From Spirochaetaceae bacterium (GTDB taxonomy: Bacteria > Spirochaetota > Spirochaetia > DSM-27196 > SLAA01), in the NCBI GenBank assembly GCA_007695055.1, contig REEM01000143.1, positions 3,812 through 67,811 of the forward strand: 64,000 nt of DNA. Direction: 5' to 3'. Position numbers and translations under genes: made by a program. This document shows positions 1 to 64,000 of the stretch, one piece after another. Numbering within the stretch: the first letter of the stretch is position 1; each line of letters opens with the position of its first letter. The notes beneath the pieces were generated by a model that made no database searches, was not told where the DNA came from, and was given only the letters and a program-made list of their open reading frames with translations.

Positions 1-1317
1 ACTCATTCGCTCCTTGGCAATTCGCTCCATACGAGCAAAAGCAGTCTTGAGCTGGTTGGCTAGCAACTCGCCAACCGAACGCACACGCCTATTTCCAAGG
101 TGGTCTATATCGTCAACGTTGGCCTCGCCAATATACACCTGCACGAGGTAGCGCATGGTGTTCACGATATCCTCACGGGTGAGGATATGATCCTCAACCG
201 GGTCGTCATAATTAAACTTCTTGTTGAGTTTGTAACGCCCTACCCTACCAAGATCATAACGCCTCGTCGTGAAGAACATAGAGTTGAAGTCTTTGTCCGC
301 ACTCTCTATCGTTATGGGCTCACCCGGCATGAGCACCGCGTAGACACTCGAAAGAGCGTCTTCCTTAGAGGGCTCATCCTTGTCACCGTCTTCTCGGGCA
401 AACTTGGACTCTTCGCGCTCGAAACAGTTGAGAATGATCTCGGAATGTAGTGAGTCGGAGTTACCGGTCTCGATGACGGTCACCTCATCTACACTACTAT
501 GAATAAGTGCATCTACATCATGCGGGTGGATCTTCTCACCGGCACGATAGAGTTTCTTCTTTTGTCCTTCCTCGGTGACAAAAACCTCGCGTGCGAACAC
601 CGCACCGACCAAGGCTTCTTTTGCCTCCGGTTCGTCCTTAACAGGCATAACCAGTGTTTTGTAGAACAGATCAATGATCTTCTCACGAGTGTCAAATCCC
701 AAAGCTCGAAGGAAAATGGTTCCAAGAATTCTTTTCTTTCGGTCAACTTTGGCATAGATCAGCTCTTTCTTCTGATCAATTTCAAACTCAAGCCATGATC
801 CACGGTAAGGAATAATCCGTGATGAGTAGATGCCTTTCTCATGGGAAAAAATGACGCCAGGACTCCGATGTATCTGGCTAACTACCACTCGCTCGGCACC
901 GTTGATAACAAAGGTACCGCGATCGGTCATAAGGGGAATGTCTCCCATGTAAATATCTTTTTGACGAATCTCGCCTGTTTCAAGAAAAATTAGATTGATT
1001 CGCGCCTTCACCGAGGCAGCATAGGTTATCGCCTTCTGCTTACATTCCATTTCGTTCAGCTTGGATGCTGCTTCGTCAAGGATGTAGTGATCGTACTCGA
1101 GGCGCATATCGCCACTTTGACTCTCTATAGGAAAGGTGCCTTGAAAAACTTCTTCGAGCCCTTGCAACAACGGAGCTTCACCCGCCAGCATATGCTCGCG
1201 CTGCAAAAATCTCTCAAAAGATGCCAACTGTATATCAACCAGGTTCGGCAACTCCATGACTTCGTTACTTCCGGCCCCAACTCTGAGACGGTTTATATCT
1301 TTCCTACGATCGAACAT
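1..1317 (-). CDS. rpoB: DNA-directed RNA polymerase subunit beta, N-terminal part (continues beyond window start)
   Basis: The minus frame is open from the window edge to the ATG (revcomp of cat at 1315-1317). It is absent from the ORF track because it is truncated. Hand translation MFDRRKDINRLRVGAGSNEVMELPNLVDIQLASFERFLQ...GDIPLMTDRGTFVINGAERVVVSQIHRSPGV is a typical RpoB N-terminus. It lies directly downstream of rplL as in the conserved cluster. Confidence 0.93.
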   Translation of the reverse strand, partial: MFDRRKDINRLRVGAGSNEVMELPNLVDIQLASFERFLQREHMLAGEAPLLQGLEEVFQGTFPIESQSGDMRLEYDHYILDEAASKLNEMECKQKAITYAASVKARINLIFLETGEIRQKDIYMGDIPLMTDRGTFVINGAERVVVSQIHRSPGVIFSHEKGIYSSRIIPYRGSWLEFEIDQKKELIYAKVDRKKRILGTIFLRALGFDTREKIIDLFYKTLVMPVKDEPEAKEALVGAVFAREVFVTEEGQKKKLYRAGEKIHPHDVDALIHSSVDEVTVIETGNSDSLHSEIILNCFEREESKFAREDGDKDEPSKEDALSSVYAVLMPGEPITIESADKDFNSMFFTTRRYDLGRVGRYKLNKKFNYDDPVEDHILTREDIVNTMRYLVQVYIGEANVDDIDHLGNRRVRSVGELLANQLKTAFARMERIAKERMS

Positions 1318-1356
1318 TCACTACCTCCCGCCGCAATGAGATCCCCAAACCGGCGC

Positions 1357-1401
1357 AGAAAAAGAAGATACCGCCTGCTACCCGGTAGCCGGCGGTATCT
1401 T
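1357..1401 (-). terminator. rplL-rpoB intergenic hairpin plus U-tract (attenuator/partial terminator)
   Basis: On the minus strand, AAGATACCGCC...GGCGGTATCTT (1365-1401) forms a long GC-rich stem, followed by CTTTTTCT. The position between rplL and rpoB matches the classical attenuator location. Confidence 0.6.
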
Positions 1402-1435
1402 GAGATTACGCTATAAAACTTTCCCGATGCGATGA

Positions 1436-1828
1436 TTACTGAACTTCAACCGTAGCGCCCGCTGCCTCAAGCTTCTCCTTGATGGTTGCTGCCTCGTCTT
1501 TCGAGACACCTTCCTTAACAGCCTTGCCACCGGCCTCAACAAGCTCTTTGGCTTCTTTGAGACCCAAACCAGTGATCGCACGTACTTCCTTGATAACAGG
1601 AATCTTCTTGCCTTCCTCTATGCCCTGGAGAATTACGTTAAACTCGGTCTGCTCCTCAGCTGCTTCAGCGGCCTCACCACCGCCACCGCCACCTGCGGCC
1701 GCGACAGCTACCGGAGCTGCTGCAGTAACTCCGAACTTCTCTTCCATAGCCTTTACCAGCTCGGAAACCTCGAGCACGGTCATTCCCGCGATCGCATCTA
1801 GAATCTCATCTTTACCAAGTGTTGCCAT
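1436..1828 (-). CDS. rplL: 50S ribosomal protein L7/L12
   Basis: Track ORF 1436..1867. The likely start is the internal ATG at 1828 ([34 protein letters not shown]), preceded by AAGGAGAAG. It has the Ala/Gly hinge and a conserved C-terminal domain. Confidence 0.95.
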
Positions 1829-1976
1829 ATTAACTTCTCCTTGTTGTTTTTTCAAAAGCGATAGCATGGAACACCTTTCGGAAGACTAACGCTCTTGATT
1901 TTACTAAGAGGCACCAATCAGCGCCTCACTGTTTCAATTTCCTTTACCGATTTCTCACGAGCCCCATCAAAAGGGA

Positions 1977-2525
1977 TCAACCGGCCTGCTTTTGTTCAGC
2001 AACAGCCGCAAGGGTCCTCACCAACTTCTGTGGCACTGCATTAAGGACAATCGCAAGATTCTGCACCGGTGCTTTCATAGTCCCCATGAGCTTCGAAAGA
2101 AGTTCATCACGAGTCGGAAGCTTTGAGAACTCGGCGACCTGAGCGGCGGTGAAGATGCGCCCGTCAATAATTGCGCCCTTGAGCGCTAACGGCATGTCTT
2201 TACCGAGAGCAATGAGCTCTTTTACTACTGGGCCACTCTCCGTACGTGAGATAGCAACCGCGGTCGGACCTACGAGATACTCAGACGCGTCTGGCAACTC
2301 AAGCTGCTGAAGCGCAATGCGAACGCGCTTGTTCTTCATTACACGGTAGTCAGCACCTTTTTCTCGCAGCCTTCCGCGCAGATCGGTGATCTGCCCTACC
2401 GTCAAGCCACGGTAGTCAGTAAACACGAGGTCAGGAGAGTCGGCGAAGCGTGACTTCACGTAGTCTACACTGTCTACCTTTTCTTGATTAATTTTTGTTA
2501 CGTACTCTGCTGTGTACTCAGCCAT
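1977..2525 (-). CDS. rplJ: 50S ribosomal protein L10
   Basis: Track ORF 1977..2576. The likely start is the ATG at 2525 (MAEYTAEYVTKINQEKV...), preceded by GAGGA. It is L10-like and sits between rplA and rplL. Confidence 0.92.
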   Translation of the reverse strand: MAEYTAEYVTKINQEKVDSVDYVKSRFADSPDLVFTDYRGLTVGQITDLRGRLREKGADYRVMKNKRVRIALQQLELPDASEYLVGPTAVAISRTESGPVVKELIALGKDMPLALKGAIIDGRIFTAAQVAEFSKLPTRDELLSKLMGTMKAPVQNLAIVLNAVPQKLVRTLAAVAEQKQAG

Positions 2526-2535
2526 TTCGCTATCC

Positions 2536-3225
2536 TCACTTCGCCTTGGACTCAACCGGGTCAACAACTCTGACACCGGGGCCCATCGTGGACGACACCG
2601 CTATGCTGCGAACAAAATCACCCTTGGTGTCGGCCGGGCGTCGCTTTTTCACCTCGGAAACAACCTCTCGGATGTTCTCAAGCACTTTGTCACTATCCAT
2701 GGATACCCTACCGACCGCAAGGTGCAACACACCCGTCTTGTCGGAACGAAACTCAACCCGCCCCTTTCGGAGCTCTTCAAGAGCTTCCTTAATCTCAAAG
2801 GTAACCGTTTGCGTCTTAGGATTCGGCATGAGGCCACGACGACCAAGAATTGGGCCAAGCCGTCCGACATCCTTCATCATGTCCGGCGTCGCCACCGCAA
2901 CATCGAAATCAAGCCAACCACCCTTGATCTTCTCAATCAAGTCGTCGTCACCGACATAGGCCGCACCGGCTTCCTCTGCTTCTTTTGCCTTATCTCCTTT
3001 CGCAAACACGAGAATTTTCTTCTCGGTGCGAAACTGATGCGGCAACACAAGTGTGTCACGCACCGAAGCACTCTTCTTCAGATTCAACCGCATGGAGATC
3101 TCAATAGTTTCATCAAACTTTGCAAAGGCCAGTTCTTTTACCAGATCTACCGCTTCCTGCGGTTCGTAGGTACGCGTCCTTTCAACGCGTTCAATTGCCT
3201 TTCGGTAATTCTTTCCGCGTTTCAT
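2536..3225 (-). CDS. rplA: 50S ribosomal protein L1
   Basis: 229 aa, [31 protein letters not shown]..., a typical L1. It follows rplK. Confidence 0.95.
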
Positions 3226-3226
3226 A

Positions 3227-3658
3227 CTACGCCTCCACCTCTACACCCATACTTCGGGCGGTACCGGCAATGATCTTCATTGCACCTGCCATGTCGTTTG
3301 CATTCAGATCCGGCATTTTCAGCTCAGCAATTTCCTGAACCTGAGCCTTCGTCAGCTTACCGACCTTGATTTTGTGAGGCTCAGCAGATCCACTCTCTTT
3401 CTTCAGAGCCTTCTTGATGAGCACCGCCGCAGGTGGAGTCTTTGTTATAAAGGTGAAACTCCGGTCAGCGTAGACCGTTATCACAACCGGAATCGTAAGA
3501 CCGGCCTCCAGGTTCTTCGTGACCTCATTAAACTGCTGCACGAATTGTGGCGCGCTGACACCATGAGGGCCAAGCGCTGGACCGACAGGGGGCGCCGGTG
3601 TGGCTTTTCCTGCCGGAACCTGCAGCTTAATTATTGCCGCAACCTTTTTCTTTGCCAT
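3227..3658 (-). CDS. rplK: 50S ribosomal protein L11
   Basis: Track ORF 3227..3757. The conserved N-terminus [30 protein letters not shown] starts at the ATG at 3658. Confidence 0.95.
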
Positions 3659-3782
3659 GTGTATTCTCCGTTCGTGGTATTGACGCCGCGTGTGAGGCAA
3701 CTCACACTCGACTCCCATCCGCCAACAACAACGTTGCCAGCCATTGAAACACAACATCCGGACCGAGGCCCGGATGCTATAG

Positions 3783-4337
3783 TCAGATTCTTTCTACTTG
3801 GACGAAGTCGACCTCAACCGGGGTTGATCGCCCAAAGATTGGCACCATCACCCGCAGCTTACCCTTCTCCACGTTTACTTCCTCCACCTCACCGGTGAAG
3901 GTCTGGAAGGGGCCGCCGACAATTCGAACTGTTTCGCCAATGACGTAAGACTCTTTTGGTTTTGGAGCCTTATCACCCTTGATCTCTCCAGTCTTCTGGA
4001 GTATCTCCCGCGCCTCCTCACCCGAAATGGGCTGAGGCTTTGCGCCCGGTGCGGCACCGACAAACCCGGTAACACCATTTATCTTCTTGATTTCGGAACA
4101 AACCATTTTCCAACCGATATCCGGAAGATCCATCTCTAGGAGAATATACCCAGGGAGGAATTTTTTGGTTGTGACGCGCTTCTTGCCACCACGAACCTCA
4201 ACGACCTGTTCCGAGGGCACCTTGATATCCGTCAAGGCCTCTCCGATACGCCCATCTTCCATCATAATTCGGAGCGTCTTCTCTATTTTGTTCTCGTAAC
4301 CGGAGTAGGTATGGAGTACGTACCAGCCTTTAGCCAT
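3783..4337 (-). CDS. nusG: Transcription termination/antitermination factor NusG
   Basis: 184 aa, [22 protein letters not shown]..., with an NGN domain and a C-terminal KOW domain ([21 protein letters not shown]). Confidence 0.94.
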
Positions 4338-4393
4338 ATCGCGATCCTTTGCAGCACTCGAGACGCCTTAACGGCGACTTGAGGAAACGGGTG

Positions 4394-4573
4394 TTAAAAA
4401 ATGAAGTCCACAGCCGCAAGAAGGAGAAAGTCGACCAAGCCGAGAACAATTGCAAATATTGCAACCGAAATTAAGACAAGCTTGGTATTGGACCGCACCT
4501 CGTCACGGCTAGGCCACACAACCTTTCTGAGTTCGGCATGGCTATCTTTGATAAACGTAATGATCTTTTTCAT
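4394..4573 (-). CDS. secE: Preprotein translocase subunit SecE
   Basis: Track ORF 4394..4633. The likely start is the ATG at 4573 (MKKIITFIKDSHAELRKVVWPSRDEV...), followed by one C-terminal TM helix. It lies upstream of nusG. Confidence 0.88.
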   Translation of the reverse strand: MKKIITFIKDSHAELRKVVWPSRDEVRSNTKLVLISVAIFAIVLGLVDFLLLAAVDFIF

Positions 4574-4648
4574 TCCCACCCCTTTTCGGCGATGCAGCCG
4601 GCGACGAGCAGACACGCAACAATTGGAAGGCAATTCCTGAGGGACAAA

Positions 4649-4722
4649 CAGGCCAGGTAGGATTCGAACCTACAACATCCGGTTTTGGAGACCGGCGCTC
4701 TAGCCGTTGGAGCTACTGGCCT
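4649..4722 (-). tRNA. tRNA-Trp (anticodon CCA)
   Basis: Hand-folded cloverleaf: AGGCCAG/CTGGCCT acceptor, GCTC/GAGC D stem, CCGGT-CTCCAAA-ACCGG anticodon arm, GTAGG-TTCGAAT-CCTAC T arm. No encoded CCA. It is in the conserved position upstream of secE. Confidence 0.9.
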
Positions 4723-4761
4723 AAAAAGTGCTGAGCAACTAAGTCGCCTAACACCATTTAT

Positions 4762-4938
4762 CTACTTAACTTTCGCTTCCTTATGAAGGGTGTGCTTACG
4801 CTCGAAGGAGCAGTACTTCTTGAGCTCTAGTTTACCCTGCATATTCCGCTTGTTCTTCTTTGTGCTATAGTTCTTTCTCTTACAGCTTTCACACTGCAGG
4901 GCGATGATTTCTACAGCTTTGCCCTTCGCTTTAGCCAT
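4762..4938 (-). CDS. rpmG: 50S ribosomal protein L33
   Basis: Not in the track (58 aa). Hand translation: MAKAKGKAVEIIALQCESCKRKNYSTKKNKRNMQGKLELKKYCSFERKHTLHKEAKVK*. This is the L33 pattern (CxxC...KLEL.KYC...KHT.H.E.K). AAGGA precedes the ATG. Confidence 0.9.
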   Translation of the reverse strand: MAKAKGKAVEIIALQCESCKRKNYSTKKNKRNMQGKLELKKYCSFERKHTLHKEAKVK

Positions 4939-5054
4939 TCCTTACTCCCTACCGTCACACGCGGAACGTGTAGTATAGCGAAGACACCATACCTACGTCA
5001 ACGTCGGTGAGCTGCTGCACATCTATTACTCGCATAATTACGCCTATGGCGCAT

Positions 5055-5126
5055 AGCCCTCGATCGGATTTGAACCGATGACCCCATCCTTACCATGGAT
5101 GTGCTCTACCACTGAGCTACAAGGGC
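5055..5126 (-). tRNA. tRNA-Thr (anticodon GGT)
   Basis: Hand-folded: GCCCTTG/CGAGGGC acceptor, GCTC/GAGC D stem, CATCC-ATGGTAA-GGATG anticodon arm, ATCGG-TTCAAAT-CCGAT T arm. Confidence 0.88.
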
Positions 5127-5202
5127 AAGTAATTGCACGTGGGCGCAACATTAACAGAATTAAGCACTAGGGTCAAGCAGTACGGCACGATAAATGCTAG
5201 CG

Positions 5203-5709
5203 CTATTGCATGGCCTGCTTTATTACCTCGACCCAGTCATGGATCCTTGAGGTCGTCATGTTGGCCTGATTATCCTCATCGATTACGAGTCCAAGAAATC
5301 GCTTGCTCTGAACCGCTTTTGAGGCCGAAAACGTGTATCCTTCGGTGGGGGTTTCTCCGACAATACGGCCTCCACGCTCGATCACTTTCTCTGCAAGCGG
5401 CCGCATACAGTCCACAAAGTTATCTGGATAGTTTTGCTGATCTCCCAAAGCCATAATCGCTACCGTTTTGCCATTAAAGTCAATACTGTTCAGGCTGGGA
5501 AAGAACTCCTCCCAATCATCTTGCAAGTCTCCCGTCCCCCAGGTTGAGACGGAAAACACGATCTTGTCATAAGCCTGCATGTCGCTGGCGGTCGTTTCAC
5601 GAATATCATGCATCTCCGCCTGGTTCTTCCCCAAGGCCTCGTAGAGCTTTAGCGTAACATCGCGGGTGTTTCCAGTGGTCGAACCATAGAAAATGCCTAT
5701 TTTATTCAT
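5203..5709 (-). CDS. fldA: Flavodoxin (long-chain)
   Basis: Track ORF 5203..5787. The conserved start MNKIGIFYGSTTGNTRDV (FMN phosphate-binding loop) is at 5709. The TWGTGDLQDDW motif is present. Confidence 0.9.
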   Translation of the reverse strand: MNKIGIFYGSTTGNTRDVTLKLYEALGKNQAEMHDIRETTASDMQAYDKIVFSVSTWGTGDLQDDWEEFFPSLNSIDFNGKTVAIMALGDQQNYPDNFVDCMRPLAEKVIERGGRIVGETPTEGYTFSASKAVQSKRFLGLVIDEDNQANMTTSRIHDWVEVIKQAMQ

Positions 5710-5861
5710 ATAACGTTCTCCCTCGCTTGCGCAGCATCTGAGGATAAGTCGAGTGAAGTATGTCTCCGATAATAGTGGAAGGCCCATGTACCGTCAACAT
5801 CATGGGTCAGAGAGAGTGAAAAAGAGGCCGTGAACTGCTAGCCTTCACCCAGTATAGGACA

Positions 5862-6788
5862 TTAATCCCTTAGTGACTCTACGAGTTCAGCCAGAACACG
5901 CTCGGCTTCCTCGTTAGGCACCTGACAGGTGCCAGCCGCATGGTGCCCCCCTCCATCGTACTTGAGCATCAGCTCTCCCACGTTAACCTTGGATGACTTG
6001 TCAAAAATGCTCTTGCCAATGGTGAAAACGGTATTCTGATGTTTAAACCCCCAGATTACCTGAACTGATATGTTTGTCGATGGAAATAGCGCGTACTTAA
6101 TAAAACGATTACCGGCGTAAATTGGATCCTGTCCTCTGGTATCAACAACCAAGACGTTCGCCTCTACGCGAGAGCATTTTCGCAACTGCTTCTTAAACAT
6201 CGCCTCGTGCTCGAAATACAGTTTGACCCGTTCTTTGACATCGTCAAGCGCCAGAATCTCTTCAATACTATATTCACGGCAGTACTCAATAAGGTCCATC
6301 ATGAGCTGGTAGTTGGAGATGCGGAAATTCTTAAAACGTCCAAGACCGGTGCGGGCATCCATGATGAAGTTCAGTAGGTTCCAGCGTTCCGGGTACAACA
6401 CTTCATCCATGGTGAAGTCGGCACTGTCTCCTTTGTCGACCGCTCGCATCATTTCCTCGGAAATATCGGTAAACTTCTCCTCACCACCGTAGTAGTCGTA
6501 GATTACTCGTGCAGCTGAAGGAGCGTCAGGAACAATGACGTGGTTTCCATGCTCGCCTGACCTCACGGACTCGGAAGAATGATGGTCAAAACAGAGCGCG
6601 ACCCCCTCGACATATGGCAAGTTTGCGGTTATGTCGCGGTCGCTAAGGGCAACTAAGCCGTCCTGCATATCCTTTGGGTGGACAAACTTGATCTCGTCGA
6701 TCATGTCTAATGCACGAAAAAGGACGGCGCATACCAAGCCGTCGAAGTCGCTCCGTGTAATCAGTCGATATTTTTCTGTGGATTCCAC
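5862..6788 (-). CDS. DHH/DHHA1 family phosphoesterase (NrnA/DhhP-like)
   Basis: Motifs read: DFDG (motif I), FDHH (DHH), GGGH (DHHA1, KYDGGGHHAAG). The track start at 6812 is TTG. The GTG at 6788, preceded by AGGAGA, is the more likely start. Confidence 0.8.
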   Translation of the reverse strand: MESTEKYRLITRSDFDGLVCAVLFRALDMIDEIKFVHPKDMQDGLVALSDRDITANLPYVEGVALCFDHHSSESVRSGEHGNHVIVPDAPSAARVIYDYYGGEEKFTDISEEMMRAVDKGDSADFTMDEVLYPERWNLLNFIMDARTGLGRFKNFRISNYQLMMDLIEYCREYSIEEILALDDVKERVKLYFEHEAMFKKQLRKCSRVEANVLVVDTRGQDPIYAGNRFIKYALFPSTNISVQVIWGFKHQNTVFTIGKSIFDKSSKVNVGELMLKYDGGGHHAAGTCQVPNEEAERVLAELVESLRD

Positions 6789-7011
6789 AATTACTCTCCT
6801 GCAGCTGGGCAAATGCTACTGGATACGCTACGCATTATCAAGGATAAAATGGAATACGAACCTAATTTCCCGGAAGCTGGGGCGACTATCGGCAAACACC
6901 TCCATACGCCTGACCTTGTCCGGGGACAAGGATACTCCACGCTTCCTTGATCTTTCCTTGTCCGCTTGGTATATACGAAGGACGCTAAGGACAGAGTAAA
7001 GGAAAGCACGA

Positions 7012-8118
7012 ATGAGCAAACAGGGCAACAGTCCAAAACTACCACATGGATCGGGCATAATCAGAGTGCTTGCCATTGATCTTGGCGGTACAAATGCAAG
7101 CTTTGCGATTGTAGAAACCGCCGGAGCAAAGCAGGCGATACTCAGCCGACTTGTCCTGTCCTCAGGCCAGCAGAAGAGTTTTGCCGCCGCATTGCGTACG
7201 GCGCTCCGGCATTTTGACAACGAACCGGAACTCATGGCCAGTGTAAAAGCATGCTGCGTGAGTGCAGCGGGCCCAGTAGCTGCCGGGGTATGTACCCCAA
7301 CCAATCTGCCGTATACCGTCAGCACACATGAAGTCGAGAATATCCTGAAAGTGCCATGCTCAATCATGAACGATTTCGAAGCCATTTGTTATGGTGTGCC
7401 GTTGCTTGATCTCAATGATGCGCAACAGGTTTGTAGGATTCACCTAACACAGGAGCGACAGGACAACAGCGATGGCGAGTACGGAGTCGCGGCGGTTATT
7501 GGCGCGGGTACAGGTCTTGGAATGGGCTATCTCTCCTGGGTGCCGCCAGACCTGAAGGTATTTGCTTCTGAGGGTGGGCATCTTGATTTCGCACCCTGGG
7601 ATGAGCAAAGTTCCGAGCTTGCGAGCTACCTGCAGCATGAGTTAGGCCGCTTCCCCGACAGAGAACACGCCTTGTCCGGGCCTTCCATTCCCAGGATCTA
7701 CCGCTTCATGACCTCAAGTGGCCGAGCTCCGACGAATGAACTATCGCTGCGCATAGGAAAGCTGGCGCATAATGAACAACCTGAAGCCATTGCGGCCGCG
7801 TCGGTTGGTGATGCAGCGGATCCTGGCTGCAAGGCGACCATGAGCATGTTTTTTGCGCTGTATGGGCGTCAATGTGGCGCCGCCGCTTTGCAGTTTCTTC
7901 CTAGTTACGGTGTTTTTCTTGCTGGCGGAATAGCATCGAAGAACGCGCCCGCACTTATGAGTTCACCTGAATTTGTTGAGGCCTATCTTGCAGGTTACTC
8001 CGGCAACCTGCGGCGGGAGCTTCTTGCTACACCTCTGTACATTATTCTTGACTATCAAATATCGTTACTCGGCGCAGCTCACGCAGCACGACAAAGGCTG
8101 ACGGACCCAGCCGCATAG
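7012..8118 (+). CDS. glk: Glucokinase
   Basis: 368 aa. LAIDLGGTNASFAIVE ATP-binding N-terminus, VIGAGTGLGMGYL, and FLAGGIA, typical of the Glk family. Confidence 0.85.
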   Translation: MSKQGNSPKLPHGSGIIRVLAIDLGGTNASFAIVETAGAKQAILSRLVLSSGQQKSFAAALRTALRHFDNEPELMASVKACCVSAAGPVAAGVCTPTNLPYTVSTHEVENILKVPCSIMNDFEAICYGVPLLDLNDAQQVCRIHLTQERQDNSDGEYGVAAVIGAGTGLGMGYLSWVPPDLKVFASEGGHLDFAPWDEQSSELASYLQHELGRFPDREHALSGPSIPRIYRFMTSSGRAPTNELSLRIGKLAHNEQPEAIAAASVGDAADPGCKATMSMFFALYGRQCGAAALQFLPSYGVFLAGGIASKNAPALMSSPEFVEAYLAGYSGNLRRELLATPLYIILDYQISLLGAAHAARQRLTDPAA

Positions 8119-8187
8119 TGCAACCGGGCGGGATGTCGCAACCGACGGCTTTGTACTCAGCCCTAAACCATCAAGGAGCGAGGTTTC

Positions 8188-9777
8188 ATGAACCAGAAAC
8201 TACGTGACAGAATGCAAGAACTTGGAATTGACATTCACCGCACCGAGCATATCTTGAAGGCGCTGAATGACGGTGCATATGACAATGTGCAGCCGGTAGT
8301 TGTAAAAGATATTCCGGAACTGGACGGAAACGAGGTGGTGAGCGCCTCGGGCCAGCTAACCCTACGTATTGCCGAACCAGAGTTAACCAAGCACTGGTCC
8401 GAAATCGCCCCGGAAATTGACCCAATTGCCTCAGCCCAACGTGACGGTAGCGAACTTATGTTCTCGCATGCGGCATTAAAACGACTCGGCACAGCCTTGT
8501 ATCCACGCACCGCCTTTGGAGTTCTCAACGGCGGCTCGGCAACCAGTTATGCCGACGAGAAGAAGAACCGCGGACTGAGCGAGAGCCTGTACAAGCTGCT
8601 GGCACCGGTATTTGAGCCTATGGCCGACCGTTGTCGCGGTAAGGCAAAGGGCTTAACCCCGGCATTTGTCCAACCCGACGGAAGCGAAGGCCCCACCTTT
8701 CTAGAACTGAAGATGCGCGGGCTGCTCATTCGCGCCATGGAGCACCAAACTCGGCAGCCGGTTGAGCCTCCGTCGGAACCTCTGGAGCCCTTCTTCCAGA
8801 TGACCAGCGTTCATAACGATGCCGAGATTGCGGCCGCATACAAGGGTTTTAAGACGAGCCCGCTCCTGGAGACGCTCATTAGAGAGACCGGCATTGATAT
8901 TAACGCCGCCGCCACAGGCGTGCAGCCGATGCTTGCCGCGCTGAGCCACTCTGAGGACGGCACTCCACGCCGCGTGTTTGAGTCCGCTTATGGACGGGCC
9001 AATGAGCCATTGGGGCTCCCAGGCGGCCATGGCCAGAACTTCAGTGTACTTGCGGACATCTACCGGGAGTTACGCGCGGACGGCAAGCGGCTGGCATATT
9101 TGTCAAACGTCGACAACCTTGGCGCAACGGTTGACCCAGCTACCATTGCGTATACTGCTCTTACTGGCCGCCAGGCAGCCTTTGACTTCTCCTTCCGCAC
9201 ATCGGTAGACGTGAAAGGTGGAATTCTGGTGCGCGACGACCGCGGCAGGCTGAACTGCGCCGATATTGGCCCGGCGGTCAGCCCGGACGAGGTTGCGCGT
9301 GCCGAGGCCGAGGGAAAAGCCATACTTTTTAACTGCGCCACCGGCCTGTTTAACCTGAACTACCTCACGCACAACATCGACTCTATTGTAGATAATCTGC
9401 CCATGCGAATAAGTGATCAGGACAAGGATGCCGGTCGTTATGCACAGGCGGAACAGGTTACCTGGGAAGTGCTCGGGTTACTCGATAGACCTTTGGTGTT
9501 TGGAGTGGACAAGTACCGCCGTTTCTTGGCTGCAAAACTACTGCTGGAAACGCTTATGACCAGTGGCATTTCGCTGGATCATCCCGACTACCCTCGTTCC
9601 GCGGATCCCGCCAAGGACTTCCTTGGCACCGCACAGAAACTGAACGCCGGACTTCACTGGAACCTGGAGCACAGCTATGGCATGAAGCTCTTGGGCGACC
9701 GGTGGGTTCCGAAGTCCATTGACGAACTGCAGAGCGACATAGCGAACGACATAGAGTCGGAAGAGGAAATCTCATGA
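8188..9777 (+). CDS. UDPGP-family (eukaryote-type UTP-sugar-1-phosphate) nucleotidyltransferase-like protein
   Basis: 529 aa. It has [10 protein letters not shown] (compare LNGGLGTSMG), [12 protein letters not shown], and GGHGQNF. Substrate is unknown. Its stop overlaps the hisI start (ATGA at 9774-9777). Confidence 0.6.
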
Positions 9778-10175
9778 GTTTGGGTGAATCAGAAAAGGTG
9801 AATCCGGAACGAAAACTGGCCCCGGATTTCTCAAAGCTCAACGGCCTGGTTGCCGCCATCGCGCAAGATGCAGCGACCGGAGAGGTGTTGATGCTGGGGT
9901 TTCAAGACCAAGAAGCCTGGGAGGCATCGCTCCGGACCGGCTTCGCCCACTATCACAGTCGTTCGCGCGGGCGGCTGTGGAAAAAGGGCGAGAGCTCAGG
10001 AAACGTGCAGCGGATTATTGAGATTCGTCTAGATTGTGACCAGGACGCGGTTCTCATGATAGTGGAACAACAGGGCGGAGTTGCCTGTCATACCGGCCGA
10101 CGCAGCTGCTTTTTTAATAAGGTGGAAGGTGCGAATCTGGTCGTGAGTGAGTCTCCGGCCGGGTCTGGATTATGA
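9774..10175 (+). CDS. hisI: Phosphoribosyl-AMP cyclohydrolase
   Basis: 133 aa. [57 protein letters not shown] is the HisI signature. Confidence 0.88.
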
Positions 10176-10198
10176 ATATCCGAGGACGTATGAATACC

Positions 10199-10723
10199 CT
10201 AGGACTGCTCGAACTCGCGAAAGAGAAGACTGTGTTGAATGCCTGAGTTGTTTTGGTACTTACCGCCGCGGTAGGTCTCGTAGTCACCGTCAATTGTGTG
10301 GTAGAAGACCTGGCAGATTTCTACACCAGCGTAGATGCGTATGGGTTGGACACAGAAAATTTCGAGCGTCCAGTAACCACAGAATCCAACATCACCGAAG
10401 CCGGCCGTAATGTGTACAAACAACCCGAGTCGACCAATTGAGGAACGCCCTTCCAGCATAGGAACGTAGTCATGAGTCTCGGTGTACTCGACGGTGCGCC
10501 CCAGATACAGCGTGTTCGGCTTGAGAAGAAGCCCTTCCGGTGGGATTACAATGCTCCGCGAGGTATTCTCTACGCGCATGTCGAGCTCGTTCGAGTCATA
10601 GACCCGGAGCTCGTCGTGGAGCCGCAAGTTGTAACTGTTGGGGTTGAGCTGACTCGGAACGTAGGGGTCAATTATGATCTTAGTGCCGAGGCCTTCTGCG
10701 ATGCGTTTTCCTGAGAGTATCAT
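10199..10723 (-). CDS. dcd: dCTP deaminase
   Basis: 174 aa. MILSGKRIAE...NPNSYNLRLHDEL...EGRSSIGRLGLFVH, Dcd family. Confidence 0.9.
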   Translation of the reverse strand: MILSGKRIAEGLGTKIIIDPYVPSQLNPNSYNLRLHDELRVYDSNELDMRVENTSRSIVIPPEGLLLKPNTLYLGRTVEYTETHDYVPMLEGRSSIGRLGLFVHITAGFGDVGFCGYWTLEIFCVQPIRIYAGVEICQVFYHTIDGDYETYRGGKYQNNSGIQHSLLFREFEQS

Positions 10724-10777
10724 TGACGTGGCTCATGGTAACTCGGTGACGGGGCCTTAGCCCCGCCTTTCCGGTAG

Positions 10778-10951
10778 TTACATGAGATCCTTGGGACGAC
10801 GTGCTTGATTGCCCGACTTCTCACAAACAGCAAAATGCTTCATTCGACCGTTCTCAAAAACCGACTTCATGATAATTTTCCCACCCCAGCGACTTGTGAG
10901 TTCGCGGGCACCTTCACGGCGTGCATTCTTTGATACTTTTCCAGCTGCCAT
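10778..10951 (-). CDS. Small basic hypothetical protein (57 aa)
   Basis: Not in the track. ATG at 10951 preceded by AGGAGA. Hand translation: MAAGKVSKNARREGARELTSRWGGKIIMKSVFENGRMKHFAVCEKSGNQARRPKDLM*. I do not recognise a family. Confidence 0.45.
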   Translation of the reverse strand: MAAGKVSKNARREGARELTSRWGGKIIMKSVFENGRMKHFAVCEKSGNQARRPKDLM

Positions 10952-11146
10952 ACTATTCTCCTGTCACGCTACCGATGCTACGAACACCGAAGCTGTTTTG
11001 GTTCTTGTACTGATAGCTTTCTTGTAGCATTTTTCTTGAGGAATATCAACAGGCTTAAGATCGCTCTAGGTGTGGGTTGCGTCAGAACGGGTGTGGCGGG
11101 CGAGACTGGGAGCGCCGAGTGCGATGGCGGTAATTCGTCTGGGTAC

Positions 11147-11196
11147 AAAAAAACCCACTCCTCAGTGCGACCGTAGAGGTTGCACCTTGGTGTGGG
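11147..11196 (-). terminator. Rho-independent terminator downstream of ferredoxin
   Basis: Minus strand: CCCACACCAAGGTGCAACC-TCTAC-GGTCGCACTGAGGAGTGGG, followed by TTTTTTT. Confidence 0.65.
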
Positions 11197-11220
11197 GGAT
11201 TCTCGCAGAACTAGAACTGC

Positions 11221-11391
11221 TTAGCCAACGTCAATTGCGTCGGTTGGGCATACATCAAGACATGCGCCACAGCTGGTACAGGTCATGGGATCAATGACAC
11301 GTACGCCATTGGCCTCGGAAATAGCGTCAACCGGACATTCCGGATCACAGGCAGCGCAGTTGATGCAAGCATCGTTAACAGAATAAGCCAT
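11221..11391 (-). CDS. 2x[4Fe-4S] ferredoxin (56 aa)
   Basis: Not in the track. Hand translation: MAYSVNDACINCAACDPECPVDAISEANGVRVIDPMTCTSCGACLDVCPTDAIDVG*. It has two CxxCxxCxxxCP motifs. AAGGAG lies 8 nt upstream. Confidence 0.9.
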   Translation of the reverse strand: MAYSVNDACINCAACDPECPVDAISEANGVRVIDPMTCTSCGACLDVCPTDAIDVG

Positions 11392-11542
11392 ATATAGTCT
11401 CCTTATTGTTAATATTCACCGGTAATATGACACAGTTTTGCCAATCCCGCAAGCTAATTTTTCTCTTTTTATGAAAGTTTTCACAATATTTAGCCCAGGA
11501 CATGTTATTAAGACCCAGTGCTTCGTAAGACGTTCAGAACGC

Positions 11543-11941
11543 TCACTCGGGGTCGTCGATCGCAAATGGGCCAGAGCCGGGGCCCAAGTCGGGGGCCCCT
11601 TCCAGAAGCACCATGGGAATTCCTGCTCCACCAAGTGCCTGTGGCTTAGAAAGGCCCACACAGATGCGGCGCGCCCGGGGTGCTGCATGTGAAACTATGG
11701 TGAATAGATCGGCGCCAAGATCCTCAAGCAGTTCGAACACGCGCGCCTCGGCCTCTACATAACGACGCACCACCCCCGTAAGCTTAGCGTAGTCGACCGT
11801 CCTGTCCAACGAAGCGCGTCGCCCACCAGAGCCCAATGAGTACACAGAGGACGGGTCAAGCTCAATCTCAATATCAAGTTCAAGGGGTTGCGCTTGATCG
11901 GTTTCGCCCGGGTTTACGCCGATCAAGGCTGAGAGAGGCAT
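11543..11941 (-). CDS. FolB (dihydroneopterin aldolase)-like domain protein
   Basis: Track ORF 11543..11974. A start at ATG 11941 (MPLSALIGVNPGE...) avoids overlap with proB. LELDIEIELD...DRTVDYAKLTGVVRRYVE...FELLEDLGADL resembles the FolB fold family. The assignment is by pattern recall only. Confidence 0.5.
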   Translation of the reverse strand: MPLSALIGVNPGETDQAQPLELDIEIELDPSSVYSLGSGGRRASLDRTVDYAKLTGVVRRYVEAEARVFELLEDLGADLFTIVSHAAPRARRICVGLSKPQALGGAGIPMVLLEGAPDLGPGSGPFAIDDPE

Positions 11942-11945
11942 GCGG

Positions 11946-13067
11946 TTAATGAGTATTTTCAGATTCTTCATCAAAGAACACCATGTCTTCGGGCCGGGCG
12001 ATGAACTCCTTGCGACCGCCCCCCAGTAACTTCTCTATTTCGCGGCTGTGTTTGCCAGCCAGCGCGGCAAGTTCATAGCTACTCATGGAGGTGACGATCT
12101 TGCCACAATCATTCAGATTCACCACAGCCCCGGCCGGAAAGACGCCTTCAACCCGCACGATACCGGTCGGAAGGAGACTCTTCTTGCTGCGTATTGCGGC
12201 CAATGCGCCGTCATCTATCGTGATTCGTCCTTGGGGTTCACTGTTCAGAATCCACCGTACACGATTTCCAAGACGACGCTTGGCAAGAAAGACGGTGCCT
12301 ATCTCCTCGCCCGCAAGCAAACGAGATAGAACACGCGGCTCGCGGCCATGCGCCAGCAACATGGGGCAGCCAGCATTCTCAGCAACGAGCGCTGCAGCGA
12401 GTTTGCTCTGCATGCCCCCGCGTCCAAAGCGACTCCCGGCCGAACCCGCCGCCGCCAGCACCTCATCGGAAATCTGTGGGACGGTTCGAATAGGGAGCGC
12501 ACCACTGGTTGTGCGCGGATCACTATCGTAGAGCGCATCAATGTCACTGAGAAGAATGAGAACCTCCGCGTCAACCTTGCTTGCCACCAACGCCGACAGA
12601 CGATCATTGTCACCAAAGGTGGTGCCGATCTCGGCCGTTGATACACAGTCATTCTCATTGACCACCGGGACGACACCCAAGGACAGCAATGTCTCAATTG
12701 CGTTTCTCAGATTCAGATAACTTGTGCGGTTATCAAGAACCTCACGTGTGAGCAAGACCTGGGCAACACTGGTGTTGTGCCGAGAGAAGGCGTCTTTATA
12801 GGTGTTCATAAGGATAGGTTGCCCCACGGCCGCGCAAGCCTGGCGTAGTTTCACGCCTTCAATGCGGCCACCGATCCCAAGTTCGGAGGCCCCCATGCCG
12901 ATAGCACCGGAGGTGACAATCACCACCTGCTTTCCAGCCTTAACGAGCGTGCACACCTGTTCAGCAATATCGCGAATATATGTGGTGTCGATACCACCGC
13001 TATCAGAACGCAGAACGTTGGTACCGATCTTGACCACAACACGCTGTACCGAGGAGAAATCTCGCAT
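11946..13067 (-). CDS. proB: Glutamate 5-kinase (with C-terminal PUA domain)
   Basis: 373 aa. VVKIGTNVL...VVIVTSGAIG...NENDCVST...FGDNDRLSALVA, ProB. Confidence 0.93.
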   Translation of the reverse strand: MRDFSSVQRVVVKIGTNVLRSDSGGIDTTYIRDIAEQVCTLVKAGKQVVIVTSGAIGMGASELGIGGRIEGVKLRQACAAVGQPILMNTYKDAFSRHNTSVAQVLLTREVLDNRTSYLNLRNAIETLLSLGVVPVVNENDCVSTAEIGTTFGDNDRLSALVASKVDAEVLILLSDIDALYDSDPRTTSGALPIRTVPQISDEVLAAAGSAGSRFGRGGMQSKLAAALVAENAGCPMLLAHGREPRVLSRLLAGEEIGTVFLAKRRLGNRVRWILNSEPQGRITIDDGALAAIRSKKSLLPTGIVRVEGVFPAGAVVNLNDCGKIVTSMSSYELAALAGKHSREIEKLLGGGRKEFIARPEDMVFFDEESENTH

Positions 13068-13072
13068 AGCTC

Positions 13073-14386
13073 TTAGGTTTTATCGGCTTTCGGGAGAGCC
13101 ATTGTGCGATGCGTGAAGGGGCGTGCATTCGGGCCGCTGTAGTCAGACACAACGTGGCCCGCTCCGCGTAGGCGCCACTTATAGGTACACAGCCCCTCCA
13201 GCCCAACCGGCCCACGAGCATGCACCTTGACGGTGCTGATACCTACCTCGGCGCCGAGACCGTAACGGAAACCGTCCGCAAAGCGGGTAGAGCAGTTCCA
13301 CATCACGCTTGCTGAGTCCACAAAGTCCATGAATTGCTCCGCAGTCTCGGCGTGAGTTGTCACAATGGCGTCTGTGTGCCCGGAGCCGTACTGGTTAATG
13401 TGAGCAACCGCAGCTTCAAGGTCATCGACCACCCGCACCGCAAGTATATAGTCCAGGTACTCAGTCTCCCAATCAACCTCGCTTGCATGTTCAATCCCGG
13501 GTAAATACTTCTGTGTGATCTTACAGCCACGGAGTCGCACACCCTGCTCGGAGAGTGCTGTCGCGAGCTCGGGAAGAAAACGATCCGCTATCTCAGCATG
13601 AACCAACAAGGTCTCTGCGGCATTGCATACCGCTACATACTGCGTCTTGGAGTCAGCTACTACTCTTAGGGCCATATCTATGTCAGCTGCGGCATCTACA
13701 AATACGTGACAGATCCCGTCGGCATGACCCAGCACGGGAATTCGCGTGTTGTCCATAATGTGTTTTACAAACTCATTGGATCCTCGCGGAATAATGAGGT
13801 CGATATCGTCGTCGAGGGCTAACATAGCTCCTACATCTTCACGTGTCTTGAGTAACCCTATCCAGCCCGTTGGCATGCCGCCGGACTCAGCCCCACGGCC
13901 GATGGCTGCTGCCAATGCCTTGTTCGTTTCGCGGGCCTCACTGCCCCCCTTAAGCAAAACCGCATTGCCGCTCTTGAGACAAAGACTTGCAATCTGCACC
14001 AGCGCATCCGGGCGGGACTCAAAGACCATACCAATAACTCCGATTGGACATCCGACTCGTTTGAGCACCAGACCTTCATCAAGCTCGCGGACTTCCTGAA
14101 CCAGACCTACCGGATCAGGCAGCGATATAACGCTGTGAATACCCCGAATAGTCTCGGCAAGCTTGGCCTCGTCAAAGCGCAAACGCTTGAGCAAGGGCGC
14201 AGACAACCCAGCTGCCTCAGCAGCCTCCATGTCATGGCGGTTCGCCGTCAGTATGGCCTTTTTTTCTGCCTCTAGCCGAGCAGCCAGCGCCTCCAAAGCC
14301 GCGTTCTTTCGTGACGTGGGCTCGGCCGCAAGCAGCCGTGACGCGCCTCGAGCGGCGGCCGCAACGGTACGGATATCATCACTCAT
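13073..14386 (-). CDS. proA: Gamma-glutamyl phosphate reductase
   Basis: Track ORF 13073..14572. The conserved start MSDDIRTVAAAARGASRLLA is at 14386, overlapping the aroG-type stop by 8 nt. Aldehyde dehydrogenase-type ProA motifs are present (HADGICHVFVD, VCNAAETLLVH). Confidence 0.92.
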   Translation of the reverse strand: MSDDIRTVAAAARGASRLLAAEPTSRKNAALEALAARLEAEKKAILTANRHDMEAAEAAGLSAPLLKRLRFDEAKLAETIRGIHSVISLPDPVGLVQEVRELDEGLVLKRVGCPIGVIGMVFESRPDALVQIASLCLKSGNAVLLKGGSEARETNKALAAAIGRGAESGGMPTGWIGLLKTREDVGAMLALDDDIDLIIPRGSNEFVKHIMDNTRIPVLGHADGICHVFVDAAADIDMALRVVADSKTQYVAVCNAAETLLVHAEIADRFLPELATALSEQGVRLRGCKITQKYLPGIEHASEVDWETEYLDYILAVRVVDDLEAAVAHINQYGSGHTDAIVTTHAETAEQFMDFVDSASVMWNCSTRFADGFRYGLGAEVGISTVKVHARGPVGLEGLCTYKWRLRGAGHVVSDYSGPNARPFTHRTMALPKADKT

Positions 14387-15443
14387 GCTGCCCTCCTTCA
14401 CCCTTCGCAAGCACCGAATGAACAGCGTGAAGCAGAGCTTCTGTTTCCTCCCATCCAATACAGCCGTCGGTAATTGAAACGCCGTACTCGAGTGTCTCGG
14501 GATCTTCAAGCTTCTGTGAACCGGGGTTGATATTGCTCTCAAGCATAAAGCCGATGATTCCCGAGCTGCCACCAGCCCGCTGTTCGACTACATCTTGAAG
14601 AACCTCGCTTTGGCGCCGATAGTCCTTACCACTGTTCGCATGGCTGCAATCTACCATCACAACCGGCGGGAGTTTCGCCGCTCTCAACTCTTCACCTGCC
14701 GCAGCGATCTCGGCGGCTCCGTAATTTGGTCCCTTGCGACCACCGCGTAAAATAACATGTCCGGCCGGGTTTCCGCGGGTAGATAGAATACTGGTGAGCC
14801 CTTTCTGATCAATTCCAATAAAGCTCTGAGGATGCATAGCGGCCGAGAAGGCGTTAATTGCGTTCTCTACACTCCCGTCAGTACCGTTTTTGAACCCAAC
14901 GGGCATGGACAGTCCGCTTGCCATATCACGGTGCGTCTGTGACTCGGTGGTGCGTGCCCCTATTGAGGCCCATGAAACAAGATCGTCCAGAAACTGCGGA
15001 ACAATTGGGTCGAGCATCTCACTGCCAGCCGGTAGCCCCATACTGGTAATCTCAATAAGAATGGAGCGTGCCAAACGCAGTCCGGCCTGTATGTCCTTGC
15101 GTCCGTCAAGGGTAGGATCAATAACTAAGCCTCGCCAGCCGAGTCGTGTTCGCGGCTTTTCAAAATACACGCGCATAACAATGTACAACTGATCCTGCAG
15201 CTTCTCGCTGAGGGCCTTGAGGCGGCGGGCATAATCAAATGCTGCCTCAGGGTCGTAAATTGAGCACGGCCCCACCAAGGCAAGCATGCGTGAGTCCTCG
15301 CCACGGAGTATGCGCTCAATCACATTACGACTCTCAGTTACCGTTCGCGCACTCGCATCGGGTTGGGGATACTCTTGCTTCAGCACCTCCGGCGGTACGA
15401 GCGGTGTGGCGGATACAATGCGAAGATCGCTGTTTCGGGTCAT
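14379..15443 (-). CDS. 3-deoxy-7-phosphoheptulonate (DAHP) synthase, class I
   Basis: 354 aa. LALVGPCSIYDPEAAFDYARRL, YFEKPRT..GWRG, MVDCSHANS, the AroF/G/H family. Confidence 0.9.
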   Translation of the reverse strand: MTRNSDLRIVSATPLVPPEVLKQEYPQPDASARTVTESRNVIERILRGEDSRMLALVGPCSIYDPEAAFDYARRLKALSEKLQDQLYIVMRVYFEKPRTRLGWRGLVIDPTLDGRKDIQAGLRLARSILIEITSMGLPAGSEMLDPIVPQFLDDLVSWASIGARTTESQTHRDMASGLSMPVGFKNGTDGSVENAINAFSAAMHPQSFIGIDQKGLTSILSTRGNPAGHVILRGGRKGPNYGAAEIAAAGEELRAAKLPPVVMVDCSHANSGKDYRRQSEVLQDVVEQRAGGSSGIIGFMLESNINPGSQKLEDPETLEYGVSITDGCIGWEETEALLHAVHSVLAKGEGGQHE

Positions 15444-15681
15444 AAAGAACTGTCCTGTTTGTCACTTGCACCAAAGTGTCCATGAAGAGTGACTTGATGT
15501 TGTAGTAATCAGTATACGGGCTTTGCGCCTTCAATCCAAGAGGTGGACACCTGCCAAAGCGCTTAGCGGCGCGCGAGTTGGTGCAGCGTGGCCGGGTTGC
15601 AGTCATAGACCACAATCTTAGCTGGAGCAAAGGCGTTACAAGCAGATGGCCACTGTTCGCGCACCTGCGTCATTGACATGT

Positions 15682-16827
15682 CTAGGTCGCCAAGGCAGCC
15701 GCCGAGTAGGTGATGGCCCCCAACTGGGTAATCTGATTGTCAACCAGAACAATCTCAGCGCCAGAATGAAGGGCCTCAATCACGGCAGTATTGATAAGGT
15801 TCTCACTCTGTTTGGCCTCCATGCCGTCGGCTAGGTGCACCAGTCCGGTTGCCGGGTCATAGGAACCGCGGACTTCCTCGTTGGGATTCACAAACAGGGC
15901 TGCCACATGCCCACCGGTGAGGGCAGGCAGTACGGTGTGAACACTCTCAGTTTTGGACTTGGCGCCATGATAGCGATCAAGCGCCCCGGATTGGGCCGCC
16001 TTGAGGCGAGTCTGCATGAGTTCCCAGCCGCGACTGATAATATCCTCAAGCCGAATGGTAAAGGGGTCAATATGGATGGCTGGCTCTACAACATTTCGGT
16101 ACTGATTCTTCCGCTGATAATGCCCAACTACCTTTGGCGCTCCCATGAGAACCAGCGGCACCTGATGCTTTTCTAACCATGGTGTTACTTCGGCCTCTAC
16201 CGCGCTGACAAATCTGTCCACAAAACTGCGCCGATCATCTTTGCCTGTGCCATGGCCATGAGTAATCTGACCCTGCCCTCCGTAGCCTGCGGAATGCTGT
16301 TGTAAGGACTTCTCAAAGTGGTCAAAGCGTAGCACATAAGCCAGGTCCTCCGGCAAGCCAGGCAGTTCGATCAGCTCGGTGCTGAAGCGATTGGAATGAT
16401 AGAGTCCGGCCCCACCGAGTGACAGGGTTAAGACAGCGTACTCCATGTTTCGAATGACCGGGTCTAATAAGGGTAGAATTGACATGCGCTCCCCAACCTC
16501 AACCTGCAGCTTACAGGAGATCGGCAGCTCAATGCGTTCGTAACCCTCGCTGTTCACAAACAAGCTCATACTCCCCAGTTGATGCAGCATAACCGAGTCG
16601 TCTTCCCCCAGCTCAACAACCGGCCGAAGGAGCTTGTGCACCTCTGCCTGTTCGAGTCCATGGGCAAGGAGTTTTCGTTCTGCGCTGTGCATAGCATTGC
16701 GCAACTGCACACGATTTTTCTGGAGCGGCTCACCAACGCGCTCCATGGGAAGATGAAAGGAAACTTGAGGGAACCCTTGAGACGCCCCTATGCGCCGTAA
16801 GTCACTCCGTGTAAGTTTCGCTGTCAT
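15682..16827 (-). CDS. Hypothetical protein, bacterial aeRF1-like (baeRF-family) candidate
   Basis: 381 aa, AAGGAGG before the ATG. The N-terminal pattern LTRSDLRRI...VSFHLPMERVGEPLQKNRVQLRNAMHSAERKLLAHGL...SMSLFVNSEGYERIELPI matches my memory of the baeRF3/7-type families. I ran no search. Confidence 0.45.
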   Translation of the reverse strand: MTAKLTRSDLRRIGASQGFPQVSFHLPMERVGEPLQKNRVQLRNAMHSAERKLLAHGLEQAEVHKLLRPVVELGEDDSVMLHQLGSMSLFVNSEGYERIELPISCKLQVEVGERMSILPLLDPVIRNMEYAVLTLSLGGAGLYHSNRFSTELIELPGLPEDLAYVLRFDHFEKSLQQHSAGYGGQGQITHGHGTGKDDRRSFVDRFVSAVEAEVTPWLEKHQVPLVLMGAPKVVGHYQRKNQYRNVVEPAIHIDPFTIRLEDIISRGWELMQTRLKAAQSGALDRYHGAKSKTESVHTVLPALTGGHVAALFVNPNEEVRGSYDPATGLVHLADGMEAKQSENLINTAVIEALHSGAEIVLVDNQITQLGAITYSAAALAT

Positions 16828-16902
16828 TTCTGAGCCTCCTTGTCGTTGGTCGGTGCCAGCCCGATCTCCGTACTCTATGCTTTATGCTCCCACAACTCGC
16901 GT

Positions 16903-18111
16903 TCAAGCCAATGCCGAGCGGTCAAGCGCGGCAACGAGCACGTCCGGGGTGGACACAAACTCACATCGTGCACCGGTTTCATAAACACGGCGCCGAAGAT
17001 CCTTATCACTGGTTACGAACACCGTTGAGACCTCACCTCCTAAAGACAGTGCCGCCTCCACCATCGGGAGATCCGACTCGGTGTCGCCACAAACCAAAAT
17101 ACGTTTACCGGACAGGTGCAGCTCCAGTTCTTGTACCAAGAACCGCAAGCCGTCTCCTTTGGTAAAATGGCTCAGCTCACCGCCATTGCCTTGCTCACCA
17201 TCTACCTCACCATCACTCGTGGGAATGAGTTCAAGGTCCTTCCCCGTATCCTCAACACGGATGTGGTGCCCCGCATTTCTCATGTCAGAGACAATCCTGT
17301 GTACGGCCTCAAACAAGCGTTGTGAGTCGTGTGCCGGAATTGATCCAAAGACATCTTGATACGAAAGCGTTGTCTCACCCAGCTTCTTCTGAAAGCCCGA
17401 GCCAATCTGCGTGAAGACGTGGTTCTCCGGATGCTGCAGGAGTTCCTCGACCCTTGCATTGAGGTTGTCCATGGCTTCTGCCACCCGCGCTGGAAGAGGA
17501 CGGGATACTCTCTGCCCCTCAAAACTGCAGTACTCGCCCCCTTTTGAGCCAGCGAGCAGAAACAGGGGTTCGGGCATCACGCAGAGTTCGCGTATGCCTG
17601 TTTCCATAAGCGGTGCAGCGGTAAGGATTACCGGGGCTTGCCGGACGGTCCTTCCGAACCGGGACAGATAGACCGCGTTGTAGGCGGACTGAACCGAGGA
17701 TCGGTAACGCCCACAGTAATTATTGACGGTGCCGTCACGGTCGGTGAAGAAAGCATCATAGGGCTCAGAACCTATGAAGTCGCAGACCAGTTGAAGTTCT
17801 TCTCCGAAACCGGTGTGAATCTCTGAAAGGTACTGAAGAAACAGGGGTTCGCCGTGCTCAAAAAACAGAATGTCTTTCTGCAGTTCACTGCTTTCGTAGT
17901 TGTCTTTCACGAGAACAGACCGGCCCTGGTCATCCTTTAGATGCAGCACCCCTTCTTGATCGCGGGGCGCATTGCTTATGGTGGCTGCAATGCGTTTGAG
18001 AAACTCAAGATGAGTCGGTTGTACCAATTTCTTAAGGTAAGAGGCGGCCATGTCACGCCGAATGATGCGGCTTTCATCCATGAGCTGATAGAACTCCGCG
18101 ACTCGTTCCAC
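16903..18111 (-). CDS. HAD-IIB phosphatase, trehalose-6-phosphate-phosphatase-like, with an extra N-terminal domain
   Basis: 402 aa, GTG start after AGGAGA. HAD motif I FFTDRDGTV, a KGDG segment, and motif IV VCGDTESDLPM. It is divergent from the GH65 fusion gene. Confidence 0.6.
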   Translation of the reverse strand: MERVAEFYQLMDESRIIRRDMAASYLKKLVQPTHLEFLKRIAATISNAPRDQEGVLHLKDDQGRSVLVKDNYESSELQKDILFFEHGEPLFLQYLSEIHTGFGEELQLVCDFIGSEPYDAFFTDRDGTVNNYCGRYRSSVQSAYNAVYLSRFGRTVRQAPVILTAAPLMETGIRELCVMPEPLFLLAGSKGGEYCSFEGQRVSRPLPARVAEAMDNLNARVEELLQHPENHVFTQIGSGFQKKLGETTLSYQDVFGSIPAHDSQRLFEAVHRIVSDMRNAGHHIRVEDTGKDLELIPTSDGEVDGEQGNGGELSHFTKGDGLRFLVQELELHLSGKRILVCGDTESDLPMVEAALSLGGEVSTVFVTSDKDLRRRVYETGARCEFVSTPDVLVAALDRSALA

Positions 18112-18237
18112 TGCGTCTCCTGTGCTTGGTGTCGACCTTCTTTCAGGTAGAACTTACAAATGCTCGGCCGTCAAGGAAAGCCCCTATTGGACAGTCTCCC
18201 GACGGTCTCAGTATGTTTAAGGTCGGAAGGAGATGAA

Positions 18238-21200
18238 ATGGAGTGCAAAGGAGCCGTTTTTGATCTGGATGGCGTGATTGCAGCAACCGACGAGCTGCAT
18301 TTCGCTGCTTGGAAACAGACCTTTGAAGAGGTGTTGCATAACCATTCGCGCCAGGGGCAGGTGCGTGAGTTCACCTACGATGAGGACTACAAGCCGCTTG
18401 TTGACGACAGACCCCGCTACCAGGGCGTCAAAGCCTTTCTCGAGTCACGGGACATTAACCTACCCTTTGGCTCCCCTTCCGATCCTCCCGAACACTCGAC
18501 TATCTGCGGAATTGGCAATAGAAAAAACATTACCTTCCGGAAACTCGTGCGTGATGAGGGAGTGAAACTCTACGACTCCACCTTGGCCTTTATCCACCTC
18601 CTCCATGAACGTGGGGTGAAGGTGGGAGTAGCCTCGTTTAGCAAGAATAGCCGCTACATACTCCAGGAGACCGGCCTATCCCACCTGTTTGAAGCAGTTG
18701 TGGAAGGTGTGGCGAGTTCCGAAATGGGGCTTGGGGCCAAGCCCAACCCCGACATCTATTTGCTTGCCGCCGAACGGCTTGGTCTGGATCCCTACGACTG
18801 CATAATGGTGGAGGACTCAGACTCAGGGGTTGAGGCTGGCAAGAACGGAAACTATGGTCTTGTTCTGGGCATAGCCCATACCGCCTCGGCTCAGAGTCTG
18901 TATTCGCGCGGCGCGGATATAGTCGTAGCCGACATGTCCGAGTTGTCCTTGGAAAACCTTGACATATGGTTTGCCGACACCCGACACAAAGAGGCGTGGT
19001 CGCTCAGGTACTACGGCTTCAACCCATCCGAGGAGCGACTACGAGAGGCCTTGACCACCGTCGGCAACGGGTATTTTGGTACCCGTGGAGCGTATGAAGG
19101 GGAAGGGATACGGGGAAACACGCACTACCCGGGCACCTACATTGCAGGGCTGTTCAACCGCTTAGGCTCCGAGGTCCACGGCAAGACAATTTACAACAAC
19201 GACTTCGTGAACTGCCCAAACTGGCTGGCAATTGAGCTGCGTGTAGAGAACGGTACACCACTGAGGCCCTTGGATTGTGAGATTCTTGACTACACGCAAC
19301 ACCTCGACATCCGCAATGCAGTGCTGCTCCGTGAACTCACCCTCCGTGACAGAGCTGGACATATCACGACAATTCGCAGTCGGAGAATAGCCAGCATGGA
19401 TCAGGTGCACATAGGTGCCATTGAGTACACCATAACCCCGCAAAACTACTCCGGCACGGTAACTTTGAGGTCACGTCTGGACGGTTCGGTGTTTAACTAC
19501 GGTGTACAGCGATATCGTGAGCTCAACAGCAAACACCTTGAGCCAATTGAGTCCGGCGAGGTAGCCGCTGCAAAGGTAGCCGCTCGCAAGGAGTCCGGAG
19601 ATGCCAGCGTGGATGCTGGGCAAGCGCCGGACAACCAGGTGTACCTGCATGTTCGAACCACTCAATCTCACATAAAGATCTGTATGAACTCTATATCGCG
19701 CTTCACTCATGACAATGAGCGGTTTTTTCCGGACAGGCAGGTCACCACCGAGCCGGGTCTGGTTACCGAGCTGTTCACTCTGGAGCTTGAGCAAGGCCAC
19801 AGCTACACCTACGAGAAGACGATGGGCCTGTTCACATCTGCCGCTTGGGACTCAGATGCCCCTGAGCAGGCCGCACGTGAAGTCATAGACGCTGTTGCGC
19901 CTTTTGAGCTGCTGCTGGAGCGCCATATAGCGGTCTGGACCGAGTACTGGAACCACGCCGACTTTGTGATTGAAGGTGACCGTTTTGCACAGAAGGCGAT
20001 ACGCCTGCATGCCTATCATCTGCTGACAACAGCCAACCCCAAGAGCACCTTTGTCGACTGGGGGCTTCCTGCGCGGGGCCTGCACGGCGAGGCGTACCGC
20101 GGACATATCTTCTGGGACGAGCTCTTCATTTCGCCGTTCTACAACCTGCATTTCCCGGTGGTGACCCGCAACCACCTTATGTACCGCTATCGTCGCCTCG
20201 AGGCGGCACGACGGATTGCTCAAGAGGAACAGTTCTCAGGCGCCTTGTATCCCTGGCAGTCGGCCGACGACGGGAGTAGAGACTCCCAAACACTGCACTA
20301 CAACCCGAACAGCGGTGAATGGGACCGCGACCTGACCTTTCTACAGCGGCATATCAATATCGCGGTTGCTTACAATATCTGGGAGTACTTCTACACCACA
20401 AATGATGAAGAGTTCATGAACAGCTACGGTTTAGAGATGCTCTTAGAGATTGCCCGCTTCTGGGCCGACATAGCCGAATTTGAGAAGCAGGATGGGCGCT
20501 ATCACATTCGCAAGGTTGTAGGGCCTGATGAGTTTCACACCCAGTACCCCGAAAGCGAGGACGGCGGTCTGGACGACAATGCATACACCAATATCATGAC
20601 CGCCTGGCTCCTGCACAAAACGGTAGCCACCTACAAACATCGACCTGAAGCTGTCCAACAGGACATGCGCACGCGGTTGAGCTTTGAAGAGCGTGAGCTG
20701 GAGTTGTGGGACGACATCGTCCATAAAATGTATGTTCCAATCCGCGAGGACGGTCTCATTGAGCAGTTTGCCGGATGGATGGATCTGGATGAGCTGAACT
20801 GGAACGAGTACCGCACAAAGTACGGCAATATCCGACGTCTGGACCGCATTCTCAAAGCAGAGGGAGTGTCACCCAACCGCTACAAGGCTATTAAACAGGC
20901 CGATGTTCTCCAGTGTTTCTCCATGCTGTCACCCGGACAGGTCAGCAACATACTAGGCCTCATGGGCTATGAAACCGGAGAGCCGCGACAGTTGCTCGAA
21001 ACGAACTACGACTACTATACCGCACGGACGAGTCATGGCAGCACCCTGAGTTACGTGGTGCACTCCTCAATATCGAACTATCTTGCAACGCATCGGCAAG
21101 ATAAGTGGAACTGGTTCCTGGAAGCCTTGAGGAGTGACATGTACGACACCCAGGGTGGCACTACCATGGAAGGCATTCACTGCGGGGTAATGGCTGGCAC

Positions 21201-21438
21201 CATTGAGATTCTCTTCAAGGGTTTCGCCGGGGTCAACCTGTACAAGGACAAGATCGAACTGAACCCACATCTACCAGGCTCCTGGCGCAAGCTTTCATTC
21301 AAAATTACGCATCGTGGCACTACCTTAGTCCTGGATATTCTACCAGACAAGATCTATGCGACTCGCTTGATTGACGGGCGAGAGGAACCCATGGGCTGCA
21401 CCGATGACGGAAGCTGCTACACGATCTCACTTCGTTGA
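18238..21438 (+). CDS. Beta-phosphoglucomutase (HAD) :: GH65 alpha-glucoside phosphorylase fusion protein
   Basis: Track ORF 18160..21438. ATG 18238 follows AAGGAG. The N-terminus GAVFDLDGVIAATDELHFAAWKQTF...VEDSDSGVEAG is beta-PGM-like. The remainder is GH65 (HGEAYRGHIFWDELFISPFY with the catalytic Glu context, YPWQSADDG). Confidence 0.8.
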   Translation: MECKGAVFDLDGVIAATDELHFAAWKQTFEEVLHNHSRQGQVREFTYDEDYKPLVDDRPRYQGVKAFLESRDINLPFGSPSDPPEHSTICGIGNRKNITFRKLVRDEGVKLYDSTLAFIHLLHERGVKVGVASFSKNSRYILQETGLSHLFEAVVEGVASSEMGLGAKPNPDIYLLAAERLGLDPYDCIMVEDSDSGVEAGKNGNYGLVLGIAHTASAQSLYSRGADIVVADMSELSLENLDIWFADTRHKEAWSLRYYGFNPSEERLREALTTVGNGYFGTRGAYEGEGIRGNTHYPGTYIAGLFNRLGSEVHGKTIYNNDFVNCPNWLAIELRVENGTPLRPLDCEILDYTQHLDIRNAVLLRELTLRDRAGHITTIRSRRIASMDQVHIGAIEYTITPQNYSGTVTLRSRLDGSVFNYGVQRYRELNSKHLEPIESGEVAAAKVAARKESGDASVDAGQAPDNQVYLHVRTTQSHIKICMNSISRFTHDNERFFPDRQVTTEPGLVTELFTLELEQGHSYTYEKTMGLFTSAAWDSDAPEQAAREVIDAVAPFELLLERHIAVWTEYWNHADFVIEGDRFAQKAIRLHAYHLLTTANPKSTFVDWGLPARGLHGEAYRGHIFWDELFISPFYNLHFPVVTRNHLMYRYRRLEAARRIAQEEQFSGALYPWQSADDGSRDSQTLHYNPNSGEWDRDLTFLQRHINIAVAYNIWEYFYTTNDEEFMNSYGLEMLLEIARFWADIAEFEKQDGRYHIRKVVGPDEFHTQYPESEDGGLDDNAYTNIMTAWLLHKTVATYKHRPEAVQQDMRTRLSFEERELELWDDIVHKMYVPIREDGLIEQFAGWMDLDELNWNEYRTKYGNIRRLDRILKAEGVSPNRYKAIKQADVLQCFSMLSPGQVSNILGLMGYETGEPRQLLETNYDYYTARTSHGSTLSYVVHSSISNYLATHRQDKWNWFLEALRSDMYDTQGGTTMEGIHCGVMAGTIEILFKGFAGVNLYKDKIELNPHLPGSWRKLSFKITHRGTTLVLDILPDKIYATRLIDGREEPMGCTDDGSCYTISLR

Positions 21439-21487
21439 CGCAACTCGGGTCTCATGCTAAGGATAGACGGAGCATAAGGAGACATCG

Positions 21488-22924
21488 ATGAGTGAACATC
21501 AGAAGAACAACCAAGACTCGGCGGCGGCCTCCCCATTGGCACTGCGTCGAGTTGTCACGACTCTATCCGAGGGCCAAGCAGGTGAATCATGCCGCATACA
21601 CGGTTGGATTCGCACCCGGCGCGAGGCCAAGAACGTGTACTTTGTTGAGATCAACGACGGTTCATGTCTCTCTAACCTGCAGGCAGTCATTAGCCTTGAA
21701 GATGGGCATGAGGCCATGCAGCTTGAGCGCCTGCATACCGGTGCGAGCATTGAACTTGAGGGTGAACTGGTTGAGAGTCCGGGCAAGGGTCAACGGGTTG
21801 AGCTTTCGGTGCGCTCCTTCACGGTCGTGGGCGAGGCTCCACCTGAGACATACCCGCTGCAGAAGAAACGCCACTCCTTTGAGTACCTGCGCGAGATTGC
21901 ACATCTTCGGCCACGAACCAACACCTTTGGCGCGGTGACTCGAGTTCGCAACGCTGCATCCATGGCGATACATTCGTTCTTTCAGGATGAAGGGTTTCTG
22001 TATCTGCACTCGCCCATTATTACGGCCAGCGATGCAGAGGGTGCTGGCGCACTCTTTCAGGTAACAACGCTCGATATTGCCAGGGCTGCGGCGTCGGGCG
22101 CCGAGATTGACTACACCAAGGACTTTTTTGGCAAGCCCTCCTATCTCACGGTGAGCGGTCAGCTCAATGCCGAGATCTTTGCCTGCGCTATGGAGCGCGT
22201 ATATACATTTGGCCCAACCTTCCGCGCCGAGCAGTCAAACACCACCCGGCACCTGGCCGAGTTCTGGATGGTCGAACCCGAGCTTGCATTCTGTGCACTG
22301 GAAGGCAACATGGAGCTTGCCGAGAACTTTCTCAAGAGCGTGATTGGTGCGGTTCTCCGCGACTGTGGCGAGGACATGGAGTTCTTTGATCTTCGAATTG
22401 AGAAGGGTCTCATTGAGGCTCTTGAGCGGCTGGTGAGTTCAAGTTTCACACACATGACCTACACCGATGCAGTAAAGGAGCTGGAGTCTTCTGGACGTGA
22501 CTTTGAGTACAAGGTCAGCTGGGGAGCCGACCTGCAGTCCGAACATGAAAAGTATCTGACCGAGGAGGTGGTGCGCGGGCCTATTATTGTCACCGACTAT
22601 CCCAAGGAAATTAAGGCCTTTTACATGAAGCTCAACGAGGATGAAAAAACGGTACGCGCTATGGATGTGCTGGTTCCGCGTTTGGGAGAGATCATTGGAG
22701 GAAGCCAGCGTGAGGAGCGGGGCGATGTACTTGAGCGCCGCATGCGCGAGTCGGATCTGGATCCGGCCGCATACTGGTGGTACCTGGATCTGCGACGTTT
22801 CGGTACGGTGCCGCATTCCGGTTTTGGTTTGGGCTTTGAACGCCTGCTGCAGTACGTGACCGGAATGCAGAATATTCGCGACGTAATTCCCTTCCCGCGC
22901 ACACCACGCTCGGCAGAGTTTTAA
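21488..22924 (+). CDS. asnS: Asparagine--tRNA ligase
   Basis: 478 aa. [21 protein letters not shown] and [29 protein letters not shown], class IIb AsnRS. Confidence 0.93.
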
Positions 22925-22949
22925 AGGGAGACAGTGCCCCACTCCCACA

Positions 22950-23420
22950 TTATGCCCCGCCACCCTGCTTTGCGGTGGCGCGGGTAATCTCGCGGTCCAG
23001 AGCAGCAACAAAGGCGGCGGCATCTCGCTTGTCATAACGTTGCATGCGCTTGGGGGCAAGCCCCTGCTCCCGCATCTCTTCCTTGAAGTCCCGCATGGAA
23101 AGACGTTCGCGAACGTTTTCGGAGCTCCAGACCGTGCCTCTGTCGTTCAGCACAACAATGCCCTGCTCCACCAACTCAGCCGCCAAAGGAATATCGCGGG
23201 TCACGACTATATCGCCCGGCTGAACCTGTTCCTGAATGACCCTGTCACTTTGTTGATCACCCGGGGCAACTAACACACGCTGTATCTGGGGACTGTCAGC
23301 GGTACGAATTGGACGGTCAGCTACAAACACCGCGCGCACCCTTCCACGACATGCCGCGCGCTCCACAAACTCTCGCGCCTCGCGGACACAGTTGTCAGCG
23401 TCTATCCAAACCGTGATCAT
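22950..23420 (-). CDS. YaiI/YqxD family protein (UPF0178/DUF188)
   Basis: Track ORF 22950..23486. The conserved start MITVWIDADNCV is at 23420, overlapping the manA stop (ATGA). Confidence 0.75.
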   Translation of the reverse strand: MITVWIDADNCVREAREFVERAACRGRVRAVFVADRPIRTADSPQIQRVLVAPGDQQSDRVIQEQVQPGDIVVTRDIPLAAELVEQGIVVLNDRGTVWSSENVRERLSMRDFKEEMREQGLAPKRMQRYDKRDAAAFVAALDREITRATAKQGGGA

Positions 23421-24682
23421 GCCGGGGCCGTCCCGACGCAGGCGCGGAACACGGTTGCCGGGCCTGTGAGCACAAAGTCGGTACAAAAGGCTGGCACAAA
23501 AACCGCCTTGCCAGCCGGGACTTCAAGATCCTGAACGCAGGGTTGGTTTGCACTCCCGTTAGCGTCGGCCATTACCTTGACGCGTGCCGTTCCTTTCGTA
23601 CACAGCAGGATTTCCGGACCTGCGTTGGAGCGAGCGACGGTGAACGGACTCGCAGTGAGTTCCAGCCGAGAAAGAGCAAACTCCTCAAAGGAGGTGGGGA
23701 ACGCAAACGACGCTGCACCAGATAGAACGGGAGGCAGGTAGGGTTCAAAGCTCACGACGCGCCGCAATTCTTCACGGTCGACATACTTTGAGGTCAAGCC
23801 ACCCCGAAGTACATTGTTGGAGTTCGCCATAATCTCTACCCCTACCCCGTAGAGATAGGCATGAAGCACTCCCGCTGGCAAACATAAAGCAGCACCCGGG
23901 TCGAGGTGAAGGACGTTCAGATACAGCGGAGCAAGAACTCCCGGATCATTGGGATAGGCCAAGGCCAGACGCAGAATGGTTTGGTAACACAGGGCCCGCG
24001 CAGAGTCTTGCTCCTGACCGCCGATTCCGCGCTCGCCACTCTCGTCGGGGGCCACCCTTTGGACCGCATTGATAATGCTCTGCAACTGGGGGAGCGAAAG
24101 CGCCAAAACGTCGTCGAAAAGCCTCTCAACGCCGCCTGAAGCGAGCGCCGCAAGAAGCAGTCCGGCCTCAGCCTCAATAGGGGCAATCACATGCTCGAGG
24201 GCACCTGGATCGCGGAACCCGACCATGGCACCAAAGGGTGTGAGCGCAGCAACGAGCTCCGGCTTATGATTGCGGTCACGATAACTGCGATGCGGGGCTC
24301 CTTGCGGGATGCCCAGGCATTCTTCACGCGCAAAGCCAGCCTCGGCCTGATCCTTACTAGGGTGCGCCTGCAACGAGAGCGGCTGGCCAGCAGCAATGAC
24401 CTTGAGCAAAAAGGGCAACTCCGAGCCGAATCGCTCCACGACATCGGGGCCGAGACTCCTCTCTGGGTCTTGTTGCACAAACGAACGAAGGTCGTATTCC
24501 ACCGGAGCACCGGTTATGTCACACACCTGGGTAAGTCCGTCCGGATGCGTTCCGTACCACAGCTCCGCCATAGCTTCGCCGTTTGGATTGGGAATACCAA
24601 AGAGGCGTGGAATATCTGTCGGGGATCCCCAGTCGTAGCGTTGAATGGCGGGGGATAGGACTACTGGGCTGATTTGCTGCAT
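23417..24682 (-). CDS. manA: Mannose-6-phosphate isomerase, class I
   Basis: Motifs read: YDWGS, ELWYGTHPDG, LSLQAHPSKDQAE. The start is either ATG 24682 (MQQISPVVL, which matches the usual N-terminal spacing) or ATG 24724. Confidence 0.88.
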   Translation of the reverse strand: MQQISPVVLSPAIQRYDWGSPTDIPRLFGIPNPNGEAMAELWYGTHPDGLTQVCDITGAPVEYDLRSFVQQDPERSLGPDVVERFGSELPFLLKVIAAGQPLSLQAHPSKDQAEAGFAREECLGIPQGAPHRSYRDRNHKPELVAALTPFGAMVGFRDPGALEHVIAPIEAEAGLLLAALASGGVERLFDDVLALSLPQLQSIINAVQRVAPDESGERGIGGQEQDSARALCYQTILRLALAYPNDPGVLAPLYLNVLHLDPGAALCLPAGVLHAYLYGVGVEIMANSNNVLRGGLTSKYVDREELRRVVSFEPYLPPVLSGAASFAFPTSFEEFALSRLELTASPFTVARSNAGPEILLCTKGTARVKVMADANGSANQPCVQDLEVPAGKAVFVPAFCTDFVLTGPATVFRACVGTAPA

Positions 24683-24838
24683 ATGGAAACACAGTTTAGC
24701 GACCGCGAGCTCCTCCATCAACATGGAATGCGCAAGAACTTGATCTTTCTCCGGGGCACCACTACACTTGTCACACTACACTTGTAGACCGCAGATTCCG
24801 GTTAATTCGTAGATTCATAAATGAAATGGAGAAACACA

Positions 24839-26509
24839 ATGCAGATCTCGCCACTTCAAAAAGCACGAAATGAGTACCAGCCCAAAACTCCTTCAATACT
24901 CTCCCAGGCTCCCAACAAGGTGGCGCTCAAGTACAACGAGAACCCGTCAAGCAGCACCGTAAGTGCCGGTATTCAGGAACTTTTTCCGGCGATATTTGAT
25001 TCCAAACCGGTAGAGTTTGTTGCGGGTGACAACCCCTCGGCGAATACCGCTCGCAACGTAGCGGTAATTCTTTCTGGTGGACAGGCCCCAGGCGGACACA
25101 ACGTTATTGTTGGCATTCTTGATGGGCTAAAGGCCGCCAACAATGACTCTAAACTTTTTGGATTCCGCAACGGCCCGGGTGGAATCCTTGCCGACGACTG
25201 TGTGGAACTGAGTCCCGAGTTCGTAGCACCATTCCGCAACACTGGCGGATTTGACATGATCGGCTCCGGGCGCACCAAGCTCGAAAGCGAGGAACAGTTT
25301 CAAAAGACCGTAGAAGTATTTGAACGCCGCGGCATTTCGGCTTTGGTGGTTATCGGTGGCGATGACTCCAACACGAATGCTGGCCTGCTTGCCGAGTACC
25401 TGGCCGGTAGCGGTTCAAAGATTCAGGTAGTCGGAGTGCCCAAGACTATAGATGGAGATCTTAAGAACGAGCAGATTGAGGTATCATTTGGTTTCGACAC
25501 CGCCACTAAGACCTACTCTGAGCTCATTGGCAATATTGCACGCGACGCAAACTCCGCCAAGAAGTACTGGCATTTCATTCGACTCATGGGGCGTTCGGCT
25601 TCACACATCGCTCTAGAGTGCGCGTTGCAGACCCGTCCCAATATTTGTCTCATTGCTGAAGAAGTCGCTGAAAAAAGCCTCACGCTCGACGCTATTGTGG
25701 AGACCATTGTGTCCACCATTGTGAAGCGCTCCCAGCAGGGTAAGGACTACGGTCTTGTTCTGGTGCCGGAAGGACTTATTGAAGCCATCCCCGAGATGAA
25801 CACCCTTATTGGGGAGTTGAACACCCTCTTAGCCGAGGACGAAGACTACTTTGGTACGCTGACTACCTTTGAAGACCAGGCTGAATGGGTTAACCGCCGA
25901 CTTTCACGCGAGGCATCGTACGTTTTCTCAACCCTGCCAAGTGAAATACAGCGCCAACTACTTATGGACCGCGATCCCCACGGCAATGTTCAGGTCTCCC
26001 GCATAGAGACTGAAGAGCTCCTGGTCGACATGGTGAGCACTACCCTGCGTGAACGAAAAGCGCGAGGAGAGTTTGAAGGCAAGTTCACGAGTCTCACCCA
26101 CTTCTTTGGGTATGAAGGCCGTTGTGCCTTTCCTTCGAACTTTGACTCCGACTACTGCTACGCGCTTGGGCGGACGACCGCACTCCTTATTCAGAACGAC
26201 CTCACCGGCTACATTGCAACGGTACGGGGTCTTGCAGACGCGGCCTCGGCTTGGCGTCCTGGCGGCGCACCGCTTGCACAAATGATGAACCTTGAGCGTC
26301 GCCACGGAAAGGATAAGCCGGTCATTAAGAAGGCGTTGGTGGAAACATCAGGTGCGCCGTTCCGGGCCTTTGAGGATCACCGTGAGGTCTGGGCCAGGGA
26401 AACGGTATACCGTTACCCAGGGGCTGTGCAGTACTACGGGCCGACCGAGGTGTGCGACGCAACCAGCATCACTCTACAGCTCGAACAGGGTCGTTCGGTA
26501 GCGATATAG
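24839..26509 (+). CDS. pfp: Diphosphate--fructose-6-phosphate 1-phosphotransferase (PPi-dependent PFK)
   Basis: Track ORF 24821..26509. ATG 24839 follows GGAGA. Motifs read: ILSGGQAPGGHNVI, VIGGDDSNTNA, PKTIDGDL, MGRSASHIALECAL. It is the long (about 555 aa) PFP type. Confidence 0.9.
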   Translation: MQISPLQKARNEYQPKTPSILSQAPNKVALKYNENPSSSTVSAGIQELFPAIFDSKPVEFVAGDNPSANTARNVAVILSGGQAPGGHNVIVGILDGLKAANNDSKLFGFRNGPGGILADDCVELSPEFVAPFRNTGGFDMIGSGRTKLESEEQFQKTVEVFERRGISALVVIGGDDSNTNAGLLAEYLAGSGSKIQVVGVPKTIDGDLKNEQIEVSFGFDTATKTYSELIGNIARDANSAKKYWHFIRLMGRSASHIALECALQTRPNICLIAEEVAEKSLTLDAIVETIVSTIVKRSQQGKDYGLVLVPEGLIEAIPEMNTLIGELNTLLAEDEDYFGTLTTFEDQAEWVNRRLSREASYVFSTLPSEIQRQLLMDRDPHGNVQVSRIETEELLVDMVSTTLRERKARGEFEGKFTSLTHFFGYEGRCAFPSNFDSDYCYALGRTTALLIQNDLTGYIATVRGLADAASAWRPGGAPLAQMMNLERRHGKDKPVIKKALVETSGAPFRAFEDHREVWARETVYRYPGAVQYYGPTEVCDATSITLQLEQGRSVAI

Positions 26510-26561
26510 CAACGTAGCGGTAGAGCGGCTTATGGCCCCAGCGGCATAGCAATACGGAAAC

Positions 26562-28049
26562 TTAGACCTCTGGTAACCGGTCGCGGCCTCCGTGACCGGT
26601 CGCCCGGCCAATTGGCGTCGCGTTGCCAGAGCTGCCGTTGGCAAGGGAACGCAAACGATTCACAATATAGTACAGCCCAAGTGTGTCCACGGCGCAGTAC
26701 TCTACCAAGTTTTTTTCAAGCTCGCCTCTGTCCGTTTGCGTGGGGTGTCCCAGAACGGCATCCCGACGAGCCGCAAGATACTCCACTCCTGCCGACAACC
26801 CGTCGGCTACGTCCAGGCTCGTGTACCCTACTTGGTTTGTCATGAGCGGCAGTATCGATTTGAGCGAAACACGTCCCCGTTGCTTAGGTGAGTACCACCC
26901 AAACTCCCGAAAAAGCGGAAGCAGGTCGACAATTCGTTCGGCAAACGTCACACCAAGCATCTCATCCTCCAGGTATCCCGCCGCCAACAACGAGCGCATG
27001 ATGCGTTTTTCAAGCGATGCGTCAAACACAACAATGGAGTTGAGCCCCGCAATAGCGGCGCCGAGCTGCGAGGCAAGCTCTGCCCGCTCATCGAGCTCCG
27101 GCCTGCAGTAGAAGCTCGTGTGCCGGGCCGGTACCCCTATCTCGTCCTCGACATGCAGCGAGAAAAGAAAGGGAACATACTGCCAGGGGCTCGTTCCCGA
27201 ATAGAGTGGTACCGGGGACGCAATGGCCTCGAAATCAAGGTAGCCAACCGGATACCGCAGCCCCCCAACAAAGTTGCGAATAAGCACGCGGTCTATGTAG
27301 GGCTCGTTTCGAATAAGCGCTTCACGTTGAATGCTCTGCCGGCGACCGAGCTTGGCGCCCTCAGGGATATCTACGATCCTCTGAATGCCCTGCTCCATGA
27401 ACCGCTCGGCCGCTCCTGAGGACAGAAACAAGGTGAACACATTGTGCTCTGGGAGGTCGTAGCGTCGGCAACTACAGTTTGGCGATCCACACGATGGATA
27501 GTCGCCAAGCGCTGCATCCGACAAGCTCTCAAGGAGTGCCCGCACTGAGTCGAGTTCCTGATCCAGCTTGTCGAGCTCGCTTTCGGAAGCAAGGCTGAGC
27601 GGAACCGACCGGAACAGAAGATCGGGGTCCGGGTGTGCCGGATCTGCAACCCGGTACTCTTTCTCTACCAGGAGCACCACCACGGAGCTCAGGTTATAGC
27701 CTGAAATTCGCGCACATAAACTAAGAAGATGTGCTTCCTCGCGAAACCTGCCCTTAAGGCGTAGCGCCCCACGACACAACACCAGACGCATACCACCCGG
27801 CACCTGATCATCTGGCTCGAGAAAGTCAAGCACCGCCTGAATGCGTTTGTCACCTACAACAACATCGCGCAGACGCCCCGGCTGCTCCGCCGCGTCACAC
27901 GCAACAGCGCGTTGGAGTTCCTCGTAGGACCCGACTCGTCCGGTTCCAGGTTGTGAGGCTTCTATGGCCCAACGTCGTGGACATTTGCTTGCGACGAGAA
28001 ACTCGCGCGGGCTAAGCGGTCCGAGCACCGGGTGCCGAAATGAGTTCAT
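26562..28049 (-). CDS. DUF2779-like protein (predicted nuclease/exonuclease fold)
   Basis: Track ORF 26562..28097. RYPVGYLDFEAIASPVPLYSGTSPWQYVPFLFSLHVE matches the DUF2779 core as I remember it. The start is uncertain: every candidate (28097, 28079, 28049, GTG 28028) overlaps the ackA 3' end. Confidence 0.55.
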   Translation of the reverse strand: MNSFRHPVLGPLSPREFLVASKCPRRWAIEASQPGTGRVGSYEELQRAVACDAAEQPGRLRDVVVGDKRIQAVLDFLEPDDQVPGGMRLVLCRGALRLKGRFREEAHLLSLCARISGYNLSSVVVLLVEKEYRVADPAHPDPDLLFRSVPLSLASESELDKLDQELDSVRALLESLSDAALGDYPSCGSPNCSCRRYDLPEHNVFTLFLSSGAAERFMEQGIQRIVDIPEGAKLGRRQSIQREALIRNEPYIDRVLIRNFVGGLRYPVGYLDFEAIASPVPLYSGTSPWQYVPFLFSLHVEDEIGVPARHTSFYCRPELDERAELASQLGAAIAGLNSIVVFDASLEKRIMRSLLAAGYLEDEMLGVTFAERIVDLLPLFREFGWYSPKQRGRVSLKSILPLMTNQVGYTSLDVADGLSAGVEYLAARRDAVLGHPTQTDRGELEKNLVEYCAVDTLGLYYIVNRLRSLANGSSGNATPIGRATGHGGRDRLPEV

Positions 28050-29244
28050 AGGTGTCGATTGCGATCTGTAGTTCTTCATTGGTTGGTTCAACCACAATCG
28101 CCGTAGGCGAGTAGTCCATAGAGATTATCCCTTCTCGCGGCCCGTTCTCAAGGTTCTTGCGATAATCCATGACAATTCCCAGGTTCTCAAGGCGGTTGCA
28201 GATTCTCTCTCTCATGCGGGCCCCGTACTGGCCTATGCCCCCGGTGAACACAAGAATATCCACCTTCACAATATTGGCGGCATAGGCCCCAATGAACTTG
28301 CGAATGCGGTAAGCGTACACATCAAGCGCCTCCATGGCGTTTCTGTCTCCCCGCTCGGCCGCGTCCTCAAGGTCCCGCAAGTCGTTGGAGATACCCGATA
28401 GACCAAGCAGACCACTTTGTTTGTTGAGCATCTCGTTCAGCTGCTCCGCGGTGTAGCCCCGTTCAAGCAGGAAGAAAATTATCGCAGGGTCAATGTCACC
28501 GCTGCGAGTTCCCATCATCAATCCTTCAAGCGGAGTAAAACCCATGGAGGTGTCTATAGAACGCCCATTGCGGATAGCTGTAATTGAGGCCCCGTTGCCA
28601 AGATGGCAACTAATGACGTTGGTGTTCTCGGAGGAGCGTTTCAGGTACTTGACCGCCTGCGACGCCACATAACGGTGACTCGTTCCATGGAAGCCATACC
28701 GTCGAATTTTGTACTTGTCGTAGAGCTCGCGTGGCAAACCATAGAGGTACGCAGCCGGAGTCAGGGTCTGGTGGAAGGCTGTGTCAAAGACCGCTACCTG
28801 TGGCACCTGTGGCAGCCGCTGCTGTGCTCCGAGTATCCCGGTCAGATTGACTGGATTATGCAGGGGAGCAAGTTCTATGTTCTTCTCAATTGCAGCAACA
28901 ACTGCGTCGTCTATTATTACCGACTCGGCGTAGTTCTCCCCGCCGTGTACCACACGGTGCCCAACGCCCTTGATCTCCTCTATACCCTCGACCACGCCGT
29001 TGTGTTCGTCCAGCAACGCAGCTACCATGAGCTCCATTGCACGCTCGTGATCGGGAATGCTCTCCTCGCGGCTATACTTTCCGTTAATGCTCACCTGAGT
29101 TATCTTGCCGTTCTTCTCCCCAATCCGTTCAATGCTTCCGCGCGCAAGACTGTCGCGGCTTGGCATATCGTAGACTTCGTACTTGAGCGAGGAGCTCCCA
29201 CAGTTGATCACAAGGATCGGTGCTCCACTTTGTTGTTTTCGCAT
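28012..29244 (-). CDS. ackA: Acetate kinase
   Basis: 410 aa. ILVINCGSSSLKYEVYDM, HRVVHGG, FDTAFHQT, GFHGTSH. Confidence 0.95.
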   Translation of the reverse strand: MRKQQSGAPILVINCGSSSLKYEVYDMPSRDSLARGSIERIGEKNGKITQVSINGKYSREESIPDHERAMELMVAALLDEHNGVVEGIEEIKGVGHRVVHGGENYAESVIIDDAVVAAIEKNIELAPLHNPVNLTGILGAQQRLPQVPQVAVFDTAFHQTLTPAAYLYGLPRELYDKYKIRRYGFHGTSHRYVASQAVKYLKRSSENTNVISCHLGNGASITAIRNGRSIDTSMGFTPLEGLMMGTRSGDIDPAIIFFLLERGYTAEQLNEMLNKQSGLLGLSGISNDLRDLEDAAERGDRNAMEALDVYAYRIRKFIGAYAANIVKVDILVFTGGIGQYGARMRERICNRLENLGIVMDYRKNLENGPREGIISMDYSPTAIVVEPTNEELQIAIDTYELISAPGARTA

Positions 29245-29268
29245 AAGGTTACTCCTAACTCAGTTGCT

Positions 29269-29847
29269 CTACGGCAACTCTATGCCAAGTTCCTCGGCCA
29301 GTCGAATATGAGCCAGCGCGATGTTGTAATGGGCTTCTGCCAGATCCGGGTCAAGGTCAAGCGCTACCCGGAACTCAACAATTGCCTGCCTATGATCTTC
29401 CAGTCGATACAGGGTTGTAGCCAGGTTGTACCGCGCCGACACATCCTCAGCATCTATCGCTACCGCCCGGGAAAAGTCCTGCTCGGCCGCCACAAAGTCT
29501 TCAAGCAGGAAATGAGCGTTGCCGCGGTTGTAGTACGCGCCAAAATGGCCGTCACTCAGTTCAAGAGTTCTGGAGAAGTCGGTGATTGCGTCCTCAAAGC
29601 GCTCAAGATCGTACGCGACCACACCTCGGTTATACACCAACTCCGCCATGTCCGGCTCAAGCTCCAATGCCTGGGAATAAGCCTCGTAGGCCTCAACCAG
29701 ACGCCCGACCTCGTAAGCCGACTCGGCGGAATCAATGAGTTCTTCGAACTCGTCCGCAAACAGGCTTGGAGTCCCCAGCACAACGAAAGCCAGACAAAAG
29801 GCCAGGAAGACCGCAGGTCTGTACGGCTTTATTGTTCGTTTCGGCAT
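29269..29847 (-). CDS. Secreted TPR-repeat protein
   Basis: Track ORF 29269..29970. The start at 29847 gives MPKRTIKPYRPAVFLAFCLAFVVLGTPSLFA, a signal peptide, followed by several TPR units (AYYNRGNAHF, ARYNLATTLY, AHYNIALAHI). Confidence 0.75.
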   Translation of the reverse strand: MPKRTIKPYRPAVFLAFCLAFVVLGTPSLFADEFEELIDSAESAYEVGRLVEAYEAYSQALELEPDMAELVYNRGVVAYDLERFEDAITDFSRTLELSDGHFGAYYNRGNAHFLLEDFVAAEQDFSRAVAIDAEDVSARYNLATTLYRLEDHRQAIVEFRVALDLDPDLAEAHYNIALAHIRLAEELGIELP

Positions 29848-29999
29848 AAATTCCCCCTTTATGTCACTGTTAAGGTAGTACCATCTTCTCTCCAGGTAAA
29901 GTCCCACCCGGCGGATGCTGGCAATGTGGTAGTGCAATGTGGTAGTACAAAGCGGCCAACTTGTATGCATTCAGGCACGTGTGCTACGCTGAGAAGGTA

Positions 30000-31091
30000 A
30001 TGCCGTCCCATGTAGCACATCTGATTTTTGCTGAGCAGGTACGCGACGCCCTCCCCAGCCACCTCCAACCAAGAATGACCGCTGCGAGCTATCCCTTTTT
30101 CGTCTTGGGCGCTCAGGGGCCAGACCTCTTTTACCACAATCGCCGTCGCAAACCCTCGGGTCTCGAGTATGGGGCTCGCCTCCATAGGTATGGCTACGGT
30201 ACGGCTGCTGCTGCCATGTTGAGCTATCTCCTTGAACACAGCCGCCGGAACGTGAATCTTGAAGCCTACCTGTTTGGTTTCATCACCCATGCCTTCCTTG
30301 ATCGAGCGGTTCACCCATACATTAACTACTTCGCGGGCTGGTTTGATCCAAAACGTGAAGAGACCCTTCGGTGGCGGGGAGCCCATGCGTATTTCGAGCG
30401 CCTGGTCGATGTAGTCATTCTGCGTCGATATAGGAACTGCGGCTTCGAGGCCTACGACTTTTTCTCCCGAGCTGACGCTGGCGAGGAAGCTCCCCGGCAG
30501 CTCGTAGAGCTGCTTGCCTACGGACTCAAACAGGCCATACCTCGCGCCCCCAAGGATGAACACCTCCACACACGCATAGAGCACGCCTACCTCGATGCCC
30601 GTGGGTTTTATCAGTACACCAACCGAACACTCGAGCAGTATCTAGCCGAGGAGCTTCGGCACCCAACGAACATGACTCCTGCCGAGCTGCGACGGTCGGC
30701 CTTGCTGCACCCCGCGCATCCACCGACCGAGCTGGACCCGGCAAACGAGTCACGTCGGCCGTGGTTGCATCCGTGTTCCTCCGAGCCTTGGTACAGTTCC
30801 ACGCTTTGGGAACTTATGGATCAGGCACAACACAACGCACTGCCAGCTGCCACATGCATGGCGAGCGCATTTGTTGAACAGAACGCAACGCCTGCTCGCC
30901 GGGGACACAGCGCGACAAGCGCCGAAGCAGCCTTATCTGAACTCATTGGAGACATGAATCTCTCGGATGGACGCCCCGGATCTCGGCCGTGTCCAAAACG
31001 CTTCAGTGAACCTCTGCCCCTCATGGAGCAGTTAGAGAGCTACATTAACGCCGTGACCAACGATCTGATATCGAGTCGGCAAGCAGATTAA
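30000..31091 (+). CDS. Putative zinc-dependent phospholipase C-like metallohydrolase
   Basis: Track ORF 29961..31091. ATG at 30000 (MPSHVAHLIFAEQV...LGAQGPDLFYH...HAFLDRAVHPYINY). His-rich motifs resemble PF00882-like bacterial proteins. The assignment is tentative. Confidence 0.45.
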   Translation: MPSHVAHLIFAEQVRDALPSHLQPRMTAASYPFFVLGAQGPDLFYHNRRRKPSGLEYGARLHRYGYGTAAAAMLSYLLEHSRRNVNLEAYLFGFITHAFLDRAVHPYINYFAGWFDPKREETLRWRGAHAYFERLVDVVILRRYRNCGFEAYDFFSRADAGEEAPRQLVELLAYGLKQAIPRAPKDEHLHTRIEHAYLDARGFYQYTNRTLEQYLAEELRHPTNMTPAELRRSALLHPAHPPTELDPANESRRPWLHPCSSEPWYSSTLWELMDQAQHNALPAATCMASAFVEQNATPARRGHSATSAEAALSELIGDMNLSDGRPGSRPCPKRFSEPLPLMEQLESYINAVTNDLISSRQAD

Positions 31092-31857
31092 AGCCTAGCA
31101 CTGTTGCCGCAATAGCTAAGCCAGGAAGGATTGAGAGCCACGGAGCCACCGCCATATAGTTACGGGCGTCACGCAGAATAAGCCCCCAACTTGGCTGTGG
31201 CGGCTGAATCCCTAACCCCAGATACGAGAGTGAACTCTCAATCACAATTGCAAGCGCAAACAACACCGCCGTTTGCACCACCAACCGCGGGCCCAGGGCG
31301 GGCAACACATGCAGAACAAGGGTGCGCCGCCAGGGGCTCCCAAGTGCACGGCTACTCTGGAAGTACTCGGTCTCACGGAGGGCACGTGCCTCGGCCCGCA
31401 CCAGCCGTAGATAGACAGGTGTAAAGACTATGGCTATGGAAAGGGTCACCGAAAACATACCATACGAGAACACCGCCACCACCGCCACCGCTAGCAGAAC
31501 CGTTGGAAATGACAGCACCGCATCTGCCGGGAGCAGCAGCAACTCCTCTCGCAGACGACTCCCAAACGCCGCAATCAAACCAAGCACGGTACCAAGCAGC
31601 ATGGCCGGAAGCACCGCAAATGCGGCTACCCCCAAGCTTACCCGAGCACCGAACAGCATGCGTGAAAATAGGTCCCGCCCCAGGTCATCGGTACCAAAGG
31701 GGCTACCGGGGGTACCGGGTGTCTCAAATCGTGCATCAAGCCGTTGGGCAGTAGGTGAAGCGGTCGACAGAAACGGAGCCCCGAGCGCGGCCGTAAAGGC
31801 CATGCCCACCAGAAGGAGGCCTACAAGATCACGAACACGCGCCAAGGGTCGCTCCAC
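31045..31857 (-). CDS. ABC transporter permease (peptide/nickel type, DppC/OppC-like)
   Basis: 270 aa, multi-TM. It has the EAA-like loop region SRALGSPWRRTLVLHVLPALGP. Confidence 0.85.
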   Translation of the reverse strand: MERPLARVRDLVGLLLVGMAFTAALGAPFLSTASPTAQRLDARFETPGTPGSPFGTDDLGRDLFSRMLFGARVSLGVAAFAVLPAMLLGTVLGLIAAFGSRLREELLLLPADAVLSFPTVLLAVAVVAVFSYGMFSVTLSIAIVFTPVYLRLVRAEARALRETEYFQSSRALGSPWRRTLVLHVLPALGPRLVVQTAVLFALAIVIESSLSYLGLGIQPPQPSWGLILRDARNYMAVAPWLSILPGLAIAATVLGFNLLADSISDRWSRR

Positions 31858-31862
31858 CTAGA

Positions 31863-33380
31863 CTACTCCGACTCCAGCTCAACCCAACGGAAATCGTAGG
31901 TATCGAGCTTGGCATCCATGTGAAAACCCTGAACCCGATCCGCAATACCAATATGCCGGTAGGAACTCCCGATAAACACCCCAGGTACGTCACGAGCCAG
32001 GATCTCTTGCACCTCAGCGTAGATCTTTGCTCTCTCTTCCGGCTCGGCAACTCGCCGCCCTGCGGCCGTAAGAGCGCGCACCTCCGGGCTATGGTACGAG
32101 ACGTAGTTACCTTCCTCCACGTACTCCGAGAACCGGGCATCTGGGTCAAGTTTCCCGGTGTGTCCAATGACGGTGAGGTCGAAGTTGCCTCCGAAGAATA
32201 CATCGGACAACCAGGTGCTCCACTCTACCAGCTGCAGTTCAACCTCTATTCCGACATCGCCAAGCATCTCCTGATACATCTCGGCAGCCTTCACATGCGG
32301 CTCATAGTTCTGTGGGGCTGCAATGATCGGGGTGAACTCACCGGTATATCCGGCCTCTTCTAACAGTTCTCTCGCGCGCGCGGGATCATAGGGATAAGGT
32401 TCCTCAGGGCCAGCATAAAAGGGATCTCCGTAGTCCATAAAGGTAGTAATGGGGTGGCCGCCAGCGTAGGCAATGTCCAGCACCGCCTGTTTATTAATAG
32501 CATGGGTAGCGGCGCGGCGCACCAAGGGATCGTTAAAGGGCTCGCGCGAGTTGTTTATTGACAGCACCATTACCAAGGAGCTCAACTCGGTGCGTACATC
32601 GACCCCTGGTGCTGCCTGTATGCGACTCAGATTCGTCTCACCAACCATGTCAATTACGTCGAGTCGTCCGGTGAGTAGCCCCTGCTCCTGTACCGGCATC
32701 TCGGTAATAATGTTGAAACGCAGTTCCTCAAGAGCTGGGCGTCCGGGCATCCAGTAGTTGTCGTTGCGGGTCATGCTAATGTGACTGTCCGAGACCCATT
32801 CAATAAACTCAAACGGCCCGGTGCCAATTGGACGAGTGGCAAAGTTGTGACCATCTGCAATGTGATGTGCAGGGAGTATGGCGCCCCAACCGGATGCAAG
32901 TGAAGCTGCAAAAGGGGCATAGGGCTCGCGCAGGGTTATCACCACCGTTAATTCATCCGGTGCTGAGATATCTTGAATAACGCGGAACTCGTCGGCCTTG
33001 GGTGATGCAAAAACCGGATCCAGCAGTCGTTCCAGACTGGCAACGACATCTGCCGAGCTAAATGCGCTGCCGTCATGGAACACCACACCTTCTCGCAGGA
33101 AAAACTGCCACTGCAGTCCATCTTCGGAAACCTCATAGCTCTCGGCCAGTGCCGGAACGATAATGCCTTCGCGATTTGGTTCAAGCAGGGTGTCGTATAG
33201 ACTACGCGTCACCTGAAAGGTGAGAGTGCCGGAAGTTGCGTGAGGGTCAAGGGTGTTCGGATTGCCCGAGACAGCAACCCGCAGCCCAGGGTCTGGTGTC
33301 CCCGCCGTGCATGCAGATAACACAGCCGCGACAATTGAGAGAAAAACTAAGGCCCGGAGGCCGTTGATATACTTTCTCAT
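31863..33380 (-). CDS. ABC transporter substrate-binding lipoprotein, family 5 (peptide/nickel)
   Basis: Track ORF 31863..33515. ATG 33380 follows AAGGAG. MRKYINGLRALVFLSIVAAVLSACTAG carries a lipobox. The body is SBP_bac_5-like. Confidence 0.85.
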   Translation of the reverse strand: MRKYINGLRALVFLSIVAAVLSACTAGTPDPGLRVAVSGNPNTLDPHATSGTLTFQVTRSLYDTLLEPNREGIIVPALAESYEVSEDGLQWQFFLREGVVFHDGSAFSSADVVASLERLLDPVFASPKADEFRVIQDISAPDELTVVITLREPYAPFAASLASGWGAILPAHHIADGHNFATRPIGTGPFEFIEWVSDSHISMTRNDNYWMPGRPALEELRFNIITEMPVQEQGLLTGRLDVIDMVGETNLSRIQAAPGVDVRTELSSLVMVLSINNSREPFNDPLVRRAATHAINKQAVLDIAYAGGHPITTFMDYGDPFYAGPEEPYPYDPARARELLEEAGYTGEFTPIIAAPQNYEPHVKAAEMYQEMLGDVGIEVELQLVEWSTWLSDVFFGGNFDLTVIGHTGKLDPDARFSEYVEEGNYVSYHSPEVRALTAAGRRVAEPEERAKIYAEVQEILARDVPGVFIGSSYRHIGIADRVQGFHMDAKLDTYDFRWVELESE

Positions 33381-33417
33381 GATGAACTCCTTATGCTGTG
33401 CACCGGAGCCGAGGAGT

Positions 33418-34200
33418 TCATAGTCCAAGCAACTCGCGACTGTAGGGGCGTTCCGGTCCCGCCAGAAAACGCTCGGCCTCGGCGCATTCAATGAGTCGGC
33501 CTCGGCGCAGTACACCGATTCGGTCGCTCATATACCCCACCACATCAAGATCGTGGGATATCACTACATAGGTTAACCCATATTGGCGCCGAAGGTCGAG
33601 AAGCAGGTTGAGTATCCCGGCCTGCACCGATAGATCCAGACTCGCGGTTGGCTCGTCTAAAATGAGAACTCTCGGTGAGACGGCCAAGGCCCGTGCAAGC
33701 ACAATTCGCTGCTTCTGTCCTCCGGAGAAAGCAGCTGGGCGACGACTCATGACATCTTTGTCGAGTCCGACCGAGGCCAACAAGCGTACTGCCTCCGCTT
33801 GTCGTTGGGAACGTGGAACTCCGGCCGAGGCGAGTGCCTCAGACATGCTGGTTTCTATGCTGAGATACGGGTTGAGCGAGCTATGCGGATTCTGAAACAC
33901 AATCTGGCACAGGCGTCGTCTCAGACGTTTTTCGCGGCGTGTCGTCCTCCCCAGAATAGCTCGTCCATTCAGCAGAACCTTGCCCTGACTGGGCCGGATC
34001 AGACCAACCAGAATTCGTGCCAGGGTTGTCTTGCCACTCCCCGACTCACCGACCAGGCCCAGCGTCTCACCGTCATAGACCTGCAGGTTTATTGAGTTGA
34101 GGGCTGGCACCGCACGCCTTGATCGCACCAAGCCGGACGAATAGTAATGAGTCACTCCTTGGACTTCAAGAACTGTCGCTGCTTCCATGGCATGGTTCAT
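33418..34200 (-). CDS. ABC transporter ATP-binding protein (DppF/OppF-like)
   Basis: Track ORF 33418..34356. ATG 34200 overlaps the upstream stop (ATGA). Walker A GESGSGKTT, signature FSGGQKQR, Walker B LILDEPT. Confidence 0.9.
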   Translation of the reverse strand: MNHAMEAATVLEVQGVTHYYSSGLVRSRRAVPALNSINLQVYDGETLGLVGESGSGKTTLARILVGLIRPSQGKVLLNGRAILGRTTRREKRLRRRLCQIVFQNPHSSLNPYLSIETSMSEALASAGVPRSQRQAEAVRLLASVGLDKDVMSRRPAAFSGGQKQRIVLARALAVSPRVLILDEPTASLDLSVQAGILNLLLDLRRQYGLTYVVISHDLDVVGYMSDRIGVLRRGRLIECAEAERFLAGPERPYSRELLGL

Positions 34201-35234
34201 ATATTCCGCCCAGGGGTGGAGTTCCGGAGGCCCGCCTCGCCAAGCGGGAGCCTGTCGGAGAAGTAGCATGCAGCGCGATGCGTCGTGCCGCTCAGGATGG
34301 GCTCGGCGCCGCGACAGATTTCGTCTGCCAGCGGGCACCGCGGGTGAAAGCTGCAACCGGAAGGAATGTCCCCAGGCCGCGGCACATCACCGCCAATGGC
34401 TGGCAGCCGCTGACCTCTCTTGTGAACCGAAGGCGCCGAGCTGAGGAGTAACTCGGTATAGGGGTGCCGCGAGTGCTCTAACACCGACGCGGCAGTACCT
34501 TCCTCAATGATGCGTCCGCAGTACATGACAATAACCCTGTCGGCAATATCGCGCACCACTTCAATATCATGAGTCACAACCACCACCGCAAGCCCCATCT
34601 CCCGACGGAGTTCGGCTATGAGTTCAATATGGCGGCGGCGAATTGGTGCATCAAGAGCGCTTGTGGGTTCATCCATGAGAAGGAGTTCAGGCCCGCAGGA
34701 TACCGCCATTGCAATCATTGCACGTTGTTGCATTCCGCCGGACAACTGATGGGGGAAAAGACGCGCGGCTTCCGGGGCTAGTTCGACCTGCTCAAGCACT
34801 TCTTTAACACGGCGTTGTGCAGCCTCCCGCGACAAGCCGGTGTGCACCCGTACTGTCTCGGCAATTTGTGACCCAATACGCCATGCAGGATTCAGGTAGG
34901 GCCCTGGATTTTGAAAGACCATCCCCACCTCACGCCCTCGCACACGAGCCGCCTCGGCATCTGGAAGTGAAGTCATGGTACGCCCGGCCAGAACGACACT
35001 ACCTCTATACACCGCATCTGGTGAACGCAGCCCAAGCAAAGCATACAGCGTTTGCGTTTTTCCGGCGCCTGACTCACCAACAATTGCCAAGGCCTCACCC
35101 CGACTCAGCGAAAACGATACACCACGTACGACCGGGGCTCCGGGGTACTCCACTTCAAGGCCATCTACCCTGAGAACAGCGTTGTCCTCTGGCTTTCTTG
35201 TCAGCTCTGGTGTGCTCATAGGTATGTCTGCCAT
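34197..35234 (-). CDS. ABC transporter ATP-binding protein (DppD/OppD-like)
   Basis: Track ORF 34197..35348. ATG 35234 lies 1 nt after the permease stop. Walker A GESGAGKTQ, signature LSGGMQQR, and an oligopeptide-type C-terminal tail (HPYT...CSFHPRCP). Confidence 0.9.
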   Translation of the reverse strand: MADIPMSTPELTRKPEDNAVLRVDGLEVEYPGAPVVRGVSFSLSRGEALAIVGESGAGKTQTLYALLGLRSPDAVYRGSVVLAGRTMTSLPDAEAARVRGREVGMVFQNPGPYLNPAWRIGSQIAETVRVHTGLSREAAQRRVKEVLEQVELAPEAARLFPHQLSGGMQQRAMIAMAVSCGPELLLMDEPTSALDAPIRRRHIELIAELRREMGLAVVVVTHDIEVVRDIADRVIVMYCGRIIEEGTAASVLEHSRHPYTELLLSSAPSVHKRGQRLPAIGGDVPRPGDIPSGCSFHPRCPLADEICRGAEPILSGTTHRAACYFSDRLPLGEAGLRNSTPGRNI

Positions 35235-35235
35235 A

Positions 35236-36159
35236 CTATCCCCGTAACCGCGGGTCGGCCAATCCGTACAGAAGATCGGCGACAAAGTTGGCGAGTGAAA
35301 ACGCAACCGCACTGAGCATGACAGCCGCCTGAATAACCGGATAGTCACGCCTGAAGATTGAGGAAAGGAGAAGTCTCCCTATTCCCGGGAGCGAGAATAC
35401 ATTCTCAATAATCACGACCCCACCAATCAGATACCCAAGTTGGATTGCCGCAATGGTAATCACCGGCAACAAGGCGTTAGGCGCGGCATGGAGAAGCACC
35501 ACACGTGCTGGTGAAAGACCCCGCACTCGTGCCGCCGTTACGTACTCGCGCTGTAACTCAGCACCCAGCGAACTACGAATATAGCGAGCAAGCACCGCGC
35601 CACGGCCCAGAGCCAAGGCGACGGTTGGTAATACTAAGGAAATCCAGCCCTCATATCCAAAGAGTGGAAAGGCGCTCACCTGTACAGATAAAGCCAGCAA
35701 CAAAAGAATTCCAAGCCAGAACTCCGGGACGGCCAAAAGGAGATGTGAAGGCCCAGCAAGAAGAAGATCCAGTGAGCCCCCCTGCTTCATACCGGCAGGA
35801 ATTCCCAAGGCGGCTCCAATCAACAGCGACAGAAGAAAGGCCGAGGCGGAAAGTCGTAGGGTTAAAGGCAGTCGCTCTCGGATAAGGTCCAGCGCAGGCT
35901 CGCCGGAGAAGAAGGATGTGCCGAAGTCAAGTCTGAGAGTTGAGAGAATCCAGGCTCCGTATTGGAACAGAAGAGGCCGGTCGGTTCCGAGCCGTACTCG
36001 AATGAGTTCCACATCCGCTGCCCGGGCATCTGGCCCGGCAATAACGGTAGCGGGGTCACCAGGAATTATCCGCACCAGAACAAAGACAAAGCTAACTATG
36101 AGAAAAACGGTTACAAACAACCGTAGTGTCTTTGAGAGGATGTATCTCCAGGACAGCAT
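35236..36159 (-). CDS. ABC transporter permease (DppB/OppB-like)
   Basis: 307 aa. MLSWRYILSKTLRLFVTVFLIVSFVFVLVRIIPGDP is a typical N-terminus. Confidence 0.88.
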   Translation of the reverse strand: MLSWRYILSKTLRLFVTVFLIVSFVFVLVRIIPGDPATVIAGPDARAADVELIRVRLGTDRPLLFQYGAWILSTLRLDFGTSFFSGEPALDLIRERLPLTLRLSASAFLLSLLIGAALGIPAGMKQGGSLDLLLAGPSHLLLAVPEFWLGILLLLALSVQVSAFPLFGYEGWISLVLPTVALALGRGAVLARYIRSSLGAELQREYVTAARVRGLSPARVVLLHAAPNALLPVITIAAIQLGYLIGGVVIIENVFSLPGIGRLLLSSIFRRDYPVIQAAVMLSAVAFSLANFVADLLYGLADPRLRG

Positions 36160-36186
36160 GCCGGTGAAGTGCCGCGCTGAACGCGC

Positions 36187-36624
36187 CTACTTCTTCAACG
36201 CCATAAGAATTCGTTCAAGAACCTTTTTTCTGTCAAGCGGCTTGACGATATAGTTCTTTGCTCCCTTCATGAGAGAGTCCTTCACAAGATCGTTCTTGCC
36301 AAGAGCGCTGATCATGACTACAACGGCTTCTTTGTCGAATTCAACGATCTTTTCGAGTGCTGTGACTCCATCCATTTTCGGCATGGTTATGTCCATAGTG
36401 ACGAGATCAAGCTTTGGATGCAGCTCTTTGTACTTCTCTACTGCTTCCTCGCCGTTTGAAGCGGTAGCTACAACGTCAAATCCGGCAGAAGTGAGAACTT
36501 GTCCAAGCTGTTTGGCAATGAACATTGAGTCGTCTACAATCATTACGCGATACGGAGTACCGTCGGATTTCCATCCTTCCGGCTCTTTCTCGTTCATGCT
36601 GGGAAAGTCTACTTTACTCTTCAT
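36187..36624 (-). CDS. cheY: Chemotaxis-type single-domain response regulator
   Basis: 145 aa. MIVDDS...DLVTMDITMPKMDGVTALEKIVEFD...MISALG...GAKNYIVKPLDRKKVLERI, very CheY-like. Confidence 0.75.
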   Translation of the reverse strand: MKSKVDFPSMNEKEPEGWKSDGTPYRVMIVDDSMFIAKQLGQVLTSAGFDVVATASNGEEAVEKYKELHPKLDLVTMDITMPKMDGVTALEKIVEFDKEAVVVMISALGKNDLVKDSLMKGAKNYIVKPLDRKKVLERILMALKK

Positions 36625-36833
36625 TGTTTAGACCGCCTCCACTCTTCCTTATAACGAAAACGTCCGAGACTTGCAAGTCTATACCAAATCTTGCACTACC
36701 GGTTCTTTTTTTTCCGTTTTGCCGCTATGGGGCGACAGGAGCGGCGTAAGACGGTATAGTGGAGTCACACGATGCAACAAGACTTGCGGCCATGTATCCC
36801 TATGCAGCGCCGTAACCGCAAAGGAGTTACAAG

Positions 36834-38651
36834 GTGCAAACTAATCACAGTTTCCATATACCAGTCTTAGGAATAGGATTTTCGGTTGATACGCCCGTCA
36901 AGGTGGCAAAGTTCGGAATTACCTCGGTTATCTCGCTTGTTGACGACGAACTGGCCGAGGAGCTACGGGCTTACTACCTCAAGGAGCGTGGAGAGACTTA
37001 CGAACCCATTGACAAGTCCTACGACAATCCGCGCGCAGCGCGCTTCACGGCTTACCTTAACCTGGTTAACACCATGGTTCAGGAGAAGACCGAACAACTG
37101 CGACAAGCGGAGTTTGAACCTGGTTCCGAGATTACACGGTACTTTGAGTACCTACCGAGCGACTCACCTCTAGGTCAGCTCTACCAAGACATGATAGCCG
37201 CCAGCACCGCCGAGGAACGTGACAAGCTCCAGGCCGAGCTGCGTGATGCGGTACGGCCGGGTGAGGTTGAGACCAACATTATGGTCAAGGTCGACAACGA
37301 TCGCTACCGCGACGGGGAACAACTACCGCCGGAGTACGCAGACGCAATGTCGGCCTTGCAAGGCTTTGCGGAAAGCGAGCTTGAGTCGGGTGTGGTTTTA
37401 TCGGCTGGCTTCAACCGCCGCCTTGCAAAACATATTGAGAACTTCGCCGACTTTCATGCCGACGCAACAGGAAAATTCCGCAAGAAGATCATTCTCAAGG
37501 TGAGTGATTTCCGCTCAGCACAGACACAAGCCAAAATGTTTGCCCGGAGTGGCCTCTGGATATCGGAGTTCCGCATTGAGTCAGGCCTCAACTGCGGTGG
37601 CCATACCTTTGCCACCGACGGAATCCTGCTTGGGCCAATCCTTGAAGATTTCAAAACACGCCGTGAAGAACTTCTGGAGTCTACCTACGAGGTTTACCGC
37701 ACCGCGGTGAGCAAACGCACCGGTTCGGAACCGGAACGCCCAAGTTTCCGTGTAACGGTTCAGGGTGGAGTCGGCACCGCCCTTGAGCATAGTTTTCTCA
37801 TGGATAACTATGAGATAGACGCCGTTGGTTGGGGATCCCCGTTCCTGCTGGTGCCGGAAGCAGTAAATGTCGACGACGATACGCTCAACAAGTTAGCTCT
37901 GGCAGGGGCCGAGGATATCGTTTCAAGCGGTGCGTCTCCTCTGGGCGTCCGATTCAGCAATCTCATGAACTCAGCATCGGAGTTGTACAAGCGCCGTCTT
38001 TCTCGTGACGGCACGCCCGGTAGCGCCTGCCCTAAGGGTTATCTCAAATTCAATACCGAGTTCACCGATCGCGCAATCTGTGTAGCCTCCAACGCATACC
38101 AAAAGCGGAAAATTGCCGAGTTGGACGAGCTTGGCCTTGAGAGCTCCGAGAGAGAACGGCGCTACAATGAGATTGTGGAACGAGCATGCATCTGCCGTGA
38201 CCTATCCGGATCGGTAGAAATTCTGTACGGCACAGGCCGCTACGGCAAGGACGCGACGACTGCAGTCTGTCCGGGACCCAACCTTGCATTCTTCCCGCGT
38301 GCTGCGAAACTCCAGGAAATGATTGACCATATCTACGGTCGGCTCGACTTACTCAATGGTATTGATCGTCCTCATATCTTTATAAACGAGTTGAAGCTGT
38401 ATGTGGCACACCTTGCCGAGGAGCTTGCCGAGGCAATGCGATCTGGCAGTGAGGCTGGCACAGAGGCCTTCAGAAGCTATCGTGACAATCTTTTGACCGG
38501 CATTGGGTATTATCTGGGGCTCATGAGTACTCTTGGCGAGGAGTATCGTCGTTGGAAAGACCGAGTTCCGAGCGAGCTACTCAAGCTCAAGGAACAAATT
38601 GAAACGATCATGGCCGTGTTGCCGGAAACTGCCGAGGGAAACAAAGGATAG
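36834..38651 (+). CDS. Conserved hypothetical protein (605 aa), function unknown
   Basis: GTG start 8 nt after AAGGAG. N-terminus FHIPVLGIGFSVDTPVKVAKFGITSVISLVDD, central ESGLNCGGHTF, and Cys-containing C-terminal half. I cannot name the family from memory. Confidence 0.6.
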   Translation: MQTNHSFHIPVLGIGFSVDTPVKVAKFGITSVISLVDDELAEELRAYYLKERGETYEPIDKSYDNPRAARFTAYLNLVNTMVQEKTEQLRQAEFEPGSEITRYFEYLPSDSPLGQLYQDMIAASTAEERDKLQAELRDAVRPGEVETNIMVKVDNDRYRDGEQLPPEYADAMSALQGFAESELESGVVLSAGFNRRLAKHIENFADFHADATGKFRKKIILKVSDFRSAQTQAKMFARSGLWISEFRIESGLNCGGHTFATDGILLGPILEDFKTRREELLESTYEVYRTAVSKRTGSEPERPSFRVTVQGGVGTALEHSFLMDNYEIDAVGWGSPFLLVPEAVNVDDDTLNKLALAGAEDIVSSGASPLGVRFSNLMNSASELYKRRLSRDGTPGSACPKGYLKFNTEFTDRAICVASNAYQKRKIAELDELGLESSERERRYNEIVERACICRDLSGSVEILYGTGRYGKDATTAVCPGPNLAFFPRAAKLQEMIDHIYGRLDLLNGIDRPHIFINELKLYVAHLAEELAEAMRSGSEAGTEAFRSYRDNLLTGIGYYLGLMSTLGEEYRRWKDRVPSELLKLKEQIETIMAVLPETAEGNKG

Positions 38652-38664
38652 TGTAGGCTCGAAA

Positions 38665-38836
38665 AGAGAAAAAGCCGACGGATATCCGTCGGCTTTTTTG
38701 TTCGCGCGGCCTGTGAAGTCCAAACCGGTTGATCTAAGTTTTTACCTCAATTTTTTACCTATCTTTTTACTTGTAACTTTTTTACTTTGCTTCTTAACCT
38801 TTGTTTGAAATTGTTTTTCTTTTTTGCATCTTAACA
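38665..38836 (-). ncRNA. Candidate sigma-54-dependent small RNA (about 170 nt, AT-rich, four GTAAAAA repeats)
   Basis: It is bounded by the sigma-54 promoter (38862-38847) and the terminator (38694-38673). No convincing ORF. Minus-strand sequence: ...AAGTAAAAAAGTTACAAGTAAAAAGATAGGTAAAAAATTGAGGTAAAAACTT... The ends are predicted, not measured. Confidence 0.4.
38671..38699. terminator. Bidirectional rho-independent terminator
   Basis: AGCCGACGG-ATAT-CCGTCGGCT (38673-38694) is flanked by an A-run on the left and TTTTTT on the right. It therefore reads as hairpin plus U-tract on both strands. Confidence 0.8.
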
Positions 38837-38846
38837 ACACCTCTAT

Positions 38847-38862
38847 TGCAATCCACGTGCCA
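38847..38862 (-). promoter_or_regulatory. Sigma-54 (RpoN) -24/-12 promoter
   Basis: The minus strand reads TGGCACGTGGATTGCA, an exact match to TGGCACG-N4-TTGCW. GG is at 38861-38860 and GC at 38849-38848. Confidence 0.7.
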
Positions 38863-38938
38863 AGCTATGAAGGAATATATAATTGTATATTCTATAAGGT
38901 TTTAGAGAACGGCGGCATGAGACAAGCCCAAAGGCTGT

Positions 38939-39043
38939 GCCTATGCAGCTTGCATGGAGCTTTCACTGTTTTTGAGGTATGTATTTATGCAGTAATGATT
39001 TAGACCCTATGCAGCTTGAGGGGCCTATGCGGAACGCATAGGC
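38939..39043. promoter_or_regulatory. Candidate enhancer (UAS) sites for the adjacent sigma-54 activator
   Basis: CCTATGCagcttGCATGG (38940-38957), CCTATGC (39006-39012), and the perfect palindrome GCCTATGCG-GAA-CGCATAGGC (39023-39043). They lie about 80-180 bp upstream of the sigma-54 promoter on the minus strand. Confidence 0.4.
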
Positions 39044-39085
39044 GTTGAAAACGTACTCATGAGGTATGACAACAAGAGAGGAGCT

Positions 39086-40504
39086 TCAGCTTTTCGCTCG
39101 CCCGCTAAGCCGTCGACTCAGCGTACTTTGCGAGACTCCAAGCAGCCGGGCGGCTATTGATTGGTTTCCGTCCGCTTTTGACAGTGCCTCCTGGAAAAGA
39201 TACTCCTCTACCTCGGAGAGCTTAGGAAACTCACCACGATAACTGATTCGTGCGGGTTCACCACCCTGAGCGACCTCGGCAGCCGCCTCTGCAAAGGCGC
39301 CGTCTCTAGATCGTTCTATGTGCTCCCGAAAGGCACCGAGGGAAAGCACGCCACTCTCATGCCGCGACAGTGCGTCGTATACCATGGACTGGAGCTCACG
39401 TACATTCCCAGGAAAGGAGTAGACAGCAAGCAGCGTATAGAGCTGATCAGGTACGGTCGGTACCCGCTTATTGAGAGCGGCTGCTGTCTCGGCAAGGAAG
39501 TGATCAAACAACACCGGAACATCCTCGGGTCGACGTCGTAGCGGTGGTAGTTCAACATGGTGGGCAATGAGTCGATAGTAGAGGTCACGACGGAAGCTCC
39601 CGTCTGACTGCTTGAGATAGAGATCTGCATTTGTCGCGGCGACAATCCGAGTTTGCGCCTTCTGCGGATGGTCCGAACCCAGCTGATAGTACTCCCCTTC
39701 CTGGAGCAGGCGTAGGAGCTTGACCTGAGGCCCGAGCTCAAGGTCACCTATCTCGTCAAGAAAGAGCGTACCTCCTGTAGCTCGCTCGACAAGGCCTGGA
39801 CGGTCGCGGTCAGCGCCGGTGAAGGCTCCCCGCTTGTGGCCAAACAATGTGTCGGAGAACATGGTATCGTCGAGTCCCGAAACGTTGACGCTGACGAATT
39901 CGCCTTTCCTGCCGCTAACCTGATGCACCGCACGAGCAGCAAGCTCTTTGCCGGTGCCACTCTCGCCACTTATGAGTACAGCCTTAGGGCTGGCTGCAAC
40001 CGCTTCAATATAGGCCAGGGTCTTCCGCAGGCCTGGGCTGACGGTTATAATCTCCGAAAAGGCGGCGGGGTTCTTGAGCTCCACCTGAGCACCCGAGCCA
40101 GCAAGAATGCGCACCTCACTCTGAAGCGCCCGAATCTGCAATGCATGCCGCACCGAGTTCACCAGCCGATTCTCGTCAACCGGCTTTACCATAAAGTCAA
40201 AGGCCCCGACCTTCATGCACTCCACCGCGGTCTCAACCTTATCGACACCGGTTAGGATGATCACAGATATTTCGGGATGTTCGGCAGAAATGCGACGCAG
40301 TAGCTCCTGCCCCGAAATATGGGGCATATTTAGATCAAGCAGGATGACCGAAATGCTCTCGCGCTTGAGTATATCCATAACCTCGCGGCTATCGTTACAG
40401 CACAATGGACGTGGGAAGCCGTACTCCTCAAGCATTGCTTGGTATAACTCAGACGCGAGTTCCTCATCATCGACAACTAGAACGTGCGACTCTTGTTGCT
40501 CCAT
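39086..40504 (-). CDS. Sigma-54-dependent response regulator (NtrC family: REC + AAA+ + Fis-type HTH)
   Basis: Track ORF 39086..40588. ATG at 40504 (MEQQESHVLVVDDEE). The receiver has ILLDLNMP. Walker A GESGTGKE, GAFTGA loop (KRGAFTGADR), and C-terminal HTH IAARLLGVSQSTLSRRL. No sensor kinase is adjacent. Confidence 0.9.
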   Translation of the reverse strand: MEQQESHVLVVDDEELASELYQAMLEEYGFPRPLCCNDSREVMDILKRESISVILLDLNMPHISGQELLRRISAEHPEISVIILTGVDKVETAVECMKVGAFDFMVKPVDENRLVNSVRHALQIRALQSEVRILAGSGAQVELKNPAAFSEIITVSPGLRKTLAYIEAVAASPKAVLISGESGTGKELAARAVHQVSGRKGEFVSVNVSGLDDTMFSDTLFGHKRGAFTGADRDRPGLVERATGGTLFLDEIGDLELGPQVKLLRLLQEGEYYQLGSDHPQKAQTRIVAATNADLYLKQSDGSFRRDLYYRLIAHHVELPPLRRRPEDVPVLFDHFLAETAAALNKRVPTVPDQLYTLLAVYSFPGNVRELQSMVYDALSRHESGVLSLGAFREHIERSRDGAFAEAAAEVAQGGEPARISYRGEFPKLSEVEEYLFQEALSKADGNQSIAARLLGVSQSTLSRRLSGRAKS

Positions 40505-40587
40505 GCTCGTCTCCGTGGTAGCTTTGCTGTGAGCACAATTGCTGAACCCAGCATACCATAGTGTACCCGTGGTGGAAGGAACTAACA

Positions 40588-41958
40588 ATGCCGGACAAAC
40601 AGATTGAGCGCATACAGATTCTGAATTCTAACCCGGAAGGCCAGGGCCGCTACATTCTGTACTGGATGCAGCAATCCTTACGCTCGCGCCAAAACCATGC
40701 CTTGGAGTATGCCATAAGCTGTGCGAATCGTCGGGGGCTACCGCTTGTTGTGTGTTTTGGACTCACCACCAGCTTCCCAGGGGCAAGGCTCCGCCACTAC
40801 CACTTCTTGTTTGAGGCCCTTGTGGAACTGGAAATGGAACTTGCCTCGCGTGGCATTCGGCTTGTTGTGGTGGAAGGCTCTCCTCCCGACGTGGCGATAG
40901 AACTTGGCAAGGAGGCACAACTCGTTGTCACCGACCGCGGATATCTGCGCATTCAACGCGAATGGCGCACCAAGGTCGCAGCTGGTCTCACCTGCCCCTT
41001 GCACCAGGTTGAAGGGGACGTGGTGGTGCCGGTGGAGAGCGCAAGCACAAAGGAGGAGTATAACGCGGCAAATCTCCGCAGGAAAATAACTCCCCTGCTT
41101 GAACGTTTTCTGGCCCCGGTACCGGAACTCAAACTTGAGACCCCCTCCCGCGAGCTTAAGCTGCAGCTGGGTGCTTTTGCGCACTCGCTGCATAGGCCTG
41201 CGGAGCTTGTTGGTCGGGAGAATACCCTGGGCATTCAACCCGAACCCGGCCCGGTTACTCAGTATGCGGGCGGAACCTCAGCCGCTGAACGCCTCTTTCG
41301 CGAATTTCTGGACACAAAACTTGAACGCTACGACGAAGACCGCAGTGACCCCTCACTGAACTGTGTCTCGCGTATGAGTGCTTATCTGCACTTTGGGATG
41401 ATCTCTCCGGTCTATCTTGCCCGTGAGGCACGTGCCTCCGGACTTGCTGGCACAGGCGCCTACGTTGAGGAGTTGATAGTACGCCGCGAGCTCTCAATGA
41501 ACTACGCGTTCTACAACCCCAATTACGACCGCTACGATGGGCTTCCGACCTGGGCAAGAACCACACTTGAGGAGCATCGTGGAGACACTCGCCGCGCCAT
41601 TTACACAGAGAGTCAGCTCCGAGACGCCGAGACAGGGGATCCCTACTGGAACGCTGCACAACGGGAGCTGCTGGAGACCGGCGCCATGCATGGCTACATG
41701 CGGATGTACTGGGGAAAAAAGATTCTGGAGTGGAGGCCGGATCCGCAGGAGTCGTTTGAGATTGCGCTGCGGCTCAACGACACCTTTCAACTCGACGGCC
41801 GGGATCCTAACGGGTACACCGGTGTAGCCTGGTGTTTTGGAAAACATGACCGCCCTTGGCCGGAGCGCGATGTCTTCGGCAAGGTGCGGTACATGAATGC
41901 TGCTGGACTGGAGCGCAAGTTTAAGATCAAGGACTACGCTGCACGCTGGTCCGGCTAG
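40588..41958 (+). CDS. phr: Deoxyribodipyrimidine photolyase, class II
   Basis: Track ORF 40561..41958. ATG 40588 follows AAGGA. YILYWMQQSLRSRQNHALEYAI and the C-terminal MHGYMRMYWGKKILEW...GVAWCFGKHDRPW are class II CPD photolyase signatures. Confidence 0.88.
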   Translation: MPDKQIERIQILNSNPEGQGRYILYWMQQSLRSRQNHALEYAISCANRRGLPLVVCFGLTTSFPGARLRHYHFLFEALVELEMELASRGIRLVVVEGSPPDVAIELGKEAQLVVTDRGYLRIQREWRTKVAAGLTCPLHQVEGDVVVPVESASTKEEYNAANLRRKITPLLERFLAPVPELKLETPSRELKLQLGAFAHSLHRPAELVGRENTLGIQPEPGPVTQYAGGTSAAERLFREFLDTKLERYDEDRSDPSLNCVSRMSAYLHFGMISPVYLAREARASGLAGTGAYVEELIVRRELSMNYAFYNPNYDRYDGLPTWARTTLEEHRGDTRRAIYTESQLRDAETGDPYWNAAQRELLETGAMHGYMRMYWGKKILEWRPDPQESFEIALRLNDTFQLDGRDPNGYTGVAWCFGKHDRPWPERDVFGKVRYMNAAGLERKFKIKDYAARWSG

Positions 41959-43589
41959 AGCGCAATGCGAATATGCTCGTGATATAACTCGTCACGGCGG
42001 CGTGCGACATCTGCGTTCTTCAGGTAGTCGTCAAAGCGCATCATTCGGTCAATCACCCCGTCCGGTGTAATCTCCACAATTCGGTTGGCAATACTGTCAA
42101 CGAACTGATGGTCGTGCGAGTTAAAGAGTACCACACCCGGAAACTCAATCAGGCCGTCGTTCAGTGCGGTGATTGCTTCCAGATCAAGGTGGTTGGTTGG
42201 CTCATCAAGAATGAGCACGTTTGAACCGGTCAGCATCATTCGGGATAACAGACATCGTACCTTTTCACCCCCAGACAACACCTGGGTGCTCTTAAGTGCT
42301 TCATCGCCGCTGAACAGCATTCGCCCTAGAAATCCCCGGAGGTAGGTCGGATCCGGATCCGGGCTAAATCGCTGCAACCACTCCAGAATGCTCTCATCTT
42401 GAGGAAATTCCGGCCCAGCGTCTTTAGGGAAGTAGGACTGCGCAATGGTTACGCCCCATGAATAGGTACCTGCTTCTGGCTCAGCCCTTCCAGAAATGAT
42501 TTCAAACAAGGCACTCTTCGCCTGATTGCGCGGACCCACAAAGGCAATCTTGTCACCCGGATTAACGGTGAGCGAGAAGTTTTCCAGGACCTTCTCACCC
42601 TCAAAGCTTGCTTCCAAACCCCGCATCTCCAATACAATCTTCCCGCAGTCGCGCTCAGGCTTGAATCCGACGTAGGGGAAGCGGCGTGCGCTCTGCGGAA
42701 GCTCGTCCAAGGTGAGCTTTTCCAAAAGCTTCTTGCGAGAAGTGGCTTGCTTGGCCTTAGATGCGTTGGAACTGAAACGCTGAATGAATTCCTTGAGTTC
42801 CTTTGCCTTTTCCTCAGTCTTCTTTTTCTCATCACGACGCTGCCGAGAAATGAGCTGACTTGCGGCGTACCAGAAGTCATAGTTTCCGACATACAGACGT
42901 ATGCGATTGAAGTCTATATCCGCAATATGTGTACACACCTTGTTCAGGAAGTGACGGTCGTGCGATACAACAATGACGGTGTTAGGAAAGCGCGACAAAA
43001 AGTCCTCTAGCCAGGTGACCGACTCCAGATCAAGGTTGTTTGTCGGTTCATCTAACAGAAGAATATCTGGCGTACCAAACAAGGCTTGAGCCAACAAAAC
43101 CCGCACCTTCTGCCCACCGTCAAGCTCTTCCATGAGTTTGTCATGGAGACCTTCCTCAATTCCGAGTCCTGCCAGCATTGAGGCAGCCTCACTCTCGGCC
43201 TCCCAGCCCCCAATCTCACCAAACTCAGCCTCGAGCTCACCAGCGCGAATGCCGTCTTCCTCAGTGAACTCTGCCTTAGCGTATATCTCATCCCGTGCGA
43301 GGCCTATACGGTAAAGTTCCTCGTAACCCATGATGACAGTCTCAAGCACGGTGTGTGCATCAAAGGCAAATTGGTCCTGCTTGAGAACCGCCATGCGCTG
43401 TCCACTCCCAATTGAGATCTCGCCGGTATCGGCTTGTATTTCACCTGACAAAATTTTAAGAAAGGTTGATTTTCCGGCGCCGTTTGCACCAATGACGCCG
43501 TAGCAGTTTCCAGCGGTGAACTTAAGATTCACCTCCTTAAACAGCGGGCGCTCCCCGTAACTGAGTGATACGTTACTTACAGTAATCAT
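41955..43589 (-). CDS. ABC-F family ATPase (YbiT/EttA-like, two ABC cassettes, no TM domain)
   Basis: 544 aa. It has two Walker A motifs (GANGAGKST, VGPRNQAKS variant), two signatures (LDGGQKVR, LSGGEKVR), and a charged inter-domain linker. Confidence 0.88.
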   Translation of the reverse strand: MITVSNVSLSYGERPLFKEVNLKFTAGNCYGVIGANGAGKSTFLKILSGEIQADTGEISIGSGQRMAVLKQDQFAFDAHTVLETVIMGYEELYRIGLARDEIYAKAEFTEEDGIRAGELEAEFGEIGGWEAESEAASMLAGLGIEEGLHDKLMEELDGGQKVRVLLAQALFGTPDILLLDEPTNNLDLESVTWLEDFLSRFPNTVIVVSHDRHFLNKVCTHIADIDFNRIRLYVGNYDFWYAASQLISRQRRDEKKKTEEKAKELKEFIQRFSSNASKAKQATSRKKLLEKLTLDELPQSARRFPYVGFKPERDCGKIVLEMRGLEASFEGEKVLENFSLTVNPGDKIAFVGPRNQAKSALFEIISGRAEPEAGTYSWGVTIAQSYFPKDAGPEFPQDESILEWLQRFSPDPDPTYLRGFLGRMLFSGDEALKSTQVLSGGEKVRCLLSRMMLTGSNVLILDEPTNHLDLEAITALNDGLIEFPGVVLFNSHDHQFVDSIANRIVEITPDGVIDRMMRFDDYLKNADVARRRDELYHEHIRIAL

Positions 43590-43777
43590 GTATGTATTTG
43601 TCTCCTTGTGGAATTATCATGTCGCGAGTGTCCGGGTAAGTTCGTGCGGTTGTGTCGCGGTTGACCGGAAATGCGGAGTCGGTACCTGCCTGTCTACAGC
43701 ATAAGATTGTACATACCAACTGATATTGAGGATAGTATAGCAAAATGCCTAAGGAGTTTCTACCACCCCAGAAATAT

Positions 43778-43807
43778 CGAGGGTGCCAGCTGCAACCAGC
43801 ACCCTCG
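43778..43807 (-). terminator. Hairpin downstream of trpB2 (possible terminator)
   Basis: CGAGGGTGC-N12-GCACCCTCG, a 9-bp stem. Only a weak U-tract (ATATTTCT) follows on the minus strand. Confidence 0.35.
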
Positions 43808-43840
43808 TTCCGAATAGCGGTAAGGAATGGTCGTGAACGC

Positions 43841-45226
43841 TTACTTCGTCACGACGCTCGGTTTTGGATAGTTCGATATCGTCTTGATTGAGCGCGCAAT
43901 TTCTTCCTCAGGCAGGGCGTAGTCGGTCAGCTCGCCGTTGAAGTATTTCTCGTAGCCAACAAGATCCATGAGGCCATGCCCGCTTAGGTTGAAGACAATT
44001 GATATCTCCTTGCCTTCCTCACGCGCTTTGTTGGCTTCCTGTATTGCTGCCGCAACAGCGTGACTTGTTTCTGGCGCCACAATAATCCCCTCGGTACGAG
44101 CAAAAGTTACCGCGGCTTCGTAACACTCGGTCTGGTGAATTGCGCGTGGTGCCACCAGGTCGTCCAGAATGGCTTGGCTGATTAACGGGGCTACACCATG
44201 ATAGCGCAAGCCGCCAGCATGAATGGGTGGTGGAATGAAGTCATGTCCCAGGGAGTGCATAGCCATAAGTGGCGTCATACGGGCCGTATCACCGTGATCG
44301 TAGCCATAGGGCGCACGGGTCATGGTAGGGCAGCTCGTAGGCTCCACACCAATGATTTCGATATCACTCCCGTTAATCTTGTCGTACACGAATGGAAAGG
44401 CAAGGCCTGCAAAGTTGCTCCCGCCACCGACACAACCAATGACGACATCGGGCTTGCCCTCACCAAAGAGCGCGAGCTGCTTTTTCGTTTCAAGGCCAAT
44501 GATGGTCTGGTGCAACATGACGTGATTCAGCACGCTTCCCAGGGAGTAGCGCGTTCCGCCGCTGGGGTCACTCACCGCCGCCTCCACGGCCTCACTAATA
44601 GCAATGCCAAGGCTCCCGCTGGTGTCAGGATGTGCAGCAAGTATCTGTCGCCCGGCCTCGGTCTCGTTACTGGGGCTTGGGATGCAGGTGGCGCCCCAGG
44701 CTTGCATCATGAGCTTCCGAAAGGGCTTTTGATCAAAGCTAATGCGTACCATGAAAACCTTGCACTCCATTCCAAGGAGCGATGTAGCGTATGCAAGCGC
44801 ACTTCCCCACTGCCCGGCACCGGTCTCGGTAGTCAGGCGGTTAATTCCAAACTGCTTGTTGTACCAGGCCTGGGCCACGGCAGTGTTGGGTTTGTGGCTA
44901 CCAGCTGGTGATACGCTCTCATTTTTATAGTAGATGCGCGCGGGGGTACCGAGTCGCTCCTCAAGTGCGTAAGCACGGTGCAAAGGCGTTGAGCGCCATC
45001 GTGAGAGGATCTGCAGGATCTCGTCCGGTATATCGATCCAGCGTTCGGTACTGACCTCCTGCTCAATCAGGTTCATAGGAAAAACCGGCGCAAGTGCATC
45101 CGGGCCTATGGGTTTTCCGTCCGGTCCTAATGGTGGTTGTAAACCTCCGGGAATGTCAGCAGCAAGATTATACCACTGCCGTGGCATGTCCTCGTCTTTA
45201 AGATATACCTTCGATGTTTTCGCCAT
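43841..45226 (-). CDS. TrpB-like PLP enzyme, TrpB2 type (tryptophan synthase beta-chain paralogue)
   Basis: 461 aa. It has the N-terminal extension [19 protein letters not shown] and the PLP-lysine context [11 protein letters not shown], plus [11 protein letters not shown]. No trpA or other trp genes are nearby. Confidence 0.85.
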
Positions 45227-45319
45227 GTGTTCTTCTCCTCTCTCTCTGCAACCTTGTGTGTTTGAAAAATCGTGCGTATCGAAACCTCAATGTGAGGGCG
45301 ATATCCGAGCTCGAATGGT

Positions 45320-45613
45320 TCATGTGCCGTGGCGCCAGTTTTCAACGACGCGCAGTACAGCTGAATGAGGTTTTTTCAGCTCCCGGGAACCACGGGTGAT
45401 CTTGCACAGACTCATTCCAAGCGCCTCTGCAATTGAGCGCTGTGTTTGGCCAGCATGCAAACGCTTCAGAAGTTCCCAACGGCCCGCAAGCTCACTCCTC
45501 TCCCGTTCCGTGAGAAGATCGCTCAGAAAAGCTTTCATGAGTTCAGCGTCCGTTATGCGCGTCAGCACCTCGGATAGCTCCTGCAAACCTCTTGTTATTT
45601 CCTGTTGTTGCAT
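45320..45613 (-). CDS. TrpR-family (YerC/YecD-like) DNA-binding protein
   Basis: Track ORF 45320..45628. ATG at 45613. FLSDLLTERERSELAGRWELLKRLHAGQTQRSIAEALGMSLCKITRGSRELK is the TrpR-like HTH pattern. Confidence 0.75.
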   Translation of the reverse strand: MQQQEITRGLQELSEVLTRITDAELMKAFLSDLLTERERSELAGRWELLKRLHAGQTQRSIAEALGMSLCKITRGSRELKKPHSAVLRVVENWRHGT

Positions 45614-45634
45614 GTGGACTCCAGACACGTAGGG

Positions 45635-45656
45635 GTGTTTCTACGCGTAGAAACAC
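45635..45656. promoter_or_regulatory. Perfect 22-bp palindrome, candidate operator upstream of the TrpR-like gene
   Basis: GTGTTTCTACG|CGTAGAAACAC, 22 nt upstream of ATG 45613. No U-tract follows, so a terminator role is less likely. Confidence 0.45.
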
Positions 45657-45747
45657 TCAAGCTCGACTATAGCCCCGGTTCATAACGCCGTCAAGCAATT
45701 GTTAAAAAATGGGGGGCTGGAGTTGTGACAGGGGTGTGGGTGTGACT

Positions 45748-46368
45748 TTAGAGAACCTCAAGTAGGTGGAGTCCGTCGTACACGAACTGCACACTCATTC
45801 CAGCGAGAAGTATGCCCATGATTCGCTCAATGACACTGACTCCAGTACGGCGCAGTACTCGACGAATGAACTCGCTTCCCAGCATGGCAAATACCGCTAA
45901 GGCCAGGATAATGGCTACCATGACTGTCAGAGACAGCGAGAAGGCCATGTCTCCGGCTCGCTCGGAGGTGAAGATCAGAATAGCGGTGATTGCTCCCGGC
46001 CCGGAGAGGAGTGGTAGAGCAAGAGGAAACACGGCGATGTCGGTGCCGTAACCACCGTTATTCCCCTCACCTTGCATTCGTTTCGGTTTGCCCAACAGGA
46101 GGTCCATGGAAACCGAGAACAGGAGGATGCCTCCAGCAACATACAAGCTACCAGGCAGTATACCCAGGGAGTTTATTAGTCCACGGCCAAAAAAAATGAA
46201 CAATGCGAGCACACCAAATGCCACGACCGGCGCCTTCATAGCAACAAAGCGCCGTTCACTGCGCTCTAGTCCCGCACCGGCAACCAAGCTTAGGTAGACC
46301 ATTGAAACACCTAAGGGGTCAATGAGAATAAAGAGAGTCAAAAAAACTGGAAACGCATCCTGCACCAT
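45748..46368 (-). CDS. MarC family (UPF0056) integral membrane protein
   Basis: 206 aa with about 6 TM segments. FLTLFILIDPLGVSMVYLSL N-terminal motif. Confidence 0.8.
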   Translation of the reverse strand: MVQDAFPVFLTLFILIDPLGVSMVYLSLVAGAGLERSERRFVAMKAPVVAFGVLALFIFFGRGLINSLGILPGSLYVAGGILLFSVSMDLLLGKPKRMQGEGNNGGYGTDIAVFPLALPLLSGPGAITAILIFTSERAGDMAFSLSLTVMVAIILALAVFAMLGSEFIRRVLRRTGVSVIERIMGILLAGMSVQFVYDGLHLLEVL

Positions 46369-46472
46369 CTTACGAGACTACTCGAGCTGCGCCAGCAACG
46401 CAAGCCTCCTCATTCAGCCCATCTCGGGCGGTACTTGACAGCCAAGGCCGCAGATTCTAATCTCAATACTCT

Positions 46473-47030
46473 ATGAGGATTAGCTATAACGCGCCGGTAA
46501 CTTTGAGCTTTGCTGTTCTCTCAACCGCGGTTCTTGTCATAGACATGCTAACTGGCAGAGGGCTTACAGCCGGGTTCTTCTCAGTAGGGCCAAGTATGAA
46601 TTTTGCCGCCCCGGTCGACTATATTCGACTGGTGGCACATATCGCTGGCCACGCCGACTGGAATCACCTCATGGGTAACTTCGCCTTCATACTGCTCTTA
46701 GGCCCCATCCTTGAAGAAAAGTACGGAACACCCAATATTATGGTGATGATCATTATCACTGCGCTTGTCACCGGACTGCTGAATGTTCTATTTCTCTCGA
46801 CCGGCCTGATGGGTGCGAGCGGTATAGTATTTATGATGATTCTGTTGGTATCATTCACCAACTTTCGCAGAGGTGAAATACCCTTAACCTTTATCCTTAT
46901 TGTCCTGCTTTTTCTAACACGAGAAATAATCACAGCGGTTAATACCGACGGCATATCGCAGTTCGCCCATATCCTGGGGGGAGTCTGTGGCAGCTTGTTT
47001 GGGTTTCTACGGCCCGCTCGATCCAGTTAG
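46473..47030 (+). CDS. Rhomboid-family intramembrane serine protease (putative)
   Basis: 185 aa, polytopic. HADWNHLMGN, a GASG serine motif (LMGASGIVF), and a distal His (FAHILGGVCG). Confidence 0.65.
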   Translation: MRISYNAPVTLSFAVLSTAVLVIDMLTGRGLTAGFFSVGPSMNFAAPVDYIRLVAHIAGHADWNHLMGNFAFILLLGPILEEKYGTPNIMVMIIITALVTGLLNVLFLSTGLMGASGIVFMMILLVSFTNFRRGEIPLTFILIVLLFLTREIITAVNTDGISQFAHILGGVCGSLFGFLRPARSS

Positions 47031-47122
47031 CGGCTTAGGAATCTAGCGTAATCATAAACCGGTACGGTACCCGCATGAGGGCAACGCCACGACATGATGG
47101 TACAACCAAGAAGTGAGGACAG

Positions 47123-48196
47123 ATGTCACTACATACTAAGCTTGATGCCTACGTCGAGCGTCACGCAGAAGTAGAGCGCCTTATCTCGGATCCGGATGTA
47201 CACCGTGACCCGGCACGTTACCGCGACCTCATGCGTGAACACTCACAGCTCTCCGAGATTGTAGAGGCACACAACGAGTACAGTCGACTGCAACAAGAGA
47301 TAACCGATGCCGAAGAGCTCATTGAGGCTGAGTCCGAATCCGAACTTAAGGACATGGCCAAGGCCGAGCTTGAGGAGCTCTCGACACAACGGGATAAGCT
47401 TGAGCAGGATGTCAAACTCTTGCTCATTCCCAAGGATCCACTGGACCAAAAGAACATTATTATGGAGATCCGAGCCGGAACAGGTGGCGACGAAGCCTCT
47501 CTTTTTGCGGCCGACCTCTATCGCATGTATACGCGTTACGCCGAGACAAAAAACTGGAAAGTAGAGGTTATGAGCAGTACCCCGACCGAGGTTGGTGGGT
47601 TTAAGGAGATTGTGTTCTCCATAGCCGGTTCGGCAATTTTTGGTTCTCTCAAGTACGAGAGTGGGGTTCATCGAGTTCAACGCGTCCCCACCACAGAAAG
47701 TGGCGGCCGCATTCATACATCGGCTGTCACCGTCGCGGTTCTACCGGAGGCCGAAGAAGCAGATATTCATATTGGTCAGGAAGACCTTAAGGTTGATGTT
47801 TTCCGGTCGTCAGGGCCAGGAGGACAGAGTGTTAATACGACCGACTCTGCGGTACGCATAACTCACATTCCGAGCGGACTTGTAGTAATCTGTCAGGATG
47901 AGAAGTCACAGCTCAAGAATAGATCCAAGGCGCTGCGCATACTCACGGCACGACTCTACGAGCAAGAAGAGCAGAAGTTGCATGCCGAACGTGCTGAAGC
48001 CCGCAAGACACAGATAGGAAGTGGAGATAGGTCGGAGCGAATACGAACCTACAACTTCCCCCAGAACAGAATCACGGACCACCGTATTAATCTCACCCTC
48101 TACAAACTGGATCATGTCATGCAAGGCGAGATTGAGGAAGTAATTGAAAACCTAAAACTATCAGAACGTGAAGCTCTGCTCCACGCTCATCAGTAA
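47123..48196 (+). CDS. prfA: Peptide chain release factor 1
   Basis: 357 aa. PTT (PxT) tripeptide in [17 protein letters not shown] and GGQ in [19 protein letters not shown]. Confidence 0.95.
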
Positions 48197-48201
48197 GCCC
48201 C

Positions 48202-49059
48202 ATGAAAGAGACCGATATCCGTAAGGCGCTCCAGGACGGCAGCTCGTACCTGACTCGCGCTGGTGCCGAAACTCCTTATCTAGATGCCTGCCTCCTCCTC
48301 GCTGAGACTCTCAGCCTTGAGAAGGAGCAACTGTTTGCACGTCTGAGCGATCCTCTTGCAGATACGCCCCACGATCAGTATCAAGCCCTTCTCACCCAAC
48401 GCGCCGCCGGAGTTCCAGTCTCATATCTGCGTAAGCGCAAGGAATTTTATGGTCTTGAGTTCTACGTAGACCAGCGGGTCTTGGTTCCCAGGCCAGACAC
48501 CGAGCTCATTGTGGAGACGGTACTTGAGGTCACCGATACCTTGCCGCACTTCGATCGTATTCACGACTGCTGCACCGGAAGCGGCTGCATAGCGGTCACG
48601 CTCGCCAAACTCCATCCGGGAATTGAGGTCTCTGCATCCGATATATCGGAGCCAGCATTAGAGGTTTTCGCCATTAATAGCGACCGGCTTCTGTCTCGGC
48701 AGCTGGAAACCTATGCATCCAACCTGCTGGAGGCGGTTCCGGGCACATATCACATTATTGTTTCAAACCCACCATACCTCCTTTCCTCGGAAGTAGACAC
48801 AATGCAGGCCTCTGGCTGGCCCGAACCACGCTTGGCACTTGACGGTGGCGATGATGGACTCGATCTTGTACGTAAACTGGCAGTGCAGTCAAAGTCACGA
48901 CTGCACCAGCGAGGGTATCTTATGCTTGAGGTTGCCGATCCGCAAATGGAAACTACTGTGGCTATTCTAGAAGCTTGTGGATATGGCGATATTGAGGTGC
49001 GTCACGACCTCGCGGGTCGACGGCGTGTGTGTATAGGAAGGAACGGAGCTCGCTCATGA
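48202..49059 (+). CDS. prmC: Release factor glutamine N5-methyltransferase
   Basis: 285 aa. DCCTGSGCIA SAM motif and IVSNPPY. It follows prfA. Confidence 0.9.
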   Translation: MKETDIRKALQDGSSYLTRAGAETPYLDACLLLAETLSLEKEQLFARLSDPLADTPHDQYQALLTQRAAGVPVSYLRKRKEFYGLEFYVDQRVLVPRPDTELIVETVLEVTDTLPHFDRIHDCCTGSGCIAVTLAKLHPGIEVSASDISEPALEVFAINSDRLLSRQLETYASNLLEAVPGTYHIIVSNPPYLLSSEVDTMQASGWPEPRLALDGGDDGLDLVRKLAVQSKSRLHQRGYLMLEVADPQMETTVAILEACGYGDIEVRHDLAGRRRVCIGRNGARS

Positions 49060-51053
49060 TCACGAGCATTGAACAGCTTGCAGAAAAGATTGAGTTCTAC
49101 TCGGACGAAGAGCAGCAGCTTATACTTAAGGCTGCCGGAAAGTCACGTGACCTTCATGAAGGTCAGTTCCGAGATAGCGGGGAACCCTACTTTGTACACC
49201 CGCTTCAAGTTGCAGAGATTCTCATTGATATTCGCCTTGATGCCTCTACAATTATCGCCGCCCTGCTCCACGATGTGCTTGAAGATACCGACATGACACG
49301 CGTAGAGTTACGAGACGAGTTTGGCAAAGAAGTGGAACAACTTGTTAACGGTGTAACAAAAATTGCGAGCGTTAAGGCCAAGAATAGAAGCACGCAGCAG
49401 TCTGAAACAATTCGGAAAATGCTCCTTGCCATGGTGAAGGACCTGCGTGTAATCCTCATTAAACTGGCAGATAAGCTACATAACATGCGAACCTTAGAGT
49501 ACAAAACGGCTGAGCGACGCAAGGCAATTGCCCAGGAATGCCTGGACCTGTATGCACCTCTTGCTGGCCGACTTGGTATTGCCTGGCTCAAGAGTGAGTT
49601 TGAGGATCTCTCTTTAAAGAACCTTAACCGCGAAGAGTATTATCAAATCAAGACGGCTGTTTCGCAGAAACGTGGTGAACGATCAGACTACCTGGCTCGT
49701 GTAGCAAAGACCATTGGAGACGCAGCCACCCAAGATGGCCTTGAGGTTGAGGTTGATGCTCGGGCCAAGCACTTCTACTCCATTTATGAGAAGATGAAGA
49801 AGCGCAACAGGTCCATTGAGGAGGTGTACGACTTACTCGGCATCCGCATCCTCTGCAACTCAAGTAATGAATGTTATACAGTACTCGGTTTAGTACATCG
49901 CCTTTGGCCTCCTATTGAGGGTCGCTTTAAGGACTACATCGCCATGCCAAAGAGTAACCGCTACCAGAGCCTGCACACTACGGTACTCGCCTTTGGCGGC
50001 CGCATGCTGGAGATTCAGATTCGGACCCACGATATGCACCGGACGGCTGAGTACGGTATTGCGGCCCACTGGCTCTACAAAAGCGGAATGACACCCGAAA
50101 CAATTAGGCGTGAAGAACTGGTGATTATTAACCGGCTTAAGAGCATGAACGCGCTGCACATTACATCAAACGAGTTTCTTGAAGAGATTAAAGGAGAAAT
50201 ACTTAAAGACTACATTTACGTGTTCACGCCTCAAGGAGACGCAATTCAGCTTCCGCGCGGTGCCACCGCAATAGACTTTGCATACCATATTCATACCGAG
50301 ATCGGTGACCACATATCGGGAGCCAAGGCCGACGGTCAGATTATTCCGCTTAAGAATGAACTCAAGAACACCCAAGTGATTGAGATCTTGACCTCGCCGA
50401 ACGCTCACCCTCATCTCAACTGGCTGCGTTATGTCCGCACGAGCCGTGCCCGCAGCAAAGTTCGCCATTGGCTAAATAAACACGAAGACAACCTCTTCAT
50501 TGACAAAAGCGTTGTGGCACGCAAGCGTGCGCCAGCCGCCGAGCCTCCACCAACACGCAAGGGGCAAGACGGTGATGCCGACGGAGCCACCCAGCAAACA
50601 CTCCAGCCACCGGATAAGGTGGGTGTCAAAATTGGAGATGAGCGGAACATGATGATCCGCTTTGCGCAGTGTTGCACACCTCGTACCGGCGACGACATTG
50701 TAGGATACATTTCGCGGGGGCGTGGCATCATTGTTCACAAACGGGGATGTAGAAACCTTGAGTTCATTGACGACTTCAATGAGCGTGCGGTTGAGGTTGA
50801 GTGGGAGACCGTCTCTCCCAAGGCTACACGGCGCTTCCGAGTTATTGCCCGGAAAACTTCGGATCTCTTCAGTGAGATTGAAGGGGCGGTTCGTAAATAC
50901 CACGGGCACCTCATTGAGGGCCGTGTTGACGAAAATGAGCGGGGGCAGCTTGAGGCCTACTTTACTATGGAACTAGAGAGCAAAGATGATTTTCGTAAGG
51001 TTATGAAGAACATCCGCACCGTGCCGTCAGTAGTTTCCCTTACCGAGAGCTAG
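49056..51053 (+). CDS. Bifunctional (p)ppGpp synthetase/hydrolase (RelA/SpoT homologue)
   Basis: Track ORF 49029..51053. ATG 49056 overlaps the prmC stop (ATGA). HD domain (HPLQVA...LLHDVLEDT), synthetase domain ([12 protein letters not shown]...YQSLHTTV), and TGS and ACT-like C-terminal domains. Confidence 0.92.
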
Positions 51054-51118
51054 CTCGCCCACGAGCACGCTTGCCCTACTCGCGGCAAGAGAGTATTTTC
51101 CATGCAAAGGAGATACCA

Positions 51119-51619
51119 ATGGCTCAGATCACTCTTGCAGGAAATATCATTCACACCAGCGGCGATTTACCCGCGACAGGCTCCACAGCGCCGGACTTTG
51201 TTCTCACCCAAGCAGACCTTAAGGACGTTCAACTCAAAGATTTTAGCGGCAAGCGCAAAATTCTGAATATCGTTCCTAGTCTTGACACTGGAGTATGTGC
51301 CGCATCAGCCAAGCGCTTTGATCAAGAGGTCGAGAAAGTTGCTGATACGGTAGTGCTTACCGTAAGTAACGATCTACCTTTTGCGCAAGACCGTTTCTGC
51401 AAGGCTGAAGGCGTCAAGTCAGTCGTTACCTTAAGCCAACTACGAGACCGGGAATTTGGACGCGCGTACGGAGTAGAGATCACCGACGGGCCGCTGGCAG
51501 GCCTTACCGCTCGTGCAATTGTAGTTCTGGACAAGGACAACACCGTACTCCACACCGAACTGGTTCCCGAAATTAAGCAGGAGCCGGACTACACCGCGGC
51601 ACTCGCGCGACTCCAATAG
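51119..51619 (+). CDS. tpx: Thiol peroxidase
   Basis: Track ORF 51071..51619. ATG 51119 follows [17 protein letters not shown] peroxidatic Cys context and FCKAEG. Confidence 0.9.
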
Positions 51620-51712
51620 AAATGTCTTAACGTGGCATAGATGCTCGGCCGAGTTGTGGGCTCAAACCTCAGCTCGGCCCGGCTTTTTGCAAAAGGAATC
51701 AAGGCTTCACTC

Positions 51713-52249
51713 ATGAAAGCACGCATTGTTCTCTTTGAGCCGGAAATTCCTCAAAACACCGGAAACATTGCACGCACCTGCGCCGCCACCGGACTGGAGT
51801 TGGTACTCATTGAGCCCCTTGGATTCCGACTCGAGGACAGATACCTCAAGCGAGCCGGTCTTGACTACTGGGACAAACTCAGGTATCGCACCGCTGCGGA
51901 TATGGCGGGCTTCTTGGAGCTACAAGGCGGTGCCCCACTCTACTACGCCAGCACCAAAGGTGGTCGGTTGTACACAGATATACAGTATGAAGAAGACTGT
52001 ACCGTTATGTTTGGACCGGAGTCCCGCGGTCTTCCGGTTGAGTTCTTGGAAGCGAGTCCGAACTCGGTTCTGCGCATACCTACGCGGGCCGACTGCCGCA
52101 GCTTGAATCTATCCAATGCGGTCGCTATTGTGATATATGAACTCCTACGACAGCACGGCTTTCCCGGGCTGAGTATTCAGCCGCCGCATCTTGGAGGCAC
52201 TGAGCCGCTTGGTAGTACTGAGCCGCGGGAAGCTCCAGCAAAGGAATGA
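51713..52249 (+). CDS. trmL: tRNA (cytidine/uridine-2'-O)-methyltransferase TrmL (SpoU family)
   Basis: Track ORF 51641..52249. ATG at 51713 (MKARIVLFEPEIPQNTGNIARTCAATG). LNLSNAVAIVIYE knot motif. Confidence 0.85.
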   Translation: MKARIVLFEPEIPQNTGNIARTCAATGLELVLIEPLGFRLEDRYLKRAGLDYWDKLRYRTAADMAGFLELQGGAPLYYASTKGGRLYTDIQYEEDCTVMFGPESRGLPVEFLEASPNSVLRIPTRADCRSLNLSNAVAIVIYELLRQHGFPGLSIQPPHLGGTEPLGSTEPREAPAKE

Positions 52250-52259
52250 GGAAGCACAT

Positions 52260-53051
52260 ATGAAGATTGGCGTGATTGGCTGTGGCCATATGGGTACGGC
52301 CCTTATTGCAGGCTTGGTTTCACAGGATCCTAAAATTGATATAGCGATCCTTGAAAGCTCTACGGAACGCCGGGCAGATGTTGCGGCGCGCTTTGGTGTA
52401 ACCGACTGTGGTACCGACCCGGCGCTGCTCTGCATGAATGCTGAAGTCGTCGTGCTGGCAGTCAAGCCTGCAGACATAGAGGCGGTGGCAGCGGTACTGC
52501 AGCCCCATCTTGGCTCGCAGCTTATTATTTCTCTTCTTGCTGGCGTCACCCAAGGGCGACTTATGCAGCTGCTAGGCACCAAGCAGGTGGTTCGATACAT
52601 GCCGAGTCTCGCGGCGGCGGTTGGCAAGGCCTTAGTTGGGGTGAGTCTGCCGGACGACGCAAACGATAGTATGCGCCACACCGCGGAGCTCATTGCAACC
52701 GCACTCGGCACGCCCCTATTTGTACCAGAAAAACTCATGCCAGCCGTGACTGGGTTGTCAGGCTCCGGCATTGCCTTTGTCTTTGAGTTTGTGCATGCAA
52801 TGTGTCTGGGAGCAGTAAAGGCAGGAATGTCATATGATGCTGCGTTGACCGGAGCACTGACCGTTCTGGAAGGCGCAGCTGCGGCACTCCGCGAAAACGG
52901 GGAACACCCGGTTGCACTTCTTTCCAAGGTGATCTCCCCGGCAGGCACCACTATAGCCGGGGTTGAGCAGCTGCACAAACACGGCTTTGATGCCGCGGTG
53001 GCAGCCGCCGTAACGGCAGCGGCCGACCGCGCCCGTGAACTGGAAAGCTAG
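52260..53051 (+). CDS. proC: Pyrroline-5-carboxylate reductase
   Basis: Track ORF 52191..53051. ATG at 52260 (MKIGVIGCGHMGTALIAGL). C-terminal VISPAGTTIAGV motif. Confidence 0.9.
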   Translation: MKIGVIGCGHMGTALIAGLVSQDPKIDIAILESSTERRADVAARFGVTDCGTDPALLCMNAEVVVLAVKPADIEAVAAVLQPHLGSQLIISLLAGVTQGRLMQLLGTKQVVRYMPSLAAAVGKALVGVSLPDDANDSMRHTAELIATALGTPLFVPEKLMPAVTGLSGSGIAFVFEFVHAMCLGAVKAGMSYDAALTGALTVLEGAAAALRENGEHPVALLSKVISPAGTTIAGVEQLHKHGFDAAVAAAVTAAADRARELES

Positions 53052-53626
53052 TCGAAGTTCACTTCCGGCACCGCACGGGCACCTTCATCAACCTCAAAGT
53101 ACTCGCGAGCGTTCATACCTAAGCTCCCGGCAAACATTGAGGCCGGAAACATGCGTATACGCGAGTTGTAGGTCTGCACCGAATTGTTGTAGCGTTGTCG
53201 GGCAACCGCGACGCGGTTCTCTGTTCCTGCAAGTTCATCCTGCAGCCGAAGAAAGTTCTGGTTGGATCTCAGTTCGGGATAGGCCTCTACTACCACCAAC
53301 AAGCGACTTAGAGCCGACTCCATTTGTTGGTAGCTTTCGGCAGTCTCGGAAACCGTTTGCGCACCTGCTAAGCGAGCACGAGCATTGGCAATATCTGAGA
53401 ACACCTGCTGCTCCTGAGATGCAAAACCCCGCACCGTGGAGACAAGGTTAGGAATAAGGTCGCTGCGTCGCTGCAGCTGGTTGTCCACTTCCGACCATGC
53501 ACCATTCACCGACTCATCAAGGGCAATGAGTGAGTTGCGCTGTCCGACATACCACCCAATACCGCCTATTACGAGCAGCACGATCACCCCTACAGCAATG
53601 AGCGCCGTTGTTGTTTTACTCGCCAT
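53048..53626 (-). CDS. LemA family protein
   Basis: 192 aa. It has an N-terminal TM helix, then NSLIALDESVNGAWSEVDNQLQRRSDLIPNLV...YPELRSNQNF...RQRYNNSVQTYN. Confidence 0.88.
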   Translation of the reverse strand: MASKTTTALIAVGVIVLLVIGGIGWYVGQRNSLIALDESVNGAWSEVDNQLQRRSDLIPNLVSTVRGFASQEQQVFSDIANARARLAGAQTVSETAESYQQMESALSRLLVVVEAYPELRSNQNFLRLQDELAGTENRVAVARQRYNNSVQTYNSRIRMFPASMFAGSLGMNAREYFEVDEGARAVPEVNFD

Positions 53627-53713
53627 CTTCTATGCACCTCTCCAATCACGTGTATACGCAGCCACTATGCAGTCGCCGCGGGTGAGCACCGTCCATGCAG
53701 GATCGGAGTACCG

Positions 53714-54532
53714 TTAAAAGCCGCGGCTTGCGCCACCGCCGCCGAATCCACCACCACTGAAGCCACCGAAACTACCCCCGCTCGATCCACCCCCGAAACC
53801 AGTCGAACTTCTGCCGCGGGTTGCAGCGCCAAAACCACCACCATAATAGCCGCGGCGGCCAGCCCCAATAAACAGAAGTGGCCAGAGGAAACGTCCGCCG
53901 ACCACCGAAATCACCATGAGTACCCACAGCAACTCGCCAAGGGAGTCTAAAGGCGTAGCTGCAGAGGACGCCGTACCACCCTGGGGTGTGCGGGCACCGT
54001 AGGCTGCCAAGTCTACCTCATACTCCTCGGCAATGTACCCTGCCAAGCCTTGTACACCACCGAGCATACCGGCACCCCAGTTCTCCTCGCGAAAACGAGG
54101 CAGCACCAGTTCATCAAGAATTGCGCCCACCCGGCCATCCGGGAGTATTCCTTCCAGACCGTACCCAACCTCAATACGCACCTGCCGTTCCTGCATTGCA
54201 AGGATCAGAATTGCGCCGGAGTCGTCGGCCGAGGAACCAACCCCCCAGCTCTCGGCCAGGGCTACGCCAAACTGCTCAATAGAGCCATAGGGCCCGTAGC
54301 TTGGCACCGTCACCACCGCGATCTCGGCCCCGGTAGCCGCCCGAACCGCTTCAATGACCGCTTCTATCCGTGAACGGTCCTCGGCCGAGATCAGCCCCAC
54401 AAAGTCGTTGACATACCCTGTCGGTCGCGGGAGTTGCTGCGCCGTTACTGTTGGAGCAACTGCCACCAACAGTATAGCCGCCATGAAGGCCGCGGCAGCC
54501 CATAGTGAGGCCTTAGCGTTCCGCAGCATCAA
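53714..54532 (-). CDS. TPM-domain (YgcG-like) protein with a Gly-rich C-terminal tail
   Basis: 272 aa. Signal/TM segment, YVNDFVGLISAEDRSRIE...IAVVTV...ILILAMQERQVRIEVGYGLEG, then a TM helix and a GGGFGG-rich tail. Confidence 0.85.
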   Translation of the reverse strand: MMLRNAKASLWAAAAFMAAILLVAVAPTVTAQQLPRPTGYVNDFVGLISAEDRSRIEAVIEAVRAATGAEIAVVTVPSYGPYGSIEQFGVALAESWGVGSSADDSGAILILAMQERQVRIEVGYGLEGILPDGRVGAILDELVLPRFREENWGAGMLGGVQGLAGYIAEEYEVDLAAYGARTPQGGTASSAATPLDSLGELLWVLMVISVVGGRFLWPLLFIGAGRRGYYGGGFGAATRGRSSTGFGGGSSGGSFGGFSGGGFGGGGASRGF

Positions 54533-55245
54533 CGATCCACCTCATGTGCATCAATTACCGATATCAAATGCTCAAGCCGCGGTAGCAGCTCGGAAACCAG
54601 TTCAACCGGATTGCCGCCCCCACCCTCGCGCATACTCAGTAAGCTGAGGAAGGGTCCGGGTTGGAGCTCGTAGAGCGCGTTCACCTGCTCAATAAGTGCA
54701 GAGAACTCGGTCGCCACATCCTCAACTCCGCGCAGGCGAACCAGACCACGGAAAATTGCCGCCATGGATCCGGTCCAGGACTTCAGTTCGGCAGATAGAA
54801 GACGCTTTCGGCCACGCGCGGCCAGCACCAGTTGTCGCAGTGAAATGAGGGCGCCCCGAAGTTGATGCTCAAGCTCGTGCCTGAGATTCCGGTGAGAAAA
54901 CTGAACATGCTCGGTTGGGTCCTCACCAAGAAGCACCTTGTGGCGCGCAATGATATCCATGTACTCCATAGGGAAGACATCGGCCGAGGCGGTGAACTCA
55001 GCAGTTGTCAGAATGAGCGGAGTAACTCTGTGCTTCTTAAGGAAGCCCTTACCCTCTCGCCCTAAACGCTCTAACGAGTCTGGACTGCAGTTCTGCAACA
55101 GAACGAGAAGGTTGATGTCGGAGCTCTTGTAGCGATAATTGCCAGCAACATAACTGCCGTACACCACAACCGAGGAGAGATCCTCGCCATACACACGGCG
55201 AAGTAGATCTATTAGGCCTTGCTCAATTTCTTGTGTCGTACTCAT
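54529..55245 (-). CDS. Nucleotidyltransferase-domain protein (KNTase-like, with a helical C-terminal domain)
   Basis: 238 aa. VVVYGSYVAGNYRYKSSDINLLVLL is the pol-beta-type NTase motif. The C-terminal helical region contains RHELEH (R-x4-H). The stop overlaps the TPM start (ATGA). Confidence 0.7.
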   Translation of the reverse strand: MSTTQEIEQGLIDLLRRVYGEDLSSVVVYGSYVAGNYRYKSSDINLLVLLQNCSPDSLERLGREGKGFLKKHRVTPLILTTAEFTASADVFPMEYMDIIARHKVLLGEDPTEHVQFSHRNLRHELEHQLRGALISLRQLVLAARGRKRLLSAELKSWTGSMAAIFRGLVRLRGVEDVATEFSALIEQVNALYELQPGPFLSLLSMREGGGGNPVELVSELLPRLEHLISVIDAHEVDR

Positions 55246-55373
55246 CGGTCACCTCAACCGGATCATGCACCACTTTTTCCGAATGCACAATACGAGGTCG
55301 CAGAGAGCAATTGAGGCTCTGCCAACATCACTCTTCTTGTGTTTTCACGGCTCTGCAGGTATCATAGGCCACT

Positions 55374-56654
55374 ATGTTGGACTTACGTTTTATTGCAGAC
55401 AACCTCGACGAGGTGAAAGAGAATATTCGGCGGCGCAACGTTGATGCCGACCCGGATGTAGTGGCAACCCTCTACCGTGAACGCAGTGGTATCATTCAGG
55501 CGCTCGAACAGCTGCGCTCGCGTCGTAACGCGGTGGCGGCGGCAATGAAGGGAAAGCTTGAGAATGAAGAGCGCACACGCCTTATAGATGAGGGCAAACA
55601 ACTCAAGAGCGAGATCCCAAGCCTTGAGTCCAAGCTCAGCGAGATTGAGGCGCACATGTATGCGGAGGCAGAGAAGATCCCAAACATGTCGCACCCCGAC
55701 GCTCCAACCGGCGCTGGCGAGGAGTCCAACACCGAGATCAAGCGGGTTGGGGAGCCGACCAGCTTTGGGTTTGAACCAAAGGATCACGTGCAGCTTGGCC
55801 AGGATCTTGACCTCTTTGACTTTGACACCGCAACCCGAGTCTCGGGCACCAAGTTCTACTATTTAAAGAACGAGGCTGTCTTTCTGGAGCTTGCGCTATC
55901 GCGCTACGCCATGGAGGTACTCCAGGGTGAAGGCTTTACCCCAATGATCACCCCGGACATTGCCCGTGAAAGCGTTGTTTCCGGCATTGGCTACAACCCT
56001 CGTGGAAGCGAGTCAAATATCTATAACCTGGAAGACGGTGAAGGCTGTTTAGTTGGAACGGCTGAGATCACCCTTGGTGGATACTACGGTGGGCAAATCC
56101 TCGACGTCGAACAGCTCCCTATTCGGCTAGCGGGAATATCACACTGTTTCCGCCGAGAGGCGGGCGCAGCTGGCCAGTTCTCAAAGGGTCTTTACCGGGT
56201 ACATCAATTCACCAAGGTTGAGATGTTTGTGTTAACGCACCCAAAAGAGTCGGAAGCCGAGCTTGAGCGCCTGCGTGGCCTGGAAGAACGTCTCTTTACC
56301 GAGCTGGAGATCCCGTTCCGGGTTGTGGACACCTGTACCGGTGACCTTGGCGGCCCGGCGTATCGCAAGTACGACCTGGAGGCATGGATGCCAGGGCGCG
56401 GTGAGTCGGGCGACTGGGGCGAAATTACCAGCACCTCAAACTGCACCGACTATCAGTCGCGCCGATTAGGCGTGCGGTTCCGGGAAGGGGGCGAGAAGCA
56501 GTTTGTCCATATGCTTAACGGTACCGCCATTGCTATCTCCCGGGCCCTGATTGCTCTCATTGAAAATCATCAACAGGCCGACGGTAGCATTCGCATTCCT
56601 CAGCGCTTGGTTCCCTATACCGGGTTTGACAGAATACCAGCGCGCAAGTCATGA
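55374..56654 (+). CDS. serS: Serine--tRNA ligase
   Basis: 426 aa. N-terminal coiled coil, FRREAGAAG, TSNCTDYQSRRL, NGTAIAISRALIALIENHQ. Confidence 0.95.
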   Translation: MLDLRFIADNLDEVKENIRRRNVDADPDVVATLYRERSGIIQALEQLRSRRNAVAAAMKGKLENEERTRLIDEGKQLKSEIPSLESKLSEIEAHMYAEAEKIPNMSHPDAPTGAGEESNTEIKRVGEPTSFGFEPKDHVQLGQDLDLFDFDTATRVSGTKFYYLKNEAVFLELALSRYAMEVLQGEGFTPMITPDIARESVVSGIGYNPRGSESNIYNLEDGEGCLVGTAEITLGGYYGGQILDVEQLPIRLAGISHCFRREAGAAGQFSKGLYRVHQFTKVEMFVLTHPKESEAELERLRGLEERLFTELEIPFRVVDTCTGDLGGPAYRKYDLEAWMPGRGESGDWGEITSTSNCTDYQSRRLGVRFREGGEKQFVHMLNGTAIAISRALIALIENHQQADGSIRIPQRLVPYTGFDRIPARKS

Positions 56655-56667
56655 AGGCGCGGAGCTC

Positions 56668-57804
56668 ATGAAGGCCCAGAAGCAGATACGCGACAGATTT
56701 GCACACCGCCCCGAGATCGTTGCCGAGATAGGCACGGCTCACGGCGGTGATCTGGACAAGGCCCGAGATCTCATAGCAGCCGCGGCAAATGCAGGCGCGG
56801 ACACTGCCAAGTTCCAGTGGGTTATTGCCGACGAAATTCTGCACCCCGCCACCGGTGAGGTAGAACTGCCGAGTGGTTCCATTCCACTGTATGAGCACTT
56901 CCGCGAGCTTGAGCGTGACGGTCGCTTCTACGCCGCGCTGCGCGACTACTGTCGTGAACTGGACATTGGTTTTCTCTGCACCGCTTTTGGATCCCGCTCA
57001 GCGGCTGGACTCATTGAGTTGGGAGTTCGGCGCTTTAAGGTGGCCTCCCCTGAGCTGAATCATCTGCCGCTTCTTCACCAGCTCGACAAACGGAAACACC
57101 GTGTAATCCTCTCCACCGGGGTGTCGCTACTCGCCGATATTGAACGTTCGGTAGCCTGCTTCTCCAAGGCCGAGCTCAGCATCCTGCACTGCATTACCGC
57201 CTATCCTGCTCCGGAACGAGAGTACAACCTGTCAGTGATAGGTGGGCTTAGTTCGGTTTTCGGCGTTCCGGTAGGCGTATCTGATCACTCCTTGGATCCA
57301 GTGCTGGTGCCAACCATGGCGACTATTCTCGGAGCTCGGCTCATAGAAAAACACATCCGACCAGCCCTGGCCGGAGACGGGCTTGATGACCCTATTGCAT
57401 TGTCGCCGCGTGAGTTCGCTCGCATGTGTGCGCGGGTGCACACAACCTCGGACCGTTTGGCAACAGGCGGCTCAAGTGTTCATGCCGAGATAGAAACACT
57501 GAAAAGCGAGTTTGGCCGGGACCGGGTAAAAGAGGTGCTGGGAAATGGAGTGAAGCGTTTGGCTGCGAGCGAGGTCAAGAATTACGGTAGGTCCAACCGC
57601 TCACTGCACGCCCTCGTTCATTTGGCTGCTGGCACGGCCATTACCCGTGAGAACACCGCGTTGCTCCGCACCGAACACTACCTGAAGCCTGGAATGCCGC
57701 CTCACCAGGCGGAGCAGATGTACGGCGCGGTGCTGATACGCGATGTCCCCGCAGGAGAGGGTGTCACCTGCGAGGACCTCGTCCAGTTCGCAGGCCACCC
57801 TTAG
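56668..57804 (+). CDS. NeuB/PseI-family sialic-acid-type synthase homologue (TIM barrel + SAF domain)
   Basis: Track ORF 56551..57804 overlaps serS. ATG 56668 starts after the serS stop. IVAEIGTAHGGDLDKARDLIAAAANAGADTAKFQ, GVSDHS, and the C-terminal SAF-like PAGEGVTCEDL. Confidence 0.75.
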   Translation: MKAQKQIRDRFAHRPEIVAEIGTAHGGDLDKARDLIAAAANAGADTAKFQWVIADEILHPATGEVELPSGSIPLYEHFRELERDGRFYAALRDYCRELDIGFLCTAFGSRSAAGLIELGVRRFKVASPELNHLPLLHQLDKRKHRVILSTGVSLLADIERSVACFSKAELSILHCITAYPAPEREYNLSVIGGLSSVFGVPVGVSDHSLDPVLVPTMATILGARLIEKHIRPALAGDGLDDPIALSPREFARMCARVHTTSDRLATGGSSVHAEIETLKSEFGRDRVKEVLGNGVKRLAASEVKNYGRSNRSLHALVHLAAGTAITRENTALLRTEHYLKPGMPPHQAEQMYGAVLIRDVPAGEGVTCEDLVQFAGHP

Positions 57805-57810
57805 AGCAAC

Positions 57811-60534
57811 CTAGGCCGGGTTCTTCAAGAAACGTCGCAGTACCAAGTTGAGAATTCCACCTTGGCGGTAGTACTCTATCTCAACCGGACTGTCAATTCG
57901 GCAGATCGTCGTGAAGCTGTTCACCTTTCCGTCGGGAGCCGTAGCAGTTACTTTGAGTTCCTGTCCTGGCGTCACATCTTCACTCAGTTCAATATCGATG
58001 CTTTCCTGACCGGTGAGGCCAAGCGAGCTGTAGTTCTCACCCGGAAGGAACTGAAGCGGAAGAATTCCCATTCCTACCAGGTTGCTGCGGTGAATGCGTT
58101 CATAACTCTCTGCAATCACGGCTCGTATCCCAAGCAGTTGCGTCCCTTTGGCCGCCCAGTCGCGGCTTGAACCCATTCCGTAGTCTTTTCCGGCCAGGAC
58201 AATGCTCGGCACTCCCTCTGTGCGGTAGAGCTGTCCGGCATCAAAAATGCTCATGACCTTGCCACTCGGCTGATGAGTGGTGAAGCTGCCCTCGGTTCCT
58301 GGAGCCATTTTGTTGCGGAATCTGATATTTGCAAAGGTACCCCGCGTCATGACGCGGTCGTTCCCTCGACGGCTACCATAAGAGTTAAAGTCCTGCACCT
58401 CAACCCCAATTGACTGGAGGTACTTTCCTGCCGGGCTGTCCGGATCTATAGCGCCTGCCGGACTAATGTGGTCAGTTGTAATGCTGTCGCCTGCCATAAC
58501 CAGAACCCGCGCTTTTTGTATGGGCCCAATGGGCTCAGGCTCCGGAGACATATCCTGGAAAAAGGGTGGTTCCTGAATGTAGGTGCTGTCCTCCTTCCAG
58601 TTGTAGATTGCCGACTCAGGGGACTCAATCCGGTTCCATTCCTCGTTGGAGTCCTCCAGGCCGCTATAGCTGTTGATGAAGGCCTCACGGTTGAGCGCCT
58701 GCGAGACGTAGCCAGCAAGTTCCTCCTCACTCGGCCAGATCTCGTGCATATAGACCGGCTTGCCCTCCTGGTCAAGACCTAAGGGATCTTTTGCCAGATT
58801 AATATCCATGCGCCCCGCCACTGCATAGGCCACAACCAAGGGGGGTGAGGTAAGAAAGTTGGCTCGTGTATGGGGGTTAATGCGGCCTTCAAAGTTACGG
58901 TTACCGGAGAGCACTCCGGCCACAACAAGGTTGCCTTCCTCCACCGCCTCCTGAATTTCAGCAGGTAGGGGGCCGCTATTTCCAATACAGGTAGTACAGC
59001 CATACCCAACCAGGTAAAAGCCCAGCGCTTCCAAGTACTGCATAAGCCCGGTACGAATGAGATACTCGGTCACCACCATTGATCCTGGGGCAAAACTGGT
59101 CTTCACCCATGGTCGTGAGGTGAGCCCTCGCTCATGGGCCTTCTTGGCGAGTAGGCCAGCAGCAAGCAGAACCGAAGGGTTACTGGTATTGGTACAGCTG
59201 GTAATTGCTGCAATTGCGACATCGCCATGAGTCAGTTCAAAGCTCGCACCGTCCGGCATTGCCACCGGCACTCGCGACTCAAGCGCTGGCCCCGAAACGT
59301 CGTATCCTCGTTTCTCCACCGGTGCGGACAGAGTCTTCTGCCAGATCTGTGGAACCTCGTCCAGGTTTATCCGATCCTGGGGGCGCTTGGGTCCGGCTAT
59401 ACTTGGCCTCACGGTTGCCAGGTCCAGTGTCAACACCTCTTCAAAGTCGGGCTCTGGCGTGTCTGCGGTGTGGAACATGTTCTGCGCCCGGGCATAGGCC
59501 TCTACCAGCGCAATCTGCTCCTCACTGCGTCCGGTCTGGAACATATACTTGAGGGTCTGCTCATCTATGGGGAAGTACCCAACCGTAGCCCCATACTCGG
59601 GCGCCATGTTGGAAAGGGTTGCTCGGTCCGGCACCGTCATGGAGCCTATTCCCTCACCAAAGAACTCTACAAACTTACCGACCACACCATGCTCACGCAG
59701 CATCTCTGTTATGCGGAGTACCAGGTCGGTTGCCGTTACACCCGGCGCCATGCTACCGCTGAGTCGCACCCCAATCACCGCTGGCGCCAACATGGAAACC
59801 GGTTGTCCCAGCATTGCAGCCTCGGCCTCAATGCCACCGACACCCCAGCCAACAACTCCAAGTCCGTTAATCATAGGCGTGTGCGAGTCGGTTCCGACGA
59901 GCGAGTCAAAAAATGCAAGCCGTGTCTCACCGTCGGTGCTGTGCTGCACTACCTTACCCAAATACTCAAGGTTCACCTGATGACAGATTCCACTGGCCGG
60001 GGGCACAACAGAGAAGTTCTGTAAAGCGCCCTGCCCCCATCGCAGAAACTCATATCGTTCACGATTCCGCGCAAACTCCAGATCAGCATTCTTCTGGAGT
60101 GCTTCGGAGGAGTTGAAGTAGTCAACCTGAACCGAGTGATCAATAACCAGATCAACTCCCAGCTCCGGGTTGATTGCCGCCGGATCACCACCAAGACGTT
60201 GCATAGCACTCCGCATTGCTGCGAGATCAACCACGCAGGGGACACCGGTGAAGTCCTGTAAGAGCACCCGAGCTGGCTTGAACGGAAGCTCAATACTTCC
60301 TGGCTGCTTTGGGTTGTAGGCAGCTAAGGCTGCGGCGTGTTCACCGGTAACACCAGGCTTACCAATGTTGCGAATAACCGACTCCAGCAGAATGCGCACC
60401 GAGAACGGAAGTCGATCAACTCCCTGGAAGCCAAGTTCTGCAAGTTTTGCAAGCGAGTAGAAGGTATAGGTCGATGTTCCTGACTGCAACTGTGACAGAA
60501 GCTGCGTATTATCAATGGCGTTGTTGTTTTTCAT
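57811..60534 (-). CDS. acnA: Aconitate hydratase A
   Basis: Track ORF 57811..60567. ATG at 60534 (MKNNNAIDNTQLL). Fe-S ligand contexts ITSCTNTSNP and GCTTCIGNSG. About 907 aa, AcnA/IRP type. Confidence 0.93.
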   Translation of the reverse strand: MKNNNAIDNTQLLSQLQSGTSTYTFYSLAKLAELGFQGVDRLPFSVRILLESVIRNIGKPGVTGEHAAALAAYNPKQPGSIELPFKPARVLLQDFTGVPCVVDLAAMRSAMQRLGGDPAAINPELGVDLVIDHSVQVDYFNSSEALQKNADLEFARNRERYEFLRWGQGALQNFSVVPPASGICHQVNLEYLGKVVQHSTDGETRLAFFDSLVGTDSHTPMINGLGVVGWGVGGIEAEAAMLGQPVSMLAPAVIGVRLSGSMAPGVTATDLVLRITEMLREHGVVGKFVEFFGEGIGSMTVPDRATLSNMAPEYGATVGYFPIDEQTLKYMFQTGRSEEQIALVEAYARAQNMFHTADTPEPDFEEVLTLDLATVRPSIAGPKRPQDRINLDEVPQIWQKTLSAPVEKRGYDVSGPALESRVPVAMPDGASFELTHGDVAIAAITSCTNTSNPSVLLAAGLLAKKAHERGLTSRPWVKTSFAPGSMVVTEYLIRTGLMQYLEALGFYLVGYGCTTCIGNSGPLPAEIQEAVEEGNLVVAGVLSGNRNFEGRINPHTRANFLTSPPLVVAYAVAGRMDINLAKDPLGLDQEGKPVYMHEIWPSEEELAGYVSQALNREAFINSYSGLEDSNEEWNRIESPESAIYNWKEDSTYIQEPPFFQDMSPEPEPIGPIQKARVLVMAGDSITTDHISPAGAIDPDSPAGKYLQSIGVEVQDFNSYGSRRGNDRVMTRGTFANIRFRNKMAPGTEGSFTTHQPSGKVMSIFDAGQLYRTEGVPSIVLAGKDYGMGSSRDWAAKGTQLLGIRAVIAESYERIHRSNLVGMGILPLQFLPGENYSSLGLTGQESIDIELSEDVTPGQELKVTATAPDGKVNSFTTICRIDSPVEIEYYRQGGILNLVLRRFLKNPA

Positions 60535-60650
60535 GGACTGCTCCTCGCCTAGGATAATAGCGGGCATTCCCTTGGAACATCAAGCGCAAGCGTGGTACAG
60601 TACGACCTACATTTGTCGGTCGGCGACCGACAGTTGGAGGTAATTGCACT

Positions 60651-63600
60651 GTGAAACCCTCAGACAATGACGATATCGACCCGAGTCTCACTTCAGATGC
60701 TGCTCGGAAACTCACTATACATCTCTCTCCGGCAGAGCTTATAAGGCTCTACACAACTATGGTTACCGCGCGCGAAATGGACCTGCTTGAGCAGAGTTAT
60801 ACCGGACGCGGAGAGGCATTCTTTCATGTCTCCGGTGCAGGGCATGAAGGCACCGCGGTCCTTGCTGAGCACCTTGGGCCACAGGACTGGCTCCACTGCC
60901 ACTACCGTGACAAAGCCCTTATGCTCGCACGCGGACTGACGCCCCGGATGTTCTTTCTTTCGCTCTTTAACAAAGACGAGTCGCATTCGCGTGGCCGACA
61001 GATGAACGCCCATATGAGCGCCCCGGACTTGAAGGTGCTCTCCCTTGTTGGCCCGGTAGGCAATAGCGCATTGCATGCAGTTGGTGTCGCCGAGGTCGTA
61101 AAAGACCAGACCGGTGCCCCAGTTGTACTCTGCGGTCTAGGTGACGGCATGACCCAGGAAAGCGAGGTGCTGGAAGCCATAGGCCATGCGGTGCGCAATG
61201 AGCTGCCTGTTTTGTTCGTTGTACAAGACAACGCCTTTGCAATATCGACCCAGACCAAGGGGCAGACCTTTTACAGCATGCCACAGGGCCGTGCCGAACA
61301 GTTCTACGGCATTCCTATTGAGTACCTCGACGGGCGCCAACCACACCAGTGTTATGACGGCTTTGGACGCATCTGCGGCGAGATGCGCCGAGATCGCGCG
61401 CCGCGGATTGTGGTGTTTGAAGTAGACCGGCTTTCCAACCACACCAACGCCGACGATCAGCGGGTGTACCGTAGCCCAGATGAAATTGCGCTGGTGAATG
61501 AGAGCGGCGACCCAATTATTCATTTCCAGAAGTACCTGATAGAGCGCGGAATAGACCGGGAGCTACTGTACCGCATACCAGATGAGATCCGCGCCGAGCT
61601 GGCCCCCATTGCCGAGGAGGCATTCCGGAGCGCCGAGCCTCGTCCGTTTTTGGCAGCATCCGCGCCACTTCCGCCTCATGTGGGCCCGCAGGCCCCGGAG
61701 TACCGTGGCGACATGAAGGCGGGGGGCTCGAGCGAGGGTAAGAAGCCGGTCACCATGCTTGAAGCAATTCGGGGCGTGCTTGGGGAGCGCATGGCCGCCG
61801 ACGAACGCGTGCATCTCTTTGGAGAGGATCTTGAGGATCCCAAGGGCGATGTATTTGGTGTCACCAAGGGACTTACGACCCGCTTTCCCGGCAGGGTGCG
61901 CAACTCTCCCTTGTCGGAGAGCCTCATAGTTGGTGAGTCCATTGGTGAGGCGCTTGCCGGTCGCAGGCCGGTTGCCTTTCTCCAGTTTGCCGACTTCCTT
62001 CCCATTGCGTACAACCAGATTGTGTCCGAGCTCGGTAGCATGTACTGGCGGAGCGACGGAGGCTGGCAGGCGCCGGTTATTGTGATGATAACCTGCGGCG
62101 GCTACAAACCAGGGCTGGGGCCGTTCCACGCCTCAAGTCTTGAGTCCATAGCAACCCATACCCCCGGGATTGACGTTGTAATGCCGAGCACGGCTGGCGA
62201 TGCCGCAGGTCTGCTGAACGCGGCATTCGAGTCGGGGCGCCCTACCTTGTTCTTCTATCCCAAGACCTGCTTGAACGACCGTGACAACGGCACCTCACCC
62301 GACCTGGAGAAACACCTCGTACCTCTCGGTCGGGCCCGTACGGTCCAGTCTGGAGACGACATAAGCTTTGTCTGCTACGGAAACACCGTAGCCCTGTGCC
62401 TACGGGCCGCCGCCGCACTGGCGTCGGTTGGGGTCGGATCCGATATCATTGATCTACGTTCGCTCATGCCGTGGGATGAGGCGGCGGTGCTTGAGTCGGT
62501 GCGCCGCACCCGCCGGGTTATTGTAACCCACGAGGATAACCACAGCGCCGGGTTCGGCGCCGAGGTGCTGGCAACCCTGGCGGAGAAGGCTGGCGTTGCC
62601 TTTAGCTCGCGGCGAGTCACCAGGCCAGACACCTATGTCCCCTGCAACTTTCCAAACCAACTTGAAGTACTCCCCTCTTACCGCCGAATCCTTGAAACCG
62701 CGGTGGAGATGCTGGGCGGAACCCTGGAGTGGGAGGCACCGATCAAGGCCGAGGCTGGAATCCACCTTGTGGAGGCAATTGGCTCCAGCCCCTCGGATGA
62801 GTCGGTCACGGTGGTTGAATGGAAGGTAAAGCCGGGAGAGGAGATAGGCTCAGGCGACATTCTGGCCGAGCTTGAGGCCGACAAGGCCGCCATTGAGCTC
62901 AAGGCCCAGGTGGGCGGAACCTTTGAGGAGGTACTGGTACCCGAGGGTGAGCTCGTGAAGGTTGGGGCGGTTCTGGCTAAGGTGAGAGTGAGTGGTGCGA
63001 GCGGCGCGGACCGCGAACACTACAAGCAAATTACTCGTGAGGATCCTGGCACGCCCGTTATCAGCGGCATCGCGGGCGGGCTGCGTGGAGCGAGCGAGGC
63101 TGTGGCCGGTGGGGCAGCCATGAGCTCGGCGGTGAGTGAGGCCGCGGTCGCTGGCAGCACCGGGACGGTGGCCGCGCACGGCAGCATTGGAATAGTCGAT
63201 GTAGTTGGAGCACGAGGCTCACGTGTTGTGAGCAACGAGGAAATTGCACAGATGTGTCCAGACTGGACTCCGGACGATATTCTCAAGCGCACCGGTATTC
63301 ACAGCCGGCCGTGGGTGGCTGAAGGTGAAACCGCTGTCAGCCTGGCAGTCAGAGCTGCGCGGACTCTGTTTGAGCGCAACGGAATGAGCTTTGCGGATAT
63401 AGATCTCCTGCTTTGCACAACCGGTACCCCGGCCCAGATCACACCGTCCACCGCAACGCTTATTCATCATGAACTGGCGGCGGGGCGCACAGACCTGACA
63501 GCACCAGCCTATGATCTTTCGGCGGCTTGTTCAGGTTACCTCTATGCGCTCCAGGTGGCCTACGACTATCTTAGTAACAGGCCCAGGGATCGTGTTCTCC

Positions 63601-64000
63601 TCATTACTACCGAGGTGCTTTCGCCCATGATCAACACGGCTGACCCAGGCACCGCCCCGATATTTGCAGATGCGGCCACGGCCACCCTACTCACCGGGGC
63701 TGCCGGGGCGGGCTCAGACTTGGGGGCTGGGGCTGCCGGGGGTGCCGGGGCCGGGAACACCGGAGCTGCGGCCGCCGGGGCGGGCAGCCCTGCCCAGCAC
63801 GCGGGTACTATCCGTCAACGCCTCCGAGTCAAACGCCCGGTACTTGCGGCGCTTGGTGAAAGCGGCGAGACCTTGCGGGTGCCTACTTTTGCACCTGGTG
63901 CCTGTATAACCATGGACGGGCCGACCGTATTCGTGGAAGCTGTTAAGGACATGATTCTCATGTTGGAGCGTGCGTGTGCCGAGTCAGGAATAACGGCGAA
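60651..64000 (+). CDS. Multidomain fusion: 2-oxoacid dehydrogenase E1-alpha + E1-beta + lipoyl-type domain + KAS III (FabH-like) domain; 3' end beyond the window
   Basis: Absent from the track because it has no in-window stop. The frame is open from the TAG at 60558-60560. The first start is GTG 60651, 10 nt after GGAGG. Hand translation gives 1116 codons with no stop. E1-alpha: aa 20-335 (GRQMNAH, GLGDG...VVQDN). E1-beta: aa 365-690 (LFGEDLEDPKGDVFGVTKGL, NSPLSESLIVG). Lipoyl: aa 703-778 (ELEADKAAIEL, K745 at 62883-62885). KAS III: from aa 844 (DLSAACSGYLYAL, Cys960 at 63528-63530). Confidence 0.8.
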   Translation, partial: MKPSDNDDIDPSLTSDAARKLTIHLSPAELIRLYTTMVTAREMDLLEQSYTGRGEAFFHVSGAGHEGTAVLAEHLGPQDWLHCHYRDKALMLARGLTPRMFFLSLFNKDESHSRGRQMNAHMSAPDLKVLSLVGPVGNSALHAVGVAEVVKDQTGAPVVLCGLGDGMTQESEVLEAIGHAVRNELPVLFVVQDNAFAISTQTKGQTFYSMPQGRAEQFYGIPIEYLDGRQPHQCYDGFGRICGEMRRDRAPRIVVFEVDRLSNHTNADDQRVYRSPDEIALVNESGDPIIHFQKYLIERGIDRELLYRIPDEIRAELAPIAEEAFRSAEPRPFLAASAPLPPHVGPQAPEYRGDMKAGGSSEGKKPVTMLEAIRGVLGERMAADERVHLFGEDLEDPKGDVFGVTKGLTTRFPGRVRNSPLSESLIVGESIGEALAGRRPVAFLQFADFLPIAYNQIVSELGSMYWRSDGGWQAPVIVMITCGGYKPGLGPFHASSLESIATHTPGIDVVMPSTAGDAAGLLNAAFESGRPTLFFYPKTCLNDRDNGTSPDLEKHLVPLGRARTVQSGDDISFVCYGNTVALCLRAAAALASVGVGSDIIDLRSLMPWDEAAVLESVRRTRRVIVTHEDNHSAGFGAEVLATLAEKAGVAFSSRRVTRPDTYVPCNFPNQLEVLPSYRRILETAVEMLGGTLEWEAPIKAEAGIHLVEAIGSSPSDESVTVVEWKVKPGEEIGSGDILAELEADKAAIELKAQVGGTFEEVLVPEGELVKVGAVLAKVRVSGASGADREHYKQITREDPGTPVISGIAGGLRGASEAVAGGAAMSSAVSEAAVAGSTGTVAAHGSIGIVDVVGARGSRVVSNEEIAQMCPDWTPDDILKRTGIHSRPWVAEGETAVSLAVRAARTLFERNGMSFADIDLLLCTTGTPAQITPSTATLIHHELAAGRTDLTAPAYDLSAACSGYLYALQVAYDYLSNRPRDRVLLITTEVLSPMINTADPGTAPIFADAATATLLTGAAGAGSDLGAGAAGGAGAGNTGAAAAGAGSPAQHAGTIRQRLRVKRPVLAALGESGETLRVPTFAPGACITMDGPTVFVEAVKDMILMLERACAESGITA

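Follow-up and report, generated by a model that had tools for sequence, protein, structure and literature searches.

What occupies the AT-rich interval between an NtrC-family activator gene and the convergent gene behind it in this soda-lake spirochaete? In the window (the whole 64-kb stretch of DNA that was analysed) the GC content drops to 33.5% at 38700-38899, compared with about 55% on either side. An initial annotation had noted this AT-rich stretch and had proposed that the interval encodes an activator-dependent small RNA (sRNA). In that proposal a sigma-54 promoter about 225 bp past the activator stop drives a short transcript that carries four GTAAAAA copies, lacks an ATG ORF with an in-transcript Shine-Dalgarno sequence, and ends at a hairpin and U-tract that also terminates the convergent 605-aa gene. 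All the elements it listed were recovered at the coordinates given, and comparison with 24 other loci supports the core of the proposal, a sigma-54 promoter served by the adjacent activator and a short non-coding RNA with repeated sites. The element resembles a decoy RNA, of a kind so far undescribed, that would act on an RNA-binding partner. All sequences used here come from uncultured MAGs or metagenome contigs.

Promoter, activator and predicted transcript

The promoter TGGCACGTGGATTGCA is located on the minus strand at 38847-38862; its -24 GG falls on 38861-38860 and its -12 GC on 38849-38848. It is the only exact match to TGGCAC-N5-TTGCW in the window, where two other matches need one mismatch, and an orthologous locus that contains this exact pattern contains it at this place only. 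Measured from the ORF end of the activator gene at 39086, the distance to the promoter is 223 nt, on the same strand. Both the -24 GG / -12 GC geometry of a sigma-54 promoter and its upstream enhancer sites are present, the latter being described below.

The activator gene (39086-40504, minus strand) encodes an NtrC-family response regulator of 472 aa, counted from Met29 of a 500-aa ORF, and an identical 472-aa product was called on a Logan contig. Pfam domains are Response_reg (7.6e-28), Sigma54_activat (1.4e-55) and HTH_8 (1.7e-8), and the translation shows the GAFTGA loop and GESGTGKE. No NCBIfam equivalog cut-off is reached; the best model is AtoC, with 340 bits against a cut-off of 714. 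With its receiver, AAA+ Sigma54_activat domain, GAFTGA loop and HTH_8, the product has the make-up of a bEBP on which the promoter would depend, and from co-location only it is presumed to be the cognate regulator. No rpoN gene was seen in the window.

Palindromes of the form TATGC-N5-GCATA were found upstream of the promoter in 25 of 25 loci, while the background expectation for matches of at least 8/10 is 0.12 per 300 nt. In the window, the distal putative enhancer site (UAS) TATGCGTTCCGCATA (39026-39040) agrees with all 10 of the 10 specified bases and lies at -178, counted from the T of TGGCAC. The corresponding site is at -176 to -182 in 18 of the 25 loci and at -187/-189 or -126 to -133 in the remainder. 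The proximal palindrome CATGCAAGCTGCATA (38942-38956; 9/10 match) lies 94 nt upstream of the same T, and its counterparts are at -93 to -95 in 19 loci and at -102 (four loci), -82 or -110 in the others. Between the two, a half-site with the right arm GCATA only can be read at 39008-39022, approximately where, in several relatives, the distal palindrome is joined at a distance of 17 nt by another full one; such full second palindromes occur around -160 in the loci L004, L005, L020, L021, L023, L025 and L027.

The start of transcription was placed 12 nt downstream of the -12 GC and the 3' end at the U-tract after the terminator hairpin, which gives a predicted primary transcript of about 174 nt (38663-38836, minus strand); the corresponding predictions in relatives range from roughly 90 to 250 nt. 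The predicted fold (MFE -36.4 kcal/mol, z = -2.9) leaves the 5' two-thirds largely open before the terminator. This terminator, AAAAAGCCGACGGATATCCGTCGGCTTTTT (38669-38698), was recognized by a terminator scan and consists of a hairpin of 13 bp with seven G-C pairs, followed by CTCTTTT. It has U-tracts on both strands and reads as an intrinsic terminator in both directions, in agreement with the initial annotation, so the convergent 605-aa gene, which has its stop codon at 38651, would share it. The sRNA is presumed to be expressed.

Conservation of the layout and of the repeat unit

The initial annotation had suggested a search for the repeat element beside orthologous activators. This search found the array in 24 other spirochaete genomes, which together with the window make up a comparison set of 25 loci with activator identities of 54-95%. 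In all 24 the order is the same: the activator stop is followed by the TATGC-N5-GCATA enhancer sites, the sigma-54 promoter and three to eight copies of the motif ADGUAARAA, and in most of the 25 loci a terminator-like hairpin closes the element. The -24/-12 element was located 30-165 nt upstream of the array in all of the 20 arrays first found and is also present in L020, L021, L023, L028 and L034, so that the promoter, too, is kept in all 25 loci. This conservation of the whole layout in 24 other genomes is the decisive evidence that the arrangement is beyond chance.

The repeat array in the window (38739-38799, minus strand) contains five units in a register of 12, 15, 12 and 13 nt. The four GTAAAAA copies described initially start at 38785, 38770, 38758 and 38745 on the minus strand and correspond to canonical ADGUAARAA copies at 38787-38779, 38772-38764, 38760-38752 and 38747-38739. 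They are preceded, 12 nt upstream and in register, by a degenerate unit, GGTTAAGAA (38799-38791). On both strands of the window there are five ADGTAARAA matches against an expectation of 1.47, a number reached in one of 100 shuffles, and four of the five fall within the 49 nt of 38739-38787. From 99 units in the 25 loci a sharp logo was obtained: A occupies position -2 in 94 units and G position 0 in 86, C never occurs at position -1, and position +4 is A or G. The functional unit read from this alignment is the putative 9-mer A-D-G-U-A-A-R-A-A, mostly in a 12-nt register and in three to eight copies. The AGG or GAGG noticed initially before some copies is indeed there, but since position -1 can be A, G or U it belongs to the motif and is not a ribosome-binding site.

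Clusters of the motif are restricted to this place. In a search of 80 loci plus the window, a locus that has a cluster has it once, always past the activator and on the same strand, and no further cluster turned up in the 64-kb window or in the locus sequences, about 0.65 Mb in all. Among close relatives, 5.7% of motif positions are changed, compared with 38.9% of spacer positions (Fisher p = 6e-20) and 21.9% of the other transcript positions (p = 6e-17). The repeats, which had been proposed as multi-site elements, are therefore the most conserved part of the predicted transcript, and the comparison indicates that selection is on the motif, not on the spacers or the context. In L025 and L027 adjacent units look recently duplicated. 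Such duplications and the variation from three to eight copies are as expected of avidity or titration sites. The mean unpaired probability is predicted to be 0.63 for the motifs and 0.40 for the rest of the transcript, which is weak evidence of accessibility because A-rich sequence is intrinsically unpaired. Presentation of the motif in hairpin loops was considered separately: self-complementary spacers (such as CG, TCGA or CTAG) would allow it in L018, L025 and L027, but it is not conserved and is lacking, for example, in the window.

Two wider searches went beyond these loci. In other phyla (Deltaproteobacteria, Nitrospirae and others), sigma-54 promoters also occur downstream of activators with 48-54% identity, but no repeat array follows any of them, and most of these promoters visibly serve protein-coding genes for receiver proteins, lipoproteins or a SatP-like transporter. 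A metagenome scan with the pattern GTAAAAA-N4-6-GTAAAAA-N4-6-GTAAAAA matched at least 120 stretches. Among the matches listed there was no strict sigma-54 promoter within 300 nt upstream and no activator homologue. The majority came from AT-rich contigs whose repeats were unrelated or of a simple tandem kind; the scan is uninformative. A promoter-anchored signature of the element could be, for example, TGGCACNNNNNTTGC-N{20,50}-GTAARAA-N5-GTAARAA.

Possible functions of the array

We consider it probable, on the basis of the comparative sequence evidence, that the element is a conserved, activator-controlled, sigma-54-dependent non-coding sRNA whose motif array is a decoy that captures an RNA-binding protein. 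Upon phosphorylation, the orphan NtrC-type response regulator encoded next to it would bind the two or three TATGC-N5-GCATA sites, which have their centres about 110 and 195 bp ahead of the start, and open the promoter for sigma-54 RNA polymerase, which would transcribe the sRNA as far as the intrinsic terminator. The three to eight mostly unpaired ADGUAARAA copies would then titrate a sequence-specific RNA-binding protein off its mRNA targets, and signalling through the activator would in this way relieve, or redirect, the post-transcriptional control exerted by that protein. The logic would be that of CbrB, which activates CrcZ to antagonize Hfq/Crc, and of CsrB/RsmZ, which antagonize CsrA. 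The array has the properties of the decoy class, namely reiterated, selectively conserved and (by prediction) accessible sites in variable copy number.

We infer that the partner reading the motif is a protein, although the motif equals no known protein's site exactly. Its triplet phase (DGU)(AAR)(AAN) partly fits the Hfq-type A-R-N code and the fit to AAnAAnAA is also partial, the units being A-rich but of another kind, a 9-mer that contains G-U; the invariant A at -2 is explained by neither. No gene for an RNA-binding partner was found nearby, as Pfam searches of the neighbours and of 20 further ORFs in the window returned housekeeping and transport genes. A literature search on the ADGUAARAA motif or on a spirochaete sigma-54 sponge RNA found nothing relevant. 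A more ambitious version of the decoy reading, which we put forward tentatively and hold to be possible rather than probable, is that the array is the decoy arm of a new global post-transcriptional system in free-living spirochaetes. Here a protein of new specificity, distinct both from the GGA of CsrA and from the classic AAnAAnAA of Hfq/Crc, would repress a set of mRNAs, and the orphan NtrC-type regulator would lift the repression via the sigma-54 decoy, which would make a third independent Csr/Crc-like circuit. Through the neighbouring REC gene and ABC transporter, such a circuit would possibly be tied to peptide or nutrient uptake.

The first alternative is that the RNA acts by base-pairing, the reiterated ADGUAARAA units being seeds for UUYUUACHU-like sites in target mRNAs or in another sRNA, and the RNA a sponge for RNA instead of protein. 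This reading accounts equally well for the promoter, the terminator and the lack of coding capacity, the conserved units are short (9 nt), predicted to be unpaired and seed-like, and reiterated seeds are known from other sRNAs, such as the UCCC motifs of LhrC, RsaE and RNAIII. However, three to eight copies in a tight 12-nt register suggest avidity or oligomer binding over redundant seeds, a purely A/U-rich seed of 7-9 nt pairs weakly, and the degeneracy at -1 (A, G or U, never C) and +4 (A or G) would be odd for a single complementary target. Moreover, the complement is not enriched, with isolated matches on either strand numbering about eight in 0.5 Mb of related loci and two in the window, none of them near a start codon; for the motif and its complement together, these sequences gave a handful of isolated matches and no convincing target. 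Base-pairing thus appears unlikely, if less so than the explanations that follow.

The array could also be part of a cis-acting leader or attenuator, or of the UTR or terminator of the neighbouring genes, so that the sigma-54 promoter would serve the REC/ABC operon and the repeats would bind an antiterminator or attenuation protein. Short repeats upstream of a terminator are a hallmark of attenuators of the TRAP and HutP types, and repeated short motifs do precede the terminator here. Furthermore, most relatives have the conserved REC-only gene next on the same strand, with an Opp/Nik-like ABC transporter behind it, and the synteny activator, sRNA, REC, permease and ATPases is found in many of the loci. 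In the window the conserved downstream neighbour, a CheY-like receiver-only protein by Pfam, is encoded at 36187-36624 (minus strand), outside the RNA, and its gene heads an operon for a family-5 SBP ABC transporter. Against the leader reading, this gene has its own sigma-70-like promoter, TTGCAA (36676-36671)-N17-TATAAG (36653-36648). In the window, L001-L003 and L201 the element is intact although its neighbour is a convergent gene that uses the same terminator. In the other loci a conserved CTTGAA-N17-TATAAC lies between the terminator and the REC gene, giving the next gene a sigma-70-like promoter of its own past the terminator. Nor does the array overlap the terminator stem so as to allow alternative structures. 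Salinispira relatives (for example OZ271918) keep the gene order and the operon while the RNA element is absent; because the same gene order occurs there without it, the RNA is taken to be dispensable in some lineages. A leader or attenuator is therefore improbable. With its own predicted promoter and terminator, no conserved ORF and conservation in relatives, the element has the features of a stand-alone sRNA gene, and the predicted RNA is a stand-alone unit.

Thirdly, the transcript might encode a small lysine-rich peptide with units of the type (S/G/C)-K-K/N-x. Two small ORFs can be read in the window: an ATG ORF of 11 codons from 38829, which begins 7 nt from the predicted start of transcription without an in-transcript Shine-Dalgarno sequence, as expected from the initial annotation, and a GTG ORF of 32 codons (38840-38742), the one that would encode the peptide, which begins upstream of that start. 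The prevailing spacing of 12 nt is divisible by three, the most frequent variant of the motif, GTAAGAA, would amount to a synonymous change (AAA to AAG) in this frame, and a single frame is open across the array in several loci. Against this, an ORF that has its start codon inside the transcript and spans all copies exists in only two of the 25 loci, in both cases with a non-ATG start, and in 15 no ORF lies over any copy. In L001, the locus with 95% activator identity, the third codon of the 32-codon frame is TGA, and spacings of 10, 11, 13 and 14 nt break the frame within arrays. The invariant A at -2 would fall on a third codon position in that frame, although the other two bases of its codon vary freely, and on the Logan contig no gene was called at the sRNA position. 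A conserved ORF, start and ribosome-binding site and a third-position substitution pattern, as would mark a small-protein gene, were all sought and are lacking in the compared loci. We therefore give a peptide very little credence; the predicted element is non-coding, with no ORF conserved.

Finally, the repeats might have no function as RNA and be either a DNA-level element, such as an iteron for protein binding or a series of A-tracts, or an AT-rich spacer of low complexity that arose by chance. In favour are the regularly spaced A5 tracts of the AT-rich intergenic region and the occurrence of the 7-mer pattern, by chance or as simple tandem repeats, in many AT-rich contigs among the metagenome matches listed. 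This reading is hardly credible, since the array always lies between the conserved sigma-54 promoter and the terminator in a single orientation, its conservation is strand-specific and motif-specific, a spacing of 12 bp does not keep phase with the helical repeat of DNA, and it is not a promoter element because its distance to the promoter varies from +3 to +139.

Significance and relation to known regulatory RNAs

Sponge RNAs such as CsrB/RsmZ and CrcZ stand at the top of global regulatory hierarchies. To our knowledge, few pairs of decoy-bound protein and motif have been described, almost all of them in Proteobacteria; the regulatory RNAs of Spirochaetota are, as far as we know, poorly charted, and we know of no Csr-type sponge RNA in that phylum. 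The whole putative module (activator, enhancer sites, sigma-54 promoter and reiterated 9-nt site) is legible from the sequence alone. Its motif is sharply defined and almost absent elsewhere in the genome, and it could serve both as bait for the partner, for example as a synthetic (AUGUAAAAACGA)n RNA, and as a signature of the regulon. Should the specificity of the partner prove to be new, it would be a new entry in the very short list of global regulators controlled by RNA decoys, and the layout of a bEBP gene followed by a sigma-54 sponge RNA would have evolved more than once. If the RNA is a decoy for Hfq, the CrcZ principle would extend far beyond the Pseudomonadaceae.

None of the 4227 Rfam families matched, either at permissive E-values in the window region or at the gathering score in 15 related loci. 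The sub-threshold matches (STnc430, STnc240, CsrC and Leu_leader), which fall on both strands, all arise from the terminator hairpin and the A-richness, apart from an unrelated tRNA. CrcZ and CrcY gave no match at E <= 10 in the window region and none at the gathering score in the 15 related loci. The models of the Csr/Rsm clan CL00106 were not matched either: CsrC scored 23.5 bits, where the gathering score is 61, in an alignment carried by the terminator.

The initial annotation had likened the locus to Qrr beside LuxO and GlmY with GlrR. The logic of a bEBP gene beside its sigma-54-dependent sRNA target is indeed that of Qrr1 (LuxO), GlmY (GlrK/GlrR) and Pxr (Nla19, Myxococcus), but these are not the nearest analogues. 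Qrr and Pxr are structured base-pairing sRNAs and GlmY is a protein-binding mimic with a defined fold, whereas an array of reiterated short motifs is found only in the present element, which has no Rfam match to them.

CsrB/CsrC and RsmX/Y/Z, the sponges of CsrA/RsmA, resemble the element in being non-coding RNAs with many copies of a short motif, whose number varies between species; their function is to titrate a global translational regulator, and titration is proposed here. The core A-N-G-U-A is one base off the A-N-G-G-A core of CsrA sites. However, no GGA (ANGGA) is visible in the array units, where U always occupies +1, a position fixed by the search, and presentation in hairpin loops is inconsistent. 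The promoters differ as well: Csr/Rsm RNAs are transcribed from sigma-70 promoters under BarA/UvrY or GacS/GacA, in contrast to the sigma-54 promoter predicted here.

Judged by its layout, the closest analogue is CbrB/CrcZ of Pseudomonas, rather than LuxO/Qrr or GlrR/GlmY, and the element is no homologue of CrcZ or CsrB. It has been reported that the crcZ promoter is RpoN- and CbrB-dependent and occupies the interval that separates the end of cbrB from crcZ, and that several A-rich AAnAAnAA motifs of CrcZ sequester Hfq/Crc (PMC5113210). The differences lie in the parts: there is no homology of sequence or structure, the ADGUAARAA copies form a tight tandem register of 12 nt while the AAnAAnAA motifs are dispersed, the activator is no CbrB equivalog, the enhancer is TATGC-N5-GCATA and the phylum is Spirochaetota. 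The RNA predicted here is also shorter than CrcZ, which has about 400 nt. The likeness lies in the design that CrcZ (with CrcY/CrcX, in Pseudomonas and Azotobacter) and the present element appear to share: an sRNA gene directly past an NtrC-family regulator gene on the same strand, a sigma-54 promoter, and several single-stranded A-rich motifs with a decoy role, shown for CrcZ and proposed here for the spirochaete RNA.

Sigma-54 promoter, activator and enhancer sites

The exact sigma-54 promoter reported in the initial annotation was recovered as TGGCACGTGGATTGCA at 38862-38847 on the minus strand. In a pattern search of the window, exact TGGCAC-N5-TTGCW occurred once in 64 kb, and two other matches each carried a mismatch. 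The promoter lies 223 nt past the stop (39086) of an NtrC-family activator gene on the same strand, where about 225 bp had been stated. The activator ORF (472/500 aa) encodes a receiver domain, a Sigma54_activat AAA+ domain with the GAFTGA loop and an HTH_8 domain. Its long form (TTG at 40588) overlaps the start (40561) of a divergent photolyase ORF, over 40561-40588; the Met29 start (40504) removes this overlap and matches the gene call on L201, a Logan metagenome contig carrying the identical activator protein. None of the NCBIfam equivalog cut-offs was reached by the activator, the best being AtoC (340 bits vs 714).

TATGC-N5-GCATA palindromes were found upstream of the promoter in all 25 loci carrying the element (the window included), against a background of 0.12 equally good matches per 300 nt. 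Counted from the T of TGGCAC, the distal palindrome usually lies near -178 (-176 to -182 in 18/25 loci) and the proximal one near -94 (-93 to -95 in 19/25), a spacing of about 84 bp or eight helical turns; eleven of these loci have an additional site 15-23 bp from another one. In the window, the two palindromes are located at 39040-39026 (10/10 match) and 38956-38942 (9/10 match). A half-enhancer, GCTGCATAGG, is present near the distal palindrome at 39008-39022 (minus), and a further GCTGCATAGG was noted 2 kb off at 36798-36810 (minus), between the start of the 605-aa gene discussed below and a CheY-like receiver-only (REC) gene. The adjacent activator would bind these palindromes and would be controlled by phosphorylation; inspection of the gene neighbourhoods revealed no histidine kinase gene adjoining it in any locus. 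A sigma-54 promoter with enhancer palindromes at fixed distances, beside an enhancer-binding protein (bEBP) with all required domains, is well supported at the sequence level.

Predicted transcript and repeat array

Given the -12 GC at 38849-38848, transcription is predicted to start near 38836. From there the GC content is 33.5% vs about 55% around it, in agreement with the AT-rich stretch described earlier, and the reported hairpin and U-tract were recovered: the stem, at 38698-38669, has 13 bp, 7 of them G-C pairs, and the U-tract comes after it. Because T-runs are present on both strands, this hairpin should also terminate the convergent 605-aa gene (stop at 38651), as had been proposed. 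At most of the related loci, too, a T-run follows a G+C-rich hairpin. In the predicted fold of the window RNA the 5' two-thirds are open, and the structured elements are a single small hairpin and the terminator. Before the array, its 5' part contains the run GCAAAAAAGAAAAACAA (38810-38826, minus), an (AAN)4-5 sequence of the classical Hfq distal-face type, which is conserved in L001, the locus whose activator is 95% identical to that of the window (SLAA01000242).

The four claimed GTAAAAA copies are located at 38785, 38770, 38758 and 38745 (minus), and every particular of the first sequence observation was thereby confirmed in the window. ADGTAARAA has five matches in the window (both strands), four of them within 38739-38787; the expectation was 1.47, and five were reached by 1/100 shuffles. 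Only two occurrences of GTAARAA were found elsewhere in the window. In a logo built from 99 units, with G as position 0 (86/99), position -2 is A in 94/99 units, position -1 is A, G or U and never C, +4 is A or G (82:17), and +5 and +6 are A; U-A-A at +1 to +3 was imposed by the search pattern, with no alternative visible in the arrays. The three following spacer bases are unconstrained and C-enriched. Units are spaced by exactly 12 nt in 55 of 76 cases and by 11 or 13 nt in ten, arrays contain 3 to 8 copies, and the leader before the first copy varies from +3 to +139 nt. Adjoining units are near-identical in loci L025 and L027, a sign of recent tandem duplication. A conserved 5' module, GCCACC(G/ACA)AACGCA, precedes the array in two subgroups of loci (L008, L010, L014 and L015, about +3 to +20 of the RNA; L020, L021 and L023, about +1 to +22); this possible second functional element was absent from the subgroup of the window.

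Close relatives were aligned in seven groups, and their differences were tallied by category. The motif 9-mers differed at 5.7% of positions and the spacers inside the array at 38.9% (Fisher p = 6e-20), which argues that the functional unit is the 9-mer itself and not the surrounding sequence. The corresponding values were 7.8% for the promoter 16-mer, 44% for the 10 nt between promoter and start, and 21.9% for other transcript positions. The mean predicted unpaired probability was 0.63 for motifs vs 0.40 for the rest of each transcript, which is weak evidence since A-rich RNA is unpaired anyway.

Occurrence among relatives

The window derives from a Spirochaetales lineage known from MAGs of soda-lake and hypersaline sediment. 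A protein-anchored scan with one genome per species yielded 80 loci. When a cluster was defined as at least three motif-like heptamers, 19 loci and the window contained exactly one each, always downstream of the activator and on its strand, with a -24/-12 element 30-165 nt upstream of every cluster; no cluster was found elsewhere in the 80 loci (~0.65 Mb, both strands). Five further loci (L020, L021, L023, L028 and L034) have the promoter and two or three motif copies. The repeat element beside orthologous activators and the promoter thus both recur in 24 spirochaete loci. Among the 32 spirochaete loci with an activator at least 54% identical (L001-L031 and L034), 24 have the element, 6 lack it, and 2 (L016, L024) give no verdict since their contigs stop at the activator. 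The range of taxa given here is a minimum.

In two of these six, L031 (Salinispira, closed chromosome OZ271918) and L017, the gene order activator, REC gene, ABC transporter is kept, the gap after the activator is only about 65-120 nt, and it contains neither the sRNA nor any sigma-54 promoter (5422-5487 and 3684-3806, respectively). Comparing carriers with these loci, which lack the sRNA by nature, offers a way to look for its partner. The synteny is also retained at three more distant spirochaete loci with activators of ~50% identity (L042 5606-5720, L051 4087-4190, L065 5597-5700). There a sigma-54 promoter (TGGCAT/TGGCAC...TTGC) precedes a predicted short RNA, about 60-85 nt long and ended by a terminator, in which only some two degenerate A-D-G-U-A copies occur; the array may be present here in an ancestral or a decayed form. 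A sigma-54 promoter downstream of the activator also tends to occur in other phyla, mostly driving protein genes, and no repeat array followed it in those loci. In L035, L040, L057, L061, L077 and others (Deltaproteobacteria, Nitrospirae and others), it lies 170-430 nt past activators of ~50% identity, and the genes that it seems to drive encode receiver-domain or small secreted proteins and are preceded by leaders of ~50 to ~200 nt.

Possible function and comparison with known systems

All evidence is in silico and from uncultured genomes. The element is very probably a conserved sigma-54-dependent non-coding RNA gene whose repeats are the functional units. The predicted RNA would act as a decoy titrating a sequence-specific binder, with a protein binder favoured: 9-mers that are reiterated, selectively conserved, accessible and variable in number are the hallmark of a titrating decoy. 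For the protein decoy role itself the chances are about even, and the full statement, a conserved sigma-54 sRNA gene with repeats acting as protein decoy, is somewhat favoured. The main rival is a base-pairing role with the copies as reiterated seeds; the complement of the motif showed no enrichment in the available DNA, a small sample.

The array might alternatively be the leader of the downstream operon, since the next same-strand genes in most relatives encode a CheY-like receiver-only protein and then an Opp/Nik-like ABC transporter. In the window these are the receiver gene (36187-36624, minus), a permease (35236-36159), two ATPases, a family-5 binding protein (31863-33515) and a second permease (31045-31857). 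The window receiver protein, whose gene is the first of this operon, has a conserved N-terminal extension of about 25 aa (MKSKVDFPSMNEKEPEG...). However, a sigma-70-like promoter, CTTGAA-N17-TATAAC, is conserved between terminator and operon in many relatives (in the window TTGCAA 36676-36671, N17, TATAAG 36653-36648, minus). Moreover, in the window, L001-L003 and L201, and only there, the convergent 605-aa ORF (36834-38651, plus; no Pfam, NCBIfam or PDB sequence match) is wedged between sRNA and REC gene, yet the element is intact. These facts suggest that the element is a discrete transcription unit, with some read-through possible in collinear loci.

Coding was tested explicitly because 12 nt, the register of the array, is divisible by three and one of the frames translates as (S/G/C)-K-K/N-x, and was rejected: an ORF started inside the transcript spans all copies in only 2/25 loci (both GTG or TTG), 15/25 have no ORF over even one copy, and spacings of 10, 11, 13 and 14 nt break the frame inside arrays at several loci. 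The 32-codon ORF in the window (38840-38742) starts upstream of the predicted start, meets TGA at the third codon in L001, and places the invariant A(-2) at the third codon position with the two preceding positions varying freely, the opposite of a coding pattern. No gene was called at the element on L201. The element is non-coding.

No Rfam family matched at gathering score in the window or 15 related loci; CsrC reached 23.5 bits where its gathering score is 61, with essentially the terminator alone aligned. Literature searches found no description of the array RNA or motif. The closest precedent is CrcZ: it has been reported that a promoter between the cbrB end and crcZ, dependent on RpoN and CbrB, drives crcZ, and that CrcZ sequesters Hfq/Crc through several A-rich AAnAAnAA motifs (PMC5113210). 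Under an Hfq-type A-R-N code, in the phase (D-G-U)(A-A-R)(A-A-N), the variable +4 and +7 occupy "N" slots and the 12-nt register preserves the triplet phase, but this code accounts neither for A(-2), which is invariant, nor for G-U. The core A-N-G-U-A is one base from the A-N-G-G-A of CsrA, but the array has no GGA, and its binding partner could have a new specificity. We would classify the predicted RNA as a bEBP/sigma-54-dependent motif-array sRNA, which would work like CrcZ or CsrB yet stand outside both families.

Follow-up and report, generated by a model that had tools for sequence, protein, structure and literature searches.

In Bacillus, Listeria, and Staphylococcus, the Bkd proteins (E1 alpha/beta, E2, and E3) feed FabH, and a branched 2-oxoacid is converted to a branched 3-oxoacyl-ACP. 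This route employs a BCKDH-type ThDP-dependent E1, a lipoyl-lysine arm, and a KAS III enzyme using malonyl-ACP. The modules of 2-oxoacid dehydrogenases can be re-fused and a lipoyl arm can serve a domain other than the E2 core, as is evident from the actinobacterial OdhA/KGD, in which E1o is fused to an E2 catalytic domain, and from the AcoC-type acetoin E2, which consists of a lipoyl domain and an alpha/beta-hydrolase as a non-canonical catalytic domain. In the C2-unit systems QncN/QncL/QncM (quinocarcin) and SclQ1-4 (scleric acid), the lipoyl-borne acyl group ends on a carrier protein and not on free CoA, and QncL has E1-beta-like, lipoyl, and E2 catalytic domains on one protein (PMC6335953).

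The window analyzed here, a stretch of 64,000 nucleotides from a metagenome-assembled genome of a Spirochaetaceae bacterium (GCA_007695055.1 REEM01000143.1:3812-67811), ends in a gene which joins such parts in another way (Table 1). It was confirmed that a ThDP 2-oxoacid decarboxylase-type E1, a lipoyl arm, and a FabH-type KAS are united on one chain without an E2, and that this single ORF, its domain order, and its intact catalytic motifs are widely conserved. The overall conversion is predicted to be the same as that of the Bkd and FabH route. In contrast to the Bkd system, the fusion has no E2 catalytic core, E3-binding domain, or multimeric E2 scaffold, all its parts lie on one polypeptide, and the acyl-CoA step is predicted to be skipped. 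The Qnc and Scl systems share the E1-like ThDP modules and the lipoyl domain with the fusion, but they keep an E2-type acyltransferase domain, load an ACP, use a ketose phosphate donor, lack a ketosynthase, and belong to secondary-metabolite clusters. Unlike the fusion, OdhA/KGD and AcoC have no condensing enzyme joined to them and still release acyl-CoA. I favor the reading that the fusion protein primes type II fatty-acid synthesis, or a related synthesis of acyl-ACP, as a self-contained module without an E2, with a probability of roughly 0.55. Biochemical or genetic support is lacking.

Table 1. Features of the fusion locus (positions in the 64,000-nucleotide window; residues of the 1197-aa product)
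Feature	Position	Strand	Remarks
Shine-Dalgarno-like GGAGG	60637..60641	+	9 nt 5′ of the GTG start; read from the sequence
Fusion gene	60651..64000	+	1116 codons in the window; runs past its edge; full product 1197 aa
E1-alpha module	60753..61652	+	Pfam E1_dh, residues 35-334, 118 bits (cutoff 22)
ThDP-binding motif GDG-X27-N	61140..61232	+	Residues 164-194
E1-alpha loop NHTNADD	61437..61457	+	Alignment to catalytic-His loops of E1 relatives
E1-beta module	61746..62666	+	Pfam Transket_pyr, residues 366-541, 82.5 bits (cutoff 27); Transketolase_C, residues 560-672, 92.9 bits (cutoff 25.9)
E1-beta invariant His in GPFHASS	62118-62138	+	Family alignment
Lipoyl domain	62763..62990	+	Residues ~705-780; Pfam Biotin_lipoyl, residues 718-777, 56.3 bits (cutoff 22.1)
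Predicted lipoyl-lysine codon (K745)	62883-62885	+	Inside the EADKA motif
Conserved post-lipoyl motif YKQITREDPGTPVISGI	63021..63071	+	Family alignment, AF2
Ala/Gly/Ser-rich flexible linker	63072..63182	+	Varies in length and sequence; pLDDT <50, predicted disordered
KAS III (FabH-type) domain	63183..64000	+	Cut off at residue 1116, where the window stops; Pfam ACP_syn_III, residues 954-1021, 59.9 bits
CoA-adenine Trp32 region PDWTPDDILKRTGI	63258..63299	+	Alignment to E. coli FabH
KAS active-site Cys960 codon	63528-63530	+	His and Asn past the window, visible in P0001
Ala/Gly-rich low-complexity insertion	63696..63818	+	KAS surface loop; pLDDT <50

The original prediction, made from the window alone, held that one unbroken frame runs from the GTG at 60651 to the window edge. 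Translation of the plus strand bore this out, with no stop among the 1116 codons. The nearest in-frame stop on the 5′ side of this GTG ends at 60560, and a homologue (P0002, 84% identical) starts with V-K at the same place. A 100% identical database protein, P0001 (1162 aa), extends 81 residues beyond the window, and the full product of 1197 aa consists of 35 N-terminal residues followed by the sequence of P0001. The C-terminus of KAS III, which had been reported missing, was thereby recovered; it contains PHQAN and GNTS, and the Cys-His-Asn triad is complete.

Profile HMMs found E1_dh, Transket_pyr, Transketolase_C, Biotin_lipoyl, and ACP_syn_III in this order, at the positions where E1-alpha, E1-beta, lipoyl, and KAS III segments had been proposed, and ACP_syn_III_C (PF08541) is present in P0001. 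K745 and C960 had been named correctly as the positions of the lipoyl lysine and the KAS cysteine. The fusion protein has no Pfam match at E<=0.01 to the E2 core 2-oxoacid_dh (PF00198, DHRxxDG) or to E3_binding (PF02817), and neither family is among the precomputed Pfam domains of the best 120 homologues. The claim that no E2 acyltransferase core lies between the lipoyl and KAS domains also holds; the segment there is only about 65 residues long and mostly disordered in the AF2 prediction. The protein thus fails to meet the definition of an E2 dihydrolipoamide acyltransferase, which has a CAT-like core and a peripheral-subunit-binding domain.

The closest solved relative of the E1-alpha module is the branched-chain E1b alpha of Thermus thermophilus (1um9_A, 3e-33), followed by human BCKDH alpha (1e-27) and, more distantly, PDH alpha (7e-18), while the E1-beta module matches T. 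thermophilus 1um9_B at 2.9e-60. Judging from these alignments, both modules are nearer to the branched-chain enzymes of T. thermophilus and human than to PDH. The ThDP motif is invariant across the fusion family. The histidine of the NHTNADD loop (H228 in P0001 numbering), also invariant, aligns with the catalytic histidine in the PHSSADD loop of T. thermophilus and in the HHSTSDD loop of the human enzyme, and both this residue and the E1-beta histidine are unchanged in 24 family members. Pfam domains, ThDP motif, and both histidines agree with a heterotetramer-type E1 of the BCKDH/PDH class. On the other hand, the named NCBIfam E1 equivalogs (PDH and BCKDH) gave best scores of 205, 163, and 146-162 bits, far under their cutoffs of 454, 321, and 411, which is the profile of a divergent E1 lineage. 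Similarity to 1um9 and human BCKDH is the only basis for assigning a substrate, which by inference is likely to be a branched-chain 2-oxoacid. The fatty acids of cultured Pirellulaceae are predominantly straight-chain, so that the substrate may differ in some lineages and may be, for example, pyruvate. Iso-C15:0 is present in cultured relatives of the host clade (PMC4511686).

In the lipoyl domain, the EADKA sequence with the target lysine is invariant in the family alignment; the motif is the lipoyl-type DKA, not the MKM of biotin domains, and the AF2 model is an eight-strand barrel. Motif and model together meet what is expected of an E2-type lipoyl domain of 2-oxoacid dehydrogenases, while actual lipoylation is only inferred. 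Its sole support, which is indirect, comes from LplA-type lipoate ligase genes upstream of the fusion gene, on the same strand, in Verrucomicrobiota and Kiritimatiellia loci; the ligase gene is close by in two (L074 and L078) and some 2 kb away in a third (L075). The post-lipoyl motif, with the family consensus K-P-x-T-R-E-x-P-G-x-P-x-I-x-G-I, forms a short beta-strand flanked by disorder on both sides in the AF2 model, and may be a docking element. With regard to AcoC-type acetoin E2 proteins, NF011457 matches the lipoyl part of the fusion protein.

The KAS domain shares its fold, Cys-His-Asn triad, GGGF oxyanion loop, and Arg249 with FabH proper; it differs in not being a stand-alone protein, in scoring below the TIGR00747 cutoff (207 bits, with 292 required), and in carrying a lineage-specific low-complexity insertion. 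Its best PDB matches are bona fide FabHs (5.5e-43), Foldseek gave target-normalized TM values of 0.81-0.91 against FabH structures (about 0.9 for the best), and the NCBIfam NF006829 cutoff of 249 was just passed (249.5 bits). Over 155 family members, in E. coli FabH numbering, Cys112 is kept in all, and His244, Asn274, and the ACP-docking Arg249 are each kept in 150-154; the GGGF loop is conserved in nearly all. Thus, the domain looks like a working ACP-using condensing enzyme and not a relic. In contrast to the FabH of the Bkd route, it has no Trp32/Arg151 site for the adenine of CoA. This sandwich, present in the three canonical FabHs compared, is absent from all 155 fusions examined, which have Asp, Glu, or another residue at position 32 (Asp in the present protein) and Pro, Phe, Ala, Gly, or Tyr at position 151. 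The equivalent residues of M. tuberculosis FabH, W42 and R161, were picked for mutant structures, according to PDB titles. However, a Trp lies four residues, or one helical turn, earlier at position 28 in the present protein and in 128 of the fusions in total, and Arg36 is retained here as in 129. The position-28 Trp might still bind the nucleotide, and CoA use is not excluded. Moreover, Trp32 and Arg151 are also lost in a wider KAS III clade including stand-alone enzymes; the loss therefore suggests CoA independence without proving it. Position 87 is Thr in place of the Phe of E. coli FabH, and position 210 is Pro; Thr also occupies position 87 in the FabH of M. tuberculosis, an enzyme that takes long acyl primers.

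The same architecture was found in at least 574 species genomes of at least eight phyla, including Spirochaetota, Planctomycetota, Verrucomicrobiota, and Kiritimatiellia, with a mean column identity of 63%, which points to strong purifying selection on the whole polypeptide. A full-text literature search found no description of an E1-lipoyl-KAS III protein. The original prediction likewise knew of no described case. The protein does not stand alone: hundreds of genomes share the domain order, and it belongs to a large, generically annotated, uncharacterized family. One relative (P0160) has E1-lipoyl-KASIII-KR-ACP on a single 1942-aa chain, plus an unidentified C-terminal domain. A small PP-binding (ACP) gene lies directly 3′ of a lipoyl-KAS ORF and likewise of a stand-alone relative, an Lpd gene lies 8-10 kb from the fusion gene in seven loci, and a Glu/Leu/Phe/Val-family dehydrogenase gene adjoins it in Xenococcus. 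No partner is conserved across phyla, and the Lpd, LplA, and ACP neighbors occur only in minorities of loci.

The mechanism proposed here is inferred in every chemical step, in its substrate, and in what becomes of its product. The fused E1 alpha-beta would decarboxylate a 2-oxoacid via ThDP, most likely a branched-chain one from Val/Leu/Ile metabolism, and would reductively acylate the lipoyl-lysine K745 tethered to its own C-terminus. The acyl-dihydrolipoyl arm, carried on some 65 residues of flexible linker, would then swing into the KAS III pantetheine tunnel and hand the acyl group to Cys960; this step would replace the transfer to CoA by E2 as well as the loading of FabH with acyl-CoA. 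With the aid of His and Asn, KAS III would join the acyl-enzyme to malonyl-ACP to give 3-oxoacyl-ACP. A separately encoded dihydrolipoyl dehydrogenase (Lpd) would re-oxidize the arm; since the fusion protein has no E3-binding domain, this would depend on an undocked Lpd. A CoA-free transfer from the lipoyl arm to the KAS cysteine, already suggested in the original prediction, is strengthened by the invariant catalytic and ACP-docking residues, the loss of the adenine sandwich, the KR-ACP relative, and the LplA, Lpd, and ACP neighbors, and yet remains an inference from comparative data. The initiation routes already listed are FabH with acyl-CoA, malonyl-ACP decarboxylase, and a FabB-type route (PMC10869286). 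The chances are about even that the lipoyl arm is a direct acyl donor to a ketosynthase, giving a CoA-independent initiation from 2-oxoacids that is widespread in the phyla named above and in others and possibly their main source of iso/anteiso primers.

Because the window comes from a metagenome-assembled genome, it was considered whether separate E1, lipoyl-protein, and fabH genes had been merged by assembly or annotation. Nothing was found in favor of this, and it was rejected as having a negligible chance: a single uninterrupted ORF of about 1100-1190 aa is present in 78 of 81 independently assembled loci, among them loci from complete chromosomes and from the isolate Spirochaeta thermophila DSM 6192. 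This effectively rules out a hidden frameshift or stop. It is also conceivable, if unlikely, that the parts are merely tethered and the chemistry is conventional, with a separate E2 core releasing acyl-CoA for the fused KAS III to load. Rearranged 2-oxoacid dehydrogenase fusions such as actinobacterial OdhA are known. QncL is another example (PMC6335953). The frequent Arg36, the Trp at position 28 near the tunnel mouth, and the possibility of an orphan E2 elsewhere (only loci, not whole genomes, were searched) leave room for this chemistry. Against it, none of the best 120 homologues has PF00198, no E2 core is among the examined gene families recurring in the ±10 kb loci (non-recurring neighbors were outside the E2 profile screen), both canonical sandwich residues are missing from all fusions, and a lipoyl domain on flexible linkers between E1 and KAS is the layout expected of a shuttle.

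The KAS III-like domain could instead act as an acyltransferase in place of E2: CoA or holo-ACP would receive the lipoyl-borne acyl group, and the product would be acyl-CoA or acyl-ACP, not 3-oxoacyl-ACP. The first half-reaction of FabH is itself a thioester exchange, so that a lipoyl-to-Cys-to-other-thiol relay could run; AcoC is a precedent for non-canonical catalytic domains on lipoyl proteins, natural-product pathways have KAS III-like enzymes that only transfer acyl groups, such as DpsC and CerJ, and weak DpsC-type matches appeared in the structure-database search. This is nevertheless quite unlikely: known transfer-only relatives of KAS III usually alter the Cys-His-Asn triad, whereas His244, Asn274, and the GGGF loop persist in nearly all of the 155 sequences, true FabHs are the nearest matches by sequence and by structure, and the KR appended in P0160 implies a 3-oxo product. 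Whether the same priming chemistry serves a specialized lipid or polyketide-like product, and not bulk membrane fatty acids, is a separate matter. The KR, ACP, and unknown C-terminal domain of P0160, the dedicated small ACP gene beside some relatives, the Xenococcus locus, where another KAS III-like gene and genes of unknown function lie in mobile-element surroundings, and the SDR gene that directly follows in L001, the syntenic locus, and in 12 others, its start overlapping the stop of the fusion gene, would all suit such a role. It is improbable all the same, as the window and most loci show the gene by itself in a setting of housekeeping genes (aconitase, seryl-tRNA synthetase, proline synthesis, RelA/SpoT), no biosynthetic cluster is conserved around it in the loci compared, and the family is broad and highly conserved.

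If the E2-less priming reading is true, the lipoyl arm gains a new type of client, a condensing enzyme instead of an acyltransferase, and fatty-acid priming bypasses the acyl-CoA pool entirely. In several phyla that are large yet little studied, the make-up of membrane lipids would be coupled straight to the amino-acid 2-oxoacid pools; many of these organisms are anaerobes in which lipoate dependence was not expected. The reading would also account for hundreds of inconsistently annotated proteins, currently named "transketolase", "beta-ketoacyl-ACP synthase 3", "biotin/lipoyl-binding protein", or "2-oxoisovalerate dehydrogenase E1", and would offer a compact single-gene part for branched-chain fatty-acid engineering.

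The insertion in the KAS surface loop is shorter in P0002 and P0003 and missing from most relatives. At the DNA level, it has only a weak 9-bp repeat.

Translation of the fusion gene from GTG 60651 gave 1116 codons up to the window end with zero stops, and thus the single unbroken frame of the original prediction was confirmed. This GTG is a credible start codon. It is preceded by a GGAGG sequence and by an in-frame stop codon farther upstream, and P0002, a close homologue with 84% identity to the fusion, begins at the equivalent V-K. The NCBI model of the identical protein P0001, named "MAG: transketolase [Spirochaetaceae bacterium]", begins 35 codons downstream of the GTG, and the residues preceding its ATG are conserved in other homologues. 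The 81 residues lying past the window end were taken from P0001, which makes the full-length fusion 1197 aa. They include PHQAN and GNTS, so that the Cys-His-Asn triad of the KAS III is complete; the C-terminal His and Asn had been sought beyond position 64000. The Pfam domain positions (see the table) match the predicted order of E1-alpha, E1-beta, lipoyl, and KAS III modules, and the numbering of the lipoyl K745 and the KAS C960 was correct. No Pfam match to 2-oxoacid_dh (the E2 core) or E3_binding was obtained in the fusion. A hidden E2 core or E3-binding domain (PSBD) inside the linker between the lipoyl and KAS III domains was ruled out, since the linker has no HMM match and is too short and disordered, just as the absence of an E2 core had been predicted.

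Positions of features in the fusion protein, the window, and the loci of relatives
Feature	Sequence	Position	Strand	Basis
Fusion ORF up to the window end	window	60651-64000	+	translation
GGAGG upstream of the GTG	window	60637-60641		
In-frame upstream stop codon	window	ends at 60560		
E1_dh	fusion protein	35-334		Pfam
Transket_pyr	fusion protein	366-541		Pfam
Transketolase_C	fusion protein	560-672		Pfam
Biotin_lipoyl	fusion protein	718-777		Pfam
ACP_syn_III	fusion protein	954-1021		Pfam
Post-lipoyl motif	window	63021-63071		
Ala/Gly-rich insertion	window	63696-63818		
SDR gene	L001	13570-14448		
Xenococcus sp. fusion and flanking genes	L052	319-7657		
P0160 gene	L083	10001-15829		
Distant KAS III relative	L087	1447-2712		
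Distant KAS III relative	L084	18-1621		
ORF of 316 aa	window	5862-6812	-	no Pfam match at E<=1e-5
ORF of 465 aa	window	28603-30000	+	no Pfam match at E<=1e-5
ORF of 605 aa	window	36834-38651	+	no Pfam match at E<=1e-5
baeRF-like ORF	window	15682-16827	-	baeRF family 7, 3e-27
T6PP-like gene and HAD-GH65 fusion gene	window	16903-21438		

Is the fusion real? An uninterrupted frame of about 1100-1190 aa is present in 78 of 81 loci, and the gene is also present in the isolate Spirochaeta thermophila DSM 6192. Thus, a frameshift or merged-gene artefact was ruled out; the ORF is not split by a hidden stop codon or frameshift, and on the strength of this sequence conservation a sequencing artefact is excluded. 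The same domain order was found in the databases, where all of the best 120 matches (120/120) have the identical six-domain architecture at 55-84% identity. Their names are generic and scattered ("beta-ketoacyl-ACP synthase 3", "thiamine pyrophosphate-dependent enzyme", "biotin/lipoyl-binding protein", and "2-oxoisovalerate dehydrogenase E1 component"). The mean column identity of the family alignment is 63% (n=24 sequences), and the lipoyl and KAS part used as a query matched 93 clusters at E<=1e-30 among 50%-identity cluster representatives. When one genome per species was scanned, at least 574 genomes encoded a relative. The best 80 of these include Spirochaetota, Pirellulaceae and other Planctomycetota, Verrucomicrobiota, Kiritimatiellia, Lentisphaerales, Armatimonadota, Sumerlaeota, Nitrospirales, a Xenococcus cyanobacterium, a betaproteobacterial MAG, and Marinobacter halodurans. 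The strain YJ-S3-2 of the last species (locus L047, an 11.8-kb contig) is the sole gammaproteobacterial isolate among the matches listed; its copy shares 59% identity with the spirochaete fusion protein and could be due to horizontal transfer or to a contaminant contig.

The E1 part meets the defining sequence features of an E1. It has the ThDP motif GDG-X27-N, the alpha-loop His (NHTNADD) is aligned with the catalytic His of Thermus thermophilus E1b and human BCKDH, and the E1-beta His (GPFHASS) is invariant in the family. Among solved proteins, the T. thermophilus branched-chain E1b is nearest (2.9e-60 for beta and 3e-33 for alpha). For the alpha module, human BCKDH alpha (1e-27) also comes ahead of PDH alpha (7e-18). 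None of the NCBIfam E1 equivalog cutoffs is reached by the fusion, which indicates a divergent E1 lineage. The next domain likewise meets the defining sequence features of a lipoyl domain, its lipoylation being inferred. The E2-type N-terminal strand (GSSPSDESVTVVEW) and EADKA are conserved, the Lys of the latter is invariant, and a biotinyl identity was thus ruled out. All family members share a strongly conserved post-lipoyl motif, K-P-x-T-R-E-x-P-G-x-P-x-I-x-G-I, followed by a variable linker. In the AF2 model it forms a short strand flanked by disordered stretches. No known motif was recognised in it, and it may be a docking element positioning the lipoyl arm.

The KAS domain is most similar to bona fide FabHs in both sequence (6a9n, 5.5e-43) and structure (target-normalised TM 0.81-0.91 with the AF2 model). 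Full-length P0001 is barely above the NF006829 cutoff (249.5 vs 249) and does not reach the TIGR00747 cutoff. Cys112 (E. coli FabH numbering) is present in all 155 family members, His244 in 153, Asn274 in 154, and the ACP-docking Arg249 in 150. In E. coli FabH, Trp32 and Arg151 sandwich the CoA adenine, and according to the titles of the PDB entries 2aj9 and 2ahb, their Mycobacterium tuberculosis equivalents, W42 and R161, were picked for mutant structures. No family member (0/155) has either of the two, while both are kept in three of the three canonical FabHs aligned with the fusion. The family has Asp or Glu at position 32, Pro, Phe, or Ala at position 151, Pro at position 210, and Thr at position 87. 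Thus, the fusion meets the defining sequence features of KAS III and fails the acyl-CoA-site feature of FabH. A KAS III surface loop also carries a low-complexity insertion, rich in Ala/Gly and about 41 residues long, which is longest in the lineage of the fusion, shorter in the close homologues P0002 and P0003, and missing from most relatives. It is disordered in the AF2 model, and its DNA has only a weak 9-bp tandem repeat.

In the window, the fusion gene is divergent from an aconitase gene. Housekeeping genes lie nearby (seryl-tRNA synthetase, NeuB-like, P5C reductase, RelA/SpoT, RF1, and PrmC), with proline synthesis, glycolysis, and sugar genes farther off. No gene for Lpd, LplA, ACP, or a second FabH was found in the 64-kb window by tblastn. 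I clustered 1128 neighbouring ORFs of the 81 loci all against all and found no universal gene partner among them. Only clade-level synteny was seen (aconitase in 32 loci, NeuB, and SerRS), which ruled out a conserved operon partner. An E. coli ACP query gave one weak tblastn match in the 81 loci, and small upstream ORFs in planctomycete loci are not ACPs but spurious-looking. Minority neighbours are an LplA-type ligase gene, upstream on the same strand in three loci (L074, L075, and L078), and a dihydrolipoyl dehydrogenase gene 8-10 kb off in six Alkalispirochaeta-clade/Spirochaetia loci and the betaproteobacterial locus. The genes flanking the fusion in the Xenococcus sp. MAG encode a Glu/Leu/Phe/Val dehydrogenase, a second KAS III-like protein, which is divergent, and a protein of 409 aa that has no Pfam match. 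The gene downstream of the fusion in the window is inferred by synteny from locus L001. There, the start of a classical SDR gene (adh_short/KR, 292 aa) overlaps with the fusion stop codon, and an OmpA-domain protein gene lies 3′ of it. SDR genes of the same family follow the fusion gene with such an overlap in 13 loci, L001 included, and the SDR could reduce the 3-oxo product of the fusion.

P0160, a relative of 1942 aa (GCA_029777335.1), has E1_dh, Transket_pyr, Transketolase_C, lipoyl, KAS III, KR, and PP-binding domains in this order, followed by about 250 residues without a Pfam match. With its appended KR and PP-binding domains, P0160 connects the product of the KAS domain with a carrier protein and with 3-keto reduction, and by its domain content it amounts to a putative one-protein priming-plus-reduction module. 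Short lipoyl-KAS proteins were rejected as support for the existence of a split form. P0121, P0130, and P0135 begin inside Transketolase_C; the P0186 ORF, with an 81-aa PP-binding gene 6 nt downstream, is open to the contig edge and may be a fragment. All four are probably fragments. P0126, which is likewise truncated at a contig edge, is the sole such protein whose N-terminus is not E1.

The simplest reading is a four-step priming from lipoyl to KAS, which uses every conserved feature, although all chemical steps are inferred. The E1 would decarboxylate a 2-oxoacid and reductively acylate its own lipoyl arm, the arm would bring the acyl group to the KAS cysteine via the pantetheine tunnel, the KAS domain would condense it with malonyl-ACP, and Lpd would re-oxidise the arm. 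Branched-chain 2-oxoacids are inferred to be the likeliest substrates, possibly differing between phyla, because of the E1 similarity, Thr87, the neighbouring Leu/Val-type dehydrogenase, and the iso-C15:0 of cultured halophilic relatives (PMC4511686).

Does the fusion dispense with acyl-CoA? Stand-alone KAS III representatives of 300-370 aa, taken as controls for positions 32 and 151, proved to be heterogeneous. They comprised canonical FabHs (W32, R36, R151, and R249), a "P-E-W(28)...K" class, and fusion-like sequences, which are fragments or relatives of the fusion. At least one of the last, P0204, truly stands alone, with an ACP gene downstream of its own gene, and thus the loss of Trp32 and Arg151 marks a wider clade. 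Moreover, a Trp at position 28 is one helical turn away from position 32. The strong reading that the CoA site is lost was weakened by this mixed set, and the loss is suggestive only. An E2 acting in trans with ordinary acyl-CoA priming is a rival explanation. The KAS domain may also serve transfer only, its conserved triad notwithstanding, or the product may be specialised and not bulk lipid. On the last point, the Xenococcus cluster adjoins relaxase- and integrase-like genes and so may be mobile and specialised, while the family as a whole is widespread. More distant KAS III relatives in L087 and L084 have a W28, D-or-E32, no-R151 pattern with a small PP-binding gene directly after each, which suggests a broader clade of putative KAS III-ACP pairs, so far unstudied, in Planctomycetota-like genomes.

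If the lipoyl-to-KAS priming holds, the fusion packs Bkd and FabH into a single polypeptide that omits the E2 and CoA steps; its sequence fails the defining features of E2. QncN/L/M and SclQ1-4 consist of E1-like, lipoyl, and E2 catalytic parts delivering to ACP (PMC6335953). They are the nearest precedents for rearranged modules and, unlike the fusion, lack a ketosynthase. The actinobacterial OdhA and AcoC-type E2 are also relevant as such precedents; they too, unlike the fusion, are not known to contain a ketosynthase. Solved structures each cover at most one module of the AF2 model. PMC10869286 gives FabH with acyl-CoA, malonyl-ACP decarboxylase, and FabB as known starts of bacterial fatty-acid synthesis. 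In a full-text literature search, with subscription literature outside its scope, no published description of the E1-lipoyl-KAS III architecture was found, in line with the original prediction. The family is uncharacterised and widespread, with a clear, testable, and surprising prediction.

Elsewhere in the window, three ORFs have no Pfam match (see the table). Another ORF, lying between a DAHP synthase gene and a trehalose-6-phosphate-phosphatase (T6PP)-like gene, matches bacterial archaeo-eukaryotic release-factor-like families. The T6PP-like gene is divergent from a gene for a 1092-aa HAD hydrolase-GH65 glycoside phosphorylase fusion, and the pair is probably a compatible-solute or disaccharide phosphorylase system.
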